Both the position numbers and the translations under genes were made by a program. A stretch of 62,965 nucleotides of DNA from Candidatus Altiarchaeota archaeon (GTDB lineage Archaea > Altiarchaeota > Altiarchaeia > IMC4 > SCGC-AAA252-I15). The notes under the pieces are model-generated. The model ran no database searches, was not told where the DNA came from, and saw only the letters and a program-made list of their open reading frames with translations. The stretch covers positions 1-62,965 of the forward strand of contig JBDRLL010000019.1 of assembly GCA_043813075.1 (NCBI GenBank), in the 5' to 3' direction. Positions 1 to 62,965 of the stretch are shown here, one piece after another; the first letter of the stretch is position 1, and every line of letters begins with the position of its first letter.

Positions 1-700
1 CTAGAGAAAGCGGAACCTGGGTGGGAAACACCACGACACCCTTATCTGTTATGTCCATCGGCCGTATATCAGGGTTTATCCTGGTGCCCCTCATCTTAAC
101 AACCCTGAAGCATCTTTCATTGCGCTCCCTGTGCCGGTTCCAGAAGAGTTGTATGAGCCCGTCGGCGAGGAAGTGCTCGTCCTGGAATACTATGTCGTGC
201 CCCCCCTCATGCTGTTCTGACGTGAATAATGCAGTGCAGCCGGTGTCCTTGACTTCCTTTATGAAGTTGAGGAAGTTTATCCTCTGGGTCACAGTGTCCT
301 TGAACATGTATTTGAAGAACGTGAGGGAGTCCAGGACCAGCCGCCTGGCACCTATCCTGCTTATAGCCTCGCCTAGGGTGTCCCGGGGCTCGGCGGACAG
401 GTCGTAGCCGTGGTTGGACTGTGAGAGTATTATCAGTTTGCCATCATCCTCGTATTTGGAGAGGTCCCAACCGAAGACGCGGGCATGGCTTTTGACGACA
501 TCAGAGGGGTCTTCAACAGTCAGGTAGACTGCTGGGTCACCGTACTCTTCAAGCCCCTTATAGACGAACTGCATCGCGAAATTGGTCTTGCCTATGCCAG
601 GAGGGCCGGAGACTATTGTGACTGTGTTTTCAGGAAGGCCGCCGAAAGTCATCTCGTCGACGCCGGGTATGCCCGTCTTGAGCCTGCCGTTTGGAACCAT
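1..700 (-). CDS. KaiC/RAD55-like RecA-superfamily ATPase (3' end runs off window)
   Basis: Not in the ORF track because it has no stop in the window. Read by hand from ATG at 700: MVPNGRLKTGIPGVDEMTFGGLPENTVTIVSGPPGIGKTNFAMQF (Walker A GPPGIGKT) ... MDITDKGVVVFP, typical of single-domain KaiC-like ATPases. Confidence 0.88.
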   Translation of the reverse strand, partial: MVPNGRLKTGIPGVDEMTFGGLPENTVTIVSGPPGIGKTNFAMQFVYKGLEEYGDPAVYLTVEDPSDVVKSHARVFGWDLSKYEDDGKLIILSQSNHGYDLSAEPRDTLGEAISRIGARRLVLDSLTFFKYMFKDTVTQRINFLNFIKEVKDTGCTALFTSEQHEGGHDIVFQDEHFLADGLIQLFWNRHRERNERCFRVVKMRGTRINPDIRPMDITDKGVVVFPTQVPLSL

Positions 701-737
701 AGGGTATAGTATTGGATGTTGCTGATAAAAAAGTTTT

Positions 738-1766
738 TTATATCGGGCGGAGTATCCGCCTGGTCTTCCGCATTATCGCGTCGCCTAGGAGGGGGTCTTT
801 CTTTGACACATAGTTTGCTATCTGCGTGGCAGTCCATTCTGTCTGGCTTGACTTTATCCTGGCGTCCAGGTGTGCTATGTACAGGGGTATAGGATACCCG
901 TATCCCTTACTGCCCTTTGATAGCGTTGCGATGAGCCTGATGCAGTAGTCGAAGTCCTGCTCCCAATCGGGCGCGTCGATGCGCATGGGGTTCGCTATCT
1001 CAGTGGGTTGTATGTAGGCTGTCGGGAAGGTGGCTGTGAGGGTTGACGTGATGCGGTCGTCGGCCTCGAACCTGCTTTTTGGCGTGAATTGTATGGTCCT
1101 CGCCATCTTGTTGCCGGATAGTATGCGGAGTATTGTCGAGTCGGTCATGTAGTCCGGGAATGTTATCCCGTATCTTGAGGACAGGTAGTTGAGCATCAGC
1201 TTGCTTTTGCTGTCCTCTGAGACTCCGATAAGGTGTATGTCGTTGTCTTTGCAGTACTTCAGAAGGCGGACGAACTTCTTCCTGTAGACCATGTATTCCC
1301 CGCATTTCACAGGCTGCCTCCTAGCCTTCACATACAGCGACCCGTCGAGGAACACATATTCCGGCCGGTGTTTTTTAGCGCACTGGAGTGCGACATCGAA
1401 TTCCATGCCCTCCCGGAGGAGTTCAACACGGTCCTTCAGGTTCTCGTCGTAGTCTATCATGTTCAAGTCAAGGTCGCGTTCGAAGAGTTCACCCTCGTCT
1501 GAGCCGTTGTTTGTGGTGAGCAAGAGCCCGGAAGCGCGTATGAAGTATATGCCAACGCCCATCAGCTCGCGTATGCCTTCGCCGCCGTCTATGAACGCCA
1601 TCCGATGCTTTTTATCCTCGTCAGCATAGTCCAGCCTGCAGAATAAGTCCTCCTCAGGTATCTTCATGCGTATCTCGGAGACCTTGCCGCGCAGCTCGTC
1701 GAATTTGTCGGTTATCTGCTTACGCCTCAGTGAATACTTGTCCATCCAGAGGCTATAGTGGCGCAT
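738..1766 (-). CDS. nurA: NurA-family nuclease
   Basis: Motifs AFIDGG, VFLDGSL, GVSEDS, RID, GYPIPLYIAH. Confidence 0.85.
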   Translation of the reverse strand: MRHYSLWMDKYSLRRKQITDKFDELRGKVSEIRMKIPEEDLFCRLDYADEDKKHRMAFIDGGEGIRELMGVGIYFIRASGLLLTTNNGSDEGELFERDLDLNMIDYDENLKDRVELLREGMEFDVALQCAKKHRPEYVFLDGSLYVKARRQPVKCGEYMVYRKKFVRLLKYCKDNDIHLIGVSEDSKSKLMLNYLSSRYGITFPDYMTDSTILRILSGNKMARTIQFTPKSRFEADDRITSTLTATFPTAYIQPTEIANPMRIDAPDWEQDFDYCIRLIATLSKGSKGYGYPIPLYIAHLDARIKSSQTEWTATQIANYVSKKDPLLGDAIMRKTRRILRPI

Positions 1767-1821
1767 ATGGTACTAGTATGGGATTACGTGTTTTTAGAGT
1801 AGAGCATGCAGTGGAAAAGTA

Positions 1822-2970
1822 TTATAATCCTTCAGTGGTCTTGTCCAACAGTGCCCTGACCTCAGACTCGAGCTTCGCAGGCAGGCCCATCAACTCCACG
1901 TCCAGGAAGCCGCGGACTATCACGGACGTCGCCTCATCCATGCTGAGGCCCCTGCTCATCAGGTAGTTTATCTCCTTGTCGTCTATACGCCCTACAGCAG
2001 CCTCATGGGAGAGTTCCACGTTCTTCATACTGCCCACAAGCTCAGGTATGGCGTGGATTGTCGCACCATCATTCAGGAGGAGGCCCCTGCATTCCAGATG
2101 GGCTTTGACTGGTGAGGTCTCGCCAACCAGCATGCCTCTGGCTATTATCCGTGAATCGTCTTTGGCGACGGTCCGTGATATGACTTCCCCCCTGCTGCCC
2201 GCCCCGCTCAAGACTATCTTGGAGCCCACGTCCATGAGCGAGTCGCCGCTGCCGTATATTATGCTGTTAAAGCTGGCCCTCGAGTTCCTTCCACTGCAGA
2301 ATGCCGCGGGGTACATCTGCAGGTCCTTCACGGGGTTTAGGAGTATGTAGTTGGATATGAACGACGCGTTATCACCCACTACTGCAGCACTCCTGGGCCT
2401 TACGACAGTCTTCTCAGCCCAGTTGTGTATCATCGTGAAGTGGAGTGTCGCACCGTCCTTCACGTAGAATTCCGAAACGCCGACATGCTGGCCGCTCTTC
2501 ACGTCCGGGTGTAGGGAGCATCCGGTGAGTATCCTGGCTTCAGATCCCTCCTCCGCGATTATTATGTTGTGAACCCTCTGCTCGACATTGTCCTGGCTGA
2601 TCATGAGGCAGGACTGTATGGGGAAAGTCACTTTCGCGCCAGGTAGTATGCGCATGAAGTAGCCGCCGCTGGGATTTTGAGCGGCCCTTGTGTATTCGTC
2701 CTTGTCCTTGTCGACTATGCCCCACCGGTATTCGCTAAGCCACTCGTACTTCTCCAATGCCTCGAGCGTGTCCATAAGCTCGACCTGGCCCTTGAAGAGT
2801 TCATTGACCTTTTCCACCACCGTCGAGTGGTCTATGTGCATGTATGACGCTGACCTCTCCTTCTCGCCCGCGTCCATGCCCGCCTTCGCAGCTGCCTCGA
2901 GTATCTCGTGAGGCATGCTTGAGAGCTCGCTTACCCTCCCCCATGTTTTTCCGGATTTCTTCTCTGGCAT
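1822..2970 (-). CDS. sufB: Fe-S cluster assembly protein SufB/SmsB (SufBD family)
   Basis: QRVHNIIIAEEGS, HxGVSEFYV, HLECRGLLL, LSHEAAVGRI, IVRGFL. Start placed at ATG 2970 (2916 also possible); the ORF-track start overlaps sufC heavily. Confidence 0.9.
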   Translation of the reverse strand: MPEKKSGKTWGRVSELSSMPHEILEAAAKAGMDAGEKERSASYMHIDHSTVVEKVNELFKGQVELMDTLEALEKYEWLSEYRWGIVDKDKDEYTRAAQNPSGGYFMRILPGAKVTFPIQSCLMISQDNVEQRVHNIIIAEEGSEARILTGCSLHPDVKSGQHVGVSEFYVKDGATLHFTMIHNWAEKTVVRPRSAAVVGDNASFISNYILLNPVKDLQMYPAAFCSGRNSRASFNSIIYGSGDSLMDVGSKIVLSGAGSRGEVISRTVAKDDSRIIARGMLVGETSPVKAHLECRGLLLNDGATIHAIPELVGSMKNVELSHEAAVGRIDDKEINYLMSRGLSMDEATSVIVRGFLDVELMGLPAKLESEVRALLDKTTEGL

Positions 2971-3695
2971 TCGATGCACCCGCTGTATCCCTTCTCTTTT
3001 ATCTCCTTGAATATCAAGTCTGGCTTGGTGTAGCAGTAGACTGTGCCTTCCATCATGACGCACGCGTTCTCTGCCTTAATGTAGTCGAGTATGTAGCCGT
3101 TGTGCGTTATTATCAGTGCTGAAGCGTTGTTCTCATCGAGATAGCGCTGTATCTCGCCTGCTATGAGCCCCAGGCTTTCGACGTCCACTCCGGAGTCAGG
3201 CTCGTCAAGCAATAGTAGTCTGGGCTTCATCAGCAGGAGCTGAAGGACTTCAGCGCGCTTCCTCTCGCCGCCAGAGAATCCCACATTAACGTCCCGGTCC
3301 AGGTACTCCAGCATATCAAGCTCCTCCACCAGCTTCATCGCCCCATCACTCAATTCACCGTCTTGCCGTGTTCCCTCGCAGACCTTGAGCATGTCCCTCA
3401 GCTTGACGCCCAAGACTTCAGGCGGCTGCTGGAAGCCGAAACCTATGCCGAGCTTAGCCCTCTCATCGACGCCCAAATCAGTTACGTCCATGTTGTCGAA
3501 TATTATACGGCCCCCAGACACCTTGTAGTGGGGTATCCCGATTATCGAGTTGAGGAGGGTGCTCTTTCCGGAGCCGTTAGGGCCGAATAAAAGACTCGAC
3601 TCTCCTGAAGCCACGTTGAGATTCAAATCGTGTATTATCCTCTTGCCCTCGACCTCCACCGAGAGGTTGCGGACTTCAAGTATGTTCATTGACAT
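2931..3695 (-). CDS. sufC: Fe-S cluster assembly ABC ATPase SufC/SmsC
   Basis: GPNGSGKST, NVGFSGGERKR, LDEPDSGVD, C-terminal C-x18-CxxC; adjacent to sufB. Confidence 0.92.
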   Translation of the reverse strand: MSMNILEVRNLSVEVEGKRIIHDLNLNVASGESSLLFGPNGSGKSTLLNSIIGIPHYKVSGGRIIFDNMDVTDLGVDERAKLGIGFGFQQPPEVLGVKLRDMLKVCEGTRQDGELSDGAMKLVEELDMLEYLDRDVNVGFSGGERKRAEVLQLLLMKPRLLLLDEPDSGVDVESLGLIAGEIQRYLDENNASALIITHNGYILDYIKAENACVMMEGTVYCYTKPDLIFKEIKEKGYSGCIECQRRNPEKHGGG

Positions 3696-3720
3696 GAGAT
3701 ACCACTTGCCTGCTATTAAG

Positions 3721-5748
3721 TTATTTCTTCTTGTCTTTCCGCGTCTCGCATTCAGGGTTGACGCAGAACCTCCACGGCCTCTTCCCCTTGGAGTACACTG
3801 TTATTATGGAGTACTCGCACTTCTTGCAGGTGCCGGTCTTCTTTAGCGTTCCCTTCGGGAGTGGCAGTGTGAACGTGCATTCCGGATAGTTTCCGCATCC
3901 TATGAAGTGGCCTCCGAACTTGCTTGCCCTCATCACCAGGTCGCCATCGCATTTCAGGCATTTACCCAGGCTGTTAGCCTTACGGTTTGCAGCTGCAATT
4001 GATTTGCCGAGAGCGTTGCCTATCTGCAGCTCGTTCTTCTTGAATCCTTCGGAGATGCGTTCAATAGCCTTCCTTCCCTCTTCAACCACTTTTTCCGACG
4101 TCGACTTCCCCTCCTGTATGAACTCCATCTCCTCCTCGAACTTGCGGGTCAGTGACTCGCTGAGGACTTCAGGACAGTACTTGTCCAGGGTGTCCACGAC
4201 ATTCAAGCCCAGTGACGTGACTTCTATTGTCTTACCGTCAACATAACCCCTCTTGAATAGTATGTCGACTATCTGGGAGCGAGTAGCCTTGGTGCCTATG
4301 TTACGCTTCTCCATCTCCCGTATGATGGATGCTGGAGTGTACCTTTTCGGTGGCTGCGTCTGCTTCTCATGGACGTTCATCTTCCTAACGTCAACCACAT
4401 CCTTGACCTTCATTACCGGAAGCTCAGTCTCCTCGAACTTCGCGTATGGGCCGTAGTACACGTGCCATCCCTTCTCCACTGTGCTCGCTCCCTTGGCGTT
4501 GAATGTCTCCCCGTTGTTGTCCAGGGAAACGTTCATCGTCTGCCTTGTGGCGTGCTCTCCGAAGGTTGCTAGGAACCTTCGCACAACAAGGTCGTATATC
4601 TTCTTCTCCTGCCCTTCGAGCCTGCCCGGAAACTCGCCTGTCGGGTGGATTGCCGGGTGGGCTGGATCCTTCTTCTTGCCGTTCGCAGGCTTGAGAGACT
4701 TCATGTCTAGCAGCGACTTGCACAGTCCCTCGTACTCTGTCTGACGCCTTATGTTCTCGATTATCTTCCGGCAGTCTATGTCCGCTGGAATCTGCTGGCT
4801 TGAAGTCCTCGGGTAGCTGATCAACGCATTGGTATATAGGTTCTGCGCTATCTCCAGCGTCCTCCGGGGGTCTATGCCGTGATGCTTGTAGGCTTCCGTC
4901 TGGAGGGTTGTGAGGTCAAATGGGTGCGGTGGAGGCTGCTTGAACTTCCTGGAGTTCACGTCCTTGACGACCGCCTTTGGCCCGCACCTCGCCTTTACAG
5001 ACTCAGCATCATCCAGGGAACCGAACTTCTCCTTCTCGTGGAGTGCGGTGAACGCCTGCCTGTCCTTCTCGCACTGCATCTCAACCTGCCAGTACGTCTC
5101 GGGCTTGAACGCCTTGATGGACTTCTCCCGTGTGGCGAGTATCTTTAGTGTAGGGCCCTGAACGCGACCTATGCTCAGGGTAACATACTTCCTCGCCTTG
5201 CGGGCTGAATTGCTGAGCGCCCTGGATAGGTTTATGCCCCAATACCAGTCCAGTATGTGCCTTGTTATGCCTGCCTCAGCCATGCCCTTGTCAATCTTGT
5301 CCAGGTTCTTGAACGCCTTGACTATGGACTCTTTCGTGAGCGTGGAATACTTCATGCGCTTCACATTACCGGTGTATGGGTCGACACGGCATGCGTGCTT
5401 GAGGACGTTGTATCCTATAACCTCCCCCTCGATGTCGTAGTCGCATGCGTTTATGAACAGGTCGCACTTGCTGGACAGGCTCTCGATGTTCTCCAAGTAC
5501 TTTCGGGTGAAGTCTGACGCCTTGCCCAGCGTGTACGAAGGCACCCAACCTATGTCGAAAACCGGATATACCCATCCCTTGAAGTTGTTCTCCTTCAGGC
5601 CGTAAAGGTGGCCTACAGCCGGGACGACGTATATCCCATTTACAACATAGTAGCGTACTCCATCCTTCATCTTCTTGGTGGCATCGCCGATGGAGTTGGC
5701 TATCCTCTCCGCAACATTCGGTTTTTCGGTTACAATCAGAGTGGACAT
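3721..5748 (-). CDS. topA: DNA topoisomerase I (type IA)
   Basis: TEKP TOPRIM start, DYDIEGE, SIGRVQ, catalytic ISYPRT, C-terminal Zn ribbons. Confidence 0.96.
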   Translation of the reverse strand: MSTLIVTEKPNVAERIANSIGDATKKMKDGVRYYVVNGIYVVPAVGHLYGLKENNFKGWVYPVFDIGWVPSYTLGKASDFTRKYLENIESLSSKCDLFINACDYDIEGEVIGYNVLKHACRVDPYTGNVKRMKYSTLTKESIVKAFKNLDKIDKGMAEAGITRHILDWYWGINLSRALSNSARKARKYVTLSIGRVQGPTLKILATREKSIKAFKPETYWQVEMQCEKDRQAFTALHEKEKFGSLDDAESVKARCGPKAVVKDVNSRKFKQPPPHPFDLTTLQTEAYKHHGIDPRRTLEIAQNLYTNALISYPRTSSQQIPADIDCRKIIENIRRQTEYEGLCKSLLDMKSLKPANGKKKDPAHPAIHPTGEFPGRLEGQEKKIYDLVVRRFLATFGEHATRQTMNVSLDNNGETFNAKGASTVEKGWHVYYGPYAKFEETELPVMKVKDVVDVRKMNVHEKQTQPPKRYTPASIIREMEKRNIGTKATRSQIVDILFKRGYVDGKTIEVTSLGLNVVDTLDKYCPEVLSESLTRKFEEEMEFIQEGKSTSEKVVEEGRKAIERISEGFKKNELQIGNALGKSIAAANRKANSLGKCLKCDGDLVMRASKFGGHFIGCGNYPECTFTLPLPKGTLKKTGTCKKCEYSIITVYSKGKRPWRFCVNPECETRKDKKK

Positions 5749-5785
5749 GTCTTAAAGTTTATGCACTAGGATAATTTAAAACGAA

Positions 5786-7597
5786 TCAGCGGCCACCAAG
5801 GTAAACTAGTATAATATAAGTTAAGAGTGAGCCGACTAGTGCTAGTATGATGTCGGGGGCTCTGACGACAAACAGGTCTGAGTAGGATTGGGAAATCCCT
5901 GACTCGCACTTCCTGCCCAAATCCACCTTGTTCATCCTCATGACTGTTGCTATGACTTCTGCGGCAGGCTGGCTTCTCCCGCAGATGCTGTCGTATATCT
6001 GGGAGTAATGCTTTGCCATCCCTATTGCCATGTCAACGCACTTATGCATGTCGTTCATTATCAGCGTATGGTGCTTTCTCCCGCTCCCGAAGTAATGGAA
6101 GTCAGGGACGCTGACCTCACAGTACGTGTTCAATACTTCACGGGGTATTGTGCTGAGTATGCGGGGGACTATCACCATCGTGGATGGTGGGCCGTACATT
6201 ATCAGACTGTATTTCCCGGCGAGTATCTCGGAGCGTATCTCCTTCTCCGCGTCTGTCAGCTCCAGGTCAAGCGGGTTGGGGTTGACGGCAGTCCTTAGCA
6301 GCAGGGAGACTCTGGGCGCCCAGACCATGTCAGGGAGTGGGAGGTGGTCTTTCCCAGGCAGCAGGAACCTTACCCTGGATTCGTCTATCGTAGTGTTGAA
6401 TTCAGTGAACACGTCCATCGTATCCTCCGACGTCTCATACAGCACCCACCCGTCCTGGGGCGGTAGGAGCGCCATCCCGGACTTGACGTCATGCCTTAGC
6501 ATGCTTATGTCCCGCACTAGCACGGAGTCCCGGACCTCCGACAGTGGAGAGTACACTATAGAGGGGAATACGAAGCCTATGAAGAGGAGTATCGAGAATA
6601 GCCTGAGCGACTTTTCCCTCAGCTGGATTGCGGCGAAAATGAGGAAGGGGTATGAGGGGAGAGCGTAGTAGAACGGCAGGTTATAGTCCCCCCGGTGGTG
6701 CGCCATCGAGAACGCCACCAGTTGGATGGTCAACGCGGTTATCGGATAGACTATCCTGCCGTCGTATAAGCGTAGGACTATCCCCGCCAAGAGCACCAAC
6801 GTCACGGCAAACAGCGCCAGCCCGTGTATGTTGTCGGTGGAGAGTATGACCACCAGCGCATCAGCGTATGATGCCTGCGGGAGTATTATCTGGGATATCA
6901 GCGTGTAGCCGAGGAAGTTCGGGTGCAGGAACGTGAATGCCGTGAATAGCATGAGGGTTGGCAGTGCAAGCAGAATCGTGCCCTCCACCGCCTTCAGACC
7001 CAGAATGATTTTCCGGTCATGGTAGACGAGATTTCGCACGTGGATTAGTGATATTACTGCTATGGTGAAGAGCGATGAATACTTGAAGAACACGGCGAGG
7101 GAAAAACAGACTCCCGCATACAACCCCCCACCCCTAGGCTTCATGTGGAACAGCAGGTGGAAGCCGGCCAGCGTGAATACAGTGGAGAACAATACGGCGG
7201 GATTGTTGACTGAAGGGGGGACTATCAGGAGGATGAAGCATACGGCCAGCAGGAAGTCATGAGAAACACCTTCATGACGGAGAACTCTGCGCATTATATG
7301 GGCTAGTACAATCCAGAGTACCATCACCGTCGCATGAACGATGTAGTCCAACATGCCCATGCCAAAGAGCCTGTAGATGAGGAGGCCGTAGTAGAATATC
7401 AGCGGTGATTGCGCGCAGTAGGGCTGGCCGCCGTATAGCACGCCCTGCTCCAGATACATTATGCAGGGATACCATCCTCCCCCGAAGTTGATGAAGCCGA
7501 ATGGAAAGAAGCGGTAGAATACGGTGAAGAGCAGCAGGATCAATGCTATTTCAAGGGCTTTGAGACTGGACTTGACCCTAATCCTCTTTTTTACCAT
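5786..7597 (-). CDS. Multi-pass membrane protein, GT-C fold glycosyltransferase-like
   Basis: About 11 hydrophobic segments, QSPL motif after first loop, LAVFFKY motif typical of GT-C/ArnT-like proteins, soluble C-terminal domain and final TM. Confidence 0.5.
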   Translation of the reverse strand: MVKKRIRVKSSLKALEIALILLLFTVFYRFFPFGFINFGGGWYPCIMYLEQGVLYGGQPYCAQSPLIFYYGLLIYRLFGMGMLDYIVHATVMVLWIVLAHIMRRVLRHEGVSHDFLLAVCFILLIVPPSVNNPAVLFSTVFTLAGFHLLFHMKPRGGGLYAGVCFSLAVFFKYSSLFTIAVISLIHVRNLVYHDRKIILGLKAVEGTILLALPTLMLFTAFTFLHPNFLGYTLISQIILPQASYADALVVILSTDNIHGLALFAVTLVLLAGIVLRLYDGRIVYPITALTIQLVAFSMAHHRGDYNLPFYYALPSYPFLIFAAIQLREKSLRLFSILLFIGFVFPSIVYSPLSEVRDSVLVRDISMLRHDVKSGMALLPPQDGWVLYETSEDTMDVFTEFNTTIDESRVRFLLPGKDHLPLPDMVWAPRVSLLLRTAVNPNPLDLELTDAEKEIRSEILAGKYSLIMYGPPSTMVIVPRILSTIPREVLNTYCEVSVPDFHYFGSGRKHHTLIMNDMHKCVDMAIGMAKHYSQIYDSICGRSQPAAEVIATVMRMNKVDLGRKCESGISQSYSDLFVVRAPDIILALVGSLLTYIILVYLGGR

Positions 7598-7641
7598 TAT
7601 AGGAATTATTTTAACCAGGAGTTATAATAAGTTTCCTTAGG

Positions 7642-8130
7642 ATGAAGATCGAGGTAAGGTTAGGGCTTAAGGATGTCCCCGGAATGCTCGTGAAGGCGTT
7701 GGAGCCGATTTCAGACAAGGGGGGGAACATCAGTAGCGTGGTGCATTCGAGGGGTGCGAAGGATGTTGTGGACGTGATAGTCGTCTTCAAGGTGAAGGAC
7801 GAGTCCACCCTGAACAGGATAATATCAGCGCTCAAGAAGGAGAAGGTCAGCATTAGGGAAGTGAAGGTGGAGGGCAGGAAGTACTACAAGAAGAAGAGCC
7901 TGTCGATAATACTCATAGGCCATGTTATAGACAACGACATCCAGGAGACGATAGACAGGTTCAATGCTGTGGGAAGGGTGTCTGACGTGGACGTCAAGAT
8001 GTCAGACCCGGATGCCGAGTCTTCAGTGCTGATGAAGATAGAGTATGAGGACAAGAAGGAGAAGAATCTTATGGATGAGGTGGAGAAGGTGTGTGATGAC
8101 AAGAAGCTCCTTCTCATAAGGGAGTTGTAG
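7642..8130 (+). CDS. Tandem ACT-domain protein (putative regulator of homoserine dehydrogenase)
   Basis: KDVPGML...GGNISSVVH ACT motif, IILIGHVI second domain; 1 bp upstream of hom. Confidence 0.85.
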   Translation: MKIEVRLGLKDVPGMLVKALEPISDKGGNISSVVHSRGAKDVVDVIVVFKVKDESTLNRIISALKKEKVSIREVKVEGRKYYKKKSLSIILIGHVIDNDIQETIDRFNAVGRVSDVDVKMSDPDAESSVLMKIEYEDKKEKNLMDEVEKVCDDKKLLLIREL

Positions 8131-8131
8131 C

Positions 8132-9124
8132 ATGAAGGAAGTGAGGATCATACTTGTAGGGTTCGGGGTCATAGGCAGGGGTCTCGCGGAAACACTGCTC
8201 TGCAAGAGGAGGCCTCTCGCAGAGAATGGCGTTAAAATGAAGGTTGTTGCATTATGCGAGAAAAACGGCTCTGCAGTAAACCCGGACGGGCTAGACTTGA
8301 AGAAGGCGCTGAACGATGGCGTCGAATCCCTTGCAGAGTGGGGCGGCAGGAAGACGATGAACGTCATAGAGGACGTTAACGCAGACATCGTTGTGGAGCT
8401 CACGCCAGGTAGCATAAGTGATGGAGGAGTTGGCCTGAAGCACATAAGACAGGCTTTGAAGTCCGGGAAGAGCGTCGTGACTTCAAACAAGTCCCCGCTG
8501 GTCGTGGCATACGAGGAATTGACGGATCTCGCCGGCAGGGAAGGGCTCGAGCTAAAGTTCGAGGCGACGGTCTGCGGCGCCATACCCCTGATAAGCCTGT
8601 GCAAGAATCAGCTGAAGGCGAGCGGCATCAAGAACATACACGGAGTATTCAACGGGACGACCAACTACATACTCTCCAAGATGAGCGAGGAGGGCGTCGA
8701 GTTCGAAGCGGCCCTCAAGGAGGCTCAACTACTAGGATACGCTGAGACCAACCCAGAGTATGACGTGAAGGGTATAGACACTGCCGCGAAGGTTGTGATA
8801 CTCGCCAACTCCATACTCGGCTTGAACGCGAAATACTCTGACGTCACTGTGACAGGAGTCGACAAGATAACGAGCGAGTCCATCGAGCTTGCAGACAAAC
8901 ACGGGTACGTCATAAAACTGATAGGTGACGCCGCGAAACTTGAGGTCTCGCCCATGCTCGTCCCCAAAGACCATCCGTTGAACGTGAGTGGGACATTGAA
9001 TTCCGTGCTGATAGAGACTGACACTGCCGGGGACATAACACTTGTCGGCGCGGGAGCAGGACCTCTTGAAACATCGAGCGCGATCCTGTCAGACATTCTG
9101 GAAGTGGCCGGCAGGATGGGTTAG
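8132..9124 (+). CDS. hom: Homoserine dehydrogenase
   Basis: GFGVIG, VVTSNK, FEATVCGAIP, GVFNGTTNYIL, GYAE, DTAAKVVIL, GAGAG. Confidence 0.96.
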   Translation: MKEVRIILVGFGVIGRGLAETLLCKRRPLAENGVKMKVVALCEKNGSAVNPDGLDLKKALNDGVESLAEWGGRKTMNVIEDVNADIVVELTPGSISDGGVGLKHIRQALKSGKSVVTSNKSPLVVAYEELTDLAGREGLELKFEATVCGAIPLISLCKNQLKASGIKNIHGVFNGTTNYILSKMSEEGVEFEAALKEAQLLGYAETNPEYDVKGIDTAAKVVILANSILGLNAKYSDVTVTGVDKITSESIELADKHGYVIKLIGDAAKLEVSPMLVPKDHPLNVSGTLNSVLIETDTAGDITLVGAGAGPLETSSAILSDILEVAGRMG

Positions 9125-10485
9125 GCCTTGACTACTCCTTCCTTCCTGAGGATGTCCCGGAGATTCAGGACACTGAACGCAGCCCTCGTTATGCCCATGC
9201 TCCTGGTGTCCGCGTCTGTGCCAACAAGATAAAGGCCTTCTAGGGGGGTGTTAGGCCCTGGGAACTGAGATTTCATTGTTATCGCAGCCTTCTCAGGTAT
9301 AGTCACCTGAAGGTGCTCGAACTCTATGTGGCCTTCGATGCCCGGATGGGCGGCGCATATGGAGTCCCTCAGCGCCTTCTCCTCCGTCTTCACGTCGTCG
9401 GATACTATTCCAGTGAAAGCTACGAGAGTCCTGCCCTTCGGCGCGAAGGACTTGTTGTAGCTTGTCGTAGGCATCGCCCAGAACGACTTGCCCTCCTCGA
9501 ACCATATTTCACTGCCAACGTAATCGAAGTTCTTGAAGTCCTTGCCGAGGCCGAGCCATAGCGTTATGCTCTTGGTGGGCTCGAGAGTCTTGAGTTGTTC
9601 CACGTATTCCGGAGGCAGTTCCTTTGCCATCTTGGGCATTTCACTAGCGAACCCGGAATAGACTACCCTGCTGGATAAATACTCTTTTCTGCCGGCCCTA
9701 ACCCCTTTCACAACACCATCCTCTGTGATGAATCCGTCCACATCAACCTTTGTCTTTACGTCGACCATCCCCTTGGGGAAAGAGTATGTGACAGCGTCGC
9801 TTATGCTGCCGACACCCTGCCGGGGATAGGCCTGATGGTATGCGCCATGATAAGACACTAGCTTCTTCATCTTGCTTATCTGCCCGAAGATCCTGTCGCT
9901 CAGGTATTCGCTCTCGCTTTCGCTGAAATACCTCGCGCCCTTAAGCATCCTCCATGCGGGCGTCTCACTCATTGACTTCCCGCTCATGAAGTAGGAGAGG
10001 GTGTCTATGAACTTCCACGTCTTCGATGAGAGGTTGTACTCCTTCAGGTAGTCGTAGAGGCTCATGTTCGTGTCAGCCCAGCCGAAGATCGAGTATGTGA
10101 TGGACGCTCCGAGGATTCCTGTGAGCGTCATCCTATCCTTTCTCGGCAGCACGTCGAAGTTCACCCATGATGCGACAGTCCAAGGGAAGGGGACGAGCTT
10201 CTCGCTGGTCTTCACATAGTATTCACCGTAGGGGATGAATGAGGGCAGTATGTCGAAATATTCTTCCATAAAGACGGTGAGGGGACCATCGTCTACGTGG
10301 GTTATCGCGTGCGGCCCAGTGTCGACCTTGTATCCGTCAACCTCGTAGGTCCTAGCGTTCCCTCCCACATAACCTTCACGCTCCAGGACGAGGACCTTCT
10401 TCCCCTCCTTTGACAGCATTAGCGCAGAGAGCAGCCCACTGATGCCTGCCCCAACCACTATGGCGTCGTATTCCGCTTCTACCAT
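9121..10485 (-). CDS. Phytoene desaturase (CrtI)-like FAD-dependent oxidoreductase
   Basis: DAIVVGAGISGL...ER...GG, DTGPH, GLYLVGTD. Start trimmed to ATG 10485, which overlaps the carS stop. Confidence 0.85.
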   Translation of the reverse strand: MVEAEYDAIVVGAGISGLLSALMLSKEGKKVLVLEREGYVGGNARTYEVDGYKVDTGPHAITHVDDGPLTVFMEEYFDILPSFIPYGEYYVKTSEKLVPFPWTVASWVNFDVLPRKDRMTLTGILGASITYSIFGWADTNMSLYDYLKEYNLSSKTWKFIDTLSYFMSGKSMSETPAWRMLKGARYFSESESEYLSDRIFGQISKMKKLVSYHGAYHQAYPRQGVGSISDAVTYSFPKGMVDVKTKVDVDGFITEDGVVKGVRAGRKEYLSSRVVYSGFASEMPKMAKELPPEYVEQLKTLEPTKSITLWLGLGKDFKNFDYVGSEIWFEEGKSFWAMPTTSYNKSFAPKGRTLVAFTGIVSDDVKTEEKALRDSICAAHPGIEGHIEFEHLQVTIPEKAAITMKSQFPGPNTPLEGLYLVGTDADTRSMGITRAAFSVLNLRDILRKEGVVKA

Positions 10486-11000
10486 GGCTTCTTCTTCAAC
10501 TTCAGCATGTATGCGACGATGTTGGCTATAATATGCATCGGCGGACTTATTATACATGCGACAGCAAGGTACTGCAAGTTGACTGGGACGAGAATCCACA
10601 CGGCCATATAGGAGCCGAAGATGTAGTCGAGAGAGTCCAGGAGAACCAGCGGATGACCCCTGCCGAAACCCATCCTCCTCTTGATGAAGCTGGCTACCGA
10701 GTCGCCCACAAGGGCGCCGAATCCGAGCATTATCCCGAGGGAGGCGGTCATCTGGGGGAGCCATGGGCTACCGTACATCGACTGGAGCATTCCAGTCAGC
10801 CCGCCCGCCAGGCCGCCGAGTATGAGGCCCCTCCATGTTTTTCCGTCGCCGAGAATCCGCTTTCCTCTCCAGGATTTACCGAAGTCTATTGGAGTGGAGT
10901 AGTTCTTGATGACGGGTATGCCGGAGACGTCTATCGCTATCGAGTTCGCTACGTACGCAGGAAGGGTGAACCAGAACACATTAATTAAAACGTTGAGCAT
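10479..11000 (-). CDS. carS: CDP-archaeol synthase
   Basis: PAYVANS, PIDFG, LGDGKTWRG, GDSVASFIKRR, LDSLD; start at ATG 11000. Confidence 0.92.
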   Translation of the reverse strand: MLNVLINVFWFTLPAYVANSIAIDVSGIPVIKNYSTPIDFGKSWRGKRILGDGKTWRGLILGGLAGGLTGMLQSMYGSPWLPQMTASLGIMLGFGALVGDSVASFIKRRMGFGRGHPLVLLDSLDYIFGSYMAVWILVPVNLQYLAVACIISPPMHIIANIVAYMLKLKKKPW

Positions 11001-11028
11001 GATACTTATTTGTAAGCATATTCTTAAA

Positions 11029-13161
11029 ATGAAGTCGAGTCTACTGCGTTTGTCGGTCTTTCTTGGAGGATTCGCGTCCATACTAGTCCAGCTGACATTG
11101 CTGAGGGAGTTGATGAGCGTCTTCTATGGTAATGAGCTCGTATTCGGCATCGTCCTGGGGATGTGGGTCATGCTTACTGGAGTCGGCAGTCTGCTGGGCA
11201 TGAGGTTCGGAGAGTCTCTGGGGTTGAGGGCGTATTCCACCAGCCTCCTTGCCTCAGGGATGATCATACCAGCCACCGTCTTTGCGTCTAGGATTGTTAA
11301 TACAGTAACCCTTAACCCTGGCGAGATGATGGGGTTGACGCGCATAATAGCGTCGAGTGCCGGTGTGATGGGGGTGTACTGCATCATATACGGGCTTCAG
11401 ATTGTGTTGGCGTCCAGTATGCTTTCGAGGGAGTATGGTGTGAGGGGTGTCGGAGGGGGATATGTCCTGGACAATCTGGGTGACGTTTTCGGGGGATTCA
11501 TGTTCAGCATCCTGCTGGTGTATCTCCTTGATTCCACGCAAGTCTCCTACGTTGCCGCGATACTCTGTCTTGCAGCAGCCGTAGGAGCCTCTTACGGCAG
11601 GGACAGGACTGTGATCTCGTTATCATGCATCTTGATTGCCGCAGCCATCGCGTCATACGGCATCCTTGACCTGCAGTCAGCAGGCAACAGCATCTTGTTC
11701 AGTGGCCAGGAGGTAATGTTCCAGGAATACTCTCCCTATGGGAACATTGTCGTGACCAGTTTTGGCGGCCAGATAAATTTCTTTGAGAATAGTGTGCCAG
11801 TATACAGCACGCAAGATGTTGAGGGGGTAGAGGAGGTAGTGCATTACCCCATGTCCCAGGTGAGTGAAGGGGGTAGTGTATTGCTGGTTTCAGGGGGTTT
11901 CACTGGAGTCATAAGCGAGCTGTTGAAACACAAACCGCGTTCAGTAGACTATGTCGAACTGGATCCTACGATGATTGATGTAGTGAAAAAGTATGCTGGG
12001 GAGGGGATTTTCAGCGACAGTAGGGTCAGTGTCTTGAACACTGACGGACGCCTGTATGTTAAGCGGACGGACAGGGGTTATGACGCAGTCATCGTGAACC
12101 TCCCGGATCCGACGACCGCCCAGTTGAACAGGTTTTACACCATAGAATTCATGAGGGAGCTTAAGAGTGCGCTCAATCCAGGGGGGGTCGTATCCCTCAG
12201 CCTCTCTTCGTCAGAGAACTACATGAACGAGGATACCAGGAGGCTTAACGCAGTATTGTTCAGGACATTACGGGAGGCGTTTAAGAACGTGATTGTGATA
12301 CCTGGCGAGACGAACAGGTTCATAGCCTCAGACAGGGAGCTCAGCTACGACATAGGCCGGCTCCTCAGGGAGAGGGGAGTGGAAGCGGATTACGTGAACG
12401 AAGCGTATTTGAAGGGCGTCATAACGGAAGACCGTGTCGCATATGTCATGGAATCATTGGATGATGAGGGGGAAGTGTTGAACAGCGACTTCAAGCCCGT
12501 GGGATACTATTACCAGACGTCAAAATGGCTGGACATGTTTGGCACAAGCCCCGGCTGGATGGCGGCGGTAGTAGCGGTGATGATGGGGTTGGCCTACATG
12601 AGGCTTAAGCCTGTTTATTCCCCCGTGTTCTCCATCGGATTCGCGGGTATGACTCTGGAAGTCGCCTTGCTGATAGCCTTCCAGGCGATGTACGGCTCCA
12701 TATACCAGAAGCTGGGGATTGTGATAACATCGTTCATGGCAGGCGTAGTCCTGGGAGCGCATTACGCAAACAGGAGGGGTGGGTCGGATGGCGTGAGATT
12801 GCTGCGACGCACAGCTTATTCCATCACCGCATACTCCCTCATACTCCCCGCACTGCTCTCCACCATATCTATGGCGGACGACCAGTACCTTACGATGCTT
12901 TCATCAGGAGCATTATTCCCACTGCTGGCTGCACTGCTCGGAGCCCATGTGGGGGCCGTATTCCCTACCGCAACACTCCATGCAGTGGCTTCTGGAGATA
13001 AGCCGTCGGCTGCTGCGGGAAGGGTTTACTCGCTGGACCTGGCGGGGGCTTTTTTCGGGGCGATACTAGCGAGCACTATAATGATACCATTGTATGGGGT
13101 ATACTGGACCTGCTTTTTAACGGCAGCAATAAATTTATTAACCGCATTGAGGCTCAGGTAA
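11029..13161 (+). CDS. Membrane-embedded spermidine-synthase-like (class I SAM-binding) fusion protein
   Basis: N-terminal and C-terminal multi-TM domains around SPYGNIVV, EEVVHYPM, VLLVSGG, VELDP, DGR, NRFYTIEF, LNPGG; start at ATG 11029. Confidence 0.82.
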   Translation: MKSSLLRLSVFLGGFASILVQLTLLRELMSVFYGNELVFGIVLGMWVMLTGVGSLLGMRFGESLGLRAYSTSLLASGMIIPATVFASRIVNTVTLNPGEMMGLTRIIASSAGVMGVYCIIYGLQIVLASSMLSREYGVRGVGGGYVLDNLGDVFGGFMFSILLVYLLDSTQVSYVAAILCLAAAVGASYGRDRTVISLSCILIAAAIASYGILDLQSAGNSILFSGQEVMFQEYSPYGNIVVTSFGGQINFFENSVPVYSTQDVEGVEEVVHYPMSQVSEGGSVLLVSGGFTGVISELLKHKPRSVDYVELDPTMIDVVKKYAGEGIFSDSRVSVLNTDGRLYVKRTDRGYDAVIVNLPDPTTAQLNRFYTIEFMRELKSALNPGGVVSLSLSSSENYMNEDTRRLNAVLFRTLREAFKNVIVIPGETNRFIASDRELSYDIGRLLRERGVEADYVNEAYLKGVITEDRVAYVMESLDDEGEVLNSDFKPVGYYYQTSKWLDMFGTSPGWMAAVVAVMMGLAYMRLKPVYSPVFSIGFAGMTLEVALLIAFQAMYGSIYQKLGIVITSFMAGVVLGAHYANRRGGSDGVRLLRRTAYSITAYSLILPALLSTISMADDQYLTMLSSGALFPLLAALLGAHVGAVFPTATLHAVASGDKPSAAAGRVYSLDLAGAFFGAILASTIMIPLYGVYWTCFLTAAINLLTALRLR

Positions 13162-13162
13162 A

Positions 13163-14338
13163 ATGGAGGTCAGTATTCTAGTGGGATTCACCATCTGTCT
13201 CACACTGGCATTCCTTTTCTCGGAACTGTTCTACTCATTTAAGTATCCCCGGGTTGTGGGCCAGATTATCGCGGGGATAATACTGGGGCTCCCGTTCATC
13301 AAAGTCTACTTCGGGGAAGAATTCACGTCGTTCATAAGCTCACTGTCGGACATAGGAGTAGTATTCCTGCTGCTCCTCGTCGGCACTGAAGTGAAGGTTG
13401 ACGAACTGAGGAAGGTATCGAAGAGGGCAATCTATCTTGCAGTGCTAGGCTACATTATCCCTTTTACCATAGGATTTCTCGCCATGACGATGCTAAAGTT
13501 TGAGGCCCTATCCGCAGTGATAGTGGGCATATGCCTTGCCATAAGCGCTGAAGCGATAACCGTTGAAACACTGATTGAGTATAAGCTGCTAAACACAGAC
13601 GTCGGCGCGACCATAATGGAGGCTGGGATGATAGACGATTTCCTGGGGATATTCTCTCTCGCAGCCGTAATCGGGATAGCCCAGGGAGGGGGTATCGACT
13701 CCGTCAAAAGCATGCCTGGGGAATTCCTGACGTTCATAGCCATCGCATACATAATAGGTTTCACTATACTGCCAAAGGCGGCGAAGAAGGTGTGGAAGGA
13801 GAAGTCGGAGGCGGCGGTATTCAGTCTCGCAGTGATTTTCGGGCTGATAGTGGTCTTGCTGTCCAACATATTCGACTTGAGCTCTATTGTCGGGGCTTTT
13901 GTAGCCGGGATGATAATCCAGCTTTCCATAAAGAACAAGCGGGAGGAGCAGGAGATAGTCGAAAGCCTGGAGATAGTCACTTTCGGCCTTGTCATACCCT
14001 TTTTCTTCATATTCATCGGCATGAACTTCAACGTATTAAACTTTTTGGATGACCTGCCGTTCATACTTCTGCTGGTAACACTCGCCCTGTCAGGCAAGAT
14101 GATGGCAGCCCATATAATGGGCGCCAGGCATAAGATGGTGAATGTGGAGAGGACTCTCATCGGATGGGGGATAAACCCTAGGGGTGCTGTTGAGCTGGTG
14201 ATCGCGAGCATAGCACGGGCGAACGGACTCATATCGGGTGAAGTATTCTCTGCGATAATAGCGATGGCGGTGATAGCCGCCTTGGTGTCCCCAGTTATGT
14301 TCAGGCGGACTCTTTCCTCATGGAAGGACACTGGGTGA
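13163..14338 (+). CDS. Cation:proton antiporter (CPA2 family)
   Basis: PRVVGQIIAGIILG, MIDD, GAFVAG, PRGAVELVIA; about 12 TMs. Confidence 0.9.
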   Translation: MEVSILVGFTICLTLAFLFSELFYSFKYPRVVGQIIAGIILGLPFIKVYFGEEFTSFISSLSDIGVVFLLLLVGTEVKVDELRKVSKRAIYLAVLGYIIPFTIGFLAMTMLKFEALSAVIVGICLAISAEAITVETLIEYKLLNTDVGATIMEAGMIDDFLGIFSLAAVIGIAQGGGIDSVKSMPGEFLTFIAIAYIIGFTILPKAAKKVWKEKSEAAVFSLAVIFGLIVVLLSNIFDLSSIVGAFVAGMIIQLSIKNKREEQEIVESLEIVTFGLVIPFFFIFIGMNFNVLNFLDDLPFILLLVTLALSGKMMAAHIMGARHKMVNVERTLIGWGINPRGAVELVIASIARANGLISGEVFSAIIAMAVIAALVSPVMFRRTLSSWKDTG

Positions 14339-14400
14339 ACATTGTAGTCCGAGATACTTTACAGGATTTATTCCAGGGATACTAGATTTTATTGCCGACT

Positions 14401-15585
14401 ATGGAATCGGATGACAGTAACTTCCTGAATGAGAGGATTAGTAGGCGTGATTTCATTAAGAAGTCTGCGTTGGCCTTGGCGGGGGTTGGCCTTGGAGCCT
14501 ACGGGCTTGGGAGAATCCTCTCGAGGGGGAGGGTTGATGGTCTGTTGGGCAACTCGTCTTCAGTGAAGCCGGGTAAATGGAGTAGGGAGGCTTATTTCTA
14601 CGCCGGGCTTGGTGATTCGGCAAGGTGCCTTCTGTGCCCCAATGAGTGCATAGTGAAAGACGGTGAGAGGGGTGTGTGCAGGAGCAGGACTAGCGTCGGC
14701 GGCGTGCTCTACACTCTCGCGTACGGTAATCCCTGTTCCGTGCACGTGGATCCGATAGAGAAGAAGCCGTTATACCATTTTCTCCCTGAGTCGTCCTCCT
14801 TCTCGATAGCCACTGGAGGCTGCAATTTCCGCTGCCTAAACTGCCAGAACTGGAGCATAAGCCAGTATCCGCCGGACGAGCTGAAGAACTTCGACCTAAT
14901 GCCCGAAAAGGTTGTTGAAGCTGCGGCCAACAACAAGTGCGAGTCCATAGCCTACACATACTCTGAGCCGTCCACATTCTACGAGTACATGCATGACACC
15001 GCGAGTATTGCGGTCGAGCAAGGCATTAGGGGTGTGTGGGTGACTAACGGGTATTTGAACAGGGAGCCGCTCGAAAAGTTGTGCAAGGTCGTTCACGCGG
15101 CGAACGTGGACTTGAAGGCTTTTGACGATGGAGTCTACCTGAAGCTGACTTCAGGAAGGCTGCAGCCGGTGCTTGAGACACTGAAGACGCTGAAGGCTAA
15201 TGGCGTGTGGTTCGAGGTCACCAACCTGGTCGTGCCCTATTGGACGGATGACATGGGCATGATACGGGAGATGTGCGCCTGGCTGAAGAGGAATATCGGG
15301 CCTGATTATCCGCTGCACTTCAGCAGGTTCCACCCAGAATACAAGCTGACTAACCTGCCGCCAACGCCAACCAGCTTCCTGGAGTCAGCGTGGGATACAG
15401 CGAAAGACGAGGGGCTCAACCACGTGTACATAGGGAATGTCCCAGGCTCTGGGAAGCAGGACACGTACTGCCCTGACTGCGGTGGCGTAGTGATTCAACG
15501 GAGAGGTTATGAGGTATCAATCAAGGACTTTGAGGACGGTTACTGTGGCGGGTGCGGGGCCAGGATTGCGGGCGTCTGGAAGTGA
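14401..15585 (+). CDS. amrS: AmmeMemoRadiSam system radical SAM enzyme with twin-arginine (Tat) signal
   Basis: DPIEKKPLYHF, CNFRCLNC (CxxxCxxC), AYTYSEP, HFSRFHP, VYIGNV, C-terminal CxxC..CxxC; N-terminal SRRDFIKK followed by a hydrophobic stretch. Confidence 0.92.
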   Translation: MESDDSNFLNERISRRDFIKKSALALAGVGLGAYGLGRILSRGRVDGLLGNSSSVKPGKWSREAYFYAGLGDSARCLLCPNECIVKDGERGVCRSRTSVGGVLYTLAYGNPCSVHVDPIEKKPLYHFLPESSSFSIATGGCNFRCLNCQNWSISQYPPDELKNFDLMPEKVVEAAANNKCESIAYTYSEPSTFYEYMHDTASIAVEQGIRGVWVTNGYLNREPLEKLCKVVHAANVDLKAFDDGVYLKLTSGRLQPVLETLKTLKANGVWFEVTNLVVPYWTDDMGMIREMCAWLKRNIGPDYPLHFSRFHPEYKLTNLPPTPTSFLESAWDTAKDEGLNHVYIGNVPGSGKQDTYCPDCGGVVIQRRGYEVSIKDFEDGYCGGCGARIAGVWK

Positions 15586-15586
15586 C

Positions 15587-16363
15587 TCACAGTATCATGT
15601 ACGCCGCGTAAATGTTCCATAAGACCATTATCACGCCAAAGAGCAGCAGGGAGAGGGATATGAGTCGTCTGATGTATATTATGCTTAACTCCACCTTCGT
15701 CCTGCCAGCGTATATGCCGACTAGTATGAAGGGCATCATGAACAGGGAGAAGAGCAGTACGGACAAGTCTATGAAGCCGAGTGCCGCGAGCAGGATACAC
15801 CTGAACAACGAGTCGTAAAATAGGAATGAAGAGGATGTGGAGTCTATGACCTCCGTCGCATCACCATACTTCCCTGAAAGATGCATGAACAGGGGGGGCC
15901 TGCTGAATGCGAACATGCCTCCGGATACGCCAGCCAGGAATATGGTTTTCAGACTGGATTTCCCAGGCTTTGAATGGACGGGTTTCTTGGATATCCGATT
16001 CAAAAGCCGGCCATTGGACAGGTAATCGTATGATGATGCTATTATCAGGAGGCCCAGGAGTATGAGCAGCACCTCATCGTATATCAGCCACAATAGCATG
16101 CATCCTGTGAACGTGCCGAAGAGCATGACATTCAAGTCCCTCTTGACCGGACCCATGTCAGCCCTCTTGGGGATCCGATGGTAGTTGACGTAGGACATCA
16201 CAAAGTCGACGAGCGAGACGACCGCCACCATAACCTTGACTCCCAGAAACACTGCAGCAATGGGTATCGCGAATATCACTGCACTGTAGATGCCAAGCCC
16301 CTCGATGAAATATCCTAGAAGAAGCGTAAGGCCCAGTACGAACGTGAGTTCGGGCGAAGGCAT
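15587..16363 (-). CDS. TauE/SafE-family (sulfite exporter-like) membrane protein
   Basis: GYFIEGLGI, AGVSGGMF...PP internal repeat; about 8 TMs, 258 aa. Confidence 0.7.
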   Translation of the reverse strand: MPSPELTFVLGLTLLLGYFIEGLGIYSAVIFAIPIAAVFLGVKVMVAVVSLVDFVMSYVNYHRIPKRADMGPVKRDLNVMLFGTFTGCMLLWLIYDEVLLILLGLLIIASSYDYLSNGRLLNRISKKPVHSKPGKSSLKTIFLAGVSGGMFAFSRPPLFMHLSGKYGDATEVIDSTSSSFLFYDSLFRCILLAALGFIDLSVLLFSLFMMPFILVGIYAGRTKVELSIIYIRRLISLSLLLFGVIMVLWNIYAAYMIL

Positions 16364-16390
16364 AAAATAATATAAGACTCGGTGTTAATT

Positions 16391-16400
16391 AAAAAAAAAA
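16391..16400 (-). terminator. Oligo-T (T10) archaeal-type terminator
   Basis: A10 on + strand, 6 bp after the stop of the minus-strand SemiSWEET gene. Confidence 0.5.
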
Positions 16401-16406
16401 GCCGGG

Positions 16407-16679
16407 TTACTGGTATATGAATGCGCCCAATGCGATTGATGACTGCAGGATGACTAGAAGCAGGAACATTACTGCTATCGGCCTGTCCTTCTTGAGGATC
16501 CCGTAGGCCAGCCAGATTAGCGACAACAGTGCGAACAATGTCCAGGAGAGGGCTGAAACGCCTGAAGCGTTTTTCCCGACCCATATCCGCAGTAGTTGGG
16601 GTATGTTGGCTAACGGCGAGACAACCGCAAGATAGATTATGATTCGTTCGAACGAATGCAATAGCTTTTCACTGTCCAT
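16407..16679 (-). CDS. SemiSWEET / PQ-loop family transporter
   Basis: IPQLLRIW..K...GVS, WLAYGIL..D.PI; 3 TMs, about 90 aa. Confidence 0.85.
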   Translation of the reverse strand: MDSEKLLHSFERIIIYLAVVSPLANIPQLLRIWVGKNASGVSALSWTLFALLSLIWLAYGILKKDRPIAVMFLLLVILQSSIALGAFIYQ

Positions 16680-16715
16680 CAAGTAGATTATTATTCGCGA
16701 GAGTAAATTAGTTAC

Positions 16716-17198
16716 ATGCAGAGGAGGGAGTTGGAGGATCTGAGGAACAGGTTCTGGAGCGACATCGAAGGGGAGATACAGTCCCGGGCCGGGCGGAAAG
16801 ACAAGTCCTTCAGGCTAAGGGGAAAGTGGAAGAAGTACGTGAGGAGACAGTCCGGCTACAGGATTTATTCAGTTGACAGCAGGTGGATACGCGACAACCT
16901 CTGCGTCTACTTCAGCCACGGAGGGCACGGCCTCGTCCACGAGTTCATACCAGTCGACGAGATATGGGTAAGTTCACACCACTACTATGAAGGCGAGAAC
17001 ACCCTGGCGCACTGCGTCTGCAGGGTCAGGAAGAAGGGCATGAGGGTCTCGAAAAACTATTTCGAGAGCACAGTCATACACGAGATCACGGAGATAGAGG
17101 AGATGAAGAAGGGGAAAAGCTACCAGCAAGCACACAGGATAGCCCTGAGGAAAGAGGAGGAGATAGGCCTCATATCAGACCCCTTCAGCGACCCGTAA
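16716..17198 (+). CDS. Hypothetical protein with HExxE...Y..AH putative metal-binding motif
   Basis: Purine-rich coding-like ORF; IHEITEIEEMKKGKSYQQAH, GGHG, IPVDEIWV. Confidence 0.7.
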   Translation: MQRRELEDLRNRFWSDIEGEIQSRAGRKDKSFRLRGKWKKYVRRQSGYRIYSVDSRWIRDNLCVYFSHGGHGLVHEFIPVDEIWVSSHHYYEGENTLAHCVCRVRKKGMRVSKNYFESTVIHEITEIEEMKKGKSYQQAHRIALRKEEEIGLISDPFSDP

Positions 17199-17202
17199 AA
17201 AT

Positions 17203-17287
17203 GCGGGTTGGACAATCTCCCTGGATATGGACTACATCTTTTTATTGGAGTACGTCCCTTGATTTGACATACTCTACTTCAACCCGC
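17203..17287 (-). ncRNA. Candidate structured RNA element (three-way junction) between convergent genes
   Basis: GCGGGTTG(17203-10)/CAACCCGC(17280-87) closing stem; inner stems 17248-56/17266-74 and 17224-28/17234-38, whose mismatches become G.U pairs on the minus strand. Confidence 0.35.
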
Positions 17288-17328
17288 CGAAACAAAAAAC
17301 GTAACCCTATGGAAGGATTACGACAGAT

Positions 17329-17988
17329 TTATGCCGCCATGCTCTCATCGAAGGTTAGATTCGATTCCATCATCTGTGATTGGCCTCTGTTGAGCTCGTA
17401 TTTCACACCGCCTTGCGTCAGGTCCATGCTGGCGAAGCGTTCGACAACAACAGAACCGTCTGGCCGCGCCATGACGTTGGTGACGTTGTCTCCGCGGGGA
17501 TGGGATTCGCCTTCGACTGGCGTGTCGAAGTCGGAGTATATGTTTTTGAAGCCGTGGTCGGCGAGTATCCTAGCGTAGTCCTCACGCATGTCGGGTCTGC
17601 CGTCGCCCTTCACCAGGTACGCGAGCGTGTCGCCGGCAGTAGAGTATCTCTTCCACTCGTCGAGCAGGGCGGCGACATGGTGTGATGGATGCGCGTGGGC
17701 GACGCCCACCAGCCTCCTGGAAGGGTCTATCAGGATTAGGTGCGTGCAACTGGATGCTGAGATGGACTTGACGTTGGAGCCGCGGACAAATATGGCCTCC
17801 CCCTCCTCGACTTCCAGGGGATCACGAGTGCCCTCCGGACTCAATCCCACTATCTCCGACTTCTCCATGCGGGCGCTGGATGAAGCCGGGAACTTGAAGA
17901 ATAACGCGGTTCCAGGCTGGATTATCCTCGGCTGGATTTCTCCGACAGAAGCGTCAGAACGGCCAGTATGAACACCCTCCCTTAGCAT
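17329..17988 (-). CDS. CheD/CNF1/YfiH-fold putative deamidase
   Basis: EVEEGE ... SASSCTHLILID...VGVAHAH ... AYLVKG ... LADHGF..IYSD ... DGSVVV follows the CheD pattern (Cys-His dyad). Confidence 0.55.
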   Translation of the reverse strand: MLREGVHTGRSDASVGEIQPRIIQPGTALFFKFPASSSARMEKSEIVGLSPEGTRDPLEVEEGEAIFVRGSNVKSISASSCTHLILIDPSRRLVGVAHAHPSHHVAALLDEWKRYSTAGDTLAYLVKGDGRPDMREDYARILADHGFKNIYSDFDTPVEGESHPRGDNVTNVMARPDGSVVVERFASMDLTQGGVKYELNRGQSQMMESNLTFDESMAA

Positions 17989-18013
17989 GTTAGATGATTA
18001 GGTGTTACTAGAA

Positions 18014-19312
18014 TTAATGCTTGGGCTTCTTTAGCAGCAGCGCTATTCCAGCAGCCAGGAGACATGCAACGCCCGCTATCAGGAAGGGCGTCATCCACGC
18101 GGACACCTGACCTGCCGCAGCATCCTTGAAGTAGCCAGCCACCTGCGGCCCCGCTATGCCAGCAACGCCGTAGGAGAGGAAGACGTAGCCGTAGTTGACG
18201 CCCACCGTCTTGTTCCCGAAGAAGTCGGCTGTCGCAGCAGGGAACAGCGCGAAGTTCCCGCCGAAATTGAATCCAATAATGCATGCGCCCACAATCAAGC
18301 CGATCTCGCTTGAACCCAGCTTGTAGAACAAAAGCATGACCACACCCTGCAGCAGGCACATGAGGAACAAAGACGTCTTCCTGCCAAGCTTGTCTGAGAC
18401 AGCGCCCCATACGATGCGGCCCAGACCGTTTAGTATCGCATACCATGCCATCGCAGTGCCTGCGACCACGCCAGCATCCTTGGCGTTCGCCACAGCTCCG
18501 CTCGCCACCAGAGCGTCTATGCCAAACAACTGGATGCAGTATATGACCATGAGGCCCGCCAGGGCGGAGCACAGGAACATTATGAATAGCATGAAGAACT
18601 GCGGGGTCCTAAGCATCTCGCCGCTCGACAGGTTGACTGAGCCGGATGCTTTTGTTGTGCCTGAATCCTTGGGCGGCTCCCAACCAGCAGGCTTATATCC
18701 TTCAGGCGGGTTCACCATCACTATGCTGCCCACCATCACAAGCAGTAGGAATGCGGCACCGTATATCACGAAGACGCTCTGCACGCCAGGCAGGCCAAAA
18801 ACGTTGGTGACGTTCAAGAGACCGCCAAACCAGCTGCCAGCCAGCTTAACCCAGATTGTAGCTCCGAAACCGAATCCTGCGACAGCGAGGCCTGTTATCA
18901 TGCCCTTCTTGTCTGGGAACCACTTGACGCCGACAGCTATGGGCACCACATAGCCGAGGCCGATGCCAGCGCCGCCGACAATCCCTATGAAGAAGAGTTG
19001 GGAGATGAATGATGTCCCGAAGAATCCGCCGAGAATGTATCCGACGCCAAGCACTATGCCGCCAGCCATCGCTATCGGCCGCGGGCCTATCTTAGCCTGC
19101 ATGCGGCCTGCCGCAACCATGACGACCGCGAACGTGGCGAGTCCCGCTGAGAATATCCACGCAGCCTCAGTGGCAGTGAATCCGTATATTCCGCCATTTT
19201 CGAGGGGCATTGTCAGCCGGCCAGTGAACACACTCCAACTGTATATGGCCCCGAGACAGAGTTGTATGAGAACAGCGCCTATTACAACCAGCCACCTGTT
19301 TTTTATCTTCAT
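18014..19312 (-). CDS. OFA (oxalate:formate antiporter) family MFS transporter
   Basis: QLCLGAIYSWSVF, KWFPDKKG..TGLAVAGFG, NGLGRIVWG.VSDKLGR, ADFFG. Confidence 0.93.
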   Translation of the reverse strand: MKIKNRWLVVIGAVLIQLCLGAIYSWSVFTGRLTMPLENGGIYGFTATEAAWIFSAGLATFAVVMVAAGRMQAKIGPRPIAMAGGIVLGVGYILGGFFGTSFISQLFFIGIVGGAGIGLGYVVPIAVGVKWFPDKKGMITGLAVAGFGFGATIWVKLAGSWFGGLLNVTNVFGLPGVQSVFVIYGAAFLLLVMVGSIVMVNPPEGYKPAGWEPPKDSGTTKASGSVNLSSGEMLRTPQFFMLFIMFLCSALAGLMVIYCIQLFGIDALVASGAVANAKDAGVVAGTAMAWYAILNGLGRIVWGAVSDKLGRKTSLFLMCLLQGVVMLLFYKLGSSEIGLIVGACIIGFNFGGNFALFPAATADFFGNKTVGVNYGYVFLSYGVAGIAGPQVAGYFKDAAAGQVSAWMTPFLIAGVACLLAAGIALLLKKPKH

Positions 19313-19376
19313 CTTTTCGGAGTAGAATATATTTACGGGGTGCTTTAAAAGTATTATATTATAGGTGGGTGGTTTT

Positions 19377-20882
19377 ATGGCAAGCTTGATGAGGAGCAGG
19401 AGGAAGGCTGATACCGACGCGATACTGCTCCTGGGATTTTTGGTGATACTCGCAGTCTTCGCCTACAAAGTGTACACTCAAGGCAGCATGGTGGTGTGGA
19501 ATAAGGCAGTTGAGGATGGTGATGTGCCTGGGAAAACGGTGGTTGCCGTAAGGAAGCCTGTTGTGGCGGGAGCGTTCTACCCGTCAGACCCGGGGAAACT
19601 CGCCGCAATGATAGACGAGTATCTGGGGAAGGCGAAGAAGTCTGACGCCTACGGTATCAGAGGACTAGTGTCGCCGCACGCAGGATACGTATACTCCGGG
19701 CCAACCGCGGCATACGGCTACAAGCAACTGGAAGGCATGAGGTATGAGACGGTTATCGTGATGGGGCCATCCCACAGGCACGGATTCAAGGGAGCTTCAA
19801 TACCAAACGTCACGCACTATGAGACTCCGCTGGGGCTGGTGGAATTGTCGCCGAAGATAAGTGAAATGTATGGGGAGGACGTTATAGTCTGCGAGACCAA
19901 TGCCCATGCGGGAGAGCACTCGGTTGAAGTCCAGATCCCGTTCCTCCAGCGAGTCCTCCAGAAATTCAAGCTGATACCGATAGTCGTCGGGGACATAGAC
20001 CCCGAAAAACTAGCTGAAGCATTGGAGAAATACGTTGACGAGGACACACTGATAATAGCGAGCACCGACCTATCGCACTACCACCAGTACGACGATGCTG
20101 TGGGGATGGATGATGAGACAGTCAAAGCGGTTGCTGCATTGGACTTCGAAGCCATGAGAGAATGCGAGGCATGCGGGAAGACTCCGACGCTCGCGCTAAT
20201 GAGCATCGCGGAGAAGAATGGTTGGGGTAGTGAAGTGCTTGACTACCGGAACTCCGGCGACACTGCGGGAGACAATTCCAGTGTCGTGGGGTACGCATCC
20301 ATCGCATTCTACGATGGCCTCGATATGGAAGAGCAGGAATTCCTGGTGGAGCTTGCGAGAGAGACGCTTAACTCCCACTACGCTGACGGCAGCCTACCTG
20401 AAGTCGACGAGTCACAGCTGACAGACAAACTGGAGAGGGAGTCCGCGTGCTTTGTGACCCTGCACAAGCACGGAGACCTGAGGGGATGCATCGGGCACTT
20501 GTCTGCCATGGAGCCACTCTACGAGTGCGTCATCCAGAATGCGTTGAACGCCGCACTACACGACGGGAGATTCAATCCGGTTAAATGGGATGAACTAGAG
20601 GATCTGGACATTGAAGTGTCAGTTCTGAGCGAACCCAGGATACTGCCGCATGAAAGCCCGGAAGACCTTCTGGAGAAGCTTGTCCCAGGCACCGACGGCG
20701 TTGTCATAAAATACGGTTGGGGTCAGAGCACTTACCTGCCGGTAGTATGGGAGCAGCTGCCTGAAAAAGAGGATTTCCTAAACCGACTCTGCCTGAAGCA
20801 GGGAAGCCCTGAAGACTGCTGGAAGAGCAGCAAGGCAGAGATATACACGTACCAGGCCCAGGACTTCTCGGAAGTTCACTGA
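19377..20882 (+). CDS. amrB: Fused AmmeMemoRadiSam protein B (MEMO1) + protein A (AMMECR1) with N-terminal TM anchor
   Basis: MEMO motifs VAGAFYP, PHAGYVYSG, GPSH, EHSVEVQIPF, STDLSHY, ACG, VVGY; AMMECR1 motifs ACFVTL, LRGCIG, DGRF, IEVSVL; hydrophobic AILLLGFLVILAVFAY near the N-terminus. Confidence 0.93.
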   Translation: MASLMRSRRKADTDAILLLGFLVILAVFAYKVYTQGSMVVWNKAVEDGDVPGKTVVAVRKPVVAGAFYPSDPGKLAAMIDEYLGKAKKSDAYGIRGLVSPHAGYVYSGPTAAYGYKQLEGMRYETVIVMGPSHRHGFKGASIPNVTHYETPLGLVELSPKISEMYGEDVIVCETNAHAGEHSVEVQIPFLQRVLQKFKLIPIVVGDIDPEKLAEALEKYVDEDTLIIASTDLSHYHQYDDAVGMDDETVKAVAALDFEAMRECEACGKTPTLALMSIAEKNGWGSEVLDYRNSGDTAGDNSSVVGYASIAFYDGLDMEEQEFLVELARETLNSHYADGSLPEVDESQLTDKLERESACFVTLHKHGDLRGCIGHLSAMEPLYECVIQNALNAALHDGRFNPVKWDELEDLDIEVSVLSEPRILPHESPEDLLEKLVPGTDGVVIKYGWGQSTYLPVVWEQLPEKEDFLNRLCLKQGSPEDCWKSSKAEIYTYQAQDFSEVH

Positions 20883-21346
20883 ACCAGCTCTATGTCGGTG
20901 CTGGCCTTGGCGATGATCTTTTTGCCCTGAATGACTTCAAGCCTTAGCGTATAGTTACCAGCGCGTATTCCGGAACACGTGTTGCATGACGGGAGCATGT
21001 GGCTGACCGACAGTGTATTAGCGCCTTCAGATAGGTTGGCCTTGAATTTCTCGTCCAGCCGGTTGGTGGGGTGCTCACTACCCTGGCGTATGCCATAGAC
21101 GAACACCCACACTTCACCCACATCCCTGTTGGAGACTATGGAGAACGAGAGGTTCATAAGCTCCTTGGACTTGTAGAGTCCCTTGTCGGTGGCGAAAGAC
21201 GCTACTTTCACCACAGTCTTCCCCTTGGACGCGGAAACAGTTGACGTTGTCTTCGACTGGATTGTTGAAGATGTCGTGGCTGGGCTGTCAGAGATGCATC
21301 CTACAAGAAACACGAGCATCGTGAATATGGCAAACGAGTTGCGCAT
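20876..21346 (-). CDS. Putative lipoprotein (Ig-like domain after S/T linker)
   Basis: Lipobox LVGC, Ser/Thr linker, CxxC, GNYTL beta-sandwich-like end. Confidence 0.7.
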   Translation of the reverse strand: MRNSFAIFTMLVFLVGCISDSPATTSSTIQSKTTSTVSASKGKTVVKVASFATDKGLYKSKELMNLSFSIVSNRDVGEVWVFVYGIRQGSEHPTNRLDEKFKANLSEGANTLSVSHMLPSCNTCSGIRAGNYTLRLEVIQGKKIIAKASTDIELVQ

Positions 21347-21377
21347 ATGCTAGTAATAGTAGGATTTGGTTAAAAAC

Positions 21378-22283
21378 TCAGATGCTGAACTCGAGTCCTG
21401 ACACCAGCGCAAAGACCCGCACGACATCGTCTGGCATCGACTCGGATATGTTTGAGAACCATAGTATGCTTGACTTCGGCGCTACTGAAGTCACGATGTC
21501 AAGTGCGTTGGACATCTCGGTGAAAGGCTCCTTGGATTCGGCGGTGAATGACAGTAGCACTCCAGACGCGGTTGTTATGTCCCGGAAGAACATGGGACTC
21601 ATCAATGCTGATTCCACAGCCTCCCTGGCACTCCCCCCCTCGCCAGAGCCTATCAGCGCCATTCCAGTGAAAAGGCTCCTCGAGGCGACCTCGTTCCTCA
21701 CTGAAACGTTTATCAGATTCCTCACGGCATCCAAGACCAGGCTGTTGACCGCTGAAAACGAATCCCTTATGGAAGAGCCCTGCGTCACCGTGACGAGCTT
21801 GTCGTTGTCTATCACAACTATCATGTCGCAGAAAGACTGGAGGTCTTCGAGGGCCGAATACGAGTTACTCGCGCAAACCTTCCCCTCAACAGAGAAGGGA
21901 AGGTTGACCAGCGCGACGACGACGCAGCCGATGCTCTTAGCAGCCTCCGCGACAACAGGAGTGGCGCCGGCACCGGTCCCACCCCCAATCCCGGCTGTTA
22001 TGAAGACTATGTCCGCGCCAGACATAAGGGACTTTATGCGGTCATACTCCTCACGGGCAGCCTTCTCACCCAGCAGTATGCTGTTGCCGGTACTCTGGCC
22101 GCCGGTAGTGTTGCGGCCTAGGAGTAGTTTGGAGGATACCTTTGAATTCAGCAGGTTGAGTGCGTCAGTGTTCATTGCTATGTAGCCGCAGCCTATGCAC
22201 CCTGAAGACTGTATGTTCTCCACGGTACTGCATCCGCTGCCGCCTACGCCAACCACCTTTATGCTAGGAACCCTGTCAGCCAG
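21378..22283 (-). CDS. Divergent FtsZ/tubulin-family GTPase (probable CTG start)
   Basis: IKVVGVGGSG, AMNTD, AGIGGGTGAGATP, PFSVEG, IDNDKL; T7 loop motif absent. Confidence 0.85.
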   Translation of the reverse strand: MADRVPSIKVVGVGGSGCSTVENIQSSGCIGCGYIAMNTDALNLLNSKVSSKLLLGRNTTGGQSTGNSILLGEKAAREEYDRIKSLMSGADIVFITAGIGGGTGAGATPVVAEAAKSIGCVVVALVNLPFSVEGKVCASNSYSALEDLQSFCDMIVVIDNDKLVTVTQGSSIRDSFSAVNSLVLDAVRNLINVSVRNEVASRSLFTGMALIGSGEGGSAREAVESALMSPMFFRDITTASGVLLSFTAESKEPFTEMSNALDIVTSVAPKSSILWFSNISESMPDDVVRVFALVSGLEFSI

Positions 22284-22330
22284 TTTTTACACCACACCCG
22301 TTTTAGGATAATGGAATAAGGAGAATTAAA

Positions 22331-23992
22331 TCACGCCGCCTGGCTCTTGAGAGACCTTTCGGATATATCATCCAGCCAGTCCATAAATTCTTCAGTTTTC
22401 GGTTTTTCCTGCCTGCGGAACACCATCTCGGACTTCAGGTTCTGCGCCCGACGCTCCATATCAGACCTTGCGGAGGGGTCGCTGTTGGCCTGGTGTATCA
22501 TCTCAGCAGCATAGTAAGGCGAGTCTTCAGTGGACCTTTCAGAGGCCATCTGGACTGCCGCGCCCACAATAGCCATGGACGGGACATCAGCCTTCATGGA
22601 CATAGTAGCTATCGTAGGAATATCATCCTTACGGATTCCGTGTGTCGCCAGCTGCCTTGGATTCTCAATCACGTCCACAGTATCTGCGAGATCGACTTTG
22701 CGTTCAGGCGACGCGTTCAATAGTATGGGGTTGATGCGCTCCAACTTAAGGTCTGCCTCAACAGACTCCCTGTCGGTGGCAGGCCTCAGCCTAGTCCTCT
22801 CGGCCGCAACCTCTGCCACCTGAGCTCTCGTGTCCGTGGACAGGGCCTCGCCGTGAGCGGATAACTGTGACCTAGCCTCATCCGCGCTGACTTGACCAGC
22901 CTTTAGCTGCTCTTGGATTGAGATGGCCTCACGCTCTGCCGCGACCGCTGACTGGATTCGCCTTTTGACAGTGCCGAGGGTTGCTTCAACACCCCTTATA
23001 GTATCCTCCCCCCTTAGCCCGTCAACAGTATCGGATATCCTACCTCCTGCGCCGGCAATAGTGTCGGCAGAGACTTCGCCTGCGACTTCCCGCTCGACTA
23101 TCTCGCGCCCGTCAGTATGATATGTTGCTTCGTGAATCCGATTTAGGGTTGCCATCTCGTTGCCGCTGGACGCAAGGGCCCCCACCTCCTCCCGAATCTG
23201 GGTTAAATCACTGCTGCTGCTTGTGCCTGACAGAACATCGGATGCGACGCCAGTCCGTTTAACCGTCTCCTGAACTTCAGCATAGCTGACTGGCTTGCCG
23301 TCAGGACCCACAATTTTGGACTGCACGACTTCGATGTCTCCGGTAAGCGGTTTGCCGTCCACGCCAATCAAGGTCTTAGACTGTTCTGCAGTCATGGGAC
23401 GCCCATCAGGCCCCAACACCCTTGACTGCGCCTTGATTATTTTTCCTTCAGCACTCGCCTGCTGTATGTCGAACTGGGTTGTGTCGACGTCGACTGAAGT
23501 GGACTCCACCACCTCCTGCCTTACGCCCGCAGGATGTATGACGCCTGCTGAATGCAACGCAGAACCGACCACTGGCACACCATAAGCAGCCCTGTCGACT
23601 GCTGTCGGAGACTTGAACCTGGTTTGCGCTGAAGTGGAAGATCCCGATAAGCTGGATTCGAAGTCGCCTTTATTACCGCCCAGCTGGCTGGTCAGCGACT
23701 GGATGTGTTGTAATGCAACCTGGGCTTCCGGACTATTAGGATTAGCCTTGACTACAGCATAGTTCTGCTGAAGCGAGTCCAATATGGCGCCCCTGGCGGC
23801 GAACAAGGCGGAGGCCTGATTCATCCTGGCAGGGTCATTCACGAACTCGTAGGGCTCCAGCCTCTGATCACGCTCTATAACCCTCCTCTCCTCGTCGGGA
23901 CGCATTTTCTGCCGCTTGTCCTCGGAGAGGGCGTATGCTGCGAGGGCGGCTTTAGAGGCTTCGATAACCGGACTAGGACCGCCATTAGCCAT
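22331..23992 (-). CDS. Orphan 553-aa protein with three G[PV]DG[KR]P repeats and helical regions
   Basis: Long ORF, no signal peptide or TM; repeats QSRVLGPDGRP / QSKTLIGVDGKP / QSKIVGPDGKP. Confidence 0.75.
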   Translation of the reverse strand: MANGGPSPVIEASKAALAAYALSEDKRQKMRPDEERRVIERDQRLEPYEFVNDPARMNQASALFAARGAILDSLQQNYAVVKANPNSPEAQVALQHIQSLTSQLGGNKGDFESSLSGSSTSAQTRFKSPTAVDRAAYGVPVVGSALHSAGVIHPAGVRQEVVESTSVDVDTTQFDIQQASAEGKIIKAQSRVLGPDGRPMTAEQSKTLIGVDGKPLTGDIEVVQSKIVGPDGKPVSYAEVQETVKRTGVASDVLSGTSSSSDLTQIREEVGALASSGNEMATLNRIHEATYHTDGREIVEREVAGEVSADTIAGAGGRISDTVDGLRGEDTIRGVEATLGTVKRRIQSAVAAEREAISIQEQLKAGQVSADEARSQLSAHGEALSTDTRAQVAEVAAERTRLRPATDRESVEADLKLERINPILLNASPERKVDLADTVDVIENPRQLATHGIRKDDIPTIATMSMKADVPSMAIVGAAVQMASERSTEDSPYYAAEMIHQANSDPSARSDMERRAQNLKSEMVFRRQEKPKTEEFMDWLDDISERSLKSQAA

Positions 23993-24056
23993 TAAATGAA
24001 TATAGGGAAGGAGAGGTTTAAATCCTTAATAAAACCCTGGGACACATAAATAACCC

Positions 24057-25007
24057 ATGTTAAACGAGCTGCGTAAGGACTACTTCCTAGACAGGTGGGT
24101 CATCATCGCGTCAGGCAGGGGAAAGAGGCCCACAGACTTCGCAAAACCATCGGATGACGAGGACGGTGGAGGCCTGTGCTTCTTCTGCCCAGGCAACGAG
24201 GAGACCACGCCGCCAGAGATAAGCCGTGTGGAGGAGGACGGCAGATGGATTATACGGGTATTCCCAAACAAGTTTCCCGCAGTCACCATGGAGGATGGAC
24301 CCTCGACAGGAAGGCTTATGCCTGCGAGAGGTGTGCACGAGATAGTCGTCGAGAATCCTGAGCACGGTAAAAGCGTTTCAGACCTGACTCCGGAACGCAT
24401 GAGCAAGGTCATTGACGTATACACCGAGAGGGTTGATGCAATGCTGGCAATGGATGGCATGGAATACGCGCTGGTATTCAAGAACCATGGTAGTAAGGCT
24501 GGCGCCTCGCTCTCCCACACGCACACTCAGATAGCCTCCCTCCCGTTCACCCCAACTCTTGTCGCAGAGGAGACCGCCATGTCCGACAAATATAGGCGAG
24601 ATAATGGCTCATGCCCAATATGCGACATTGTTAGAGAAGAGTCAGGCGGGGAGAGGATGGTATTCGAGGACGAGCATGTTTTCGCGTTCACACCCTACGC
24701 TTCCAGAAGCCCGTTCGAGGCGTGGATAACCACAAAAAAGCATGTGAGACTGCTGGGGGAGTTGACTGGAGACGAGAGGCTCAGCATCGCTAGGGCGTTG
24801 ACAGGCGTACTCTCGAGGCTTAGGGACGGCCTGAAAAACCCACCCTACAATTACTACATACACTACTCCCCGTCTGACGGGGACCTGCACTTGCACATAG
24901 AAGTGCTACCCAAACTGAACATCTGGGCTGGTTTTGAGATGGGTTCAGGAATAGTGATAAACACCATGCCGCCCGAAACGGCAGCAGGCTTCTACAGGGG
25001 GGTTTGA
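24057..25007 (+). CDS. galT: Galactose-1-phosphate uridylyltransferase family (HIT) protein
   Basis: RGKRP, CFFCPGNE, NKFP, FKNHG..AGASLSHTHTQ, AGFEMGSG. Confidence 0.9.
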   Translation: MLNELRKDYFLDRWVIIASGRGKRPTDFAKPSDDEDGGGLCFFCPGNEETTPPEISRVEEDGRWIIRVFPNKFPAVTMEDGPSTGRLMPARGVHEIVVENPEHGKSVSDLTPERMSKVIDVYTERVDAMLAMDGMEYALVFKNHGSKAGASLSHTHTQIASLPFTPTLVAEETAMSDKYRRDNGSCPICDIVREESGGERMVFEDEHVFAFTPYASRSPFEAWITTKKHVRLLGELTGDERLSIARALTGVLSRLRDGLKNPPYNYYIHYSPSDGDLHLHIEVLPKLNIWAGFEMGSGIVINTMPPETAAGFYRGV

Positions 25008-25043
25008 CTGCTTTTATTGTCCACATCATAATTCATATCTGAG

Positions 25044-26951
25044 ATGCGTTTCAAGAGTAACATAATCAAAACACTGGCCATACTAACTACGATAGTCTTT
25101 CTATCAGACACGGTTATATCGCAGGAGATTGAGGTGCTTTCAAAAGTCTGGGAGCACGAGTTGGGGGCGCTGCTGATAGAGAAGCCGATGATACTCAAAC
25201 TGTTTGTGGCAGACATAAACAGGGATGGTAGGGCTGAGATAAGCGCCATAACAACAGGCAGGACGACTACAGGATACACTAAGGACAAGAACAGGGTCTA
25301 CGTCTTCAGGAACAATGGGTCGACATACTGGGAGCTGGGCGTGGACGACACCATCCTGGATGTCGTCTTGTTTGACGTGGACAACGACCACAACCTTGAA
25401 CACGTGATAGCGGCCGGTGAGGAGAGGGAAAAACTCCAGAGGGGTCAGGTGCAGGTTGTTGGTTGGAATGGTGAAGTCTTGAGGACATTCAAGCTGTCCG
25501 CCCTGATTGACAGCATAGCGATTGGAGACATCAACGGGGACCAGTACTATGAGATAGGGCTGGGATCCCAGAAAAGGCTGATGGTTTACCATAGGAACGG
25601 GGAGAGGTTATGGATGTTCCCACCCAAAGGAGAGGGCCTGTTAAACTCTACTGTCGGTAAGATAGCCTTCGGAGACGTTGATGGGGATGGTAACGAGGAG
25701 ATAATAGCAGGCTCAGATAAGCTGTATTACATACGAAAGAATCTTCAGCTAGAGGCCGTCATCGACATCGATCCTGACACACCCTTGCTAAAGAAGACTG
25801 TGAAGTACCTTGACGTCCTTGACATGAGCCAGAATAAGCTGCCTGAAGTAGTTGCGGTAAACAGCAATAACAAACTCTACTCCATAGGAGTGTTTGAAGT
25901 CAGAAAATTAGGTAGTGGAGAGAACGCAATCATAGACTTGATTCTGGAAAAATCGTGGACAAAGAGCTTTGACTGCGACATAACCAAGATCATACCATTA
26001 AACATGGACAACGACGTTTTCTCCGAACTACTGGTCAGCTGCTCTGACCACATACTAAGAATGGTCGACAATAACGGAGTCGTTAAATGGCAGTACATCG
26101 TCGACGGAGACATCAGGGACACTGTGATATCGGACATGGACGAGGACAACATCCAGGACATACTCGTGGGTTCTTCAGTGGGCACTGTCTACCTGCTGGA
26201 CCTTGCAGGGAATTTTAAATGGAAATACTCGACAGGCAAGGGAATTGAGAAGATGGGTACTGGAGACTTGAACTATGACAATATACCAGACCTGGTGATA
26301 CTCTCAGAAGAGCCGGCCATAACAGCATATGTCGTAAACCAGTCCTTCACGCTGAAGAGGAGGGCGGACATGTACTATAAGCTGGGGAGGGAGAATTACA
26401 TATCCTCCAACTGGGATTCCGCGGAGGAGTACATGCTCAAGGCAAAGGCGCTATACTCTGAGCTAGAATATGTGAGGGGGATTGAAGACTCGCAGGAAAT
26501 CTTATCGATGATAGGTGACAGGAGGATAGACAGACGACGCGCTGAAGCAAATATTTACTATGAAAAAGCCCAGGAGTCATTCATTTCAGGAGACTACGAG
26601 CAGGCCAAGATATTCGTCCAGAGGTCGAAGGAGATGTACACTGAATTCGGCGACACCGAGAACATACTTAAATGCGAGCTTATGGAGATAAGGCTAGAGA
26701 AACTCATGAAGGGTGATGTGGAACCCGGTGAACTCCCTAAGATGAACAAGACCGACACGCCACCTGAAGACGACAACAAAGGCCTTGACTACAGGACAAT
26801 AGGCATTGCCGCAGCGCTGATAGTGATTGTCTTGATAATACTGGCCAAACGGAAGGGCAGGGGAGAGGAACTGATAGAGCAGGAGAAGGATGTCACAGAC
26901 GAGCTGTGGGGTGAGGATGACCCCTTAAGCAAGGGAGGGGGTTTGACATGA
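25044..26951 (+). CDS. Secreted FG-GAP/VCBS beta-propeller + TPR-like helical repeats + C-terminal TM
   Basis: Signal peptide, repeated D[IV]NxDGxxEI motifs, A..YY..A..Y helical repeats, TM IGIAAALIVIVLIIL followed by KRK. Confidence 0.8.
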   Translation: MRFKSNIIKTLAILTTIVFLSDTVISQEIEVLSKVWEHELGALLIEKPMILKLFVADINRDGRAEISAITTGRTTTGYTKDKNRVYVFRNNGSTYWELGVDDTILDVVLFDVDNDHNLEHVIAAGEEREKLQRGQVQVVGWNGEVLRTFKLSALIDSIAIGDINGDQYYEIGLGSQKRLMVYHRNGERLWMFPPKGEGLLNSTVGKIAFGDVDGDGNEEIIAGSDKLYYIRKNLQLEAVIDIDPDTPLLKKTVKYLDVLDMSQNKLPEVVAVNSNNKLYSIGVFEVRKLGSGENAIIDLILEKSWTKSFDCDITKIIPLNMDNDVFSELLVSCSDHILRMVDNNGVVKWQYIVDGDIRDTVISDMDEDNIQDILVGSSVGTVYLLDLAGNFKWKYSTGKGIEKMGTGDLNYDNIPDLVILSEEPAITAYVVNQSFTLKRRADMYYKLGRENYISSNWDSAEEYMLKAKALYSELEYVRGIEDSQEILSMIGDRRIDRRRAEANIYYEKAQESFISGDYEQAKIFVQRSKEMYTEFGDTENILKCELMEIRLEKLMKGDVEPGELPKMNKTDTPPEDDNKGLDYRTIGIAAALIVIVLIILAKRKGRGEELIEQEKDVTDELWGEDDPLSKGGGLT

Positions 26952-28843
26952 ATAAATGGCGTATTATGATTGTTGCATTCATAACAGTGCTATTCTTATC
27001 CTTGACCGTGTCAGCGGCATTCACGTATGAGGCAGACGCCATGTTCAGGGCCGCGCAGACATACCTCGAGTCCAATGACATAAAAAACTCGCTCAGGTCG
27101 CTTCACATAGCAAGGGGGATATACGATAAAAACAGGAATGAGAAGGCGGTGATGAGATGCGATGAGATGCTGTCAGAGATAGACAAGACAGTATCCAAGT
27201 CCCAGCTGGCCGAATATTACTATGAGATTGCGGGAGACTATTTCATTGCTGCAGGAAGCAGCAAATGCGATGTCGACAGCCTGCAGATGACTATCGATAT
27301 GGCGAAGAGGGGTAAGGAGGCTTATAGGGTTCTTGGGGGGATAGCGAGTTCGCAGGGCATACTGAAGTCTGAGGACCTGATAAACAGTGCGACAGTCGAG
27401 TTGAACAAGTGTGAGGCAGACAAGTACAGGGAGGCTGAGAACATGTTCAACATGGCTAAGTCTCAGTTCTTCCTTGAGGAATACCTGTTGGCTAGGGAAT
27501 TTGCATTGAATGCTTCGGACATATACTCGAAGATACCGGACGCCCAGGGCATGTCGAAGACGGCGACGCTGCTGGGTAAGATCGATGAGAACATAAACCA
27601 GATAAAGATCAATGCTGCGGCAAGCTATGATAAGGCGTTAAGACTGTATGCGGCAAAGAACTTGGATGAATCCATGGAGTATGCCGCAGCATCGCAGAGA
27701 TTGTACAACAGGATAAGAGACGAAGACGGGTACATGCAGGCGAGCAACCTCATCTCGAAGATAAATGACGCTATCGGCGCGGATGCTGACAGGAAATTCA
27801 GGGAAGCCAAGAAATACATCTCAGACGCAGAGACGTACTACACGATAGGGGATTACGTTAACGCCACTGAATCCGCGAAAAATGCGAAGGAGATTTACGA
27901 GTACTTCGAGACAAAGGCAGGGGAGAGGGAAGCTCACTTGCAACCGTCGCAACGTGTTGAGACAAGACTGTGGGGTAACAGGGTGAAGGAGGTAAACACG
28001 CTTTTAGCAGACATTCAGAGCTCATGGGGAGAGGTGAGGATACGCGAGACAGCAGACTTGTATTATAAGACAGCGCAGGAGCAGATGCTGAAGAACAGGC
28101 TAAACGAGGCGCTGGCGTACGCCAACAATGCGAGAAGCCTGTATTCAGACCTTACTGACTACGTCGGCATATCGAAGACAGACACACTGGTGGAGCAGAT
28201 AAAGACGAAGATGCAGCTCATAACCCAGGCAGACATATTCTTCAGGAGCGGCAGATCATTCTACAACGTCGCAGAGTTCGAGAACGCGTACGCAGAAACC
28301 AGCAAGGCGAAGGCAATATACGACGACGTTTTGGATGCTAACAAGAGTGCTGAAGCCCAGATACTCTTGGACAAAATCAGGGATGGGGACGACAAGAAGG
28401 AGGAGGCGACCACACATTACAGGAAGGCTCAGGCACACTATGAAGTCCTGGACTATGAAAACGCCTTGGAATGGGCTAAAAAAGCGAACGTACTGTATAA
28501 GGAGATTAACTACAGCATAGGCATCGTGGAATCCCAGACCATAATCACCGAGAGCGAGGAATACATTCACGAGGAATGGGTGAAGACCAGGAACCTTATG
28601 ATAGGCGCCGGCATAGTGGTGATAATCGCCGTAGTACTCATACTGAAGTTCACTACAAAGGAGAAGACGCTTGAGGAGGAGGCAAAGGCGAGGAGGGATG
28701 TTGAAGAAGAGAGAAGTCGCAGAAGGGAGGATGAGAGCGCACTAGAGGTGGAGAAGGAGACTAAAGAACGTGTTGAAGACGAGTTGAGGAGACTGATAGA
28801 GCAAGAGAGAAGCACTAGGACGGATGCTGAAGACAAGCTATAA
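26948..28843 (+). CDS. Membrane-anchored TPR-like alpha-solenoid protein with charged cytoplasmic coiled-coil tail
   Basis: Signal peptide, many A..YY..A...Y/A...Y helical repeats, TM near C-terminus, E/R/K-rich tail; ATGA overlap with upstream gene. Confidence 0.8.
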   Translation: MNKWRIMIVAFITVLFLSLTVSAAFTYEADAMFRAAQTYLESNDIKNSLRSLHIARGIYDKNRNEKAVMRCDEMLSEIDKTVSKSQLAEYYYEIAGDYFIAAGSSKCDVDSLQMTIDMAKRGKEAYRVLGGIASSQGILKSEDLINSATVELNKCEADKYREAENMFNMAKSQFFLEEYLLAREFALNASDIYSKIPDAQGMSKTATLLGKIDENINQIKINAAASYDKALRLYAAKNLDESMEYAAASQRLYNRIRDEDGYMQASNLISKINDAIGADADRKFREAKKYISDAETYYTIGDYVNATESAKNAKEIYEYFETKAGEREAHLQPSQRVETRLWGNRVKEVNTLLADIQSSWGEVRIRETADLYYKTAQEQMLKNRLNEALAYANNARSLYSDLTDYVGISKTDTLVEQIKTKMQLITQADIFFRSGRSFYNVAEFENAYAETSKAKAIYDDVLDANKSAEAQILLDKIRDGDDKKEEATTHYRKAQAHYEVLDYENALEWAKKANVLYKEINYSIGIVESQTIITESEEYIHEEWVKTRNLMIGAGIVVIIAVVLILKFTTKEKTLEEEAKARRDVEEERSRRREDESALEVEKETKERVEDELRRLIEQERSTRTDAEDKL

Positions 28844-28853
28844 GAGCGGTAAA

Positions 28854-30284
28854 ATGTACGATAAGATACTAGACATTTCAAAACGAAGGGGCATATCATA
28901 CCCGTCATTCGAGATATACGGCGGAGTAAGCGGGTTCTATGACTACGGCCCCATCGGCACAAGGATAAAGAAGAACATTGAGGAACAATTGAGGAAGAGG
29001 TATGTCATAGGCCAGGGATGCATGGAGGTTGAATGCCCGACCCTCGGCCCAGAGAGCATGTGGATTGCGTCAGGACATGTGAAAAGCTTCACAGACCTCA
29101 TGTCAGAGTGCATTAAATGCGGTGAAGCATACAGGATAGACCATCTGATAGAAAACCAGTTGGGTGTGAACGTCGAGGGCAGGGGGCCTGAAGACATCCA
29201 GGAATACGTGGATAAGCTTGCATGCCCTAAATGTAAGGGCGGGCTGAGCAGCCCGTACAACTACAACCTTATGTTCGAGACCAGCATAGGCCCAGGCAAG
29301 GATAGGATAACAGCGTACCTCAGGCCTGAGACAGCTCAGTCGACTTATCTGGCTTTCAAGAGGCTTTGGGAGTTCGCGAGGAAGAGGCTGCCCTTCGGAG
29401 TCATGCAGGTCGGCCATTCATTCAGGAATGAGATATCCCCAAGGCAGGGCATGATAAGGCTCAGGGAGTTCAATCAAGCGGAGATACAGTTCTTCACAGA
29501 CCCTGAATGCCAGGAGACCGAGCGTTTCAGCGAAGTTGAAGGCATGAAGGTCAGGATAAAAGACAAGAATGATGGGGAGGGGGAGACCACGCTAGGAGAA
29601 GCCTATGAGGAGGGTGTGATAGGCATACAATTTATAGCGTACCAGCTGGGGAAGGCGGTGCAGTTCTTCACAGACATAGGGGTTGACCCGGACAGGCTCA
29701 CGCTCAGACAGCATAGGGATGATGAACGCTCGTTCTACTCGAGCGACACATGGGATGTTGAGTATCTGAGCGACACGTTCGGTAAGATAGAGCTCGTCGG
29801 CATAGCAGATAGGGGGCAGTACGACCTGTCACAGCACATGGAACACAGTAAGGAGGACTTGAGGATAAACGTTGACGGAAGGAAGTTCATACCGAAGATA
29901 ATCGAGGTGGCGTACGGCATAGACAGGCCCTTCTACTGCACCATAGAATCCTGCTTCAGGGAGGAGGAGGACAGGACTTACTTCAGCTTCCCTGTTAAGA
30001 CCGCCCCATACACAGCGTCAGTATTCCCGCTAGTAAAGAAGGACGGTCTGGCGGAGAAGGCGCGTGTATTATACGAGATGCTGCGGGAGAATGGAGTTTA
30101 CATCATATACGACGAGTCTGGGAGCATTGGGAAGAGATACGCCAGGTCTGATGAAGTAGGCATCCCATACTCGATAACAGTAGACTATGACACCATGAAA
30201 GACGACACTGTGACTATAAGAGAGAGGGATGGTAGAGGACAGAAGAGGGTTGCCTTGGGCGAGATATTAGGGAACCTTGTCTAA
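28854..30284 (+). CDS. glyS: Glycine--tRNA ligase (archaeal/eukaryotic type)
   Basis: IYGG..GFYDYGP, YLRPETAQ, FRNEISPR, RLREF.QAE, GSIGKRYAR.DEVG. Confidence 0.96.
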   Translation: MYDKILDISKRRGISYPSFEIYGGVSGFYDYGPIGTRIKKNIEEQLRKRYVIGQGCMEVECPTLGPESMWIASGHVKSFTDLMSECIKCGEAYRIDHLIENQLGVNVEGRGPEDIQEYVDKLACPKCKGGLSSPYNYNLMFETSIGPGKDRITAYLRPETAQSTYLAFKRLWEFARKRLPFGVMQVGHSFRNEISPRQGMIRLREFNQAEIQFFTDPECQETERFSEVEGMKVRIKDKNDGEGETTLGEAYEEGVIGIQFIAYQLGKAVQFFTDIGVDPDRLTLRQHRDDERSFYSSDTWDVEYLSDTFGKIELVGIADRGQYDLSQHMEHSKEDLRINVDGRKFIPKIIEVAYGIDRPFYCTIESCFREEEDRTYFSFPVKTAPYTASVFPLVKKDGLAEKARVLYEMLRENGVYIIYDESGSIGKRYARSDEVGIPYSITVDYDTMKDDTVTIRERDGRGQKRVALGEILGNLV

Positions 30285-31819
30285 ACGTATCCGCTAGGCC
30301 TTATCTCCTCGAGAAGACGGTTCAAACGAGCCCTAGAAACGTCAACCATCGCCTTCCGCACGACCTTATAGTCAGAGTCAACACGACTCTTCACGAACAT
30401 ATCTGATTTAATGGACTCAAAATTATTTGAGAGCGTTGGGTCGCAGAGCACCCTATCAACCCATTGACTGAAATCATTTATACTGCCCCTGAAGTGGTAC
30501 TTCATCGAGTTGGAGTCGACCTGCTTTAGGATGTCTATGAAGTCCCAGAGGCTCCTAGCCCTGAATCCAGTATACTGTATGTAGCCTCCGTCAGACTTGT
30601 TGAAGTAGAATGCCTCGTCAGGAGAGACCGTACGCAGAACCCACCTAGCGTCGTTATGAGACTCCTGGAGGGGCATGAAACTCCTTAACGTTCCGCTGAC
30701 CATGGAATTATCGAGAACCCGTATGTTAGGCCATATGCGGGAGCCCTCGCTTATAGAGATGTTGCCGCCAAGATTGCATCCAGAGCCGATCACAACATGG
30801 TTGCTTGACGTGTTATTAGTCCCCACACTGCATTTCTCAGCTATGAAAGTGTTTGTAAGCTTTGTGTCAGAACCAAGCCTGACCTCCTCAAATATTATCC
30901 CACCATTTATGAGGCTGCGCTCTCCAAACGTAACATCATTCATTATCGTGGTGTAAGGCCCGATTATACTATCTTTCTTTACCACAACATTGTCTCCGAC
31001 AACAACCGGACCTATGAGCAGAGAGCCTTTCTCCAGTATAGTGCCCTCGCCGACCACGACCTTGCCTTGCAACCTGCCGTCAACAGATGCGGTAGAGTGT
31101 ATCCTGTTTTCTATCTGTTTCATCATCCAGTCCCTAGCACGGATAAACCCTCCCGGCTGACCAACATCAACCCAGAATCCGCTGAACTCCTTCCCGTAGA
31201 TGCTCTCGCGCTCCAGGAGGCGGGGGAACAGGTCTTTCGCAAAATCGAAGAAAGTCCTGGCGGGAACGAAATCCAATGCCTCCGGCTCTAGGACGTATAT
31301 CCCAGTGTTAGCGAGATTGCTCTTGCAGTCGTCCACCATAGGCTTCTCATGGAAGTGCCTCACCCTGCCGGCGTCGTCTAACTCCATTATACCATAGTTC
31401 CAGGGGTCTTCGACAAAGAAGCCGGCTATAGTGCATAGGCCGCTGTAGAACCTATGGCTCTTCACGAGGGATGATATGTCTATGTCGGTGATGGTGTCGC
31501 CCTGTATTACAAGGAACGTTTCGTCAAGACCTTCCCTGATGTTCCTAACACATCCTGCAGTGCCCAAAGGCTGCTCCTCAAGGGGATAGTTAATCTTAAC
31601 GCCATTGTATTCACCCCCAACTGAGTCGACGACCTGACCCCTCAGATAGTTCGTGGTAAGGAATACTTCTGTCACACCGTGCATCTTAAGGTGGTCTAGT
31701 ATGTGGTAGAGAACAGGCTTGTTGACCAATGGTAGAAGCGGTTTAGGGCGCGTGAACGTAAGCGGACGCATACGCGTCCCGAAACCTCCGGCTAGTATGA
31801 CCGCCTTCAAATTAACCAC
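30281..31819 (-). CDS. NDP-sugar pyrophosphorylase (mannose-1-P guanylyltransferase-like) with left-handed beta-helix and C-terminal DUF5752-like domain
   Basis: LAGGFGTRMRPLT..RPKPL, PLGTAG, WVDVG, hexapeptide repeats; tail AFYF...ARSL.DF...YH...NDFSQWV. Confidence 0.88.
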   Translation of the reverse strand: MVNLKAVILAGGFGTRMRPLTFTRPKPLLPLVNKPVLYHILDHLKMHGVTEVFLTTNYLRGQVVDSVGGEYNGVKINYPLEEQPLGTAGCVRNIREGLDETFLVIQGDTITDIDISSLVKSHRFYSGLCTIAGFFVEDPWNYGIMELDDAGRVRHFHEKPMVDDCKSNLANTGIYVLEPEALDFVPARTFFDFAKDLFPRLLERESIYGKEFSGFWVDVGQPGGFIRARDWMMKQIENRIHSTASVDGRLQGKVVVGEGTILEKGSLLIGPVVVGDNVVVKKDSIIGPYTTIMNDVTFGERSLINGGIIFEEVRLGSDTKLTNTFIAEKCSVGTNNTSSNHVVIGSGCNLGGNISISEGSRIWPNIRVLDNSMVSGTLRSFMPLQESHNDARWVLRTVSPDEAFYFNKSDGGYIQYTGFRARSLWDFIDILKQVDSNSMKYHFRGSINDFSQWVDRVLCDPTLSNNFESIKSDMFVKSRVDSDYKVVRKAMVDVSRARLNRLLEEIRPSGYV

Positions 31820-31884
31820 CCCCAGGAGGAGTTATAGAAATTATTGCATTAAATATTGGAGCGTCTGATATATAAAAAGACAGG

Positions 31885-32775
31885 TTACATTCTTCTCCCT
31901 GTGATTATCTTGAACGCCTCCAGGTATTTCCTGCTGGTCTCCTCAACCACACTGTCCGGAAGCATCGGCGCTGGAGGCTCCTTATCCCACCTTATCTCCT
32001 CAAGGTAGTCCCTGACGTACTGCTTGTCGAAGCTGGGTTGAGGCCCCCCGGGATTGTATGAGCCTGCAGGCCAGAACCTGGATGAGTCTGGCGTTAACGC
32101 CTCGTCTATGAGGATTATCTTACCGTCAATGCTGCCGAACTCGAATTTGGTGTCAGATATGATTATGCCCTTAGGTTCCACGTGGCCGCATGCCATAGAG
32201 TATATGCTCAGCGTGTACTGCATGAGTTTTTCAGCTTTTTCCTTGCCGATTATCCTAGCGGACTCTTCAAAGCTTATGTTGATGTCGTGGCCTGACTCCG
32301 CCTTTGTCGCTGGAGTGTATATCGGCTTGGGGAGCCTGCTTGACTCCTTGAGTCCCTTTGGCAGGGGTATGCCGCATACTGAACCGGTCTTCTGGTAGTC
32401 CTTCCATCCGGATCCCGCCAGGTAGCCTCTCGCAACACACTCTATTGGGAATGTCTCCGTCTTCTTAACGAGCATTGATCGTCCTTCAAGAACGTCAGCG
32501 TGATGCTGGAGTTCTTCAGGGTATTCTTTAACATCGATTGATATCATGTGGTTGCCCACTATTGCACTGGTTTTCTCGAACCAGTAGGCTGAAAGCTGGT
32601 TCAATACCTTGCCTTTGAATGGAATCCCGTTAGGCAGTATGGAGTCGAACGCTGATATCCGGTCTGTGACGACGATCAATAGCGTGTCTCCGAGGTCGTA
32701 TATGTCCCTTACCTTCCCCCTCCCGTAGAGTTTTAATCCATCGAGTTTAGTCTCAGTGATAACGTCTCCAGCCAT
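31885..32775 (-). CDS. purC: Phosphoribosylaminoimidazolesuccinocarboxamide (SAICAR) synthase
   Basis: [46 protein letters not shown]. Confidence 0.96.
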
Positions 32776-32862
32776 CGGATACCAATATGCGAATCAATGT
32801 AAATAAATATTCCAGAGTAGAAACCGTAAGCTATATAAACAGGATTATCCTTAATTTAGTAC

Positions 32863-33510
32863 ATGTCTGTCCGTAGACAGCCATGGGAGGTGTATAACCA
32901 GCGTGCCAGGTTTTACGACAGCATAATGTCTGCATCAGGCTACCACCCCACTGTTAGAGAGATGATCAGGACCATACCCCTGGATGTGGGCGGGGAATCT
33001 AGGGTTCTAGACATCGGCTGTGGTACTGGACTTGCAACAGACGTTTTTCTCGAGAGATACCCTGACTCTGAGATTGTTGGGATGGACTGCTCTGAATCGA
33101 TGCTGAGGATATACAACAACAAGTTCCCAGGATTAAGCACTTTATGCGGTGATTTTAACAATGGAAACTGCTTTAGGTCCTACCCCGGAGGCGGTATGGT
33201 CAAGCTGGAGCCTTCATCCTTTGACATTATCGTAAGCACTGGAGCGGTATCCGAATACGGAGACCTTGAGAGGACCATACCCTTCATACACAGTCTGCTC
33301 AGGGAGGATGGAGTTTTCATCAACGTCGGCGTTAGGAAGAACGTCATAAACAAGATTTCAGGGAGGATATGGCACTACAAGCCGAATGGAAGGGAGAAGC
33401 TAGTGCAAAGCTGCAGGGATACCGGCTTTAGGGACATCGAAGACATGAACATATCCATCAGACACTTCCCTTCAAACATGCTGAAGTATGTGGTAAAAGC
33501 AGTAAAGTGA
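32863..33510 (+). CDS. Class I SAM-dependent methyltransferase
   Basis: VLDIGCGTG, GMD.S..ML, SFDIIVS, LREDG. Confidence 0.9.
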   Translation: MSVRRQPWEVYNQRARFYDSIMSASGYHPTVREMIRTIPLDVGGESRVLDIGCGTGLATDVFLERYPDSEIVGMDCSESMLRIYNNKFPGLSTLCGDFNNGNCFRSYPGGGMVKLEPSSFDIIVSTGAVSEYGDLERTIPFIHSLLREDGVFINVGVRKNVINKISGRIWHYKPNGREKLVQSCRDTGFRDIEDMNISIRHFPSNMLKYVVKAVK

Positions 33511-33513
33511 TTC

Positions 33514-36500
33514 TCACCCATATGTTGACGATGCTGGCATGTCAGGATATTCCACCACACCAGATACATTGTGATCAGGGGACAACTGCACGCCGTCAGT
33601 GGATTCATTAAACTCTGCAACATCTTCAACAGTAACGCTGCTTGTATCGTATAACCCACCATCATCCAATTCAACCTCCTCGCCGATGGAATCCTCCTGT
33701 AGAACGAAGTCTGTTGAGACTGAAACGTTCGAAACCTCCATCCTGACGGAGGAGCCATACCCCAGGACATAAACCCACCCGTCGTCAGAGCCAAATGCTA
33801 TGTCAACGTACCCATCATTGTTCAAGTCAGCGACCGCAGGGCTGGAACGTATGTGACCTCCAGTAGCGTAGTGCATCCTCACGCTGCCGTTCTCTATGAC
33901 GTACAGCAGGCCGTCGTCGGAGCCTTGTATTATGTCAACGTTCTTGTCGTTGTCCAGGTCGGCTAGCGCTGGGCTGGAGTATGTGGGGGACTGCATTGTC
34001 ATCCGAATTAGTATCTTCCCGTTCTTGTTGAGGATATAGAGGTTGTTGCCGGAATTGTACACAAGTTCTTTTCCGCCGGATAGGTCAAGGTTCGCGACTG
34101 ACGGTGAGCTGTATGACCTTGAGCCGGTCTCTAGGAACCATCTTTTCTCCAGCTTGGACTGTTTTATCTTCCTAGTTGTAGCGACCCCGCCAGATATCAC
34201 CGGCACGCTCAAGTCTGTGAGAGTCTTCCGGTACAATTCCGTTATTGAACCATCATCTGAAGACACTATTATGTTAGGCGTGTACGGTTTCAAGTCGGCT
34301 ATCAGGGGCGTTGATGTTATGTCATCATTCATCGAGTACGTCCACATCAGGTAGGGGGGATAGTTTATCGCATAGAGGTTGTTGTCTCCAGACCCGACGA
34401 CTATCTCTAGCTTGCCGTCACCGTTTACGTCAAGCAGCGTGGGACTAGACTGCACTGTGCCCTGCGTCTTGTATGCCCAGTCCATCTTCCCATCATGTTT
34501 TATAGCGTACACGTTTCCGTCCCATGACCCAACTATAACCTCTGACTGGGGAGTCTCATCAGCGTTCACTGATATCGGCGATGATGTTATCTGGCCGTTG
34601 GTCTTGAAAGACCATTTTAGCATGCCCTTATCGTTCAGGCAGTAGAGCATACCGTCGTTGGAGCCGAATATCACTTCAAACCTGCCGTCACCTTCAAGGT
34701 CTATTACTAGGGGTGTTGACCTGACCGGGCCGCCGGTGCGGTACACCCACTTGAGCGCTCCAAGATGGTTGAGGGAATACAATCCCCCGTCGTCTGACCC
34801 GACTATAAGTTCCATGAAACCGTCATCGTCAACGTCGGTTATGACTGGGCTCGACTTTACGGGCGCTCCCGCATTGAAACGCCATAAGAGGCCGTAGTCG
34901 GTTGCGTTCGCATGCCTTATGGGCCTTGACTTCAGGTGCATGCCGTACCCATTGTTTTCCGCAACGTCCTTAAGCGGGTACACTGATTCAAGCGAGAAAC
35001 CACAGGCCCACGCCTGGACGTGATTTTTAGGAGTGTACTTGAAGTTGTTTTTAGGCCTGCACTCCCAGGACACTGAATAGTTTATCACAGGCAGCGGAAG
35101 CTCATCGATGAAAGGGGAATAGCAATCCCACGTGAAGTTGAAGGCGGTTATGTTGAATGGATATATTAGGGTCCCGTTCGAGAGCATTGCGTTGTATTCC
35201 GCCTGGTTGAATGAGTTGATGTATTGTTTCATTGCAGCGAATTGCCTTCCAGGTAGAGTTTGGTTTCTAACACCACAATATAGTCGGGCGTTCATCGGGC
35301 CGGTGAATGGCGAGCCGGCAGAACACGATAGAGTCATGTTAAGGGAGTTCGGGTCCAGGTATATCGACTCCATGTAATTGGTCCAGAGGAATGCTATCCC
35401 ATTCTTCATCTGATAATCAGTCCATGTCCTCCCTTTGTCGTCTGTTAGACTGCATATCCAGCCTGGATTCCATCTCATATCATGGGAGGGGTCTGATGTG
35501 GTCGTGAACCCTGTGTTACGCCAGTCATGCTTGTATTTAGGCCAGTGTTGTGTTGATGTTACCAGGACGCCGTAGTTGTTGTTCGTCTCGTCTGACTCAG
35601 GCTTCCTCTCCGCCTTGTTTAAAAGTATCTCGATTAGATGAGTCCCGGTTTGCGCATACCATGGGAAGGATAGGATCTTCTTACCCCCGGGTTTTAGGAA
35701 AATGGATTGCCTTGATTTTAGGTTACGGTCAACATAAAATGCCACAATCATGTTGGATGCGATACCTGAACCATTGTTGAGCACCTCCACGTCTATGCTC
35801 ACCTCCTGATCAGACAATAGTGTTCCATCATAGTCTATGTCTGTGACAACCAGGTCTGGTTGATGGCCGAGGACGTATATGGAGCCGTCATTGGATGTGA
35901 TGTATATTGAGTCGCCGTCCATGAGGGGTTTTGATATTATGCTGCCTCTTGCCGTGTAGACCCATTCTTCCCGCCCATCCGATTCCCTTATGGCGCTTAG
36001 TTTCTTGTCGTTTGATGGGAAATAGAGGATACCGTTATTTCTGAGGGGCATTGACTGGGATGTTGCCTGTAGTTCGTGGGTCCATACATCCATTCCAGAA
36101 AGCCGGTGTGTTGAGTGTATCTTCTTGTCATGGGAGCCGTAGATGATTGTCTCTGGAGTCAGTATCATGCCGGATGATATCTTCGCGGATAGGGTATAGT
36201 CTTGTATTATCTCGCCCGTATTCGGGTCTAGTGACGGTAGGAATAGCCTGTCTTGAAGTGATACGTAGATTTTGTCATCCGCAATGACTTCCATTATTTT
36301 TGCCTTCAGCCAGTTCCTCCAAATTTCTTCCCCCGTATTCTTGTTCAGTGCGATAATGGTTTGGTCTGACGGGATGTATATGATATCCCCACTCACTTTT
36401 ATGCTGTTTATTATCTGGTTGGGTGCGGTGAACTTCCATACTAACCGGCCCTTTGACGCATTGATTGCGTAGAGTGTTTTTTCATATGAGCAGATGTATA

Positions 36501-36906
36501 TCAGGCCGTCAGAGTATACGGGGGTTGTCACTATCTTGGAGTCTGCACCGTAGTTCCATACTTCTTGCCCTGACCGGTTTACGGCATATATCTTTCCAGT
36601 CAGCGTGCCAAAGTAGAATCTGTCTTCAGCCATTGTGAAAGAAGTGTATATGGGCTTTTTCGCGTTGAATGACCATATTACTTCACCAGCAGTCCTGTTT
36701 ATAGCGTATAGTCGTCCATTTGATGAAGCTACGTAGATTATGTCACCGTAGAATGCATCGTTGGATTGTATGATTCCGCCGAGATTAAGCCCCCATGAGA
36801 GTGACATTATATTCGAGTCTTCAGCAGAGGAGTTATTCAGGAGTATAAGGAGGATTAGGGCTGTCAATGCCGTTTTAAGCGTTTTCGGGCGTTTTTCGGA
36901 TTCCAT
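33514..36906 (-). CDS. Secreted PQQ-like beta-propeller + CARDB + FG-GAP propeller protein
   Basis: Signal peptide, G.LYA.....G...W repeats, PDLVV...V.NNG...ESDETNN (CARDB), SSP...DL..DG repeats, acidic tail. Confidence 0.85.
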   Translation of the reverse strand: MESEKRPKTLKTALTALILLILLNNSSAEDSNIMSLSWGLNLGGIIQSNDAFYGDIIYVASSNGRLYAINRTAGEVIWSFNAKKPIYTSFTMAEDRFYFGTLTGKIYAVNRSGQEVWNYGADSKIVTTPVYSDGLIYICSYEKTLYAINASKGRLVWKFTAPNQIINSIKVSGDIIYIPSDQTIIALNKNTGEEIWRNWLKAKIMEVIADDKIYVSLQDRLFLPSLDPNTGEIIQDYTLSAKISSGMILTPETIIYGSHDKKIHSTHRLSGMDVWTHELQATSQSMPLRNNGILYFPSNDKKLSAIRESDGREEWVYTARGSIISKPLMDGDSIYITSNDGSIYVLGHQPDLVVTDIDYDGTLLSDQEVSIDVEVLNNGSGIASNMIVAFYVDRNLKSRQSIFLKPGGKKILSFPWYAQTGTHLIEILLNKAERKPESDETNNNYGVLVTSTQHWPKYKHDWRNTGFTTTSDPSHDMRWNPGWICSLTDDKGRTWTDYQMKNGIAFLWTNYMESIYLDPNSLNMTLSCSAGSPFTGPMNARLYCGVRNQTLPGRQFAAMKQYINSFNQAEYNAMLSNGTLIYPFNITAFNFTWDCYSPFIDELPLPVINYSVSWECRPKNNFKYTPKNHVQAWACGFSLESVYPLKDVAENNGYGMHLKSRPIRHANATDYGLLWRFNAGAPVKSSPVITDVDDDGFMELIVGSDDGGLYSLNHLGALKWVYRTGGPVRSTPLVIDLEGDGRFEVIFGSNDGMLYCLNDKGMLKWSFKTNGQITSSPISVNADETPQSEVIVGSWDGNVYAIKHDGKMDWAYKTQGTVQSSPTLLDVNGDGKLEIVVGSGDNNLYAINYPPYLMWTYSMNDDITSTPLIADLKPYTPNIIVSSDDGSITELYRKTLTDLSVPVISGGVATTRKIKQSKLEKRWFLETGSRSYSSPSVANLDLSGGKELVYNSGNNLYILNKNGKILIRMTMQSPTYSSPALADLDNDKNVDIIQGSDDGLLYVIENGSVRMHYATGGHIRSSPAVADLNNDGYVDIAFGSDDGWVYVLGYGSSVRMEVSNVSVSTDFVLQEDSIGEEVELDDGGLYDTSSVTVEDVAEFNESTDGVQLSPDHNVSGVVEYPDMPASSTYG

Positions 36907-36949
36907 GTTAGTCTCCAGCCACCCACAACCCCATTTAATAGATGAGATA

Positions 36950-37043
36950 TTATATTATATAAACAATGTTTTTAAAACATTAATAGTTTTTATATTATAT
37001 ATATGATAAATAACAAATAGTTCACTATATATAGTACAATGTC
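36950..37043. promoter_or_regulatory. AT-rich divergent promoter region with repeated TTATATTATA/ACAATGT motifs and a palindrome
   Basis: TTATATTATA at 36950 and 36990; AATGTTTT-T-AAAACATT at 36965-36981; AGTACAATGT at 37033. Confidence 0.5.
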
Positions 37044-37064
37044 CAATAATATTACCTGGTAGAT

Positions 37065-37547
37065 ATGATGGATAGCCTAGACATAGAGATAATTAAGAAT
37101 CTGCAGGAAAACGCCAGAAAAAGCCTTAGAGACATAGGGGAAAAACTTGACACCCCGCACACCACAATACACTCAAGACTAAAGAAATTAGAGTCTAGGG
37201 GGCTTATAAAGGACTATGCTGCGATAGTAAACCCGCAAAAGATGGGGCTTAAGGTAGGCTACATAATACTCAACACACCACCACAGGAATCCAACCGAAT
37301 CACATCAATGATCGCGGAACACCCTGAGACCATGCACGTCATGAGGGCTTCTGACGGAAAGATAATAGTGAAAATCATTGTCGAAGACAAGCCAGACAAC
37401 AAGGGCATAACAGACTACGTCGACAAACTATGCGATCAGAGCAAGAACCTCTGCGATGAATCAATGCAAGTATACACAGTAAGCGAGATAGTCAAATACG
37501 AGCATGCGATAGACGAGATGATACTCGACAAGAAAAAGAAGAGATAG
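37065..37547 (+). CDS. Lrp/AsnC family transcriptional regulator
   Basis: LD.EII..LQENAR.S...I...L....TI..R.KKLE..GLI..Y. Confidence 0.93.
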   Translation: MMDSLDIEIIKNLQENARKSLRDIGEKLDTPHTTIHSRLKKLESRGLIKDYAAIVNPQKMGLKVGYIILNTPPQESNRITSMIAEHPETMHVMRASDGKIIVKIIVEDKPDNKGITDYVDKLCDQSKNLCDESMQVYTVSEIVKYEHAIDEMILDKKKKR

Positions 37548-38483
37548 TCAGATATATTCTATTGTGCTAGGCGGCTTAGGCGATATGTCATATAGGACCT
37601 TCACGACGGAAGGTATCTCGGACGTAATCCTCTCCTGAATAATCTTCAACTTTCTCCAAGGTATCTCGGATATGGAGGCAGTCAACGCGTCATCAGACTC
37701 CACGGAACGGACAGCTACGATATCCCCATAGAAACGCTTGCCCCCTTTGATGCCTGTGGCCTTGTCGCTGAGCAGTACTGCGAAATACTGGAACCCTCCG
37801 ATGCTTGAGAGCTCATCCTCCACAATGAAGGTAGCCTTACGGACGATATCAACCCTTGAGGAAGTAATCTCCCCAAGAACCCTGCAGGCTAGAGCTGGGC
37901 CGGGGAAGGGTATCCGATTGACCAGTGACGCGGGCATGCCAAGGTATGATGCGACATCCCTGACCTGCAGTTTGTACAGGTCCTTCAGCGGCTCGACTAT
38001 CCTCAGCCCGTAGTTACCAGGATCTATGCCAACCTGCTCGAGTATGTTATGCTGCGTCTTAATCCCACCAGTAGTCTCCTTAACGTCCGCTGCGATTGTG
38101 CCCTGTATCAGGACTTTTGTCCCGAAATCCCTTGCAGTCTCCCCAAGCACCTTGTAGAATGTGTCCCGGAACACCAAACGTTTTTCCTCAGGGTCTGTGA
38201 CGCCGTGGAGACTATCTAAGAACCTGGCCCTAGCATCCTTGACCCGGACTATGATGCCTATGGACTCGAATATGTCCCGTACGGTAACAGCCTCCCTATG
38301 CCTCATCAGACCGGTGTCGATGAAAACACATGTTAGCTGCCGGTCAACGGCCTTGTGGGCTAGGATCGCGCAAACGCTCGAGTCGATGCCCCCAGACAAT
38401 GCGAGTAAAACCCTGTCTGAACCGACTTCACGGCGTATCTCATCTATCTTCTCTGGCACATACTTTCTGGCAGCGAACGTCAT
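37548..38483 (-). CDS. guaA: GMP synthase, ATP-pyrophosphatase subunit B
   Basis: ALSGGIDSSV, DPEEKR, QGTI, IKTQHN, PFPGP, YDISPKPPSTIEY; no GATase domain (split archaeal type). Confidence 0.92.
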   Translation of the reverse strand: MTFAARKYVPEKIDEIRREVGSDRVLLALSGGIDSSVCAILAHKAVDRQLTCVFIDTGLMRHREAVTVRDIFESIGIIVRVKDARARFLDSLHGVTDPEEKRLVFRDTFYKVLGETARDFGTKVLIQGTIAADVKETTGGIKTQHNILEQVGIDPGNYGLRIVEPLKDLYKLQVRDVASYLGMPASLVNRIPFPGPALACRVLGEITSSRVDIVRKATFIVEDELSSIGGFQYFAVLLSDKATGIKGGKRFYGDIVAVRSVESDDALTASISEIPWRKLKIIQERITSEIPSVVKVLYDISPKPPSTIEYI

Positions 38484-38527
38484 ACACACCCCATATGTTA
38501 TTGAATTTGAAGACTGGTTAATATCTG

Positions 38528-41500
38528 TTAATCATCTCCTTTTTCCATGATGCTGTCGGTATTTATCACAACTTTTATCTTCCCACCCCTAGATTTCCTC
38601 CTCTTTGACATTAAAAACCCGATTATGAAGAACAGGGCGAATGCCGTTATTATGACCGATCCGACCATCAGGGCGTCATAGTCTGCAGCTGGAATGTAGG
38701 GCCCGCCAGACACTTCTTCCATCGCATCATCCTGCTCGACATGGGGGGTAGCGCATTTTTTGTCCAGCAACTCGACTGATAGCGGACAGTATTCCCCGTC
38801 TGAACACCACATGTCCTGCACGTACCATGTCCCTTCAGGGGTTATCACCCTAGCACTCAGGGTCTTGGACGCGCATCCTTCACTGACTTTTATGTTGAGG
38901 AAGTATATCTCCCCGGACTTGAGTGTGAGAGATGTGTTGAGGACGCTGCCGTTCGCAGAGTAGTCTATCGTGTATGCTAGCGTGTTGAGCATGCTGTCTG
39001 TCACAGTCACGTTCGCGCTGGAGCCGTTAATCACGTGGACTACTTCAACCAGCAGGTCTTCTGACGGTATCAAGACCACACTGTTTATCGCTGTGCCTTT
39101 AACGCACTCCTCTGGAGAGACTCCGGTATAGAAGACCTGCCCGCACTCCTCAGGCAATGTTGTTGTCGTTGATGAGGTTGTGGTGGACGAAGCCTCCAAT
39201 GTAGTCGAAGTCGAAACCACACCCAAAGTAGTCGAAGTCGACGTAGACGTCGAAACCACACCCAAAGTAGTCGTAGACGACGTAGACGTCGAAACCACAC
39301 CCAAAGTAGTCGAAGTCGACGTAGACGTCGAAACCGGGGCATGGGTGGTAGTCGACGCCAATGCTAAAGTCGAAGTAGACGACTCCAGCGTGGTAGCTGA
39401 AACGGACGTCGTCGTAGAGCTAGTTGTCGTGGTCGAAGTGGTCGTCACAGACGTCGTCGAAGCCACCAGAGTCGTGGTGGTATGCGTCGTAGTCGTAGCC
39501 GGGTAGGCTCCAGGACTGTAGCCGAAAACATAGACAGAACCGTCCTCGCTGGAGACCACCGACTCCAAGACGCCATCACCATTGAGGTCTACAACAGCGG
39601 GAGAAGACCTGACCGGCCCCGCAACATCATAATGCCATAACCCTGTGCCATTAACGTCAACGATGAATACCCTGCCGTCATCATCCCCGAAAAACACGTT
39701 GATGCCCTCCCCATCAAGACTTATCGCAGAGGGTGATGAGCGGACCCTACTGCTTGTAGAATACCTTTCAAGCCGGGTGCCGTCGGAATCGAGTATATAG
39801 AGATTATGATCATCACTGCCGAACGAGAACATGAACGAACCATTGCCGTAAGGGTCGAAGACAAGAGGCGAAGAGGATATCGGCTTCCGGGATACAAAAG
39901 CCCACTTTGAAAACAACTTGGATATAGGGATAGACTCCCTCCAGCAACTAGCCCCATCACACTTCATATCACCCTGAACATAACCGCTGATGCCATAATA
40001 AACCTCAGACAAGACACCGGAAGAAGATGCAAACACCAGGTTGGAGCGGCCGAGACTGGTGTTATAAGCAGATGGTGTCGTGTCGACGTCCCCGTTAGTC
40101 TGATACATCCAGTAACGGTATGGCGGCACAGATATGACGTAGATGTTGTTGTCCCCACTACCGAATGCTATTTCATTCACACCGTCACCGTCTATGTCCA
40201 CGAGAGAAAGCGAGGACTTTACTTCCTCCTGCGCAGAATAATTGTACAGCAGCCTGCCGCGCGAGTCAATGAGATAAACGAGTCCGCTGTTAGAGCCGAA
40301 TGCTATCCCGTTCCCATACAACTCCCCCAAGTCCACTGGGAGCGGACTGGACTCTATGCCGCCGGAAGCCTTGAAAGTCCACAAGCCCCTGCCCCTCCAG
40401 TCCAATGCGTGCATCACGCCATCGTCATCGCCAAGATAAACCTCGTGCCTGCCATCACCATCCAGGTCAGCAATCAGGGGGGAGGAGTGGGTTTGGGCGC
40501 CCAATTCAGCAGTCCAATACACCCCACCGTCAGAATGCAGAGCATACAACACACCCTTGGAGGATGCGACTAATACCTCGAAAAGGCCGTCATCACTACC
40601 ATCAATGTCTGCTACTGAGGGGGATGCGTGGATGGGAGAACCTGCGTCAAAAGACCATAAGAGCCCATAATCCATGGGTGAAACGCTCTTCAAGCCAGGG
40701 ACTTCAACCCCATCATCCCTCATTAGCGCATAGTCGGCTAGTGAATACGTGGAGTATGCCTTCATCGTGCATGACCACAAGTCATGGGCAGTACCAGCGT
40801 AACCCTCTTTCGTCAGACAACTCCATTCAACAGTCGCGTTTGAGAACGGGAGGGACTCGTTATATTGGATGTCACACCCCCATGTGAGGTTGAAGTCGGC
40901 CTTAGAGTAGACTTCACCGGCAGAAAGACCGCCAATCCTCTGCAAGACGTTAGGGTATCTCTTGACGAATTCGCTGTAATCCACGACACCACACGACAGG
41001 TTGACGTTACGATGGTATCCGGTCAGCTCAGAGAAGCCAGTGCAGTTGAATAAAGGCCTGGTCTCCGCGGGCGACACGCCATCCTTCATCAATTCAGACA
41101 GGAATCTGACGGAACTGACATTCGTGACATCAGACACAGGAATACACTGCCATGATACCCGGTGATTACCCTTTTCGAAAGAGTCTATAGCGTCAGTGGA
41201 GCCTGAACGCTCGACGTCGTGACGGTACATGGGCCAGTCATCCCTAACCCATAAAACACGGACCATCCTATTGTTTTCAGAGTCCTTCTCCTGTATGTCC
41301 TCCATCGTTCCCGCGGAAGCCTCCATCACATGCCTTCCGGCGGGGAGGGATACGTTAAACATCACATGTGATGCTATGTTAGGTTTTAGTGTGGCCCTCT
41401 TTGAGAAGACGGGCTTGCCATCGATTTTGATTGAAACATTCACTGAATTCAGGACTAGATTGCCCTTGTTGACCACAGTCACGTTAAGCCTGGTTGTCCT

Positions 41501-42607
41501 CCCAGGCATCATATATTCCCTGTCAGACAACACGCTTTCCAGTATGATGTCGTTCGAGCCGCCATAAACGTTAAGCTTCCCGTCTGTAGCGGGGAGTATC
41601 ATGTTCCCAGACAGGAATATTGGGGGGGTCCGGAGGAACCCTGTGGTATTGTACGTCATCTCCAGACTACCGTCTTCAGGATTCAAGACGAGGAGCTGGT
41701 TATTGTAGGGCGCATAAAGCAGGCCCCTGTATAGGACAGCGTCTGAGTTGAAGAATCCTCCAGCGGAATAGTTCCACATTAGGTTGCCTTCACGGTCAAT
41801 GCCGTAGAATGAGCCGTCCATTGATCCGAAGAAGACGCCGTTCCTAGAGACTACGGGCTTTGACATTATAGCACTTTTTGCAGTGTAGTTCCAGTACTGC
41901 TGTCCGGTCTCCCAGTCTATGGCGTAAAGCCGCCCCACGTTAGAGCCCACATACACGATGTTGTCGTACTTGAATGGGGAGGAGGATATGGATCCTAACG
42001 CGGAATAGTTCCAAAGTTGAGATCCGTCAGAAGCCTTTAGGGAGTACAGGTGCGAGTCGAACGACGATGCATATAGGATGTCCTGGTATAGCAGTAGTGT
42101 TGATTTTATCGCCCCGCCCGTCTTAATCCTCCAGATTATCTTCCCGTTTGACGGGTTGATTGAGTATATGCTGCCCTTATCATCGCCCACATAGTATCTG
42201 TCGTCGGACGATGCGGGATTCGAGTTTATCGGCGCATCAACCACCTGGCTCCATAATCGTTCTCCGCTCGACTTGTTGAAGCCGTAGACGATGCTGTTCA
42301 AGCATCCTAGAACAAGGTATTCCCTAGATACTGCAGGATTGTTGCATTTGCTCGGTAGCTTGGATTCCCATAGCACCGTAAAGGTTGACGCATTCATACA
42401 GTAGACCGTGCCTATGTCGGAGGTGAAGTAGAGTTCGCCACCATCCAATAGTGGCTTTGCGCTGATGCTTGAGGAAGCCCTGAAAAACCAGCTGACGTCA
42501 GCAGTCTCGGTTGAAGACGCTGTATTTGATAGTAGGAGTATTAGGGAAAAGATAAAAAAATAGGGTTTATGATGGCGTCTGACAGCGAGCATGATGGAAC
42601 ACACCAT
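38528..42607 (-). CDS. Membrane-anchored PQQ-like propeller + CARDB + FG-GAP propeller + Thr-rich stalk protein
   Basis: Same architecture as 33514-36906, plus a long S/T stalk, a Cys-containing domain, TM ALMVGSVIITAFALFFIIGFL and KRRK. Confidence 0.85.
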   Translation of the reverse strand: MVCSIMLAVRRHHKPYFFIFSLILLLSNTASSTETADVSWFFRASSSISAKPLLDGGELYFTSDIGTVYCMNASTFTVLWESKLPSKCNNPAVSREYLVLGCLNSIVYGFNKSSGERLWSQVVDAPINSNPASSDDRYYVGDDKGSIYSINPSNGKIIWRIKTGGAIKSTLLLYQDILYASSFDSHLYSLKASDGSQLWNYSALGSISSSPFKYDNIVYVGSNVGRLYAIDWETGQQYWNYTAKSAIMSKPVVSRNGVFFGSMDGSFYGIDREGNLMWNYSAGGFFNSDAVLYRGLLYAPYNNQLLVLNPEDGSLEMTYNTTGFLRTPPIFLSGNMILPATDGKLNVYGGSNDIILESVLSDREYMMPGRTTRLNVTVVNKGNLVLNSVNVSIKIDGKPVFSKRATLKPNIASHVMFNVSLPAGRHVMEASAGTMEDIQEKDSENNRMVRVLWVRDDWPMYRHDVERSGSTDAIDSFEKGNHRVSWQCIPVSDVTNVSSVRFLSELMKDGVSPAETRPLFNCTGFSELTGYHRNVNLSCGVVDYSEFVKRYPNVLQRIGGLSAGEVYSKADFNLTWGCDIQYNESLPFSNATVEWSCLTKEGYAGTAHDLWSCTMKAYSTYSLADYALMRDDGVEVPGLKSVSPMDYGLLWSFDAGSPIHASPSVADIDGSDDGLFEVLVASSKGVLYALHSDGGVYWTAELGAQTHSSPLIADLDGDGRHEVYLGDDDGVMHALDWRGRGLWTFKASGGIESSPLPVDLGELYGNGIAFGSNSGLVYLIDSRGRLLYNYSAQEEVKSSLSLVDIDGDGVNEIAFGSGDNNIYVISVPPYRYWMYQTNGDVDTTPSAYNTSLGRSNLVFASSSGVLSEVYYGISGYVQGDMKCDGASCWRESIPISKLFSKWAFVSRKPISSSPLVFDPYGNGSFMFSFGSDDHNLYILDSDGTRLERYSTSSRVRSSPSAISLDGEGINVFFGDDDGRVFIVDVNGTGLWHYDVAGPVRSSPAVVDLNGDGVLESVVSSEDGSVYVFGYSPGAYPATTTTHTTTTLVASTTSVTTTSTTTTSSTTTSVSATTLESSTSTLALASTTTHAPVSTSTSTSTTLGVVSTSTSSTTTLGVVSTSTSTSTTLGVVSTSTTLEASSTTTSSTTTTLPEECGQVFYTGVSPEECVKGTAINSVVLIPSEDLLVEVVHVINGSSANVTVTDSMLNTLAYTIDYSANGSVLNTSLTLKSGEIYFLNIKVSEGCASKTLSARVITPEGTWYVQDMWCSDGEYCPLSVELLDKKCATPHVEQDDAMEEVSGGPYIPAADYDALMVGSVIITAFALFFIIGFLMSKRRKSRGGKIKVVINTDSIMEKGDD
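39210..39335. repeat. 39-bp tandem repeat (about 3.2 copies) encoding VSTSTSTSTTLGV
   Basis: Unit GTCGAAACCACACCCAAAGTAGTCGAAGTCGACGTAGAC starting at 39210, 39249, 39288 and 39327 (second copy slightly variant). Confidence 0.9.
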
Positions 42608-42635
42608 CAATTAATGGAGAAAAGGATTAAATAGG

Positions 42636-45600
42636 TTAATCCTTTTTACCACCAACCGTTATCTTAGGCTTCGAATTCGTCTTAGAATTCGGGTTACCTT
42701 TACCGGAGTTCCCTGATTCTGGCTTCTTGCCAGACTCCGAGGCTGCCGCAGCCCCAGCTGCTGGAGTGGCTGCGACAGGAGCATTAGCCTGCCCTGGCTG
42801 TTTGTTCCCTCCTTTAGGCTGTTGCTCGTCCTTGCCTCCGCCGGTCCCTAGACGATACCCCATGTATCCTGCTATCACCATTATCAGCACCAACAGCAGC
42901 CAGCCAGGCAGCTTAACGCCGTCTGACATGAACGCTATGGCCCTGCCGATAAAGCTAGGTGGAGCGGGGGTTGTGTCATCGGTTCCTGTGAACACGTCTT
43001 CCTGCCCATCCTTCCCAGTGCCGTTCGCAGTGTCATAGGGAGTCCCAGACTCGCTACCTGAACCAGACATCGAGGAGGGTAGTGTCGTCGGGATTATCAC
43101 CTGAACTGTTGGCGTCGGGCATACACTGTAGTCAGGGCACGTTAGTACCGTTGAAGTCGTTGCCTTGCCCTTGGGACGTGGCAGACTCGCTGGGACTACT
43201 ATGTGGCCTCCACCGCCGCCAGAAGTTCCTCCACCGCCGCCACCGCCGAGTGTCGTCGTCGTTGAAGTTGACGTGGAAGTTGTGGAACTTGTCGTAGTGG
43301 TCGTCTGATAGCACACGTCCAGCCTGTAGGCTAGTCCCGCGGTGTTGGTGTATGCGGTTGACCCGTCAACACCGAAGTTGACTACTATGAACTCCAGTAT
43401 GTTCGAGCCTTCTGTTATGAAGCCGGATATGTCATATGCAACAGGGCTCTCATAATTGATGTCCTGCGTGCTCGAAGCCAGCAGCACGGAATTCGCGTAT
43501 AGTTCGTATGTGTTGTCTGAAGCCAGAGTCACGTACGCGTAGTTTACCGCGCCCGGGATATCGAATACACGATCGTATTCCACTGCCTCCGAAACCTGCG
43601 GGTTCTGGACAAGCTCGCTCTCCCATATCCATGTGGCGCCGGGTATCATAGTCCATGCTGGATTAACGTATGACGCGACACCAGGCCCGCTGTTGGCTAG
43701 AGTCTGGCCGTCACTGTATATCGTGGCTATTATTCCAGTACATTCTGGTATGCTGACGCAACGGTAGTCGTTCTCGTATACCTGTGGCTCGCAGCTGCTG
43801 CAACCGCATGTCTCACTGCACGATGCTTCGTTGGGATAGTCGTAGTAGTCTGTCCCCTGGCAGCCGTCCGTCTGGCATGCGCAGTCTGAATCCTCATCAC
43901 ATACTGCGTCACACTGGCCTTCAACACAGGAGCTCTCTACTTCCCCCGGCTGCGTGCAGTAGTATCCTCCAAGAGACTCCGCATCATCAACACACTCGCT
44001 AGTGAAGACTGCACGGTAATCCCAGGTGGTGTCTATCCCGTCAGGAGTCCATGAGCACGAGGCGATCTCGTCTGAGTTATATGCTGAACAGTCCACTAGA
44101 GTATTTGTGCATGAGTAGGGTCCTATCGCACACACGTCGATTGTGCATCCATTAGCATCATCGCACACCGCGTCGGTCTGGCAGCAGACTGCGTCTCCGG
44201 GGCCTGCCTCCCCCTCACAGTCTGGGTCGGCGCAGTCGACTAGGCCGTCTCCGTCGTTGTCTAGCGTGTCTGCGCAGCTTGGGCCGCCTTCTTCATCGCA
44301 CGCGTCTCCGATGCCGTCGCCATCCGAGTCTGCCTGACTGGGGTTGTATGTGTCCGGGCAGTTGTCGCACGCGTCTCCAACACAGCACGAGTCCTGACCG
44401 GGGTTGTATACTCCGTCGGCATCGCGGTCGTAGCAGCATGCGTATACCTCAACATCCATCGGACCGACGTTGTCGCCGTAGTATGTGTCTAACACGCTGA
44501 ATGTAAGTTCGCTGTCTGAACCGAACACCATCTCGTAGTAGGCGTGGGCTGAATTGTATCCGCCCCAGTTAATGTTATTACCGTTGACTAGTATGTCTAG
44601 AGCGTGTTCCTGGCCTGACTGGAAAACGTCCTCGCCTTTCCTCCATCCTGGCCCGAAGCTGCTTACCGGCCTGTCAGAGTATTCTGCATCAGCCTGCATC
44701 TCGCCTGAACCCATGTAGGTGTATGTTCCCATCGGCTTTAGTAGGTAGGATGTGCCAAGGTACGTGTATGGTCCGGTCGTCTGAGCGTCTGTTGACACGT
44801 CAACAGGTACTGTCGTTATCAGCTCTAGATCCACTGATTCTGTGCCCACTGCAGGGCAGGAAGGCATCTGGCAGAGTAGTTTGCCGAACGCATCTTCTGC
44901 TGTGAAGCAGCTTCCTGTGTCATCGCAGTCTGACATCCCGTCGCAGTCGTTGTCTAGCGCGTCATCGCAGACTTCTGTCTCTGCTTCTCCGGGAGTACAA
45001 CTGTCCACTTCACTGCCTTCAACACATTCTAGTGTCCCTGTTGAAGAGCATATGCCAAGCCCGCACGTAGTCTCTGAAGCTATGTAGCCGTCGTCGGCAG
45101 TCCCGTCACAGTCCTCGTCAAGTCCATTGCAGTTCTCGTCCGCCCCGCTCGGGCTTCCGGGAGTGCATGTGTCCACTTCACTGCCTTCAACGCATTCTAG
45201 AGTTCCCGCTGACTGGCAGACACCCTGGCCGCATGATGTTGCAGTCGGAAGGTAGTGTTCGTCTGATGTCCCATCGCAGTCCTCGTCAATGCTGTTGCAG
45301 TCGTCGTCTGCTCCTGTCGGGCTTCCTGGCACTGCATCGCATTCTACGCCGGCACCATCTAGGGTACATACGTAGTTGCCTGTGTTCTCGCAGACGCCTT
45401 GTCCGACAGTGCATTCTCCGCCGATGTCGAATATCTCGTCAGTCTCGTCGTCGCAGTCGTCGTCTATGCCGTTACATAGTTCGGACGCTCCCGGGTGTAT
45501 GTCGGGGTTGCTGTCATCGCAGTCTGCACCCCCGCATGACTCATCCAGGAATCCGTCGCCATCATCGTCAGGACATGATTCACAGACGTATCCGCCGACT

Positions 45601-48600
45601 CCGTCGACGTCGTAGCCGTCTGCTCCTGAACCGAAGTCGGCTGGGTCTGATATGTCCACTATCTTCAGGTACTTGAACCAGTCTATGGCCCCGTTCATGT
45701 CGAATTCGCTGTCTAGGCATCCTTGCCCTATGAACGTCCATGAGCCGTCTGCACCAGTCTTTGACGCGTACACGTTAATAGTCTCCGGGTTGGATGTGCA
45801 CGACGGGCTTCCGTAGCTTGTCTCTATTATCTGGAAGTCCATTCCAGCGTCATCCACCACTATCCCATCGAATTCAAGCACTAGTTCCCCTCCGAATCCG
45901 AGTGACACGAAGTTGAGTGTGTCGTCGTTCTCAGGCATTCCTAGCGCGTTCGTCGGATCCTTACGGTCTGTGCTGATCGGGTCGACTGGAGTGTAGTCCA
46001 CGACTGATGTCGCGAAGCACTGGGCGCACACTATTCCCTCGTCAATATGGCCGTCACAGTTGTCGTCCACTCCATTGCAGACTTCGGTCGCGCCAGGGTG
46101 CACGTCAACATTAGCGTCATCACAGTCGTCCTTACTGCCTTCACAGGAGTCTGGCGTACTGTAGCCGTCGCCGTCCACGTCAAAAGTCAATCCCTCGTCA
46201 ACACCGTCAACACAGTTGTCGTCCACTCCATTGCAGACTTCGGTCGCGCCAGGGTGCACGTCAACATTAGCGTCATCACAGTCGTCTCCGCCGCATAATG
46301 CGTCAGCGAATCCGTCGCCGTCGCCGTCCAGGCATGCAACACATGATAGTCCCGCGATGCCGTCCACATCGAAGCCGTCCTGTACGGATGATTGATCTGG
46401 GAACTCGCCCACGTCTGTTGTATCCACTATCTTCACGTACTTGGCCCAGTTTAGCGGGCCTATGTTGAATGACTCGTCAAGGCATCCTGTGCCGAGGTCC
46501 TCCCATGTCCCGTCGTCGCCGGTCTTGGATGCGTACACGTGCACTCTCTCCGGGAACTCGGAGCATGATTTGCCCCCGTAGGTTGTCTCAACCAGGTTGA
46601 AGTCGTTTCCAGCCTGATTCACGATCACTTCATCGAATTCCACTATCAGCGTTCCCCCGATGCCCAGTGACACGAAGTTTAGCGTGTCGTCGTTCTCAGG
46701 CATTCCCAGAGCCTTTGAAGCGTCCGCCCTCTCTGGTGGCACTGGAGTGCCGTCACTCCTTAGTTCTGGGGAGTATTCAACGACATCGTCGGCAAAACAC
46801 TCTGCAGGGTATAGTGTGGTTGTTGTTGAACTGGTCGTGGTAGTGCTGGTCGAAGTGCTTGTTGTGGTGGTGCTGGTGGTCGTCGTGGTTGACGTCGACA
46901 CTGTCGTGGACGTGGTGGTGGTCACACCGCACGAGTCCACGCACTGTCCGCTTGGGTCTGCCCAGTCGTCGGGAGAGTCGCAGCATGCCGCAGCGATACC
47001 GTCGCAGCTCCTGTCGTTCTCAGGCCCTGCGTAGTATTCGAAGGAGTCGTCTCCGCAGCACATTGTCGCGCCTCCTGGCGGGAATCCTGTGCTGTCACCG
47101 TCGCCGCCGACGTTCCAGTATCCGTGGCCTCCGTCACAGCAGTCTTCTCTTCCAGCGCAAGCGTAGTTCTCGCACTCTGTCTGGCTCCAGTCATCGTCTT
47201 CCTCATCTACGTCACAGTGGTTGTCGCCGTTGTACAGCGTCGTGGTGGTTGAAGAGGATGTTGTAGTTGACGAGCTGGTGGTGCTCGTGCTGGTCGTAGT
47301 CGAAGCGAGTGTTGTGGTTGTGGTGCTCGTGCTGGTCGTAGTCGACGTCGATGTCGTTGATGTTGTCGTGGATGTTGACACTGTCGTTGATGTTGTGGTG
47401 GTCGCCATCAACTGTAACTTGCAGCAGCGTGCGTAACATTCTGACAAGGCTCCTGGAGCGTCGTCGAAGTCTTCCATGCACCTCCATCCGTTGTCGTACG
47501 GCAGGCTGCCGTCCTGGTCGTCTCCGCTTGCTGAAGTGTCAGTGAATCCTCCGCCGGTTATGAAGTATCCGCTGGGGCAGTTAACATGCAGGTCTGCTGA
47601 CTCGCTCCTCTGCACCATCACCATGGCTAGAGCGTCCTCACCGCTTGCCCCTAGCATCGCCAGCTCGGCTGGCGCTACGGTATCGCCTATCAGTTCTTTC
47701 CCGACCAGTTCCTGCGGGAACATCGAGTCATACTCTGTGGTACAGACTAGGCTGTATGAGGCGTCGTTGGACCTGCCGCATATGGCGTAGCACTCTGAAT
47801 TTGAGGTGGACTTGTCGTCATAGCAGAACCATCCGTTCTCCCCGACAGGCCTTATCGAGTCTTCGTCGCGGTATATGCCCGTAAGGTCTGAATCCTCGTA
47901 TCCGCCGCCCAGTATCGTATAGGTTTCAGGGCATGTTGCTGTCAGCCCGTCCTGTAGTCTACCGGACTGGGTTATTATCGTGGTGTCTATGTAGTTGCTG
48001 TCACAGCATACTGCGTAACACTCTGCGTTTGCCCTTGAGTTGGACTTGCACGTCCATCCTTCACTGTATGGCCGGGAGTAGTCGTTGTTCTCAAGGTATA
48101 TGCCCCATCCACCGCCTACTACAACATGGTTTGCGGGGCAGTCAACGTTTATCTCCACTGGAGAGCCTGATTTCTGCGCGCTCTTGGTCACTATCACACA
48201 CTGTCCGCCAGGCAGAGGTATTGTTGACGTGGTCACTATGGTCGTCGTTGAAGTGGTGGTTGAAGACGTTGTGGTGGTGGTTGAAGATGATGTAGTCGTT
48301 GTCGTCGGCATGCATGCTGGCGTTGAATCGCAGTCCGGGTCATCACAGTCTGTCAGCCCGTCGCCGTCGTTGTCGACCTGGTCGCTGCATGATGCTGTGT
48401 CTCCCTCAGTATCGCACGCGTCCCCGATGCTGTCGCCGTCGGCGTCGGCGACCATAGACAGCCATGTGCCGCTCTCATGGTATTGTCCGCCGGCGTGGAA
48501 TGTGTCGTCAGTATTTGAGTTGGTTTCTGTTATGTCCACCTTTATCCTCGGGCACCGGGTTTTGTAGCATAATTCTATTGTGCCGAAGTCGTTGTAGTCT

Positions 48601-51600
48601 CCGCTAGCCAGGTAGAAGTCGAAGTCTGCTTCATCATGGGTCCAGTAGACTTCATCGTTCGCGGCGCCGACGTATATGCCGTCGCCCTGGTTGTCTATCC
48701 CATCCTGACCCAAGTCCCTGCGGTCGTCGAGGTTGACGAGGGTGAATCCCTCGGTAGTCACCCGGCCGTATGACTTGTGGTTCCCGTCCGGGACGAGTAT
48801 GTCCATGTATCCTTCACGCCTTGACAGGGTGAATACACCAGCATCTGAAGCTATTCCCTCTGATATTAGGTCTGGAAGCTGCAGGCACGTTGGTGCTAGA
48901 GTCGTTGAGGACGTAGTGTCTGTTGTTGTAGTTGACGTCGTAGTGGTCGAAGTCGTGGTTGAGGTTGTGGTCGTCGTGGTGGTTGTGGTCGTCTGGCATT
49001 GGGGTTCGTCCATGTCGACCAGTCCGTCGCAGTCGTCGTCAATCTGGTTGTCGCAGACTTCGGTTGCACCAGGGTTCACTGCCGCATTCTCGTCGTCGCA
49101 GTCTCCGTCGCCGTTCGGGCATGTTGCCGGTGTCCCCACAATCGTCATGCCTGCGTCGCAGTAGTTATCGTCATCATCATCACAACCCTCGTCGATTCCA
49201 GCAGCACAGTTGTTGTCTAAACCGTCACAGATTTCCTCTGCAGCAGGGTTGACTGCCGCGTTCCCGTCGTCGCAGTCGCCGCCTCCGTTCGGGCATGCGG
49301 CAGGTGTTCCAACAATGCCCATGCCTGCATCGCAGTAGTCGTCGCCGTCATCATCACAGCCCTCGTCCACCTGTCCGTTGTAGTTGTTGTCCTGGCCGTC
49401 GCATATCTCGTCTCCAGGGTCTACTAGTCCTTCATCGTCCAGCCTTGGATTGTAGGTCTGCGGGTTGTTGGGGTCGTTGTAGCAGCCCGGATCCTGGTCG
49501 TCTATGAGGCCGTCGCCGGGGTTTTCATTGTCTACTCCGTCAGTACATTCTGTCGGGCAGGCTTGCACTGCGTCTAGCTCGTAGTCGTCGCCTGTCGGGT
49601 ATATCCTCACGTACTGGAAGGGTGTTGTGCTGTAGTATTCCTTTACTCCGTCGTGTACTTTCACGCTGTTGATGTTGTCGTAGTACAACGCGATTTGCGT
49701 GGGGGTTGTGTATGTTGTCCCGTCTGAGCTGACTTTAACGATGTATTCGTTGAATTCAGCGGGGTATGGGCCGTGGTCCTGGCTCGGGTATACCCTGACT
49801 ATCTTGGTTTCCTGGCCTAGGTCCCACTGCACGTATTGAGTTCCTCCGTTCACCCACACCCAGTACCAGTCCAGAGAGTCTCCCCTGCTGTATTCAGCAG
49901 TGTCTGTGATAACATAGTGCTCTGGCGTGTTGTCGTAGTTCATTCCGTTGAGGAATGTTGATGTTGCGTGGGTTACGGTACCGAAGTTGCCGTCGCATTC
50001 AGGCATCTGCGGCAGATACATTGGAGGTAGAGTATTTGACTCGTCGGTGTCTGACGGCGAGCTGCATCCTGGGTCGCCGTATGTGGCTCTTGAATCGTAG
50101 TCTGCCATGCCGTCACCGTCGTTGTCTATTCCGTCGTTACATTGCGCTATACAATCTTGGACGTCATCCTGGTCGATTAGCGTGTCGCAGTCGTCGTCAA
50201 CCTGGTTGTCGCATATCTCGGTTGCGCCTGGGTTCACTGCAGCATTCTCGTCGTCGCAGTCGCCATCGCCGTTCGGGCATGTTGCCGGTGTCCCCACAAT
50301 CGTCATGCCTGCGTCGCAGTAGTTATCGTCATCATCATCACAACCCTCGTCGATTACGCCGTCGCAGTCATTGTCTATGCCATCGCAGACCTCCTGCGCT
50401 CCAGGGAATACTTCAGGGTCTGTGTCGTCGCAGTCTGTGCCGTCCTCAACGTATCCATCCGGTTGTGAGTATTCGTCTACGTAGTCTGTTGGGTCACCGT
50501 ATTGGTCGCCGTCTGCGTCCCTGTAGTACCTGTGTGTCGTACACTGTTCTGTGCACCCGCCTTGAACGCTTTGGTCGCTCCATGACATGGTTGTGTCGCA
50601 GCGGTTGTTGTCTCCGGTGTTTGAGGCCCCGTTCCTGATGTCGTAGAAGGCCATGTTGACTTCGTTGTTGAAGCAGAACTGGTTGCCCATTACCTGGTTG
50701 TTGTTTGATGTCGAATCTGTCCTGAATCCGTCGTTGCTTGCTCGTGTGACGGTGTTCTCGTGCACCTGGTTGCCGTCTGAATTATAAAGGAGCTCTATCC
50801 CCCTTCCAGCCCTGTCGATGTTGTTTGAATGTATCTGGTTGTTTGATGAGCCATAGAGATAGATTGCGTCTGTGTTCCTTCCAACAGCATTTAGGATTAT
50901 GTGGTTTGATCCTGAATACTTGAGGTATATGCCTATCTGGTTGTTCCAGAGGTTGTTGTCTTGGACTGTGTTCTGGGTGCCGGACTCAATCCATATCGCT
51001 GGTCCAAGCCCTGTTATTTCACAGTTTTGGATTGTGTTGCCTGACTTTCCGACAATTGATATCCCCCTTATGCCGAGGTTGAGTGATGAGAAATCCGATT
51101 GTATCATGTGGTCCTGGCAGTCCAATATCTTGTTGTTGAAGCCTGCGGGGTTGTCTACGCAGATGTTTTTTGCGTGCCAGTCGTAGATTATGTCTTCTGT
51201 CAGAAGGACCTTGTTGTAGCAGTTTACATTATCATTAAGAGCCCTTTCAAGGCATGTGCAGTCGCCTGGTGACTCACATATTCCGCCACCCATGATGTCG
51301 TAGCATGTGCAGTCGTCGAGGTCTTCCTGGTCTATGAGGCCGTCGCAGTCGTCGTCGACGCCGTTATCGCAGATCTCTGTTGCGCCAGGGTTTGTCCCTG
51401 GAAGACCGTCGTCGCAGTCGCCGCCGCCGTTCGGGCAGGTCTGTGGTGCAGCTGTGAATATCATGTCTGCGTCGCAGTAGTCGTCGTTATCGTCGTCGCA
51501 GCCCTCGTCGGTCTGGCCGTCGCAGTCGTCATCTTTGTCGTTGCATTTTTCGATGGCGCCTGGCTGGACTGTCGGGTCATTGTCGTCGCAGTCGTCGCAG

Positions 51601-52907
51601 TGTGTTGGGTCCTGCCGCGCGTCGCAGTAGCCGTCTCCATCGTCGTCGCAGCCCTCGTCGGTCTGGCCGTCGCAGTTGTCATCCAGGTTGTTACATATTT
51701 CTATTGACCCGGGGTTGACTGCAGGATTGTTGTCGTCGCAGTCATTACCGCCGGCAGCACAAGTAGTGGGTGTTCCCACGATACCGAAGTTAACGTCACA
51801 ATAGTTGTCGTTGTCGTCGTCACATCCTTCGTCAACGCCTCCGGCACAGTTGTCGTCAATGTTGTTGCAGACTTCTATTGCACCGGGGTTTACTAGTGGA
51901 TTAGTGTCAATGCAGTCTCCGCCGCCGTTCGGGCATGCTGTTGGTGTCCCCACAATCGTCATGGTTGCGTCGCAGTAGTCGTCGTTATCGTCGTCGCAGC
52001 CCTCGTCGGTCTGGCCGTCGTAGTTGTTGTCCAAGCCGTCGCAGACTTCTGGCGAGGGGTTTACGTCGCCCTCATAGTCGTCTGTTGGATCGCATGTTGC
52101 GGGGTTGGAGGGGATAGTCCTACATCCTGGGTCAGCGCAGTCCGTTAGTCCGTCCTGGTCGTTGTCTGACCCGTCAGCACATTGTTCGGCCTCTGTGTTG
52201 TCTGTTGGGGTGCTGCAGCCGGGGTCGTGTGTCAGTTCGCTGTTGTCGTCTTCGCTGGCGCAGCCGGGGTCGTTCATGTCCCATAGTCCGTCGCCGTCGT
52301 TGTCGAATCCGTCGTTACATGCCGCGAGCTTGTCTACGCATCGTATCTGCGCTATCCAGCTTTCCTTGTACTTGTATGCACCACCGAGGTTGTCGTAGGC
52401 CACCATGTTGTTGCCGTTCCAGTAGTACATGTAGTTGTCTTCAGGTGAGTGCCAGTTGCATCCGTCTCCTCCCGCTGCCCAGCAGCCTGTCCTTCCGGCT
52501 AGGCTGGCGGGGTCCGCATGGTCGTATCCGAGGATGTTACATATCGCGTTGGCGGTTGGCATGTGGATGTCGGGGTTGTCCCAGTTGGGGCCCCATGCGC
52601 GCATCATGGCTGAGAGACTGAGTTGGGGTTCCTTCATGTTTATGGTGGTTCCGCGGAATTTCATTCCGTTTGCAGCGAGCTTGTTGTATACTGTGGATCT
52701 CAATCCTTCCGCATATGCCGGATCCCAGAATTGTGTTTGCCCGTTGTTCGGGTTTAGTTCGACTAGCGCGTCGGTCTTGCCGTCGCCGTCGTTGTCCTGT
52801 CCGTCGTTACATTGCGCCGCGTTAGCGGTTGTTGCTGTTAGAAGTAGTATCAGAGTCAGTCCTAATAGTAGATATATGTTTTTATATTTCACCCTCGGTA
52901 CCCCCAT
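42636..52907 (-). CDS. Giant (about 3,420 aa) Cys/Asp-rich modular cell-surface protein
   Basis: Signal peptide; many MopE-like E.C(D/N)..D(N/D).CDG..DEG repeats; TSP3-like DxDxDG repeats; NosD/right-handed beta-helix (about 50560-51250); duplicated ALGMPENDDTLNFVSLG domains; Thr stalks; C-terminal TM. Start ATG 52907 (GTG 52892 possible). Confidence 0.9.
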   Translation of the reverse strand: MGVPRVKYKNIYLLLGLTLILLLTATTANAAQCNDGQDNDGDGKTDALVELNPNNGQTQFWDPAYAEGLRSTVYNKLAANGMKFRGTTINMKEPQLSLSAMMRAWGPNWDNPDIHMPTANAICNILGYDHADPASLAGRTGCWAAGGDGCNWHSPEDNYMYYWNGNNMVAYDNLGGAYKYKESWIAQIRCVDKLAACNDGFDNDGDGLWDMNDPGCASEDDNSELTHDPGCSTPTDNTEAEQCADGSDNDQDGLTDCADPGCRTIPSNPATCDPTDDYEGDVNPSPEVCDGLDNNYDGQTDEGCDDDNDDYCDATMTIVGTPTACPNGGGDCIDTNPLVNPGAIEVCNNIDDNCAGGVDEGCDDDNDNYCDVNFGIVGTPTTCAAGGNDCDDNNPAVNPGSIEICNNLDDNCDGQTDEGCDDDGDGYCDARQDPTHCDDCDDNDPTVQPGAIEKCNDKDDDCDGQTDEGCDDDNDDYCDADMIFTAAPQTCPNGGGDCDDGLPGTNPGATEICDNGVDDDCDGLIDQEDLDDCTCYDIMGGGICESPGDCTCLERALNDNVNCYNKVLLTEDIIYDWHAKNICVDNPAGFNNKILDCQDHMIQSDFSSLNLGIRGISIVGKSGNTIQNCEITGLGPAIWIESGTQNTVQDNNLWNNQIGIYLKYSGSNHIILNAVGRNTDAIYLYGSSNNQIHSNNIDRAGRGIELLYNSDGNQVHENTVTRASNDGFRTDSTSNNNQVMGNQFCFNNEVNMAFYDIRNGASNTGDNNRCDTTMSWSDQSVQGGCTEQCTTHRYYRDADGDQYGDPTDYVDEYSQPDGYVEDGTDCDDTDPEVFPGAQEVCDGIDNDCDGVIDEGCDDDDDNYCDAGMTIVGTPATCPNGDGDCDDENAAVNPGATEICDNQVDDDCDTLIDQDDVQDCIAQCNDGIDNDGDGMADYDSRATYGDPGCSSPSDTDESNTLPPMYLPQMPECDGNFGTVTHATSTFLNGMNYDNTPEHYVITDTAEYSRGDSLDWYWVWVNGGTQYVQWDLGQETKIVRVYPSQDHGPYPAEFNEYIVKVSSDGTTYTTPTQIALYYDNINSVKVHDGVKEYYSTTPFQYVRIYPTGDDYELDAVQACPTECTDGVDNENPGDGLIDDQDPGCYNDPNNPQTYNPRLDDEGLVDPGDEICDGQDNNYNGQVDEGCDDDGDDYCDAGMGIVGTPAACPNGGGDCDDGNAAVNPAAEEICDGLDNNCAAGIDEGCDDDDDNYCDAGMTIVGTPATCPNGDGDCDDENAAVNPGATEVCDNQIDDDCDGLVDMDEPQCQTTTTTTTTTTSTTTSTTTTSTTTTDTTSSTTLAPTCLQLPDLISEGIASDAGVFTLSRREGYMDILVPDGNHKSYGRVTTEGFTLVNLDDRRDLGQDGIDNQGDGIYVGAANDEVYWTHDEADFDFYLASGDYNDFGTIELCYKTRCPRIKVDITETNSNTDDTFHAGGQYHESGTWLSMVADADGDSIGDACDTEGDTASCSDQVDNDGDGLTDCDDPDCDSTPACMPTTTTTSSSTTTTTSSTTTSTTTIVTTSTIPLPGGQCVIVTKSAQKSGSPVEINVDCPANHVVVGGGWGIYLENNDYSRPYSEGWTCKSNSRANAECYAVCCDSNYIDTTIITQSGRLQDGLTATCPETYTILGGGYEDSDLTGIYRDEDSIRPVGENGWFCYDDKSTSNSECYAICGRSNDASYSLVCTTEYDSMFPQELVGKELIGDTVAPAELAMLGASGEDALAMVMVQRSESADLHVNCPSGYFITGGGFTDTSASGDDQDGSLPYDNGWRCMEDFDDAPGALSECYARCCKLQLMATTTTSTTVSTSTTTSTTSTSTTTSTSTTTTTLASTTTSTSTTSSSTTTSSSTTTTLYNGDNHCDVDEEDDDWSQTECENYACAGREDCCDGGHGYWNVGGDGDSTGFPPGGATMCCGDDSFEYYAGPENDRSCDGIAAACCDSPDDWADPSGQCVDSCGVTTTTSTTVSTSTTTTTSTTTTSTSTSTTTTSSTTTTLYPAECFADDVVEYSPELRSDGTPVPPERADASKALGMPENDDTLNFVSLGIGGTLIVEFDEVIVNQAGNDFNLVETTYGGKSCSEFPERVHVYASKTGDDGTWEDLGTGCLDESFNIGPLNWAKYVKIVDTTDVGEFPDQSSVQDGFDVDGIAGLSCVACLDGDGDGFADALCGGDDCDDANVDVHPGATEVCNGVDDNCVDGVDEGLTFDVDGDGYSTPDSCEGSKDDCDDANVDVHPGATEVCNGVDDNCDGHIDEGIVCAQCFATSVVDYTPVDPISTDRKDPTNALGMPENDDTLNFVSLGFGGELVLEFDGIVVDDAGMDFQIIETSYGSPSCTSNPETINVYASKTGADGSWTFIGQGCLDSEFDMNGAIDWFKYLKIVDISDPADFGSGADGYDVDGVGGYVCESCPDDDGDGFLDESCGGADCDDSNPDIHPGASELCNGIDDDCDDETDEIFDIGGECTVGQGVCENTGNYVCTLDGAGVECDAVPGSPTGADDDCNSIDEDCDGTSDEHYLPTATSCGQGVCQSAGTLECVEGSEVDTCTPGSPSGADENCNGLDEDCDGTADDGYIASETTCGLGICSSTGTLECVEGSEVDSCTPGEAETEVCDDALDNDCDGMSDCDDTGSCFTAEDAFGKLLCQMPSCPAVGTESVDLELITTVPVDVSTDAQTTGPYTYLGTSYLLKPMGTYTYMGSGEMQADAEYSDRPVSSFGPGWRKGEDVFQSGQEHALDILVNGNNINWGGYNSAHAYYEMVFGSDSELTFSVLDTYYGDNVGPMDVEVYACCYDRDADGVYNPGQDSCCVGDACDNCPDTYNPSQADSDGDGIGDACDEEGGPSCADTLDNDGDGLVDCADPDCEGEAGPGDAVCCQTDAVCDDANGCTIDVCAIGPYSCTNTLVDCSAYNSDEIASCSWTPDGIDTTWDYRAVFTSECVDDAESLGGYYCTQPGEVESSCVEGQCDAVCDEDSDCACQTDGCQGTDYYDYPNEASCSETCGCSSCEPQVYENDYRCVSIPECTGIIATIYSDGQTLANSGPGVASYVNPAWTMIPGATWIWESELVQNPQVSEAVEYDRVFDIPGAVNYAYVTLASDNTYELYANSVLLASSTQDINYESPVAYDISGFITEGSNILEFIVVNFGVDGSTAYTNTAGLAYRLDVCYQTTTTTSSTTSTSTSTTTTLGGGGGGGTSGGGGGHIVVPASLPRPKGKATTSTVLTCPDYSVCPTPTVQVIIPTTLPSSMSGSGSESGTPYDTANGTGKDGQEDVFTGTDDTTPAPPSFIGRAIAFMSDGVKLPGWLLLVLIMVIAGYMGYRLGTGGGKDEQQPKGGNKQPGQANAPVAATPAAGAAAASESGKKPESGNSGKGNPNSKTNSKPKITVGGKKD
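46055..46286. repeat. Two identical 76-bp direct repeats in the giant gene
   Basis: 46055-46130 is identical to 46211-46286 (encodes DDCDDANVDVHPGATEVCNGVDDNC). Confidence 0.88.
49108..50355. repeat. Two identical 90-bp direct repeats in the giant gene
   Basis: 49108-49197 is identical to 50266-50355 (encodes IDEGCDDDDDNYCDAGMTIVGTPATCPNG), with near-identical flanks. Confidence 0.88.
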
Positions 52908-53002
52908 TTTTTTAGTCAATATAACACCATGCGCGTGTGTAGAATGATGTTTAAGTGGTACAATATACACAGTATTCCTTTAAAAACAGTACAATGTTCG
53001 AG

Positions 53003-53025
53003 CAGATTTTTTGTATAATATAAGA
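53003..53025. promoter_or_regulatory. 23-bp motif shared with the tbp upstream region
   Basis: CAGATTTTTTGTATAATATAAGA matches 56796-56818 at 22/23 positions. Confidence 0.55.
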
Positions 53026-53280
53026 AGCATACAATGTTTAATCGCGTTCTATGGGTTTCATCAGACAATGCCGCCTCAACCGATGGGCAGGATCATGCTC
53101 GTCATGAGCCTCCAACAACTTTTCAGTCAGATTTGGCTTGTGGAATTCCACCTTCCTACCAACCAGACTGTCTTTATGTGGCTGAGACATTATAATATAA
53201 TCTACTAATGACAGCTATATAAATCATGTACTATACTAGTTAGACTAGTTTTAAACAATCCGTCGAATAGATTAAGTGCT

Positions 53281-53775
53281 ATGATTATCGGCGTGCTGTC
53301 AGACACACACGACAACAAGGAGGCCATACTGAAGGCCATCGAATTGTTCAAGGAGAAGAATGTGGAGATGATAATACACGCTGGAGACATAGTGGCCCCA
53401 TTCACGCTCGAACCCTTCATGGACCTGGAAATACCATTTAGGGGGGTGTTAGGCAACAACGACGGGGACGAGAAGAACCTGAACAGGAAGCTTGAGGAGA
53501 TAGGCACGGAACTGACGGAATTCCTTGACATGGAGTGCGACGGCAAGAAAGTCGCAGTATACCATGGCACCAGACCACAGATTCTGGAGGCTATAGTGAA
53601 ATCCAGGATATATGATATCGTCGCCTCAGGCCACACCCACCAGCCGGAGACCACCCTGGACGGCAACACCCTGATAGTCAATCCAGGCGAGACGTGCGGG
53701 TATCTGACTGGAGTTGCGACTGTCGCCGTGGTTAACACAGAGGATATGAACGCTGAGATACACGAGCTGAAATAG
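53281..53775 (+). CDS. Metallophosphoesterase (YfcE/MJ0936 family)
   Basis: SDTH, HAGD, GNND, YHG, GHTH, NPG. Confidence 0.93.
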   Translation: MIIGVLSDTHDNKEAILKAIELFKEKNVEMIIHAGDIVAPFTLEPFMDLEIPFRGVLGNNDGDEKNLNRKLEEIGTELTEFLDMECDGKKVAVYHGTRPQILEAIVKSRIYDIVASGHTHQPETTLDGNTLIVNPGETCGYLTGVATVAVVNTEDMNAEIHELK

Positions 53776-53777
53776 CA

Positions 53778-56138
53778 TTACTCTTTCTTAAACCTTCTAC
53801 GGACGAATAGGGCGGATATCATCCAGTGCACCAGCAGGAACCAGAAGGCTATGTTCACGAAGGATATGAGGATTGCTAGCATCCATTCCGGGCACATAAA
53901 CCGTAGGGAATAGGGTACGCCCTGGAGGACTATGAAAGGCAGGTATAAGACCATTAATGGCAGGAGTATGATCCCCAAGTAATCCGAGAACGTTGCCAGA
54001 CCACTGCCTAAAACCATCAGCAGGGCAGGGGCGACACTGTATGCAAGCAGCCTTTTTCCCGAGGCTTTAAGCCATAGTCTGCCTGTTTTCTCTGCAAAAC
54101 GGTTAACTAGAAGAGCGGGCAGTGTCAGGTAGAGCCATAGCAGGCAGACAAGCACCATATTCAGTATGATGAACCACACCCAACCGCTCGCGTAGTCATG
54201 CGAGTAGACTACGAGACCCTCGCTCCTGTCGTTTCCGGCCTGCTTGAATATCACGTCGTCCGTCATCTCCTTGGGCCACATCGTCCTCCTGAACTTGGTG
54301 AGGTAGTAGCGGTCGTCCAACAGCTTGTTTAGCGTGGGGTACTTCTCGTAGTATCCGCTTTTGGGTTCTATGTCTTCGACCTCTATCCATTTCGCGTACT
54401 CCCTGCCGAATCCTTCAGCATCCATCTTGTGTTTCGCGAACACGTATATGAGGATGTCTGTGACGCCGGAATTCACGGATGATATCTTCAGCGGGTAGAC
54501 GAAATCGTCTGTCTTGAAGCTTATGGACAGGGGGTGTATTGAGCCTTCGTTAAGGCTTTTCACTGCGGCTGAAGACTGCCAGTCCAACACCTGGTCGACA
54601 AGGGCAGTGATGTTGTCCCTCAGAGAGTATTCGTCCCTGTCCCCCACGTATATGGAGTGCATTATCTGGTATTCCTTCGAGGAGATGATTGAACCCCCAT
54701 ACAGCATGTATAGCAGGGAACCGTCATACCCCACGTCCTCCCTGAAGTCCTCAAGAGTACGTTCAGCCAGGTATTTCTTCACGTCACCGACTTCCGCCGG
54801 GCTTACACCATCAATCCCAGCGATGTCCTTGCGCATGAGCTCCTCGGTCTCCGAAATCTTGTAACTAAGCATGCTGCTCTTGATTGAGTTCACGAGGTAT
54901 GAGAACTTCCTGTTCTTCTCGGACTGACTCTCATACCAGTAGCCCTCATAGTTTGAAGGATCGACTTTATAGTACTTTGCCATGTCCATGTTGCCGTTTA
55001 GTATCGCATACGCGGAGACGGTGGCGATGTCGTCCTGCGGATAGAACTTCTTTGGCGAGAGGCGGCCGCAGTATTCCCCACAGTCCACACCCTCAAGCAT
55101 CTGATAGGCCTTGTCCTCCAGAGTGTAGAAGTAGTGGCCGCAGTATCTCTCACCAGGCTTGTCCACACAGTAATTCTTGGTGTACAGCGGGTATTTGGGG
55201 AGGTACTTGTAGTCGAGGGCGTTAGCTATCTCCTGGAGTATCTTCTGGTATACGATGCTCCGGTCTGTTACAGTAGAGTATCCTTTTGAGGGGCGGTATA
55301 GGTATCCGTTGTATGCCTCATATAGGTCGTAATACTCATACTCGTTTATGATATAGTCCCGCCTTGTTGATGGGTATCGGGGGTAATAGTATCCTGGTGG
55401 GCCGTAGGCGTTCTCCTCGACTTCGCCATAGTCCAGCTTTACGCTACCGTACTTTGATATGATGGGGTCTTGGAAGGACATGTTCTCCATTATCGCATGC
55501 ACCAGGTTGTCGACGAGCACCCGCCTAGCGTCGTCAGCCGAGTTTATCGATGAATCTATCTGCTTCAGGGATTCCATCAGCTTCACGGCCTCCGGCTCGA
55601 TGTTGACCCTTGAGGCTATGAAGAACCAGTTCTTATCCACGTAGTATCCTATCACCTCCTCGGCCTTGGGGGATACGGAATAATTGTTGTCGTTAAGCCA
55701 GCTTACGAGAGCCTTGGGGTCGTCTGACGAGAGTATGCTGACGTCATATAGTCCGACCTGCTTCCGCTCATGCAGGTTTACGCCCTCACTCATGGAAGCT
55801 GAGCCCATGTTGAATATCCCCAGGGGCGACCAGTTTGGAGGCCGCCTGTATTCAGGCTCGGTGAGGTAGTGGAGTTCCGTGAAAAGCTTGCTGTCTGACT
55901 TCTCGACCTCAGGGTAAGACGGGACTGGAGTAACCCATGCGAAGTCCGCGACATCACCCTTGTAGGTGACCTGGATTATCAGCTCTTCGGTGCCGCCACG
56001 GTCGACTATGATGGCCTTCTGCTCCGGCTCGAAAAGGTCCTCGTGATAGTAGACTGGGGGGAAGAATCCGCCGTCAGCAGAAACAGTAGTTGACGCTAGG
56101 ATTAGAATCAGGATTAATGCTAGATTGCATATTTTCAT
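53778..56138 (-). CDS. DUF2330-like secreted/membrane protein with large internal insertion
   Basis: Signal peptide, DGG, QKAII...E.LI, FAWVTPVP..PEV, WL..N.Y, HPL...F, YPLKISS; 3 C-terminal TMs. Confidence 0.75.
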   Translation of the reverse strand: MKICNLALILILILASTTVSADGGFFPPVYYHEDLFEPEQKAIIVDRGGTEELIIQVTYKGDVADFAWVTPVPSYPEVEKSDSKLFTELHYLTEPEYRRPPNWSPLGIFNMGSASMSEGVNLHERKQVGLYDVSILSSDDPKALVSWLNDNNYSVSPKAEEVIGYYVDKNWFFIASRVNIEPEAVKLMESLKQIDSSINSADDARRVLVDNLVHAIMENMSFQDPIISKYGSVKLDYGEVEENAYGPPGYYYPRYPSTRRDYIINEYEYYDLYEAYNGYLYRPSKGYSTVTDRSIVYQKILQEIANALDYKYLPKYPLYTKNYCVDKPGERYCGHYFYTLEDKAYQMLEGVDCGEYCGRLSPKKFYPQDDIATVSAYAILNGNMDMAKYYKVDPSNYEGYWYESQSEKNRKFSYLVNSIKSSMLSYKISETEELMRKDIAGIDGVSPAEVGDVKKYLAERTLEDFREDVGYDGSLLYMLYGGSIISSKEYQIMHSIYVGDRDEYSLRDNITALVDQVLDWQSSAAVKSLNEGSIHPLSISFKTDDFVYPLKISSVNSGVTDILIYVFAKHKMDAEGFGREYAKWIEVEDIEPKSGYYEKYPTLNKLLDDRYYLTKFRRTMWPKEMTDDVIFKQAGNDRSEGLVVYSHDYASGWVWFIILNMVLVCLLWLYLTLPALLVNRFAEKTGRLWLKASGKRLLAYSVAPALLMVLGSGLATFSDYLGIILLPLMVLYLPFIVLQGVPYSLRFMCPEWMLAILISFVNIAFWFLLVHWMISALFVRRRFKKE

Positions 56139-56177
56139 AACGTAAATAATGGAAGATAGGAGAATAAAAGAAGCAGA

Positions 56178-56723
56178 TTATGCTATGACTGCCTCGTAGC
56201 TCAGCACCATCTCCCTCGTCTTTTCAGCAGCCACCTGAGCCTGCTTCGGGCTCTTGGCGCCGGTGATTATTATCTTGCCTGACCTGAATATGAGCATCAC
56301 TGTCTTGGGCTCGTCCAGCCTGTAGACGAGGCCTGGGAACTGCTCTGGCTCGTACTCCGTGTTCCAGCACTCTATCGCAAGCTTGTCAAGATTCACCTTG
56401 AACTCCATGCCTGAAGACGCAACTATGTTCTGGATTTCGACTATCGGCTTGTTCTTGATTCTTACCCCAGCCTTCCTCAGCTTCTTTAGGAGGAATTCGA
56501 CTGCCTGGTTTATGTCTTTCCTGCTTCTCGCACCGCTGCATATGACCTTTCCTGTCCTGAATATAAGCATCGCCAGTTCTGGCTCGTCAAGGTGTAGGAT
56601 TATCCCTGGGAACTGTTTCGGATTCTCTATCTCCTTTATGGCCTTCGTGATCTTCTTCAAATCAAGCTCCTGGTTCAGTGTTATTGAGGAGACAATGTTT
56701 TCGACTTTTGTTTTCATCTGCAT
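56178..56723 (-). CDS. tbp: TATA-box-binding protein
   Basis: ENIVSS, LIFRTGKVICSGARS, QNIVASS, EYEPEQFPGLVYRL, LIFRSGKIIITGAKS. Confidence 0.95.
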   Translation of the reverse strand: MQMKTKVENIVSSITLNQELDLKKITKAIKEIENPKQFPGIILHLDEPELAMLIFRTGKVICSGARSRKDINQAVEFLLKKLRKAGVRIKNKPIVEIQNIVASSGMEFKVNLDKLAIECWNTEYEPEQFPGLVYRLDEPKTVMLIFRSGKIIITGAKSPKQAQVAAEKTREMVLSYEAVIA

Positions 56724-56795
56724 AAGAACCACCCCATCGGTAATGTACAGTTTATTGGTGATTTATGGTTTAAAAGCATTCAAAGCCACTATAAA

Positions 56796-56853
56796 CAGAT
56801 TATTTGTATAATATAAGATACCCTTATATCTTAAGAATTTTTTTTATATTATA
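56796..56853. promoter_or_regulatory. Divergent promoter region with shared motif
   Basis: CAGATTATTTGTATAATATAAGA at 56796-56818 and inverted TTATATTATA at 56844-56853. Confidence 0.5.
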
Positions 56854-56945
56854 AGTTTTTCTGGTGGTTTTTCTAGATTATAAAGAATGCCACATAATAG
56901 TAAAACCCAGTAAGGTGGTTGGCGTGCGGTAATAGCAATAAAAAA

Positions 56946-57704
56946 ATGGACGCCAACGAATTTGAGAGACTGTACAGAAGGCTGAAGTCAGAGGAAGACA
57001 TTGAAATCCTATCCAAGAAGGAGAAGTACCCTAAAGACCTGCTTCTAGTCATACTAACCCAGAAGATAGTCAGGGATACGAAGAGGGGGTACTACAGCGT
57101 CAAAAACAAGTCGCCTGAAATCATGAGGCAGTGGCGTTCAGGCAAGACGATGCTTGAGATATCAAAAGACCTTGAGTTCCCGCCGGCACTTACAGCGTCG
57201 CTGCTGATGCAGCACATGGGAGTCTCAAAAAAGAGGTTCAGGACGCACATGCAGGAGCCTACGACCATAGAAGACCCCCGCATCAAGAAAGAGCTTAACG
57301 AGGCGATGAAACACGAGCTCGTCTACTCGCCGGAAGCCACGAGGATACAGTGGGAGCGCGGTAAGGAAGTGGAGAGAAAAGTGAAGGAATGGCTGGAGAG
57401 GATGGGGAAAAGATTCAAGACTGAAAAACAACTCAGGGACGATCACGCTAAGACCCCGGACTTCCTCCTCGAGACGCCCATAAAACACAATGGAAGATGG
57501 ATAAAGTGGATAGAATGCAAGGCAAGCTTCGGAGACATGACTGAAGTCAGGAGGGACTACAACAAACAGCTAAGCCACTACACCAGGATGTTCGGGGAAG
57601 GCATAGTGGTATACTGGTACGGATATATAGAGAATGCGAAGAAAGAATTAAACGACAGTATAATACTAGTCGACAAGGAGTTTTTCAGGAGAGACATGAT
57701 CTAA
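56946..57704 (+). CDS. TPD-domain PD-(D/E)XK nuclease, C15orf41/CDIN1 family
   Basis: G.E.E, KTPDFLL, WIECKASFG, QL..Y...FG.G.VVYWYG. Confidence 0.85.
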   Translation: MDANEFERLYRRLKSEEDIEILSKKEKYPKDLLLVILTQKIVRDTKRGYYSVKNKSPEIMRQWRSGKTMLEISKDLEFPPALTASLLMQHMGVSKKRFRTHMQEPTTIEDPRIKKELNEAMKHELVYSPEATRIQWERGKEVERKVKEWLERMGKRFKTEKQLRDDHAKTPDFLLETPIKHNGRWIKWIECKASFGDMTEVRRDYNKQLSHYTRMFGEGIVVYWYGYIENAKKELNDSIILVDKEFFRRDMI

Positions 57705-57705
57705 G

Positions 57706-59481
57706 ATGACTGACGTGATAGTGCTATGGGACATAGGCATGATAATAATCGCGGCAACACTCCTAGCACACCTATTCAGACTCATAAGACAACCGGTGAT
57801 ACCCGCATACATAATAGCGGGGATAGCGATAGGCCCCCTGGGGGCTGGGATAATCACGAACCACGAGGTCATAAGAAGCCTCAGCGAGCTCGGCATATCG
57901 TTCCTACTGTTCATAGTGGGGCTTGAACTGGACTTGAGGAGACTGAGGGACGTTGGACTGCACGCAACAGTCACAGCCATACTGTCGAGCAGCGTCCTCA
58001 TAATAGTTGGCTTCTTAAGCGCGGTATACATGGGCTACCTGCCCATAGAAGCATTGTACATAGGGCTCGCACTGTCATTCAGCAGCACCATGATAACCAT
58101 CAAACTGCTTTCAGACAAGAACGAGCTGGACACACTCCACGGGAGGATTGTACTGGGCATACTGCTGATGCAGGACGTGATAGCGATATTGTCACTCTCC
58201 ATACTGGCCACGCTCGACAACCTTTCCATGAACACGCTGACGTTCGCATTCCTGAACGGCATCGGATTGTTCTCCATCGCCGTTGTGACCAGCAAGTACA
58301 TCGTCCCCAGCATATTCAAGGCGATAAGCAACCATCATGAGCTGATGTTTCTGACCGCCCTGTCATTCTTCTTCCTGTTCGCGAAGCTGGCTTCAATGAG
58401 CGGCTTCTCTGTGGCGGTCGGCGCGTTCATCGCCGGAGTCAGCATCGCCTCGTTCCCATACAACTATGAGATAGTGGGGAAGGTAAGGTCTCTAAGGGAC
58501 TTTTTCGCCATCATATTCTTCGTATCACTGGGCATGGAGATATTTGTGCAGGATGTGAGCTCCATAATAATGCCGACCATAGCACTGTTCATGCTGATAA
58601 TCACCGTTAAGCCGCTTTCAATGATGCTGTTCACGTCATTCTTCGGCTACGGGAGGAGAGTGTCATTCCTAACATCCAACGCGCTGACCCAGATAAGCGA
58701 GTTCTCCCTCATAATAGTCATGCAGGGACTCATCCTCGGCCACATATCCAACGAGGTGTTTTCCATAGTGTCCCTTCTCGCGCTCGCGAGCATTTCCCTG
58801 ACCGCGTACCTCATCAAGTACGACAACGAGATATACAGGATGATATCCCTCAAGCTGATGTTATTCGACCATGTGTCAGAGTCCAGCGGAATGAAGAGGC
58901 TGCTTGAGAGCCTGCCTCCAGAGCCGGTCAAGCATGCGGTCATCGTCGGCTGCCATAGGATGGGTGCTGAGATAGTCGAGATGTTCAGGAAGAACGGGAA
59001 GAACTACGTGGTGGTCGACTTCAATCCCGAGAGGATAAAGATACTCATCAAGAACGGCATACACTGCATATACGGGGATGTGGGGGACATCGACGTGCTG
59101 CAGAAACTGAGCTTGGACACCGCGGAGATAGTGGTATCAACCGTTTCAGAGCAGGAGGACAACATGATACTCATCAAGGAGACTAAGACGGCGAACCCCA
59201 CCACACCAGTCATAGTTACCGCAGACACCGTCAGACAGGCGCTCGAACTTTACGAGGCCGGCGCAGACTACGTGGTTCTCCCGAAGATACTGAGCGGGGA
59301 TTTCACCTCGAACCTGGTGGAGGACATAGCCAGGAACCCGCATAAGGTGGATGAGGTAAAAGACAAGCACATACTTGAGCTGGAGAAATCCTATGAGGAG
59401 GAGATACTGAGCAGGTACGAGTTCTCTTTCATAACATCGCTGGAAGAAAAAATCCATGACAAGAACGAACACAAGAAATAG
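57706..59481 (+). CDS. Kef-type CPA2 cation:proton antiporter with C-terminal TrkA-N/RCK domain
   Basis: RQP.I.AYI.AG, FSST, LLMQD, QISEFS, VIVGCHRMG, YGD, AGADYVV.P. Confidence 0.92.
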   Translation: MTDVIVLWDIGMIIIAATLLAHLFRLIRQPVIPAYIIAGIAIGPLGAGIITNHEVIRSLSELGISFLLFIVGLELDLRRLRDVGLHATVTAILSSSVLIIVGFLSAVYMGYLPIEALYIGLALSFSSTMITIKLLSDKNELDTLHGRIVLGILLMQDVIAILSLSILATLDNLSMNTLTFAFLNGIGLFSIAVVTSKYIVPSIFKAISNHHELMFLTALSFFFLFAKLASMSGFSVAVGAFIAGVSIASFPYNYEIVGKVRSLRDFFAIIFFVSLGMEIFVQDVSSIIMPTIALFMLIITVKPLSMMLFTSFFGYGRRVSFLTSNALTQISEFSLIIVMQGLILGHISNEVFSIVSLLALASISLTAYLIKYDNEIYRMISLKLMLFDHVSESSGMKRLLESLPPEPVKHAVIVGCHRMGAEIVEMFRKNGKNYVVVDFNPERIKILIKNGIHCIYGDVGDIDVLQKLSLDTAEIVVSTVSEQEDNMILIKETKTANPTTPVIVTADTVRQALELYEAGADYVVLPKILSGDFTSNLVEDIARNPHKVDEVKDKHILELEKSYEEEILSRYEFSFITSLEEKIHDKNEHKK

Positions 59482-60145
59482 GCTGGAAGAGACATACTCC
59501 AGATTATACGAATCCTTCGGCCCGCAGGGCTGGTGGCCTGCGGAAGACAGGTTTGAGGTGATAGTAGGCGCCATACTAACCCAGTCGACTTCATGGAGTA
59601 ACGTGGAGAAGGCGATAGGCAGCATGAGGGATGATCGTGTTCTCTCGCCTGAAGGCATTCGGAAGGCGGATTCCGTCAGGCTTTCAGGGCTCATCAGATC
59701 ATCGCTATACCACAACGCGAAGGCTAGGAAGCTTAAGGCGTTCGTCGAATTCATGGACCGGGAGTATGGTGGCAGCATGGAGGCGATGATGCGCGAGGAT
59801 GCCGGGTCGCTGAGGCCAAGGCTGCTCTCGGTCTGGGGTGTAGGCCCGGAGACCGCGGACAGCATAATGCTCTACGCCCTTGACATGCCGTCTTTTGTGG
59901 TTGACGCATACACGAGGAGGATATTCTCCAGGCTCGGTTTGTTCAGTGATGACGCGGACTACGGCTTTATGAAGCGTTTTTTTGAGGATAACATGGATAG
60001 GGACGTTGGATTGTACAAGGAGTATCACGCCCTGATAGTCGAGTTGGGGAAGAGATTTTGCAGGAAGAGCAGGCCATTGTGCGGCGGATGCCCGCTCCAT
60101 GACGGATGCGGATTTATGGAAGAGCCGGCATATACTAGGGCTTAA
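59456..60145 (+). CDS. Endonuclease III-like HhH-GPD DNA glycosylase
   Basis: WWP, AILTQ, GVGPETAD, VVDAY, C-x6-CxxC-x5-C Fe-S motif. Confidence 0.92.
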   Translation: MTRTNTRNRLEETYSRLYESFGPQGWWPAEDRFEVIVGAILTQSTSWSNVEKAIGSMRDDRVLSPEGIRKADSVRLSGLIRSSLYHNAKARKLKAFVEFMDREYGGSMEAMMREDAGSLRPRLLSVWGVGPETADSIMLYALDMPSFVVDAYTRRIFSRLGLFSDDADYGFMKRFFEDNMDRDVGLYKEYHALIVELGKRFCRKSRPLCGGCPLHDGCGFMEEPAYTRA

Positions 60146-60186
60146 GCCAGATGTATTTTATTTAGCCACTCCAATAGGTATATGGG

Positions 60187-60612
60187 ATGGCTGGTAAGAA
60201 GAAGGATTCTGAGGGCCCTAAGAAGTCCAGCAGGGAGAGGCTTAAGAAGATAGAGTCTAGGCTGAAGAAGCTTGACAAGGATCTTGTTGAAGTCGAGAGG
60301 GAGCTGACTGAAGACGTCGACTCGAAGGTTGTTGACGCGGACATCGCGGAAGTTGAGGAGCTCTGGAGGATGAAGACCGAGCTCGTCAGGAGGGGTGCGC
60401 GCGTGGAGAAGAAGTTCTACAAGCATTTCGTGCTGAGGTGCATGAAGTGCATGAAGGAGTTCAAACATAGGGCGGATATAGAGCCGATAATCAAGGGCCT
60501 GACCTGCCCTGGATGCGACCACGACCACAGCTTCAGGGTGACGCCCGGCTCCAGATACTTCCACATAGAGTTCCCGGACTCCATAGAGGTCGTGGACTCT
60601 GACGAGGAATGA
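60187..60612 (+). CDS. Hypothetical protein: coiled coil + Zn ribbon
   Basis: Charged helical N-terminus, CMKC...CPGC. Confidence 0.7.
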   Translation: MAGKKKDSEGPKKSSRERLKKIESRLKKLDKDLVEVERELTEDVDSKVVDADIAEVEELWRMKTELVRRGARVEKKFYKHFVLRCMKCMKEFKHRADIEPIIKGLTCPGCDHDHSFRVTPGSRYFHIEFPDSIEVVDSDEE

Positions 60613-60857
60613 AGTTCGATAAGGAGCGCCTTGAAAAGGACGCGCTCAACAGGATCCTGTGGGACAAGTCACTCAATCCTGCCGAATACACCATACACTA
60701 TGCCGACAGGTTCAGGGGAGGGCTTAGTGAAGTCAGATTCACTGAAGTCGAGGTTGACGGCGACTACATTGTTTCAGGAGGCTCGATGATACCAGTCCAC
60801 AGGATAAGGGAGATAAGGAGGAATGACGAAGTCGTGTGGGATGGGAGGAGGGTTTAA
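60609..60857 (+). CDS. DUF504 / MJ1316 family protein (RNA-repair associated domain)
   Basis: LNRILWD, Y.DR, IPVHRI..I......VW. Confidence 0.85.
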   Translation: MKFDKERLEKDALNRILWDKSLNPAEYTIHYADRFRGGLSEVRFTEVEVDGDYIVSGGSMIPVHRIREIRRNDEVVWDGRRV

Positions 60858-60862
60858 CTATT

Positions 60863-62965
60863 TTATATGCCCCTGAGCCCGCCACCGCCGTTACGCCTTT
60901 CATTGTTTTGAACCTTTTTCTTGGTCTTGCCGCCGTCACTGGGCTTCCACCGGAGCCATGTGAACATGTCAGTGAAGTCGCCGACATTATGCTTGAAGAC
61001 GTGCTTCACCAGTATCCTGACTGTCAGAAGGCCTATGAACGCTGATAGGGCGAGCGTTATGAGGATGGCTATCAAGCCACCGTATTTGATTACGCTGCTC
61101 CTGCCCATCATGCCGTCTATCTCCGCTATCCTTGCGGACATCGCCATGACTCCCTGAGTGTCGTTGAGTTCAGCGTAAGTCCTGTTGGCGTAGATGAGGT
61201 ATTGGGTGGCGTTCTCGTATTCCCCGAAGATGCTGTGGTTGTTGGCGAGCATTATGTATTCAAGCGCCTTCAACTGCTTGTTCGCATTGTTTGCTATGAT
61301 GTCTGCCTCATCCATGCTCTTGACGTCGCCGAGGTAAGAGTATTGTTCCCTCGCCTTCGCTGCGTAGAAGCTGGCGTTCTCCCACATGCCCTGCCCGTAA
61401 TAGTATTTCGAGATGTTCATGCTGTCGTCAGCCTTCGGCGACATCTTGCCTTTTGTGAGGAGAGTATTCACCTCCCCCAGCATCCTCAGGTCCTGTACTT
61501 TCCGGAATTCCTCCAAAGCCTTTTCAGCATAGTATGCCGCGCTCTCAGGGTCGCCATTGTTCATGTACTCCTTCGCCAGCGCGTAATATCCTTCAGCCCC
61601 AACGTAGAGCGTGTTCTTCTCCACCAGAGTCTGGGACCGCGCTGCCGCAGCCTCGTCCCCAAGCCATGCATAGTAGTCTTTAGCCTTCATGGCACTGTAC
61701 TTGCTTTCATTGAATTGCCTGGCCTTGAACTGCCTGTCCGCCAGGTTATAGTAGTAGTCCGCGTTCAGCCCCTTACCGTAGCGTTCGGTGCTGAACACCA
61801 TTATCTTTGAGTCGTCTCCTCCGGCGACTATCTCAGGATAACCGTCTTTTATCATGTCTTCAGCAGCCACCGCCCTCAGCTTCCCGTACCTCTGGCTCTT
61901 CCATAGGAGTTTGCCTTCAGAGTCGACTATCCGAAGCTCCTGGCCTGCGGAGACCACTTCCAGTCTGCCGTCACCATTCAGGTCGGTGACCGCCACATCG
62001 TAGACTGTCCCGGAATTGTACCTCCATACCGCCATGCCCTTTGTGTTGAGTGCCGAGAGCATTCCAGCGCCGACTATTATCCTCTTGGTCCCGTTGCCGT
62101 GGAGGTCTGAGACCAGTATCCTGGTGACTATGCCGCTGACTTCAGTATCCCACATCTGCCGTCCGTCAGGATGGTATGCTGTGAGCCTGCCTTCAATGCC
62201 GACGAGTACCTCAGGCTTTCCATCACCATCCAAGTCGGCAGTCTCTATTGCGGACACTCCCTTAGGGGTTTCGTAGGACCATAGGACGTTGCCATCCAAG
62301 TCCATTGCCTGCACGATGCCTGGCTTCGAGTATGCCGGGCTTATGGTGCCTGCGACGGTGTTTGGAGAGTATAAGACGACTCCTGCGAGTATCTCCTGCC
62401 TTCCGTCGCCGTCCAGGTCTGCGGAATCCAGTACTGCGGGAAACCGGTTGCCTTTGAAGTCGAAGCTGGCCTGGCTGTCGCCCTGGCTGCCCCATACCTT
62501 GAGTTCGCTCCCCCGCATGCCATAGTTTGTGGCGGACACTACTTCATCGGCTTTGTCGCCGTCCAGGTCTGCGGAATACACGCTTTGGCCGTATATCTTC
62601 TGCATTACGCTTGAGCGGGATGACCTCTGCCATCTCTCAGTGCCGTCAGGATTAAGGTAGGATACGTGACCGCCCGTGCCGGCGACTATGGCTCCGTTGT
62701 CGCTGACGTACAGGTCCTCCAGGAGTCCAGCATGGTTGCGCCATAAGACGCCGCCATTGTAGTCGAGGGAGTATACTATACCGCTCTTGCCGAAGCTGGT
62801 CGTCAGCACGGAGTCGGTGATTATCTCACTGGAACCGTCGTTGTTGACGTCTTTTATGAATATGCTATCTATGTTGCCGCCCACGTCCGTCTCGGTCAGG
62901 AGCGTGAAGTCCTCCTGGTTGCTGGCCGTGGTTTCGCCAGAAACTGCGTGCGAGAGCACCAGTAG
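60863..62965 (-). CDS. Secreted FG-GAP/PQQ beta-propeller + TPR-like repeats + C-terminal TM (5' end off window)
   Basis: DLDGDG..E repeats, G..LW motifs, A..YY.LA helical repeats, TM; frame open to the window end; same architecture as 25044-26951. Confidence 0.82.
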   Translation of the reverse strand, partial: LLVLSHAVSGETTASNQEDFTLLTETDVGGNIDSIFIKDVNNDGSSEIITDSVLTTSFGKSGIVYSLDYNGGVLWRNHAGLLEDLYVSDNGAIVAGTGGHVSYLNPDGTERWQRSSRSSVMQKIYGQSVYSADLDGDKADEVVSATNYGMRGSELKVWGSQGDSQASFDFKGNRFPAVLDSADLDGDGRQEILAGVVLYSPNTVAGTISPAYSKPGIVQAMDLDGNVLWSYETPKGVSAIETADLDGDGKPEVLVGIEGRLTAYHPDGRQMWDTEVSGIVTRILVSDLHGNGTKRIIVGAGMLSALNTKGMAVWRYNSGTVYDVAVTDLNGDGRLEVVSAGQELRIVDSEGKLLWKSQRYGKLRAVAAEDMIKDGYPEIVAGGDDSKIMVFSTERYGKGLNADYYYNLADRQFKARQFNESKYSAMKAKDYYAWLGDEAAAARSQTLVEKNTLYVGAEGYYALAKEYMNNGDPESAAYYAEKALEEFRKVQDLRMLGEVNTLLTKGKMSPKADDSMNISKYYYGQGMWENASFYAAKAREQYSYLGDVKSMDEADIIANNANKQLKALEYIMLANNHSIFGEYENATQYLIYANRTYAELNDTQGVMAMSARIAEIDGMMGRSSVIKYGGLIAILITLALSAFIGLLTVRILVKHVFKHNVGDFTDMFTWLRWKPSDGGKTKKKVQNNERRNGGGGLRGI

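Follow-up and report, generated by a model that had tools for sequence, protein, structure and literature searches.

The AmmeMemoRadiSam system, represented by the models TIGR04335 (AmrA), TIGR04336 (AmrB) and TIGR04337 (AmrS), comprises the prokaryotic counterparts of human MEMO1 and AMMECR1, and no function has been known for it since its definition. In the window analysed here, a stretch of 62,965 nucleotides from a Candidatus Altiarchaeota archaeon, all three models are passed well above cut-off. Unlike in the described system, each soluble component has a signal for export or anchoring, AmrB is joined to AmrA in one protein, and there is a fourth dedicated, co-occurring component, a fusion of an MFS transporter with a SpeE-like domain (MFS-SpeE). 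This protein shares with NF037959 and the membrane PRK03612-type 'polyamine aminopropyltransferases' an MFS fold and a complete SpeE fold in one chain, but it fails the SpeE equivalog models, does not conserve the catalytic Asp positions or the acid of the GGGDG motif, and has links to AmrS through synteny, co-occurrence and a docking prediction. Tat-exported Fe-S proteins, which include uncleaved Tat signal-anchors such as those of Rieske proteins, resemble AmrS as Fe-S proteins with a canonical twin-arginine signal, whereas the cargo here is a radical SAM enzyme that needs SAM and a low-potential electron besides its clusters. The nearest characterised radical SAM relatives of AmrS by HMM are the PflA-family glycyl-radical activases, although its scores are far under the cut-offs of these models (PFLA TIGR02493, 45.2 versus 231.75 bits; TIGR02494, 29.8 versus 174.35 bits) and the cassette contains no glycyl-radical enzyme; the YjjW model gave 46.9 bits. 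No description of an exported AmmeMemoRadiSam variant was found in the searchable literature, a scope outside which Burroughs et al. 2019 lies, and titles and abstract openings yielded no relevant paper on fused MFS/spermidine synthase proteins.

We put at roughly 0.58 the probability that the window encodes an accessory, extracytoplasmic AmmeMemoRadiSam paralogue made of three dedicated proteins, with MFS-SpeE as a service dock for SAM and, in some lineages, for electrons. The open reading frames were found at the coordinates first given, and the features are as follows.

11029..13161, + strand: membrane protein of 710 aa, MFS fused to a SpeE-like domain (PF01564, NF037959, AF2 model)
13163-14338, co-oriented with AmrS: CPA2 antiporter (profile search)
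14401..15585, + strand: AmrS, AmmeMemoRadiSam radical SAM enzyme with an N-terminal Tat signal or signal-anchor (TIGR04337, PF04055)
14401..14541, + strand: Tat signal region of AmrS, residues 1-47 (TIGR01409, sequence, RR motif of homologues)
between AmrS and AmrB-AmrA, opposite strand: TauE, SemiSWEET and OFA/lactate-type MFS (profile search)
19377..20882, + strand: AmrB (Memo) + AmrA (AMMECR1) fusion with a basic N-terminal tail and one TM (TIGR04336, TIGR04335)
19377..19490, + strand: predicted AmrB-AmrA signal-anchor, made up of MASLMRSRRKADTD and then hydrophobic AILLLGFLVILAVFAYKVY

The twin-arginine signal of AmrS

AmrS starts at TTG 14392 or ATG 14401, ends at 15585, scores 341.4 bits against TIGR04337 (cut-off 220) and also matches PF04055. 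Its radical SAM cluster motif CX3CX2C is intact (CNFRCLNC), and C141, C145 and C148 are invariant in an alignment of 55 sequences. The first-pass annotation had proposed a Tat signal on this protein, and the profile search bears this out, since TIGR01409 (TAT_signal_seq) matches residues 16-38 with 23.5 bits (cut-off 16.7). The region reads as an n-region, the motif SRRDFIKK, which agrees with the twin-arginine consensus S/T-R-R-x-F-L-K near the N-terminus, a G/A-rich h-region SALALAGVGLGAYGLG and the basic stretch RILSRGR; in Tat substrates a basic c-region comes after a moderately hydrophobic h-region, and AmrS has this arrangement. As the twin arginines are encoded by AGG CGT at 14443-14448, downstream of both candidate starts, they are retained with either. 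By eye there is no obvious A-x-A cleavage site in the signal region, which suggests that it serves as an N-terminal anchor. The Pfam model TAT_signal (PF10518) is not reported for the window AmrS and is precomputed for only 2 of 120 homologues. An RR motif lies within the first 60 residues of 112 of the 120 best database homologues, and the remaining eight are either N-terminally short (three) or carry RK, RM or KR variants (five); the signal is thus a trait of the family rather than a chance feature. R15 and R16 are also invariant in the 55-sequence alignment, the rows of which had been picked for having RR.

Since the flank downstream of the h-region is more basic than the flank upstream, the sequence would, without Tat, favour a C-in orientation of AmrS. 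This would suit a set of AmmeMemoRadiSam proteins that are tethered to the membrane but face the cytoplasm, with the RR N-terminus as an anchor or a remnant of chaperone binding and the chemistry on the inner side of the membrane, with SAM and reductant at hand; the cytoplasm is the normal location of radical SAM enzymes, and some relatives have a leaderless AmrS in otherwise similar cassettes. We regard such an arrangement as improbable. A basic c-region is itself a known feature of Tat signals, and the full S/T-R-R-x-F-[IL]-K consensus together with a weakly hydrophobic, G/A-rich h-region recurs in the same 112 of 120 homologues. Moreover, tatC adjoins the cassette in three of the loci compared below (L035, L012 and L051). 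The host genome, which had been proposed as the place to look for Tat machinery, encodes adjacent tatC (183.8 bits) and tatA (61.1 bits) genes on contig C38. The same genome holds a separate, dispersed leaderless set, consisting of a 345-aa AmrS (C41), Memo in a 274-aa frame (C22) and AMMECR1 in a 213-aa frame (C35), so that the set in the window is a paralogue.

The AmrB-AmrA fusion and the recurrence of the cassette

The fusion of MEMO1 and AMMECR1 components behind a basic N-terminus and one TM, as first annotated, was recovered with both models: the AmrB part (residues 63-315) scores 261.2 bits against Memo/TIGR04336 (cut-off 26), and the AmrA part (residues 326-501) 203.1 bits against AMMECR1/TIGR04335 (cut-off 99). 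The N-terminus reads MASLMRSRRKADTDAILLLGFLVILAVFAYKVY, and GGTGG lies upstream of the ATG at ribosome-binding-site spacing. By the positive-inside rule the signal-anchor reads as N-in, C-out. A hydrophobic stretch is present at the N-terminus of all six AmrB-AmrA genes found in the loci of relatives, preceded by a basic tail in four (L102, L103, L104 and L112), on its own in L117 and with a lipobox in L113. The AmrB-AmrA proteins of bacterial loci have Sec-like or lipobox N-termini; these short signals are not reverse anchors, which also argues against a cytoplasm-facing set. Within the window, AmrS and AmrB-AmrA lie on the same strand about 3.8 kb apart, and in many of 80 compared loci they are adjacent. 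Fused AmrB-AmrA also occurs in seven related genomes that lack a Tat-type AmrS.

The 80 loci comprise both bacteria and archaea, and most come from anaerobic bacterial MAGs; the pathway had been described as one of an archaeon, and while it is present here it is not specific to archaea. In an all-versus-all clustering, only AmrS, AmrB-AmrA and the SpeE-like protein reached more than 12 loci. Homologues of AmrB-AmrA were found in 50 of the 80 (49 by clustering) and of the SpeE-like protein in 43 (47 by clustering). Automated classification of the AmrS N-termini gave RR in 36 loci, KR in 16, RK in 2, another hydrophobic sequence in 7 and no leader in 19. L030 and L031, which belong to the seven with a non-RR hydrophobic N-terminus, read KR/RR by eye, and Sec-type export of AmrS would be hard to reconcile with its Fe-S clusters. 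Beside a Tat-like AmrS, AmrB-AmrA has a Sec-type, lipoprotein or TM-anchor N-terminus: AmrB was hydrophobic or signal-bearing at its N-terminus in 27 of the 28 classable loci, the lone exception (L056) is cut by a contig end, and among the 80 loci no Tat-like AmrS is paired with an intact leaderless AmrB-AmrA. The SpeE-like protein occurs in 37 of 54 Tat-like loci versus 3 of 19 leaderless ones. Co-localisation is not universal, since a leaderless AmrS is combined with a signal-bearing AmrB-AmrA in five or six loci (L049, L062, L089, L082 and L088, with L043 unclear) and with the SpeE-like protein in L080 and L082.

Closer to the window, the SpeE-like protein stands beside a Tat-type AmrS in 13 of 17 relatives. 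Of 41 genomes compared within the same order, 18 have a Tat-type AmrS and 18 have the SpeE-like protein; the two were found together in 16, Tat-type AmrS alone in 2, the SpeE-like protein alone in 2, and 21 have neither. A leaderless AmrS match is present in 41/41 (one partial), against the patchy distribution of the Tat-type enzyme. The recurrence across genomes of Tat-type AmrS, signal-bearing AmrB-AmrA and the SpeE-like protein was a check put forward at the outset, and, together with tatA/tatC in the host and the family-wide RR motif, it is consistent with the earlier suggestion that all three activities are located outside the membrane.

That suggestion had extended to the transporters interleaved with the three core genes, with CPA2, TauE, SemiSWEET and OFA as functional parts of the pathway that supply SAM or substrate or import product. 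This wider role did not survive the comparison and is now very improbable. A same-genus relative has the same gene layout as the window, and OFA lies near the cassette in 3 of the 17 relatives' loci; CPA2, however, separates the genes in no genome but that of the same-genus relative, while TauE is nearby in two loci (split into two ORFs in the same-genus relative, weak in the other) and SemiSWEET in none. Among the 80 loci CPA2, TauE and SemiSWEET occur in 0 and OFA in 1, and for want of recurrence all four look incidental. At 347.2 bits (cut-off 320), OFA is recognised by the NCBIfam model for L-lactate MFS transporters, which suggests ordinary monocarboxylate transport.

The MFS-SpeE protein and its predicted docking on AmrS

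MFS-SpeE matches Spermine_synth (PF01564; 84.5 bits) and passes NF037959, 'fused MFS/spermidine synthase' (47.4 bits, cut-off 40). In its AF2 model (pLDDT 91.3, pTM 0.91), TM1-7 span residues 2-212, a SpeE fold occupies residues 228-502 in a central loop predicted to face outward, and TM8-14 span residues 508-708. The SpeE fold is complete, including the N-terminal beta domain, and is close to 1uir_A (Foldseek E 3e-12; Z 29.1, rmsd 3.0, 279 aligned). All equivalog cut-offs were nevertheless failed (PRK03612, 140.2 versus 472; PRK00811, 86.9 versus 260; TIGR00417, 75 versus 249.55). Polyamine aminopropyltransferases have an acid in the motif GGG(D/E)G and a catalytic Asp pair in D-S-S-D-P. Among 37 homologues, E310 is kept in 35, and D339 and E297 in 37, but there is no conserved acid at the GGGDG position (SGGFTG in the window), and the catalytic-Asp positions vary, with D at 357 in 5, D or E at 360 in 23 and P at 360 in 11; the window has NLPDP in place of the Asp pair motif. 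Since the adenosyl-binding acids are kept and the transfer residues are not, binding fits better than catalysis, and we propose on these sequence grounds that the domain is adenosyl-binding and catalytically divergent.

Three lines lead us to infer that the domain faces outward: the MFS layout, the loop charge and a fusion in locus L082. MFS termini are cytoplasmic, and the model has a 6+1 / 1+6 helix layout. The K+R counts per loop are 1.2, 2.9, 2.4, 2.5, 1.6, 3.3 and 2.3 for the loops assigned to the inside and 1.1, 1.0, 0 and 0.7 for those outside (resolved loops only, two adjacent helix pairs being merged). In L082, MFS-SpeE forms one protein with FMN_bind (PF04205) and Fer4_5 (PF12801) domains; a count by eye gives 8 TM from its SpeE domain to its FMN_bind domain, and the latter has an LSGATIT flavinylation-type motif. 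FMN_bind, Fer4_5 and such a motif are shared with the NosR / NapH-like flavinylated transmembrane electron conduits, and according to the main text of PMC8238504 the FMN-binding domain at the N-terminus of NapH-like proteins is located outside the cytosol; this text contains no occurrence of radical SAM, Memo, AMMECR1 or spermidine. In distinction from these conduits, the window has no electron-transfer module, no FMN_bind was found in the host genome (89% complete), and L082, with its leaderless AmrS, is the only 1 of the 80 loci with an electron-module fusion. An outward SpeE-like domain, as the predicted partner of AmrS, is a further point against chemistry at the inner face.

The first-pass annotation had named a membrane spermidine-synthase-like protein as a companion of AmrS, and its conservation in the loci identifies it as a real partner. 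The predicted complex of AmrS and the SpeE-like domain scored 0.86, versus 0.00 for the best of 3 controls. Among solved complexes 58 of 80 come up to this mark, among mismatched pairs 2 of 110, and with the alignments used here both counts are only rough. Between runs, 80% or more of the contacts coincide, the partner pLDDT is at least 81, and the model lends support to a putative binding. In the model the SpeE-like domain docks on a conserved face of AmrS, where its near-invariant Y398 loop meets AmrS residues 112, 113 and 187, close to the motifs for the cluster and for SAM. The predicted interface is no more conserved than the rest of either protein (0.744 versus 0.743 in AmrS; 0.42 versus 0.45 in the SpeE-like domain), and as this AmrS face is made of family-wide motifs, it may be a general partner or substrate face.

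This geometry also fits a protein-substrate relation, and it is conceivable, though we think it unlikely, that the set is exported and MFS-SpeE supplies no SAM. AmrS would then carry bound SAM through Tat, which transports folded, cofactor-loaded proteins, and either be spent in a single reaction, as a PflA-like activase of AmrA, or use SAM as a cofactor that is regenerated; MFS-SpeE would export or modify a substrate such as an amine or a compound of polyamine type, or be a protein substrate or scaffold of AmrS. The glycyl-radical activases nearest to AmrS are in keeping with this, as are the proteins closest in structure to the MFS part, the amine or cation transporters VMAT2 (9kqa_A; Z 30.3, rmsd 3.4, 337 aligned) and VAChT (Z 29.0). 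However, Z values are similar across many MFS families (21-30) and give no substrate call, the spending of one enzyme molecule per activation would be wasteful, and the residues kept in the SpeE-like domain speak for binding over modification.

A proposed service dock for radical SAM chemistry outside the membrane

The analysis shows family memberships, motifs, folds, conservation, synteny and co-occurrence among genomes, with a complex prediction in support; export, topology, the transport and hand-off of SAM, the electron source and the substrate are what we infer for the service-dock reading, which would operate as follows. AmrS would fold and receive its Fe-S clusters in the cytoplasm, cross the membrane via Tat and, in this archaeon, probably remain tethered by an uncleaved signal-anchor, while AmrB-AmrA would be inserted N-in, C-out by its own signal-anchor, with both catalytic domains outside. 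MFS-SpeE would be the service module that enables radical SAM chemistry there: the SpeE-like domain, in the central outward loop of the 14-TM MFS protein, would dock on the conserved active-site face of AmrS and hold the nucleoside, and the MFS part would export SAM and perhaps return 5'-deoxyadenosine or methionine to the cytoplasm. Fusion of MFS-SpeE to transmembrane electron-transfer modules may provide for electrons in some lineages. AmrS and AmrB-AmrA would together act on an envelope or external substrate. More tentatively, and with rather less confidence than in the reading of the window itself, we suggest that many anaerobic bacteria and archaea have a Tat-exported AmrS to which an outward, catalytically dead SpeE-like MFS domain hands captured, exported SAM, with electrons wired in by some lineages.

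Because radical SAM enzymes depend on SAM, on a low-potential electron and on Fe-S clusters that are protected, they are regarded as strictly cytoplasmic. A conserved and widespread cassette with export signals on AmrS and both of its partners challenges this view, as does a companion transporter with an outward SAM-type binding domain, which, if the proposed role is true, would be a dock that delivers a cofactor to a radical enzyme outside the cytoplasm. Should SAM export be confirmed, we know of no dedicated prokaryotic route described so far that brings SAM to the outer side of the membrane. For the AmmeMemoRadiSam family, the cassette offers a concrete handle: it names a testable fourth component, the MFS-SpeE protein, and an exported variant narrows the search for the substrate to the envelope or the surroundings of the cell.

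The AmrS cassette and its twin-arginine signal

The genes of the AmmeMemoRadiSam system (AmrS, radical SAM; AmrB, Memo; AmrA, AMMECR1) were borne out by ORF positions and family models at the coordinates of the first-pass annotation. With the genes around them they are:

10479-11081, minus strand: CDP-archaeol synthase, CarS (NF003114, 169.4 bits)
11029-13161, plus strand: polytopic membrane protein with a Spermine_synth domain (SpeE-like; MFS-SpeE protein)
13163-14338, plus strand: CPA2 cation/proton antiporter
14401-15585, plus strand: AmrS (TIGR04337, 341.4 bits; cut-off 220)
15587-16363, minus strand: TauE
16407-16682, minus strand: SemiSWEET
16716-17198, plus strand: ORF of 160 aa, no family match
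17329-17988, minus strand: ORF of 219 aa, no family match
18014-19312, minus strand: OFA/L-lactate-type MFS transporter
19377-20882, plus strand: AmrB-AmrA fusion (passes TIGR04336 and TIGR04335)
20876-21346, minus strand: ORF of 156 aa with a lipobox-like LVGC N-terminus
21378-22256, minus strand: short FtsZ-family paralogue of 292 aa (TIGR00065, 207.9 bits, below the cut-off of 295)

The N-terminus of AmrS scored above the cut-off of the twin-arginine signal model TIGR01409 (23.5 versus 16.7 bits). Its RR codons lie at 14443-14448, and codon reading placed both candidate start codons 5' of them. The database holds at least 8000 homologues; of the best 120, 112 carried RR within the first 60 residues, most commonly as S/T-R-R-[DE]-F-[IL]-K-K, and the eight that lacked it were either N-terminally short (three) or had RK, RM or KR there (five). 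The named sources of these homologues include Methanofastidiosia, Theionarchaea, Altiarchaeota, Woesearchaeota, Nanoarchaeota and Aenigmarchaeota MAGs. Judged by motif conservation, the putative Tat signal on AmrS is a conserved trait of the family, and it has probably already been flagged on many AmrS-type proteins by automatic database features.

The source genome (1.80 Mb, 41 contigs, 89% complete) has the genes for TatC and TatA next to each other on contig C38, so the export machinery that the first-pass reading presupposes is present. Apart from AmrS, a motif scan of the genome turned up just four convincing Tat-motif ORFs (C10:153080-154195, C12:963-2693, C14:5125-6876 and C37:20584-22539). 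One resembles a trypsin-like peptidase with a score below cut-off, one is a TPR protein, and the other two gave no clear match. As none of the four matched a cofactor-bearing enzyme family in Pfam above the curated cut-off, AmrS may be the main cofactor-bearing Tat cargo of this organism. In three loci of other genomes, tatC itself adjoins the AmrS cassette (Altiarchaeota L035, 9132-9839; Aenigmatarchaeota L012, 11453-12151; an Omnitrophota MAG, L051, 13681-13965).

The same genome also holds a second, dispersed Amr set without N-terminal extensions, comprising an AmrS of 345 aa that starts MREALLYDK, a Memo protein in a 274-aa frame and an AMMECR1 protein in a 213-aa frame; the set in the window is thus not the sole copy but paralogous to a cytoplasmic set of the ordinary kind. 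We searched 41 genomes of the same order, classing an AmrS match as leaderless when it began at about query residue 60 and as Tat-type when it began at or before residue 29 or was cut by a contig end. A leaderless-type match was found in all 41 (one partial; 40-48% identity) and a Tat-type match in 18 (48-66% identity). By this distribution of sequence types, the putatively exported form of AmrS is an accessory system with a patchy distribution.

Conserved partners and pairing of putative export signals

We compared the cassette with 80 loci around AmrS homologues, the best 80 of at least 599 matches in a scan that took one genome per species; these came mostly from bacterial MAGs (Bacteroidales, Ignavibacteriota, Desulfobacterales, Verrucomicrobiota, Omnitrophota and others). 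When all twelve window proteins of the comparison were searched by blastp against the ORFs of these loci, the gene set of the first-pass proposal recurred in part: the SpeE-like membrane protein recurred in 43/80 loci and AmrB-AmrA in 50/80, and the proposed transport partners did not hold, with OFA found in 1/80 and CPA2, TauE and SemiSWEET in 0/80. CarS, both ORFs without a family, the lipoprotein-like ORF and the FtsZ-like gene likewise had no blastp homologue in the 80 loci. When every ORF of the loci was clustered without supervision, AmrB-AmrA was recovered in 49 loci and the SpeE-like protein in 47, and these were the only families besides AmrS to exceed 12 loci. The usual bacterial order, on one strand, is AmrB-AmrA, SpeE-like protein, AmrS.

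Among 17 loci from same-order relatives, the SpeE-like gene adjoins Tat-type AmrS in 13, the remaining four being contigs of at most 8.5 kb, and CPA2 lies between the two genes only in the same-genus genome. Across the 41 same-order genomes, 16 had both Tat-type AmrS and the SpeE-like protein, two had AmrS only, two the SpeE-like protein only and 21 neither, a pattern rather than a test since these genomes are kin and incomplete. Of the 18 Tat-type genomes, 17 carried fused AmrB-AmrA, but so did seven genomes without Tat-type AmrS, so the fusion alone does not mark export.

The two ORFs at 16716-17198 and 17329-17988 had no Pfam or NCBIfam match and no blastp homologue in the 80 loci or the 17 relatives' loci; the same-genus locus has the same gene order minus these two ORFs. 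They look like a strain-specific insertion. CarS and an FAD-dependent amine-oxidase/CrtI-like oxidoreductase (about 449 aa when counted from an internal Met) occupy 9121-11081 on the minus strand and diverge from the MFS-SpeE gene; CarS keeps its divergent position in 4/17 relatives' loci (L102, L103, L106 and L109), which may reflect synteny within the lineage or may point to a connection with lipids. The lipobox ORF (20876-21346) and the FtsZ-like gene adjoin the cassette in the same-genus relative also, and the FtsZ-like gene does so in L106 as well. In that same-genus locus, L102, the TauE homologue (10056-11360) is broken into two ORFs of 81 and 338 aa; it may be a pseudogene, or the break may be an error of assembly.

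Automated classification of the AmrS N-termini in the 80 loci gave 36 RR, 16 KR, two RK, seven other hydrophobic and 19 with none. The KR class, mainly Bacteroidota (e.g. L011, L018, L025 and L029), has K-R in place of the twin arginines (S/N-K-R-E-F-[IL]-K) across a large clade. Inspection by eye reassigned L017, L030, L031 and L071 to KR/RR types, marked the L058 AmrS and L039 AmrB as apparently over-extended ORFs, found L081 and the L056 AmrB interrupted by a contig end, and left L043 and L087 ambiguous; in L072 the TM anchor of AmrS is an exon-like ORF set apart by a frameshift. The 'other hydrophobic' N-termini (seven by the automated count, with L030 and L031 being KR/RR by eye) are a weak point for an extracytoplasmic AmrS, since Sec export is ill-suited to an Fe-S enzyme.

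The window AmrB-AmrA begins at an ATG with GGTGG upstream and has the N-terminus MASLMRSRRKADTD followed by a single hydrophobic stretch. A hydrophobic or signal-type AmrB N-terminus accompanied Tat-like AmrS in 27 of the 28 loci in which both N-termini could be classed, the sole exception being the contig-interrupted L056, and in none of the 80 loci did an intact AmrB-AmrA that lacks a leader accompany Tat-like AmrS. Leaderless AmrS with an evaluable AmrB occurred in 14 loci, with AmrB leaderless in five and signal-bearing in nine. By eye, four of these nine read as a weak KR type (L017), apparently over-extended (L039), frameshifted (L072) or ambiguous (L043); the true mismatches, L049, L062, L089, L082 and L088, are a second weak point. 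The SpeE-like gene was present in 37/54 Tat-like loci, several of those lacking it having short flanks, in 3/7 'other hydrophobic' loci and in 3/19 leaderless loci; its occurrence beside leaderless AmrS in L080 and L082 is a third.

A quick maximum-likelihood tree (IQ-TREE) of the AmrS catalytic cores placed 12 leaderless Bacteroidota AmrS in one group (SH-aLRT 83), nested in a 36-row clade (SH-aLRT 97) whose remaining 24 rows are Tat-like. None of the 12 has a SpeE-like neighbour, and the earliest branches of the group (L049, L062 and L089) retain the signal on AmrB-AmrA. On this tree, the leaderless Bacteroidota AmrS seem to have gone back to the cytoplasm secondarily, with loss of the AmrS signal and the SpeE-like gene as the first step.

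The MFS-SpeE protein and its predicted contact with AmrS

A confident AlphaFold2 model of the SpeE-like protein built with 37 homologues (pLDDT 91.3, pTM 0.91) has seven helices on either side of a SpeE fold that spans residues 228-502. Foldseek against the PDB returned aminopropyltransferases only, via the SpeE domain (1uir_A, E 3e-12). A Foldseek-independent search matched the membrane part to MFS transporters over its whole length, the best being VMAT2 (9kqa_A; Z 30.3, rmsd 3.4, 337 aligned), then VAChT (Z 29.0), SotB (Z 26.8), OxlT (Z 26.4) and NorA (Z 25.9), and the protein passed the NCBIfam 'fused MFS/spermidine synthase' model NF037959 (47.4 versus 40 bits).

Unlike SpeE aminopropyltransferases, the protein fell below all SpeE equivalog cut-offs. 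E310 and D339, which we take to be the acids that bind the adenosyl part in SpeE, are kept in 35/37 and 37/37 sequences; across the same 37, the GGGDG position has no conserved acid and the catalytic Asp positions vary. The SpeE fold therefore looks, by its motifs, like a nucleoside-binding domain that has lost aminopropyl transfer. A housekeeping spermidine synthase role for 11029-13161 was rejected on the failed equivalog cut-offs and the motifs, although the only other PF01564 match in the source genome is marginal (27.6 bits).

The termini of MFS transporters are cytoplasmic. In the model, the SpeE fold sits between two extra central helices in a 6+1 / 1+6 layout, and family-average K+R counts were 1.2, 2.9, 2.4, 2.5, 1.6, 3.3 and 2.3 for the inferred inside loops and 1.1, 1.0, 0 and 0.7 for the resolved outside loops, two adjacent helix pairs being merged in the count. 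A fusion in L082, a Syntrophales MAG locus with leaderless AmrS, bears on the same point: its MFS-SpeE protein (6095-9664, 1189 aa) gains one extra TM, then an FMN_bind domain that bears the flavinylation-type motif LSGATIT, then a NapH-like Fer4_5 module, and would be a transmembrane electron conduit fused to the proposed SAM-type dock. By our count, eight TM separate the SpeE fold from FMN_bind, which puts both on the same side of the membrane, and according to PMC8238504 the FMN-binding domain at the N-terminus of NapH-like proteins lies outside the cytosol. From the MFS layout, the loop charges and this fusion, we infer that the SpeE fold faces outside.

No FMN_bind domain was found in the source genome, which is 89% complete, and its two NapH-like Fer4_5 proteins are both unlinked to the cassette. 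In Bacteroidales, the first ~115 residues of MFS-SpeE form a conserved 3-TM His-rich extension (L018, L020, L023, L025, L027, L030, L032, L038, L041 and L042), and small membrane ORFs lie upstream of AmrS in L012 (7601-7888), L065 (9357-9725) and L067 (8901-9209). Pfam matches of both to cytochrome b561-type families were sub-threshold (best 22.4 versus 30.1 bits); we keep as a lead that they may be haem-b electron carriers.

Complex prediction with AmrS 56-394 and the SpeE-like domain 213-507 scored 0.86, the best of three controls scoring 0.00; the score mark is reached by 58/80 solved complexes and 2/110 mismatched pairs, a calibration that holds only roughly here because our own alignments were used. 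The three runs shared at least 80% of contacts, with partner pLDDT of at least 81, and there is, to our knowledge, no solved SpeE-radical SAM complex for the model to have memorised. The prediction supports, and does not show, binding of AmrS to the SpeE-like domain. The predicted interface comprises C112, H115, D117, P118, K121, N150, Y187 and the 311-326 HP..L.PP stretch of AmrS, and the nearly invariant Y398 loop of the SpeE domain. The AmrS motifs in it are conserved and probably form the face with which AmrS meets partners or substrates in general. Conservation adds no support to the docking, since in neither chain is it higher at the interface than elsewhere.

A putative extracytoplasmic AmrS system

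In the reading that we favour, AmrS would be exported by Tat folded and cluster-loaded, and would probably stay anchored, as no obvious cleavage site follows its h-region. AmrB-AmrA would be inserted N-in, C-out. The SpeE-like domain would face outward, with the MFS part exporting SAM that is handed to AmrS, and electrons would come from transmembrane redox modules such as those fused in L082; that no electron source was identified in the window is a further weak point. The system would then act on an envelope or external substrate. Less probably, the MFS-SpeE protein would handle the substrate, or would itself be the AmrS target, rather than supply SAM.

The 2019 study of Burroughs et al. (J Biol Chem) is reportedly the main comparative study of Memo-AMMECR1 contexts, and its abstract is said to tie Memo contexts to nucleotide-base and isoprenoid modification; some of the gene associations described here may already appear in it. 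'Memo-Ammecr1 systems' are cited to that study in PMC7159879. In PMC2034487, Aravind and co-workers describe a neighbourhood of AMMECR1, radical SAM and ring-opening-dioxygenase genes, the first and last also fused, and propose RNA base modification with a radical on a conserved cysteine. The titles, abstract openings and passages covered by our literature search held no account of AmrS with a Tat signal, of export of any radical SAM enzyme or of a partner of the MFS-SpeE kind; in the passages of the HXS paper, the one Tat signal mentioned is a construct with the CueO signal peptide, tried on HxsA. An MFS-SpeE service dock would, if true, be a new principle.
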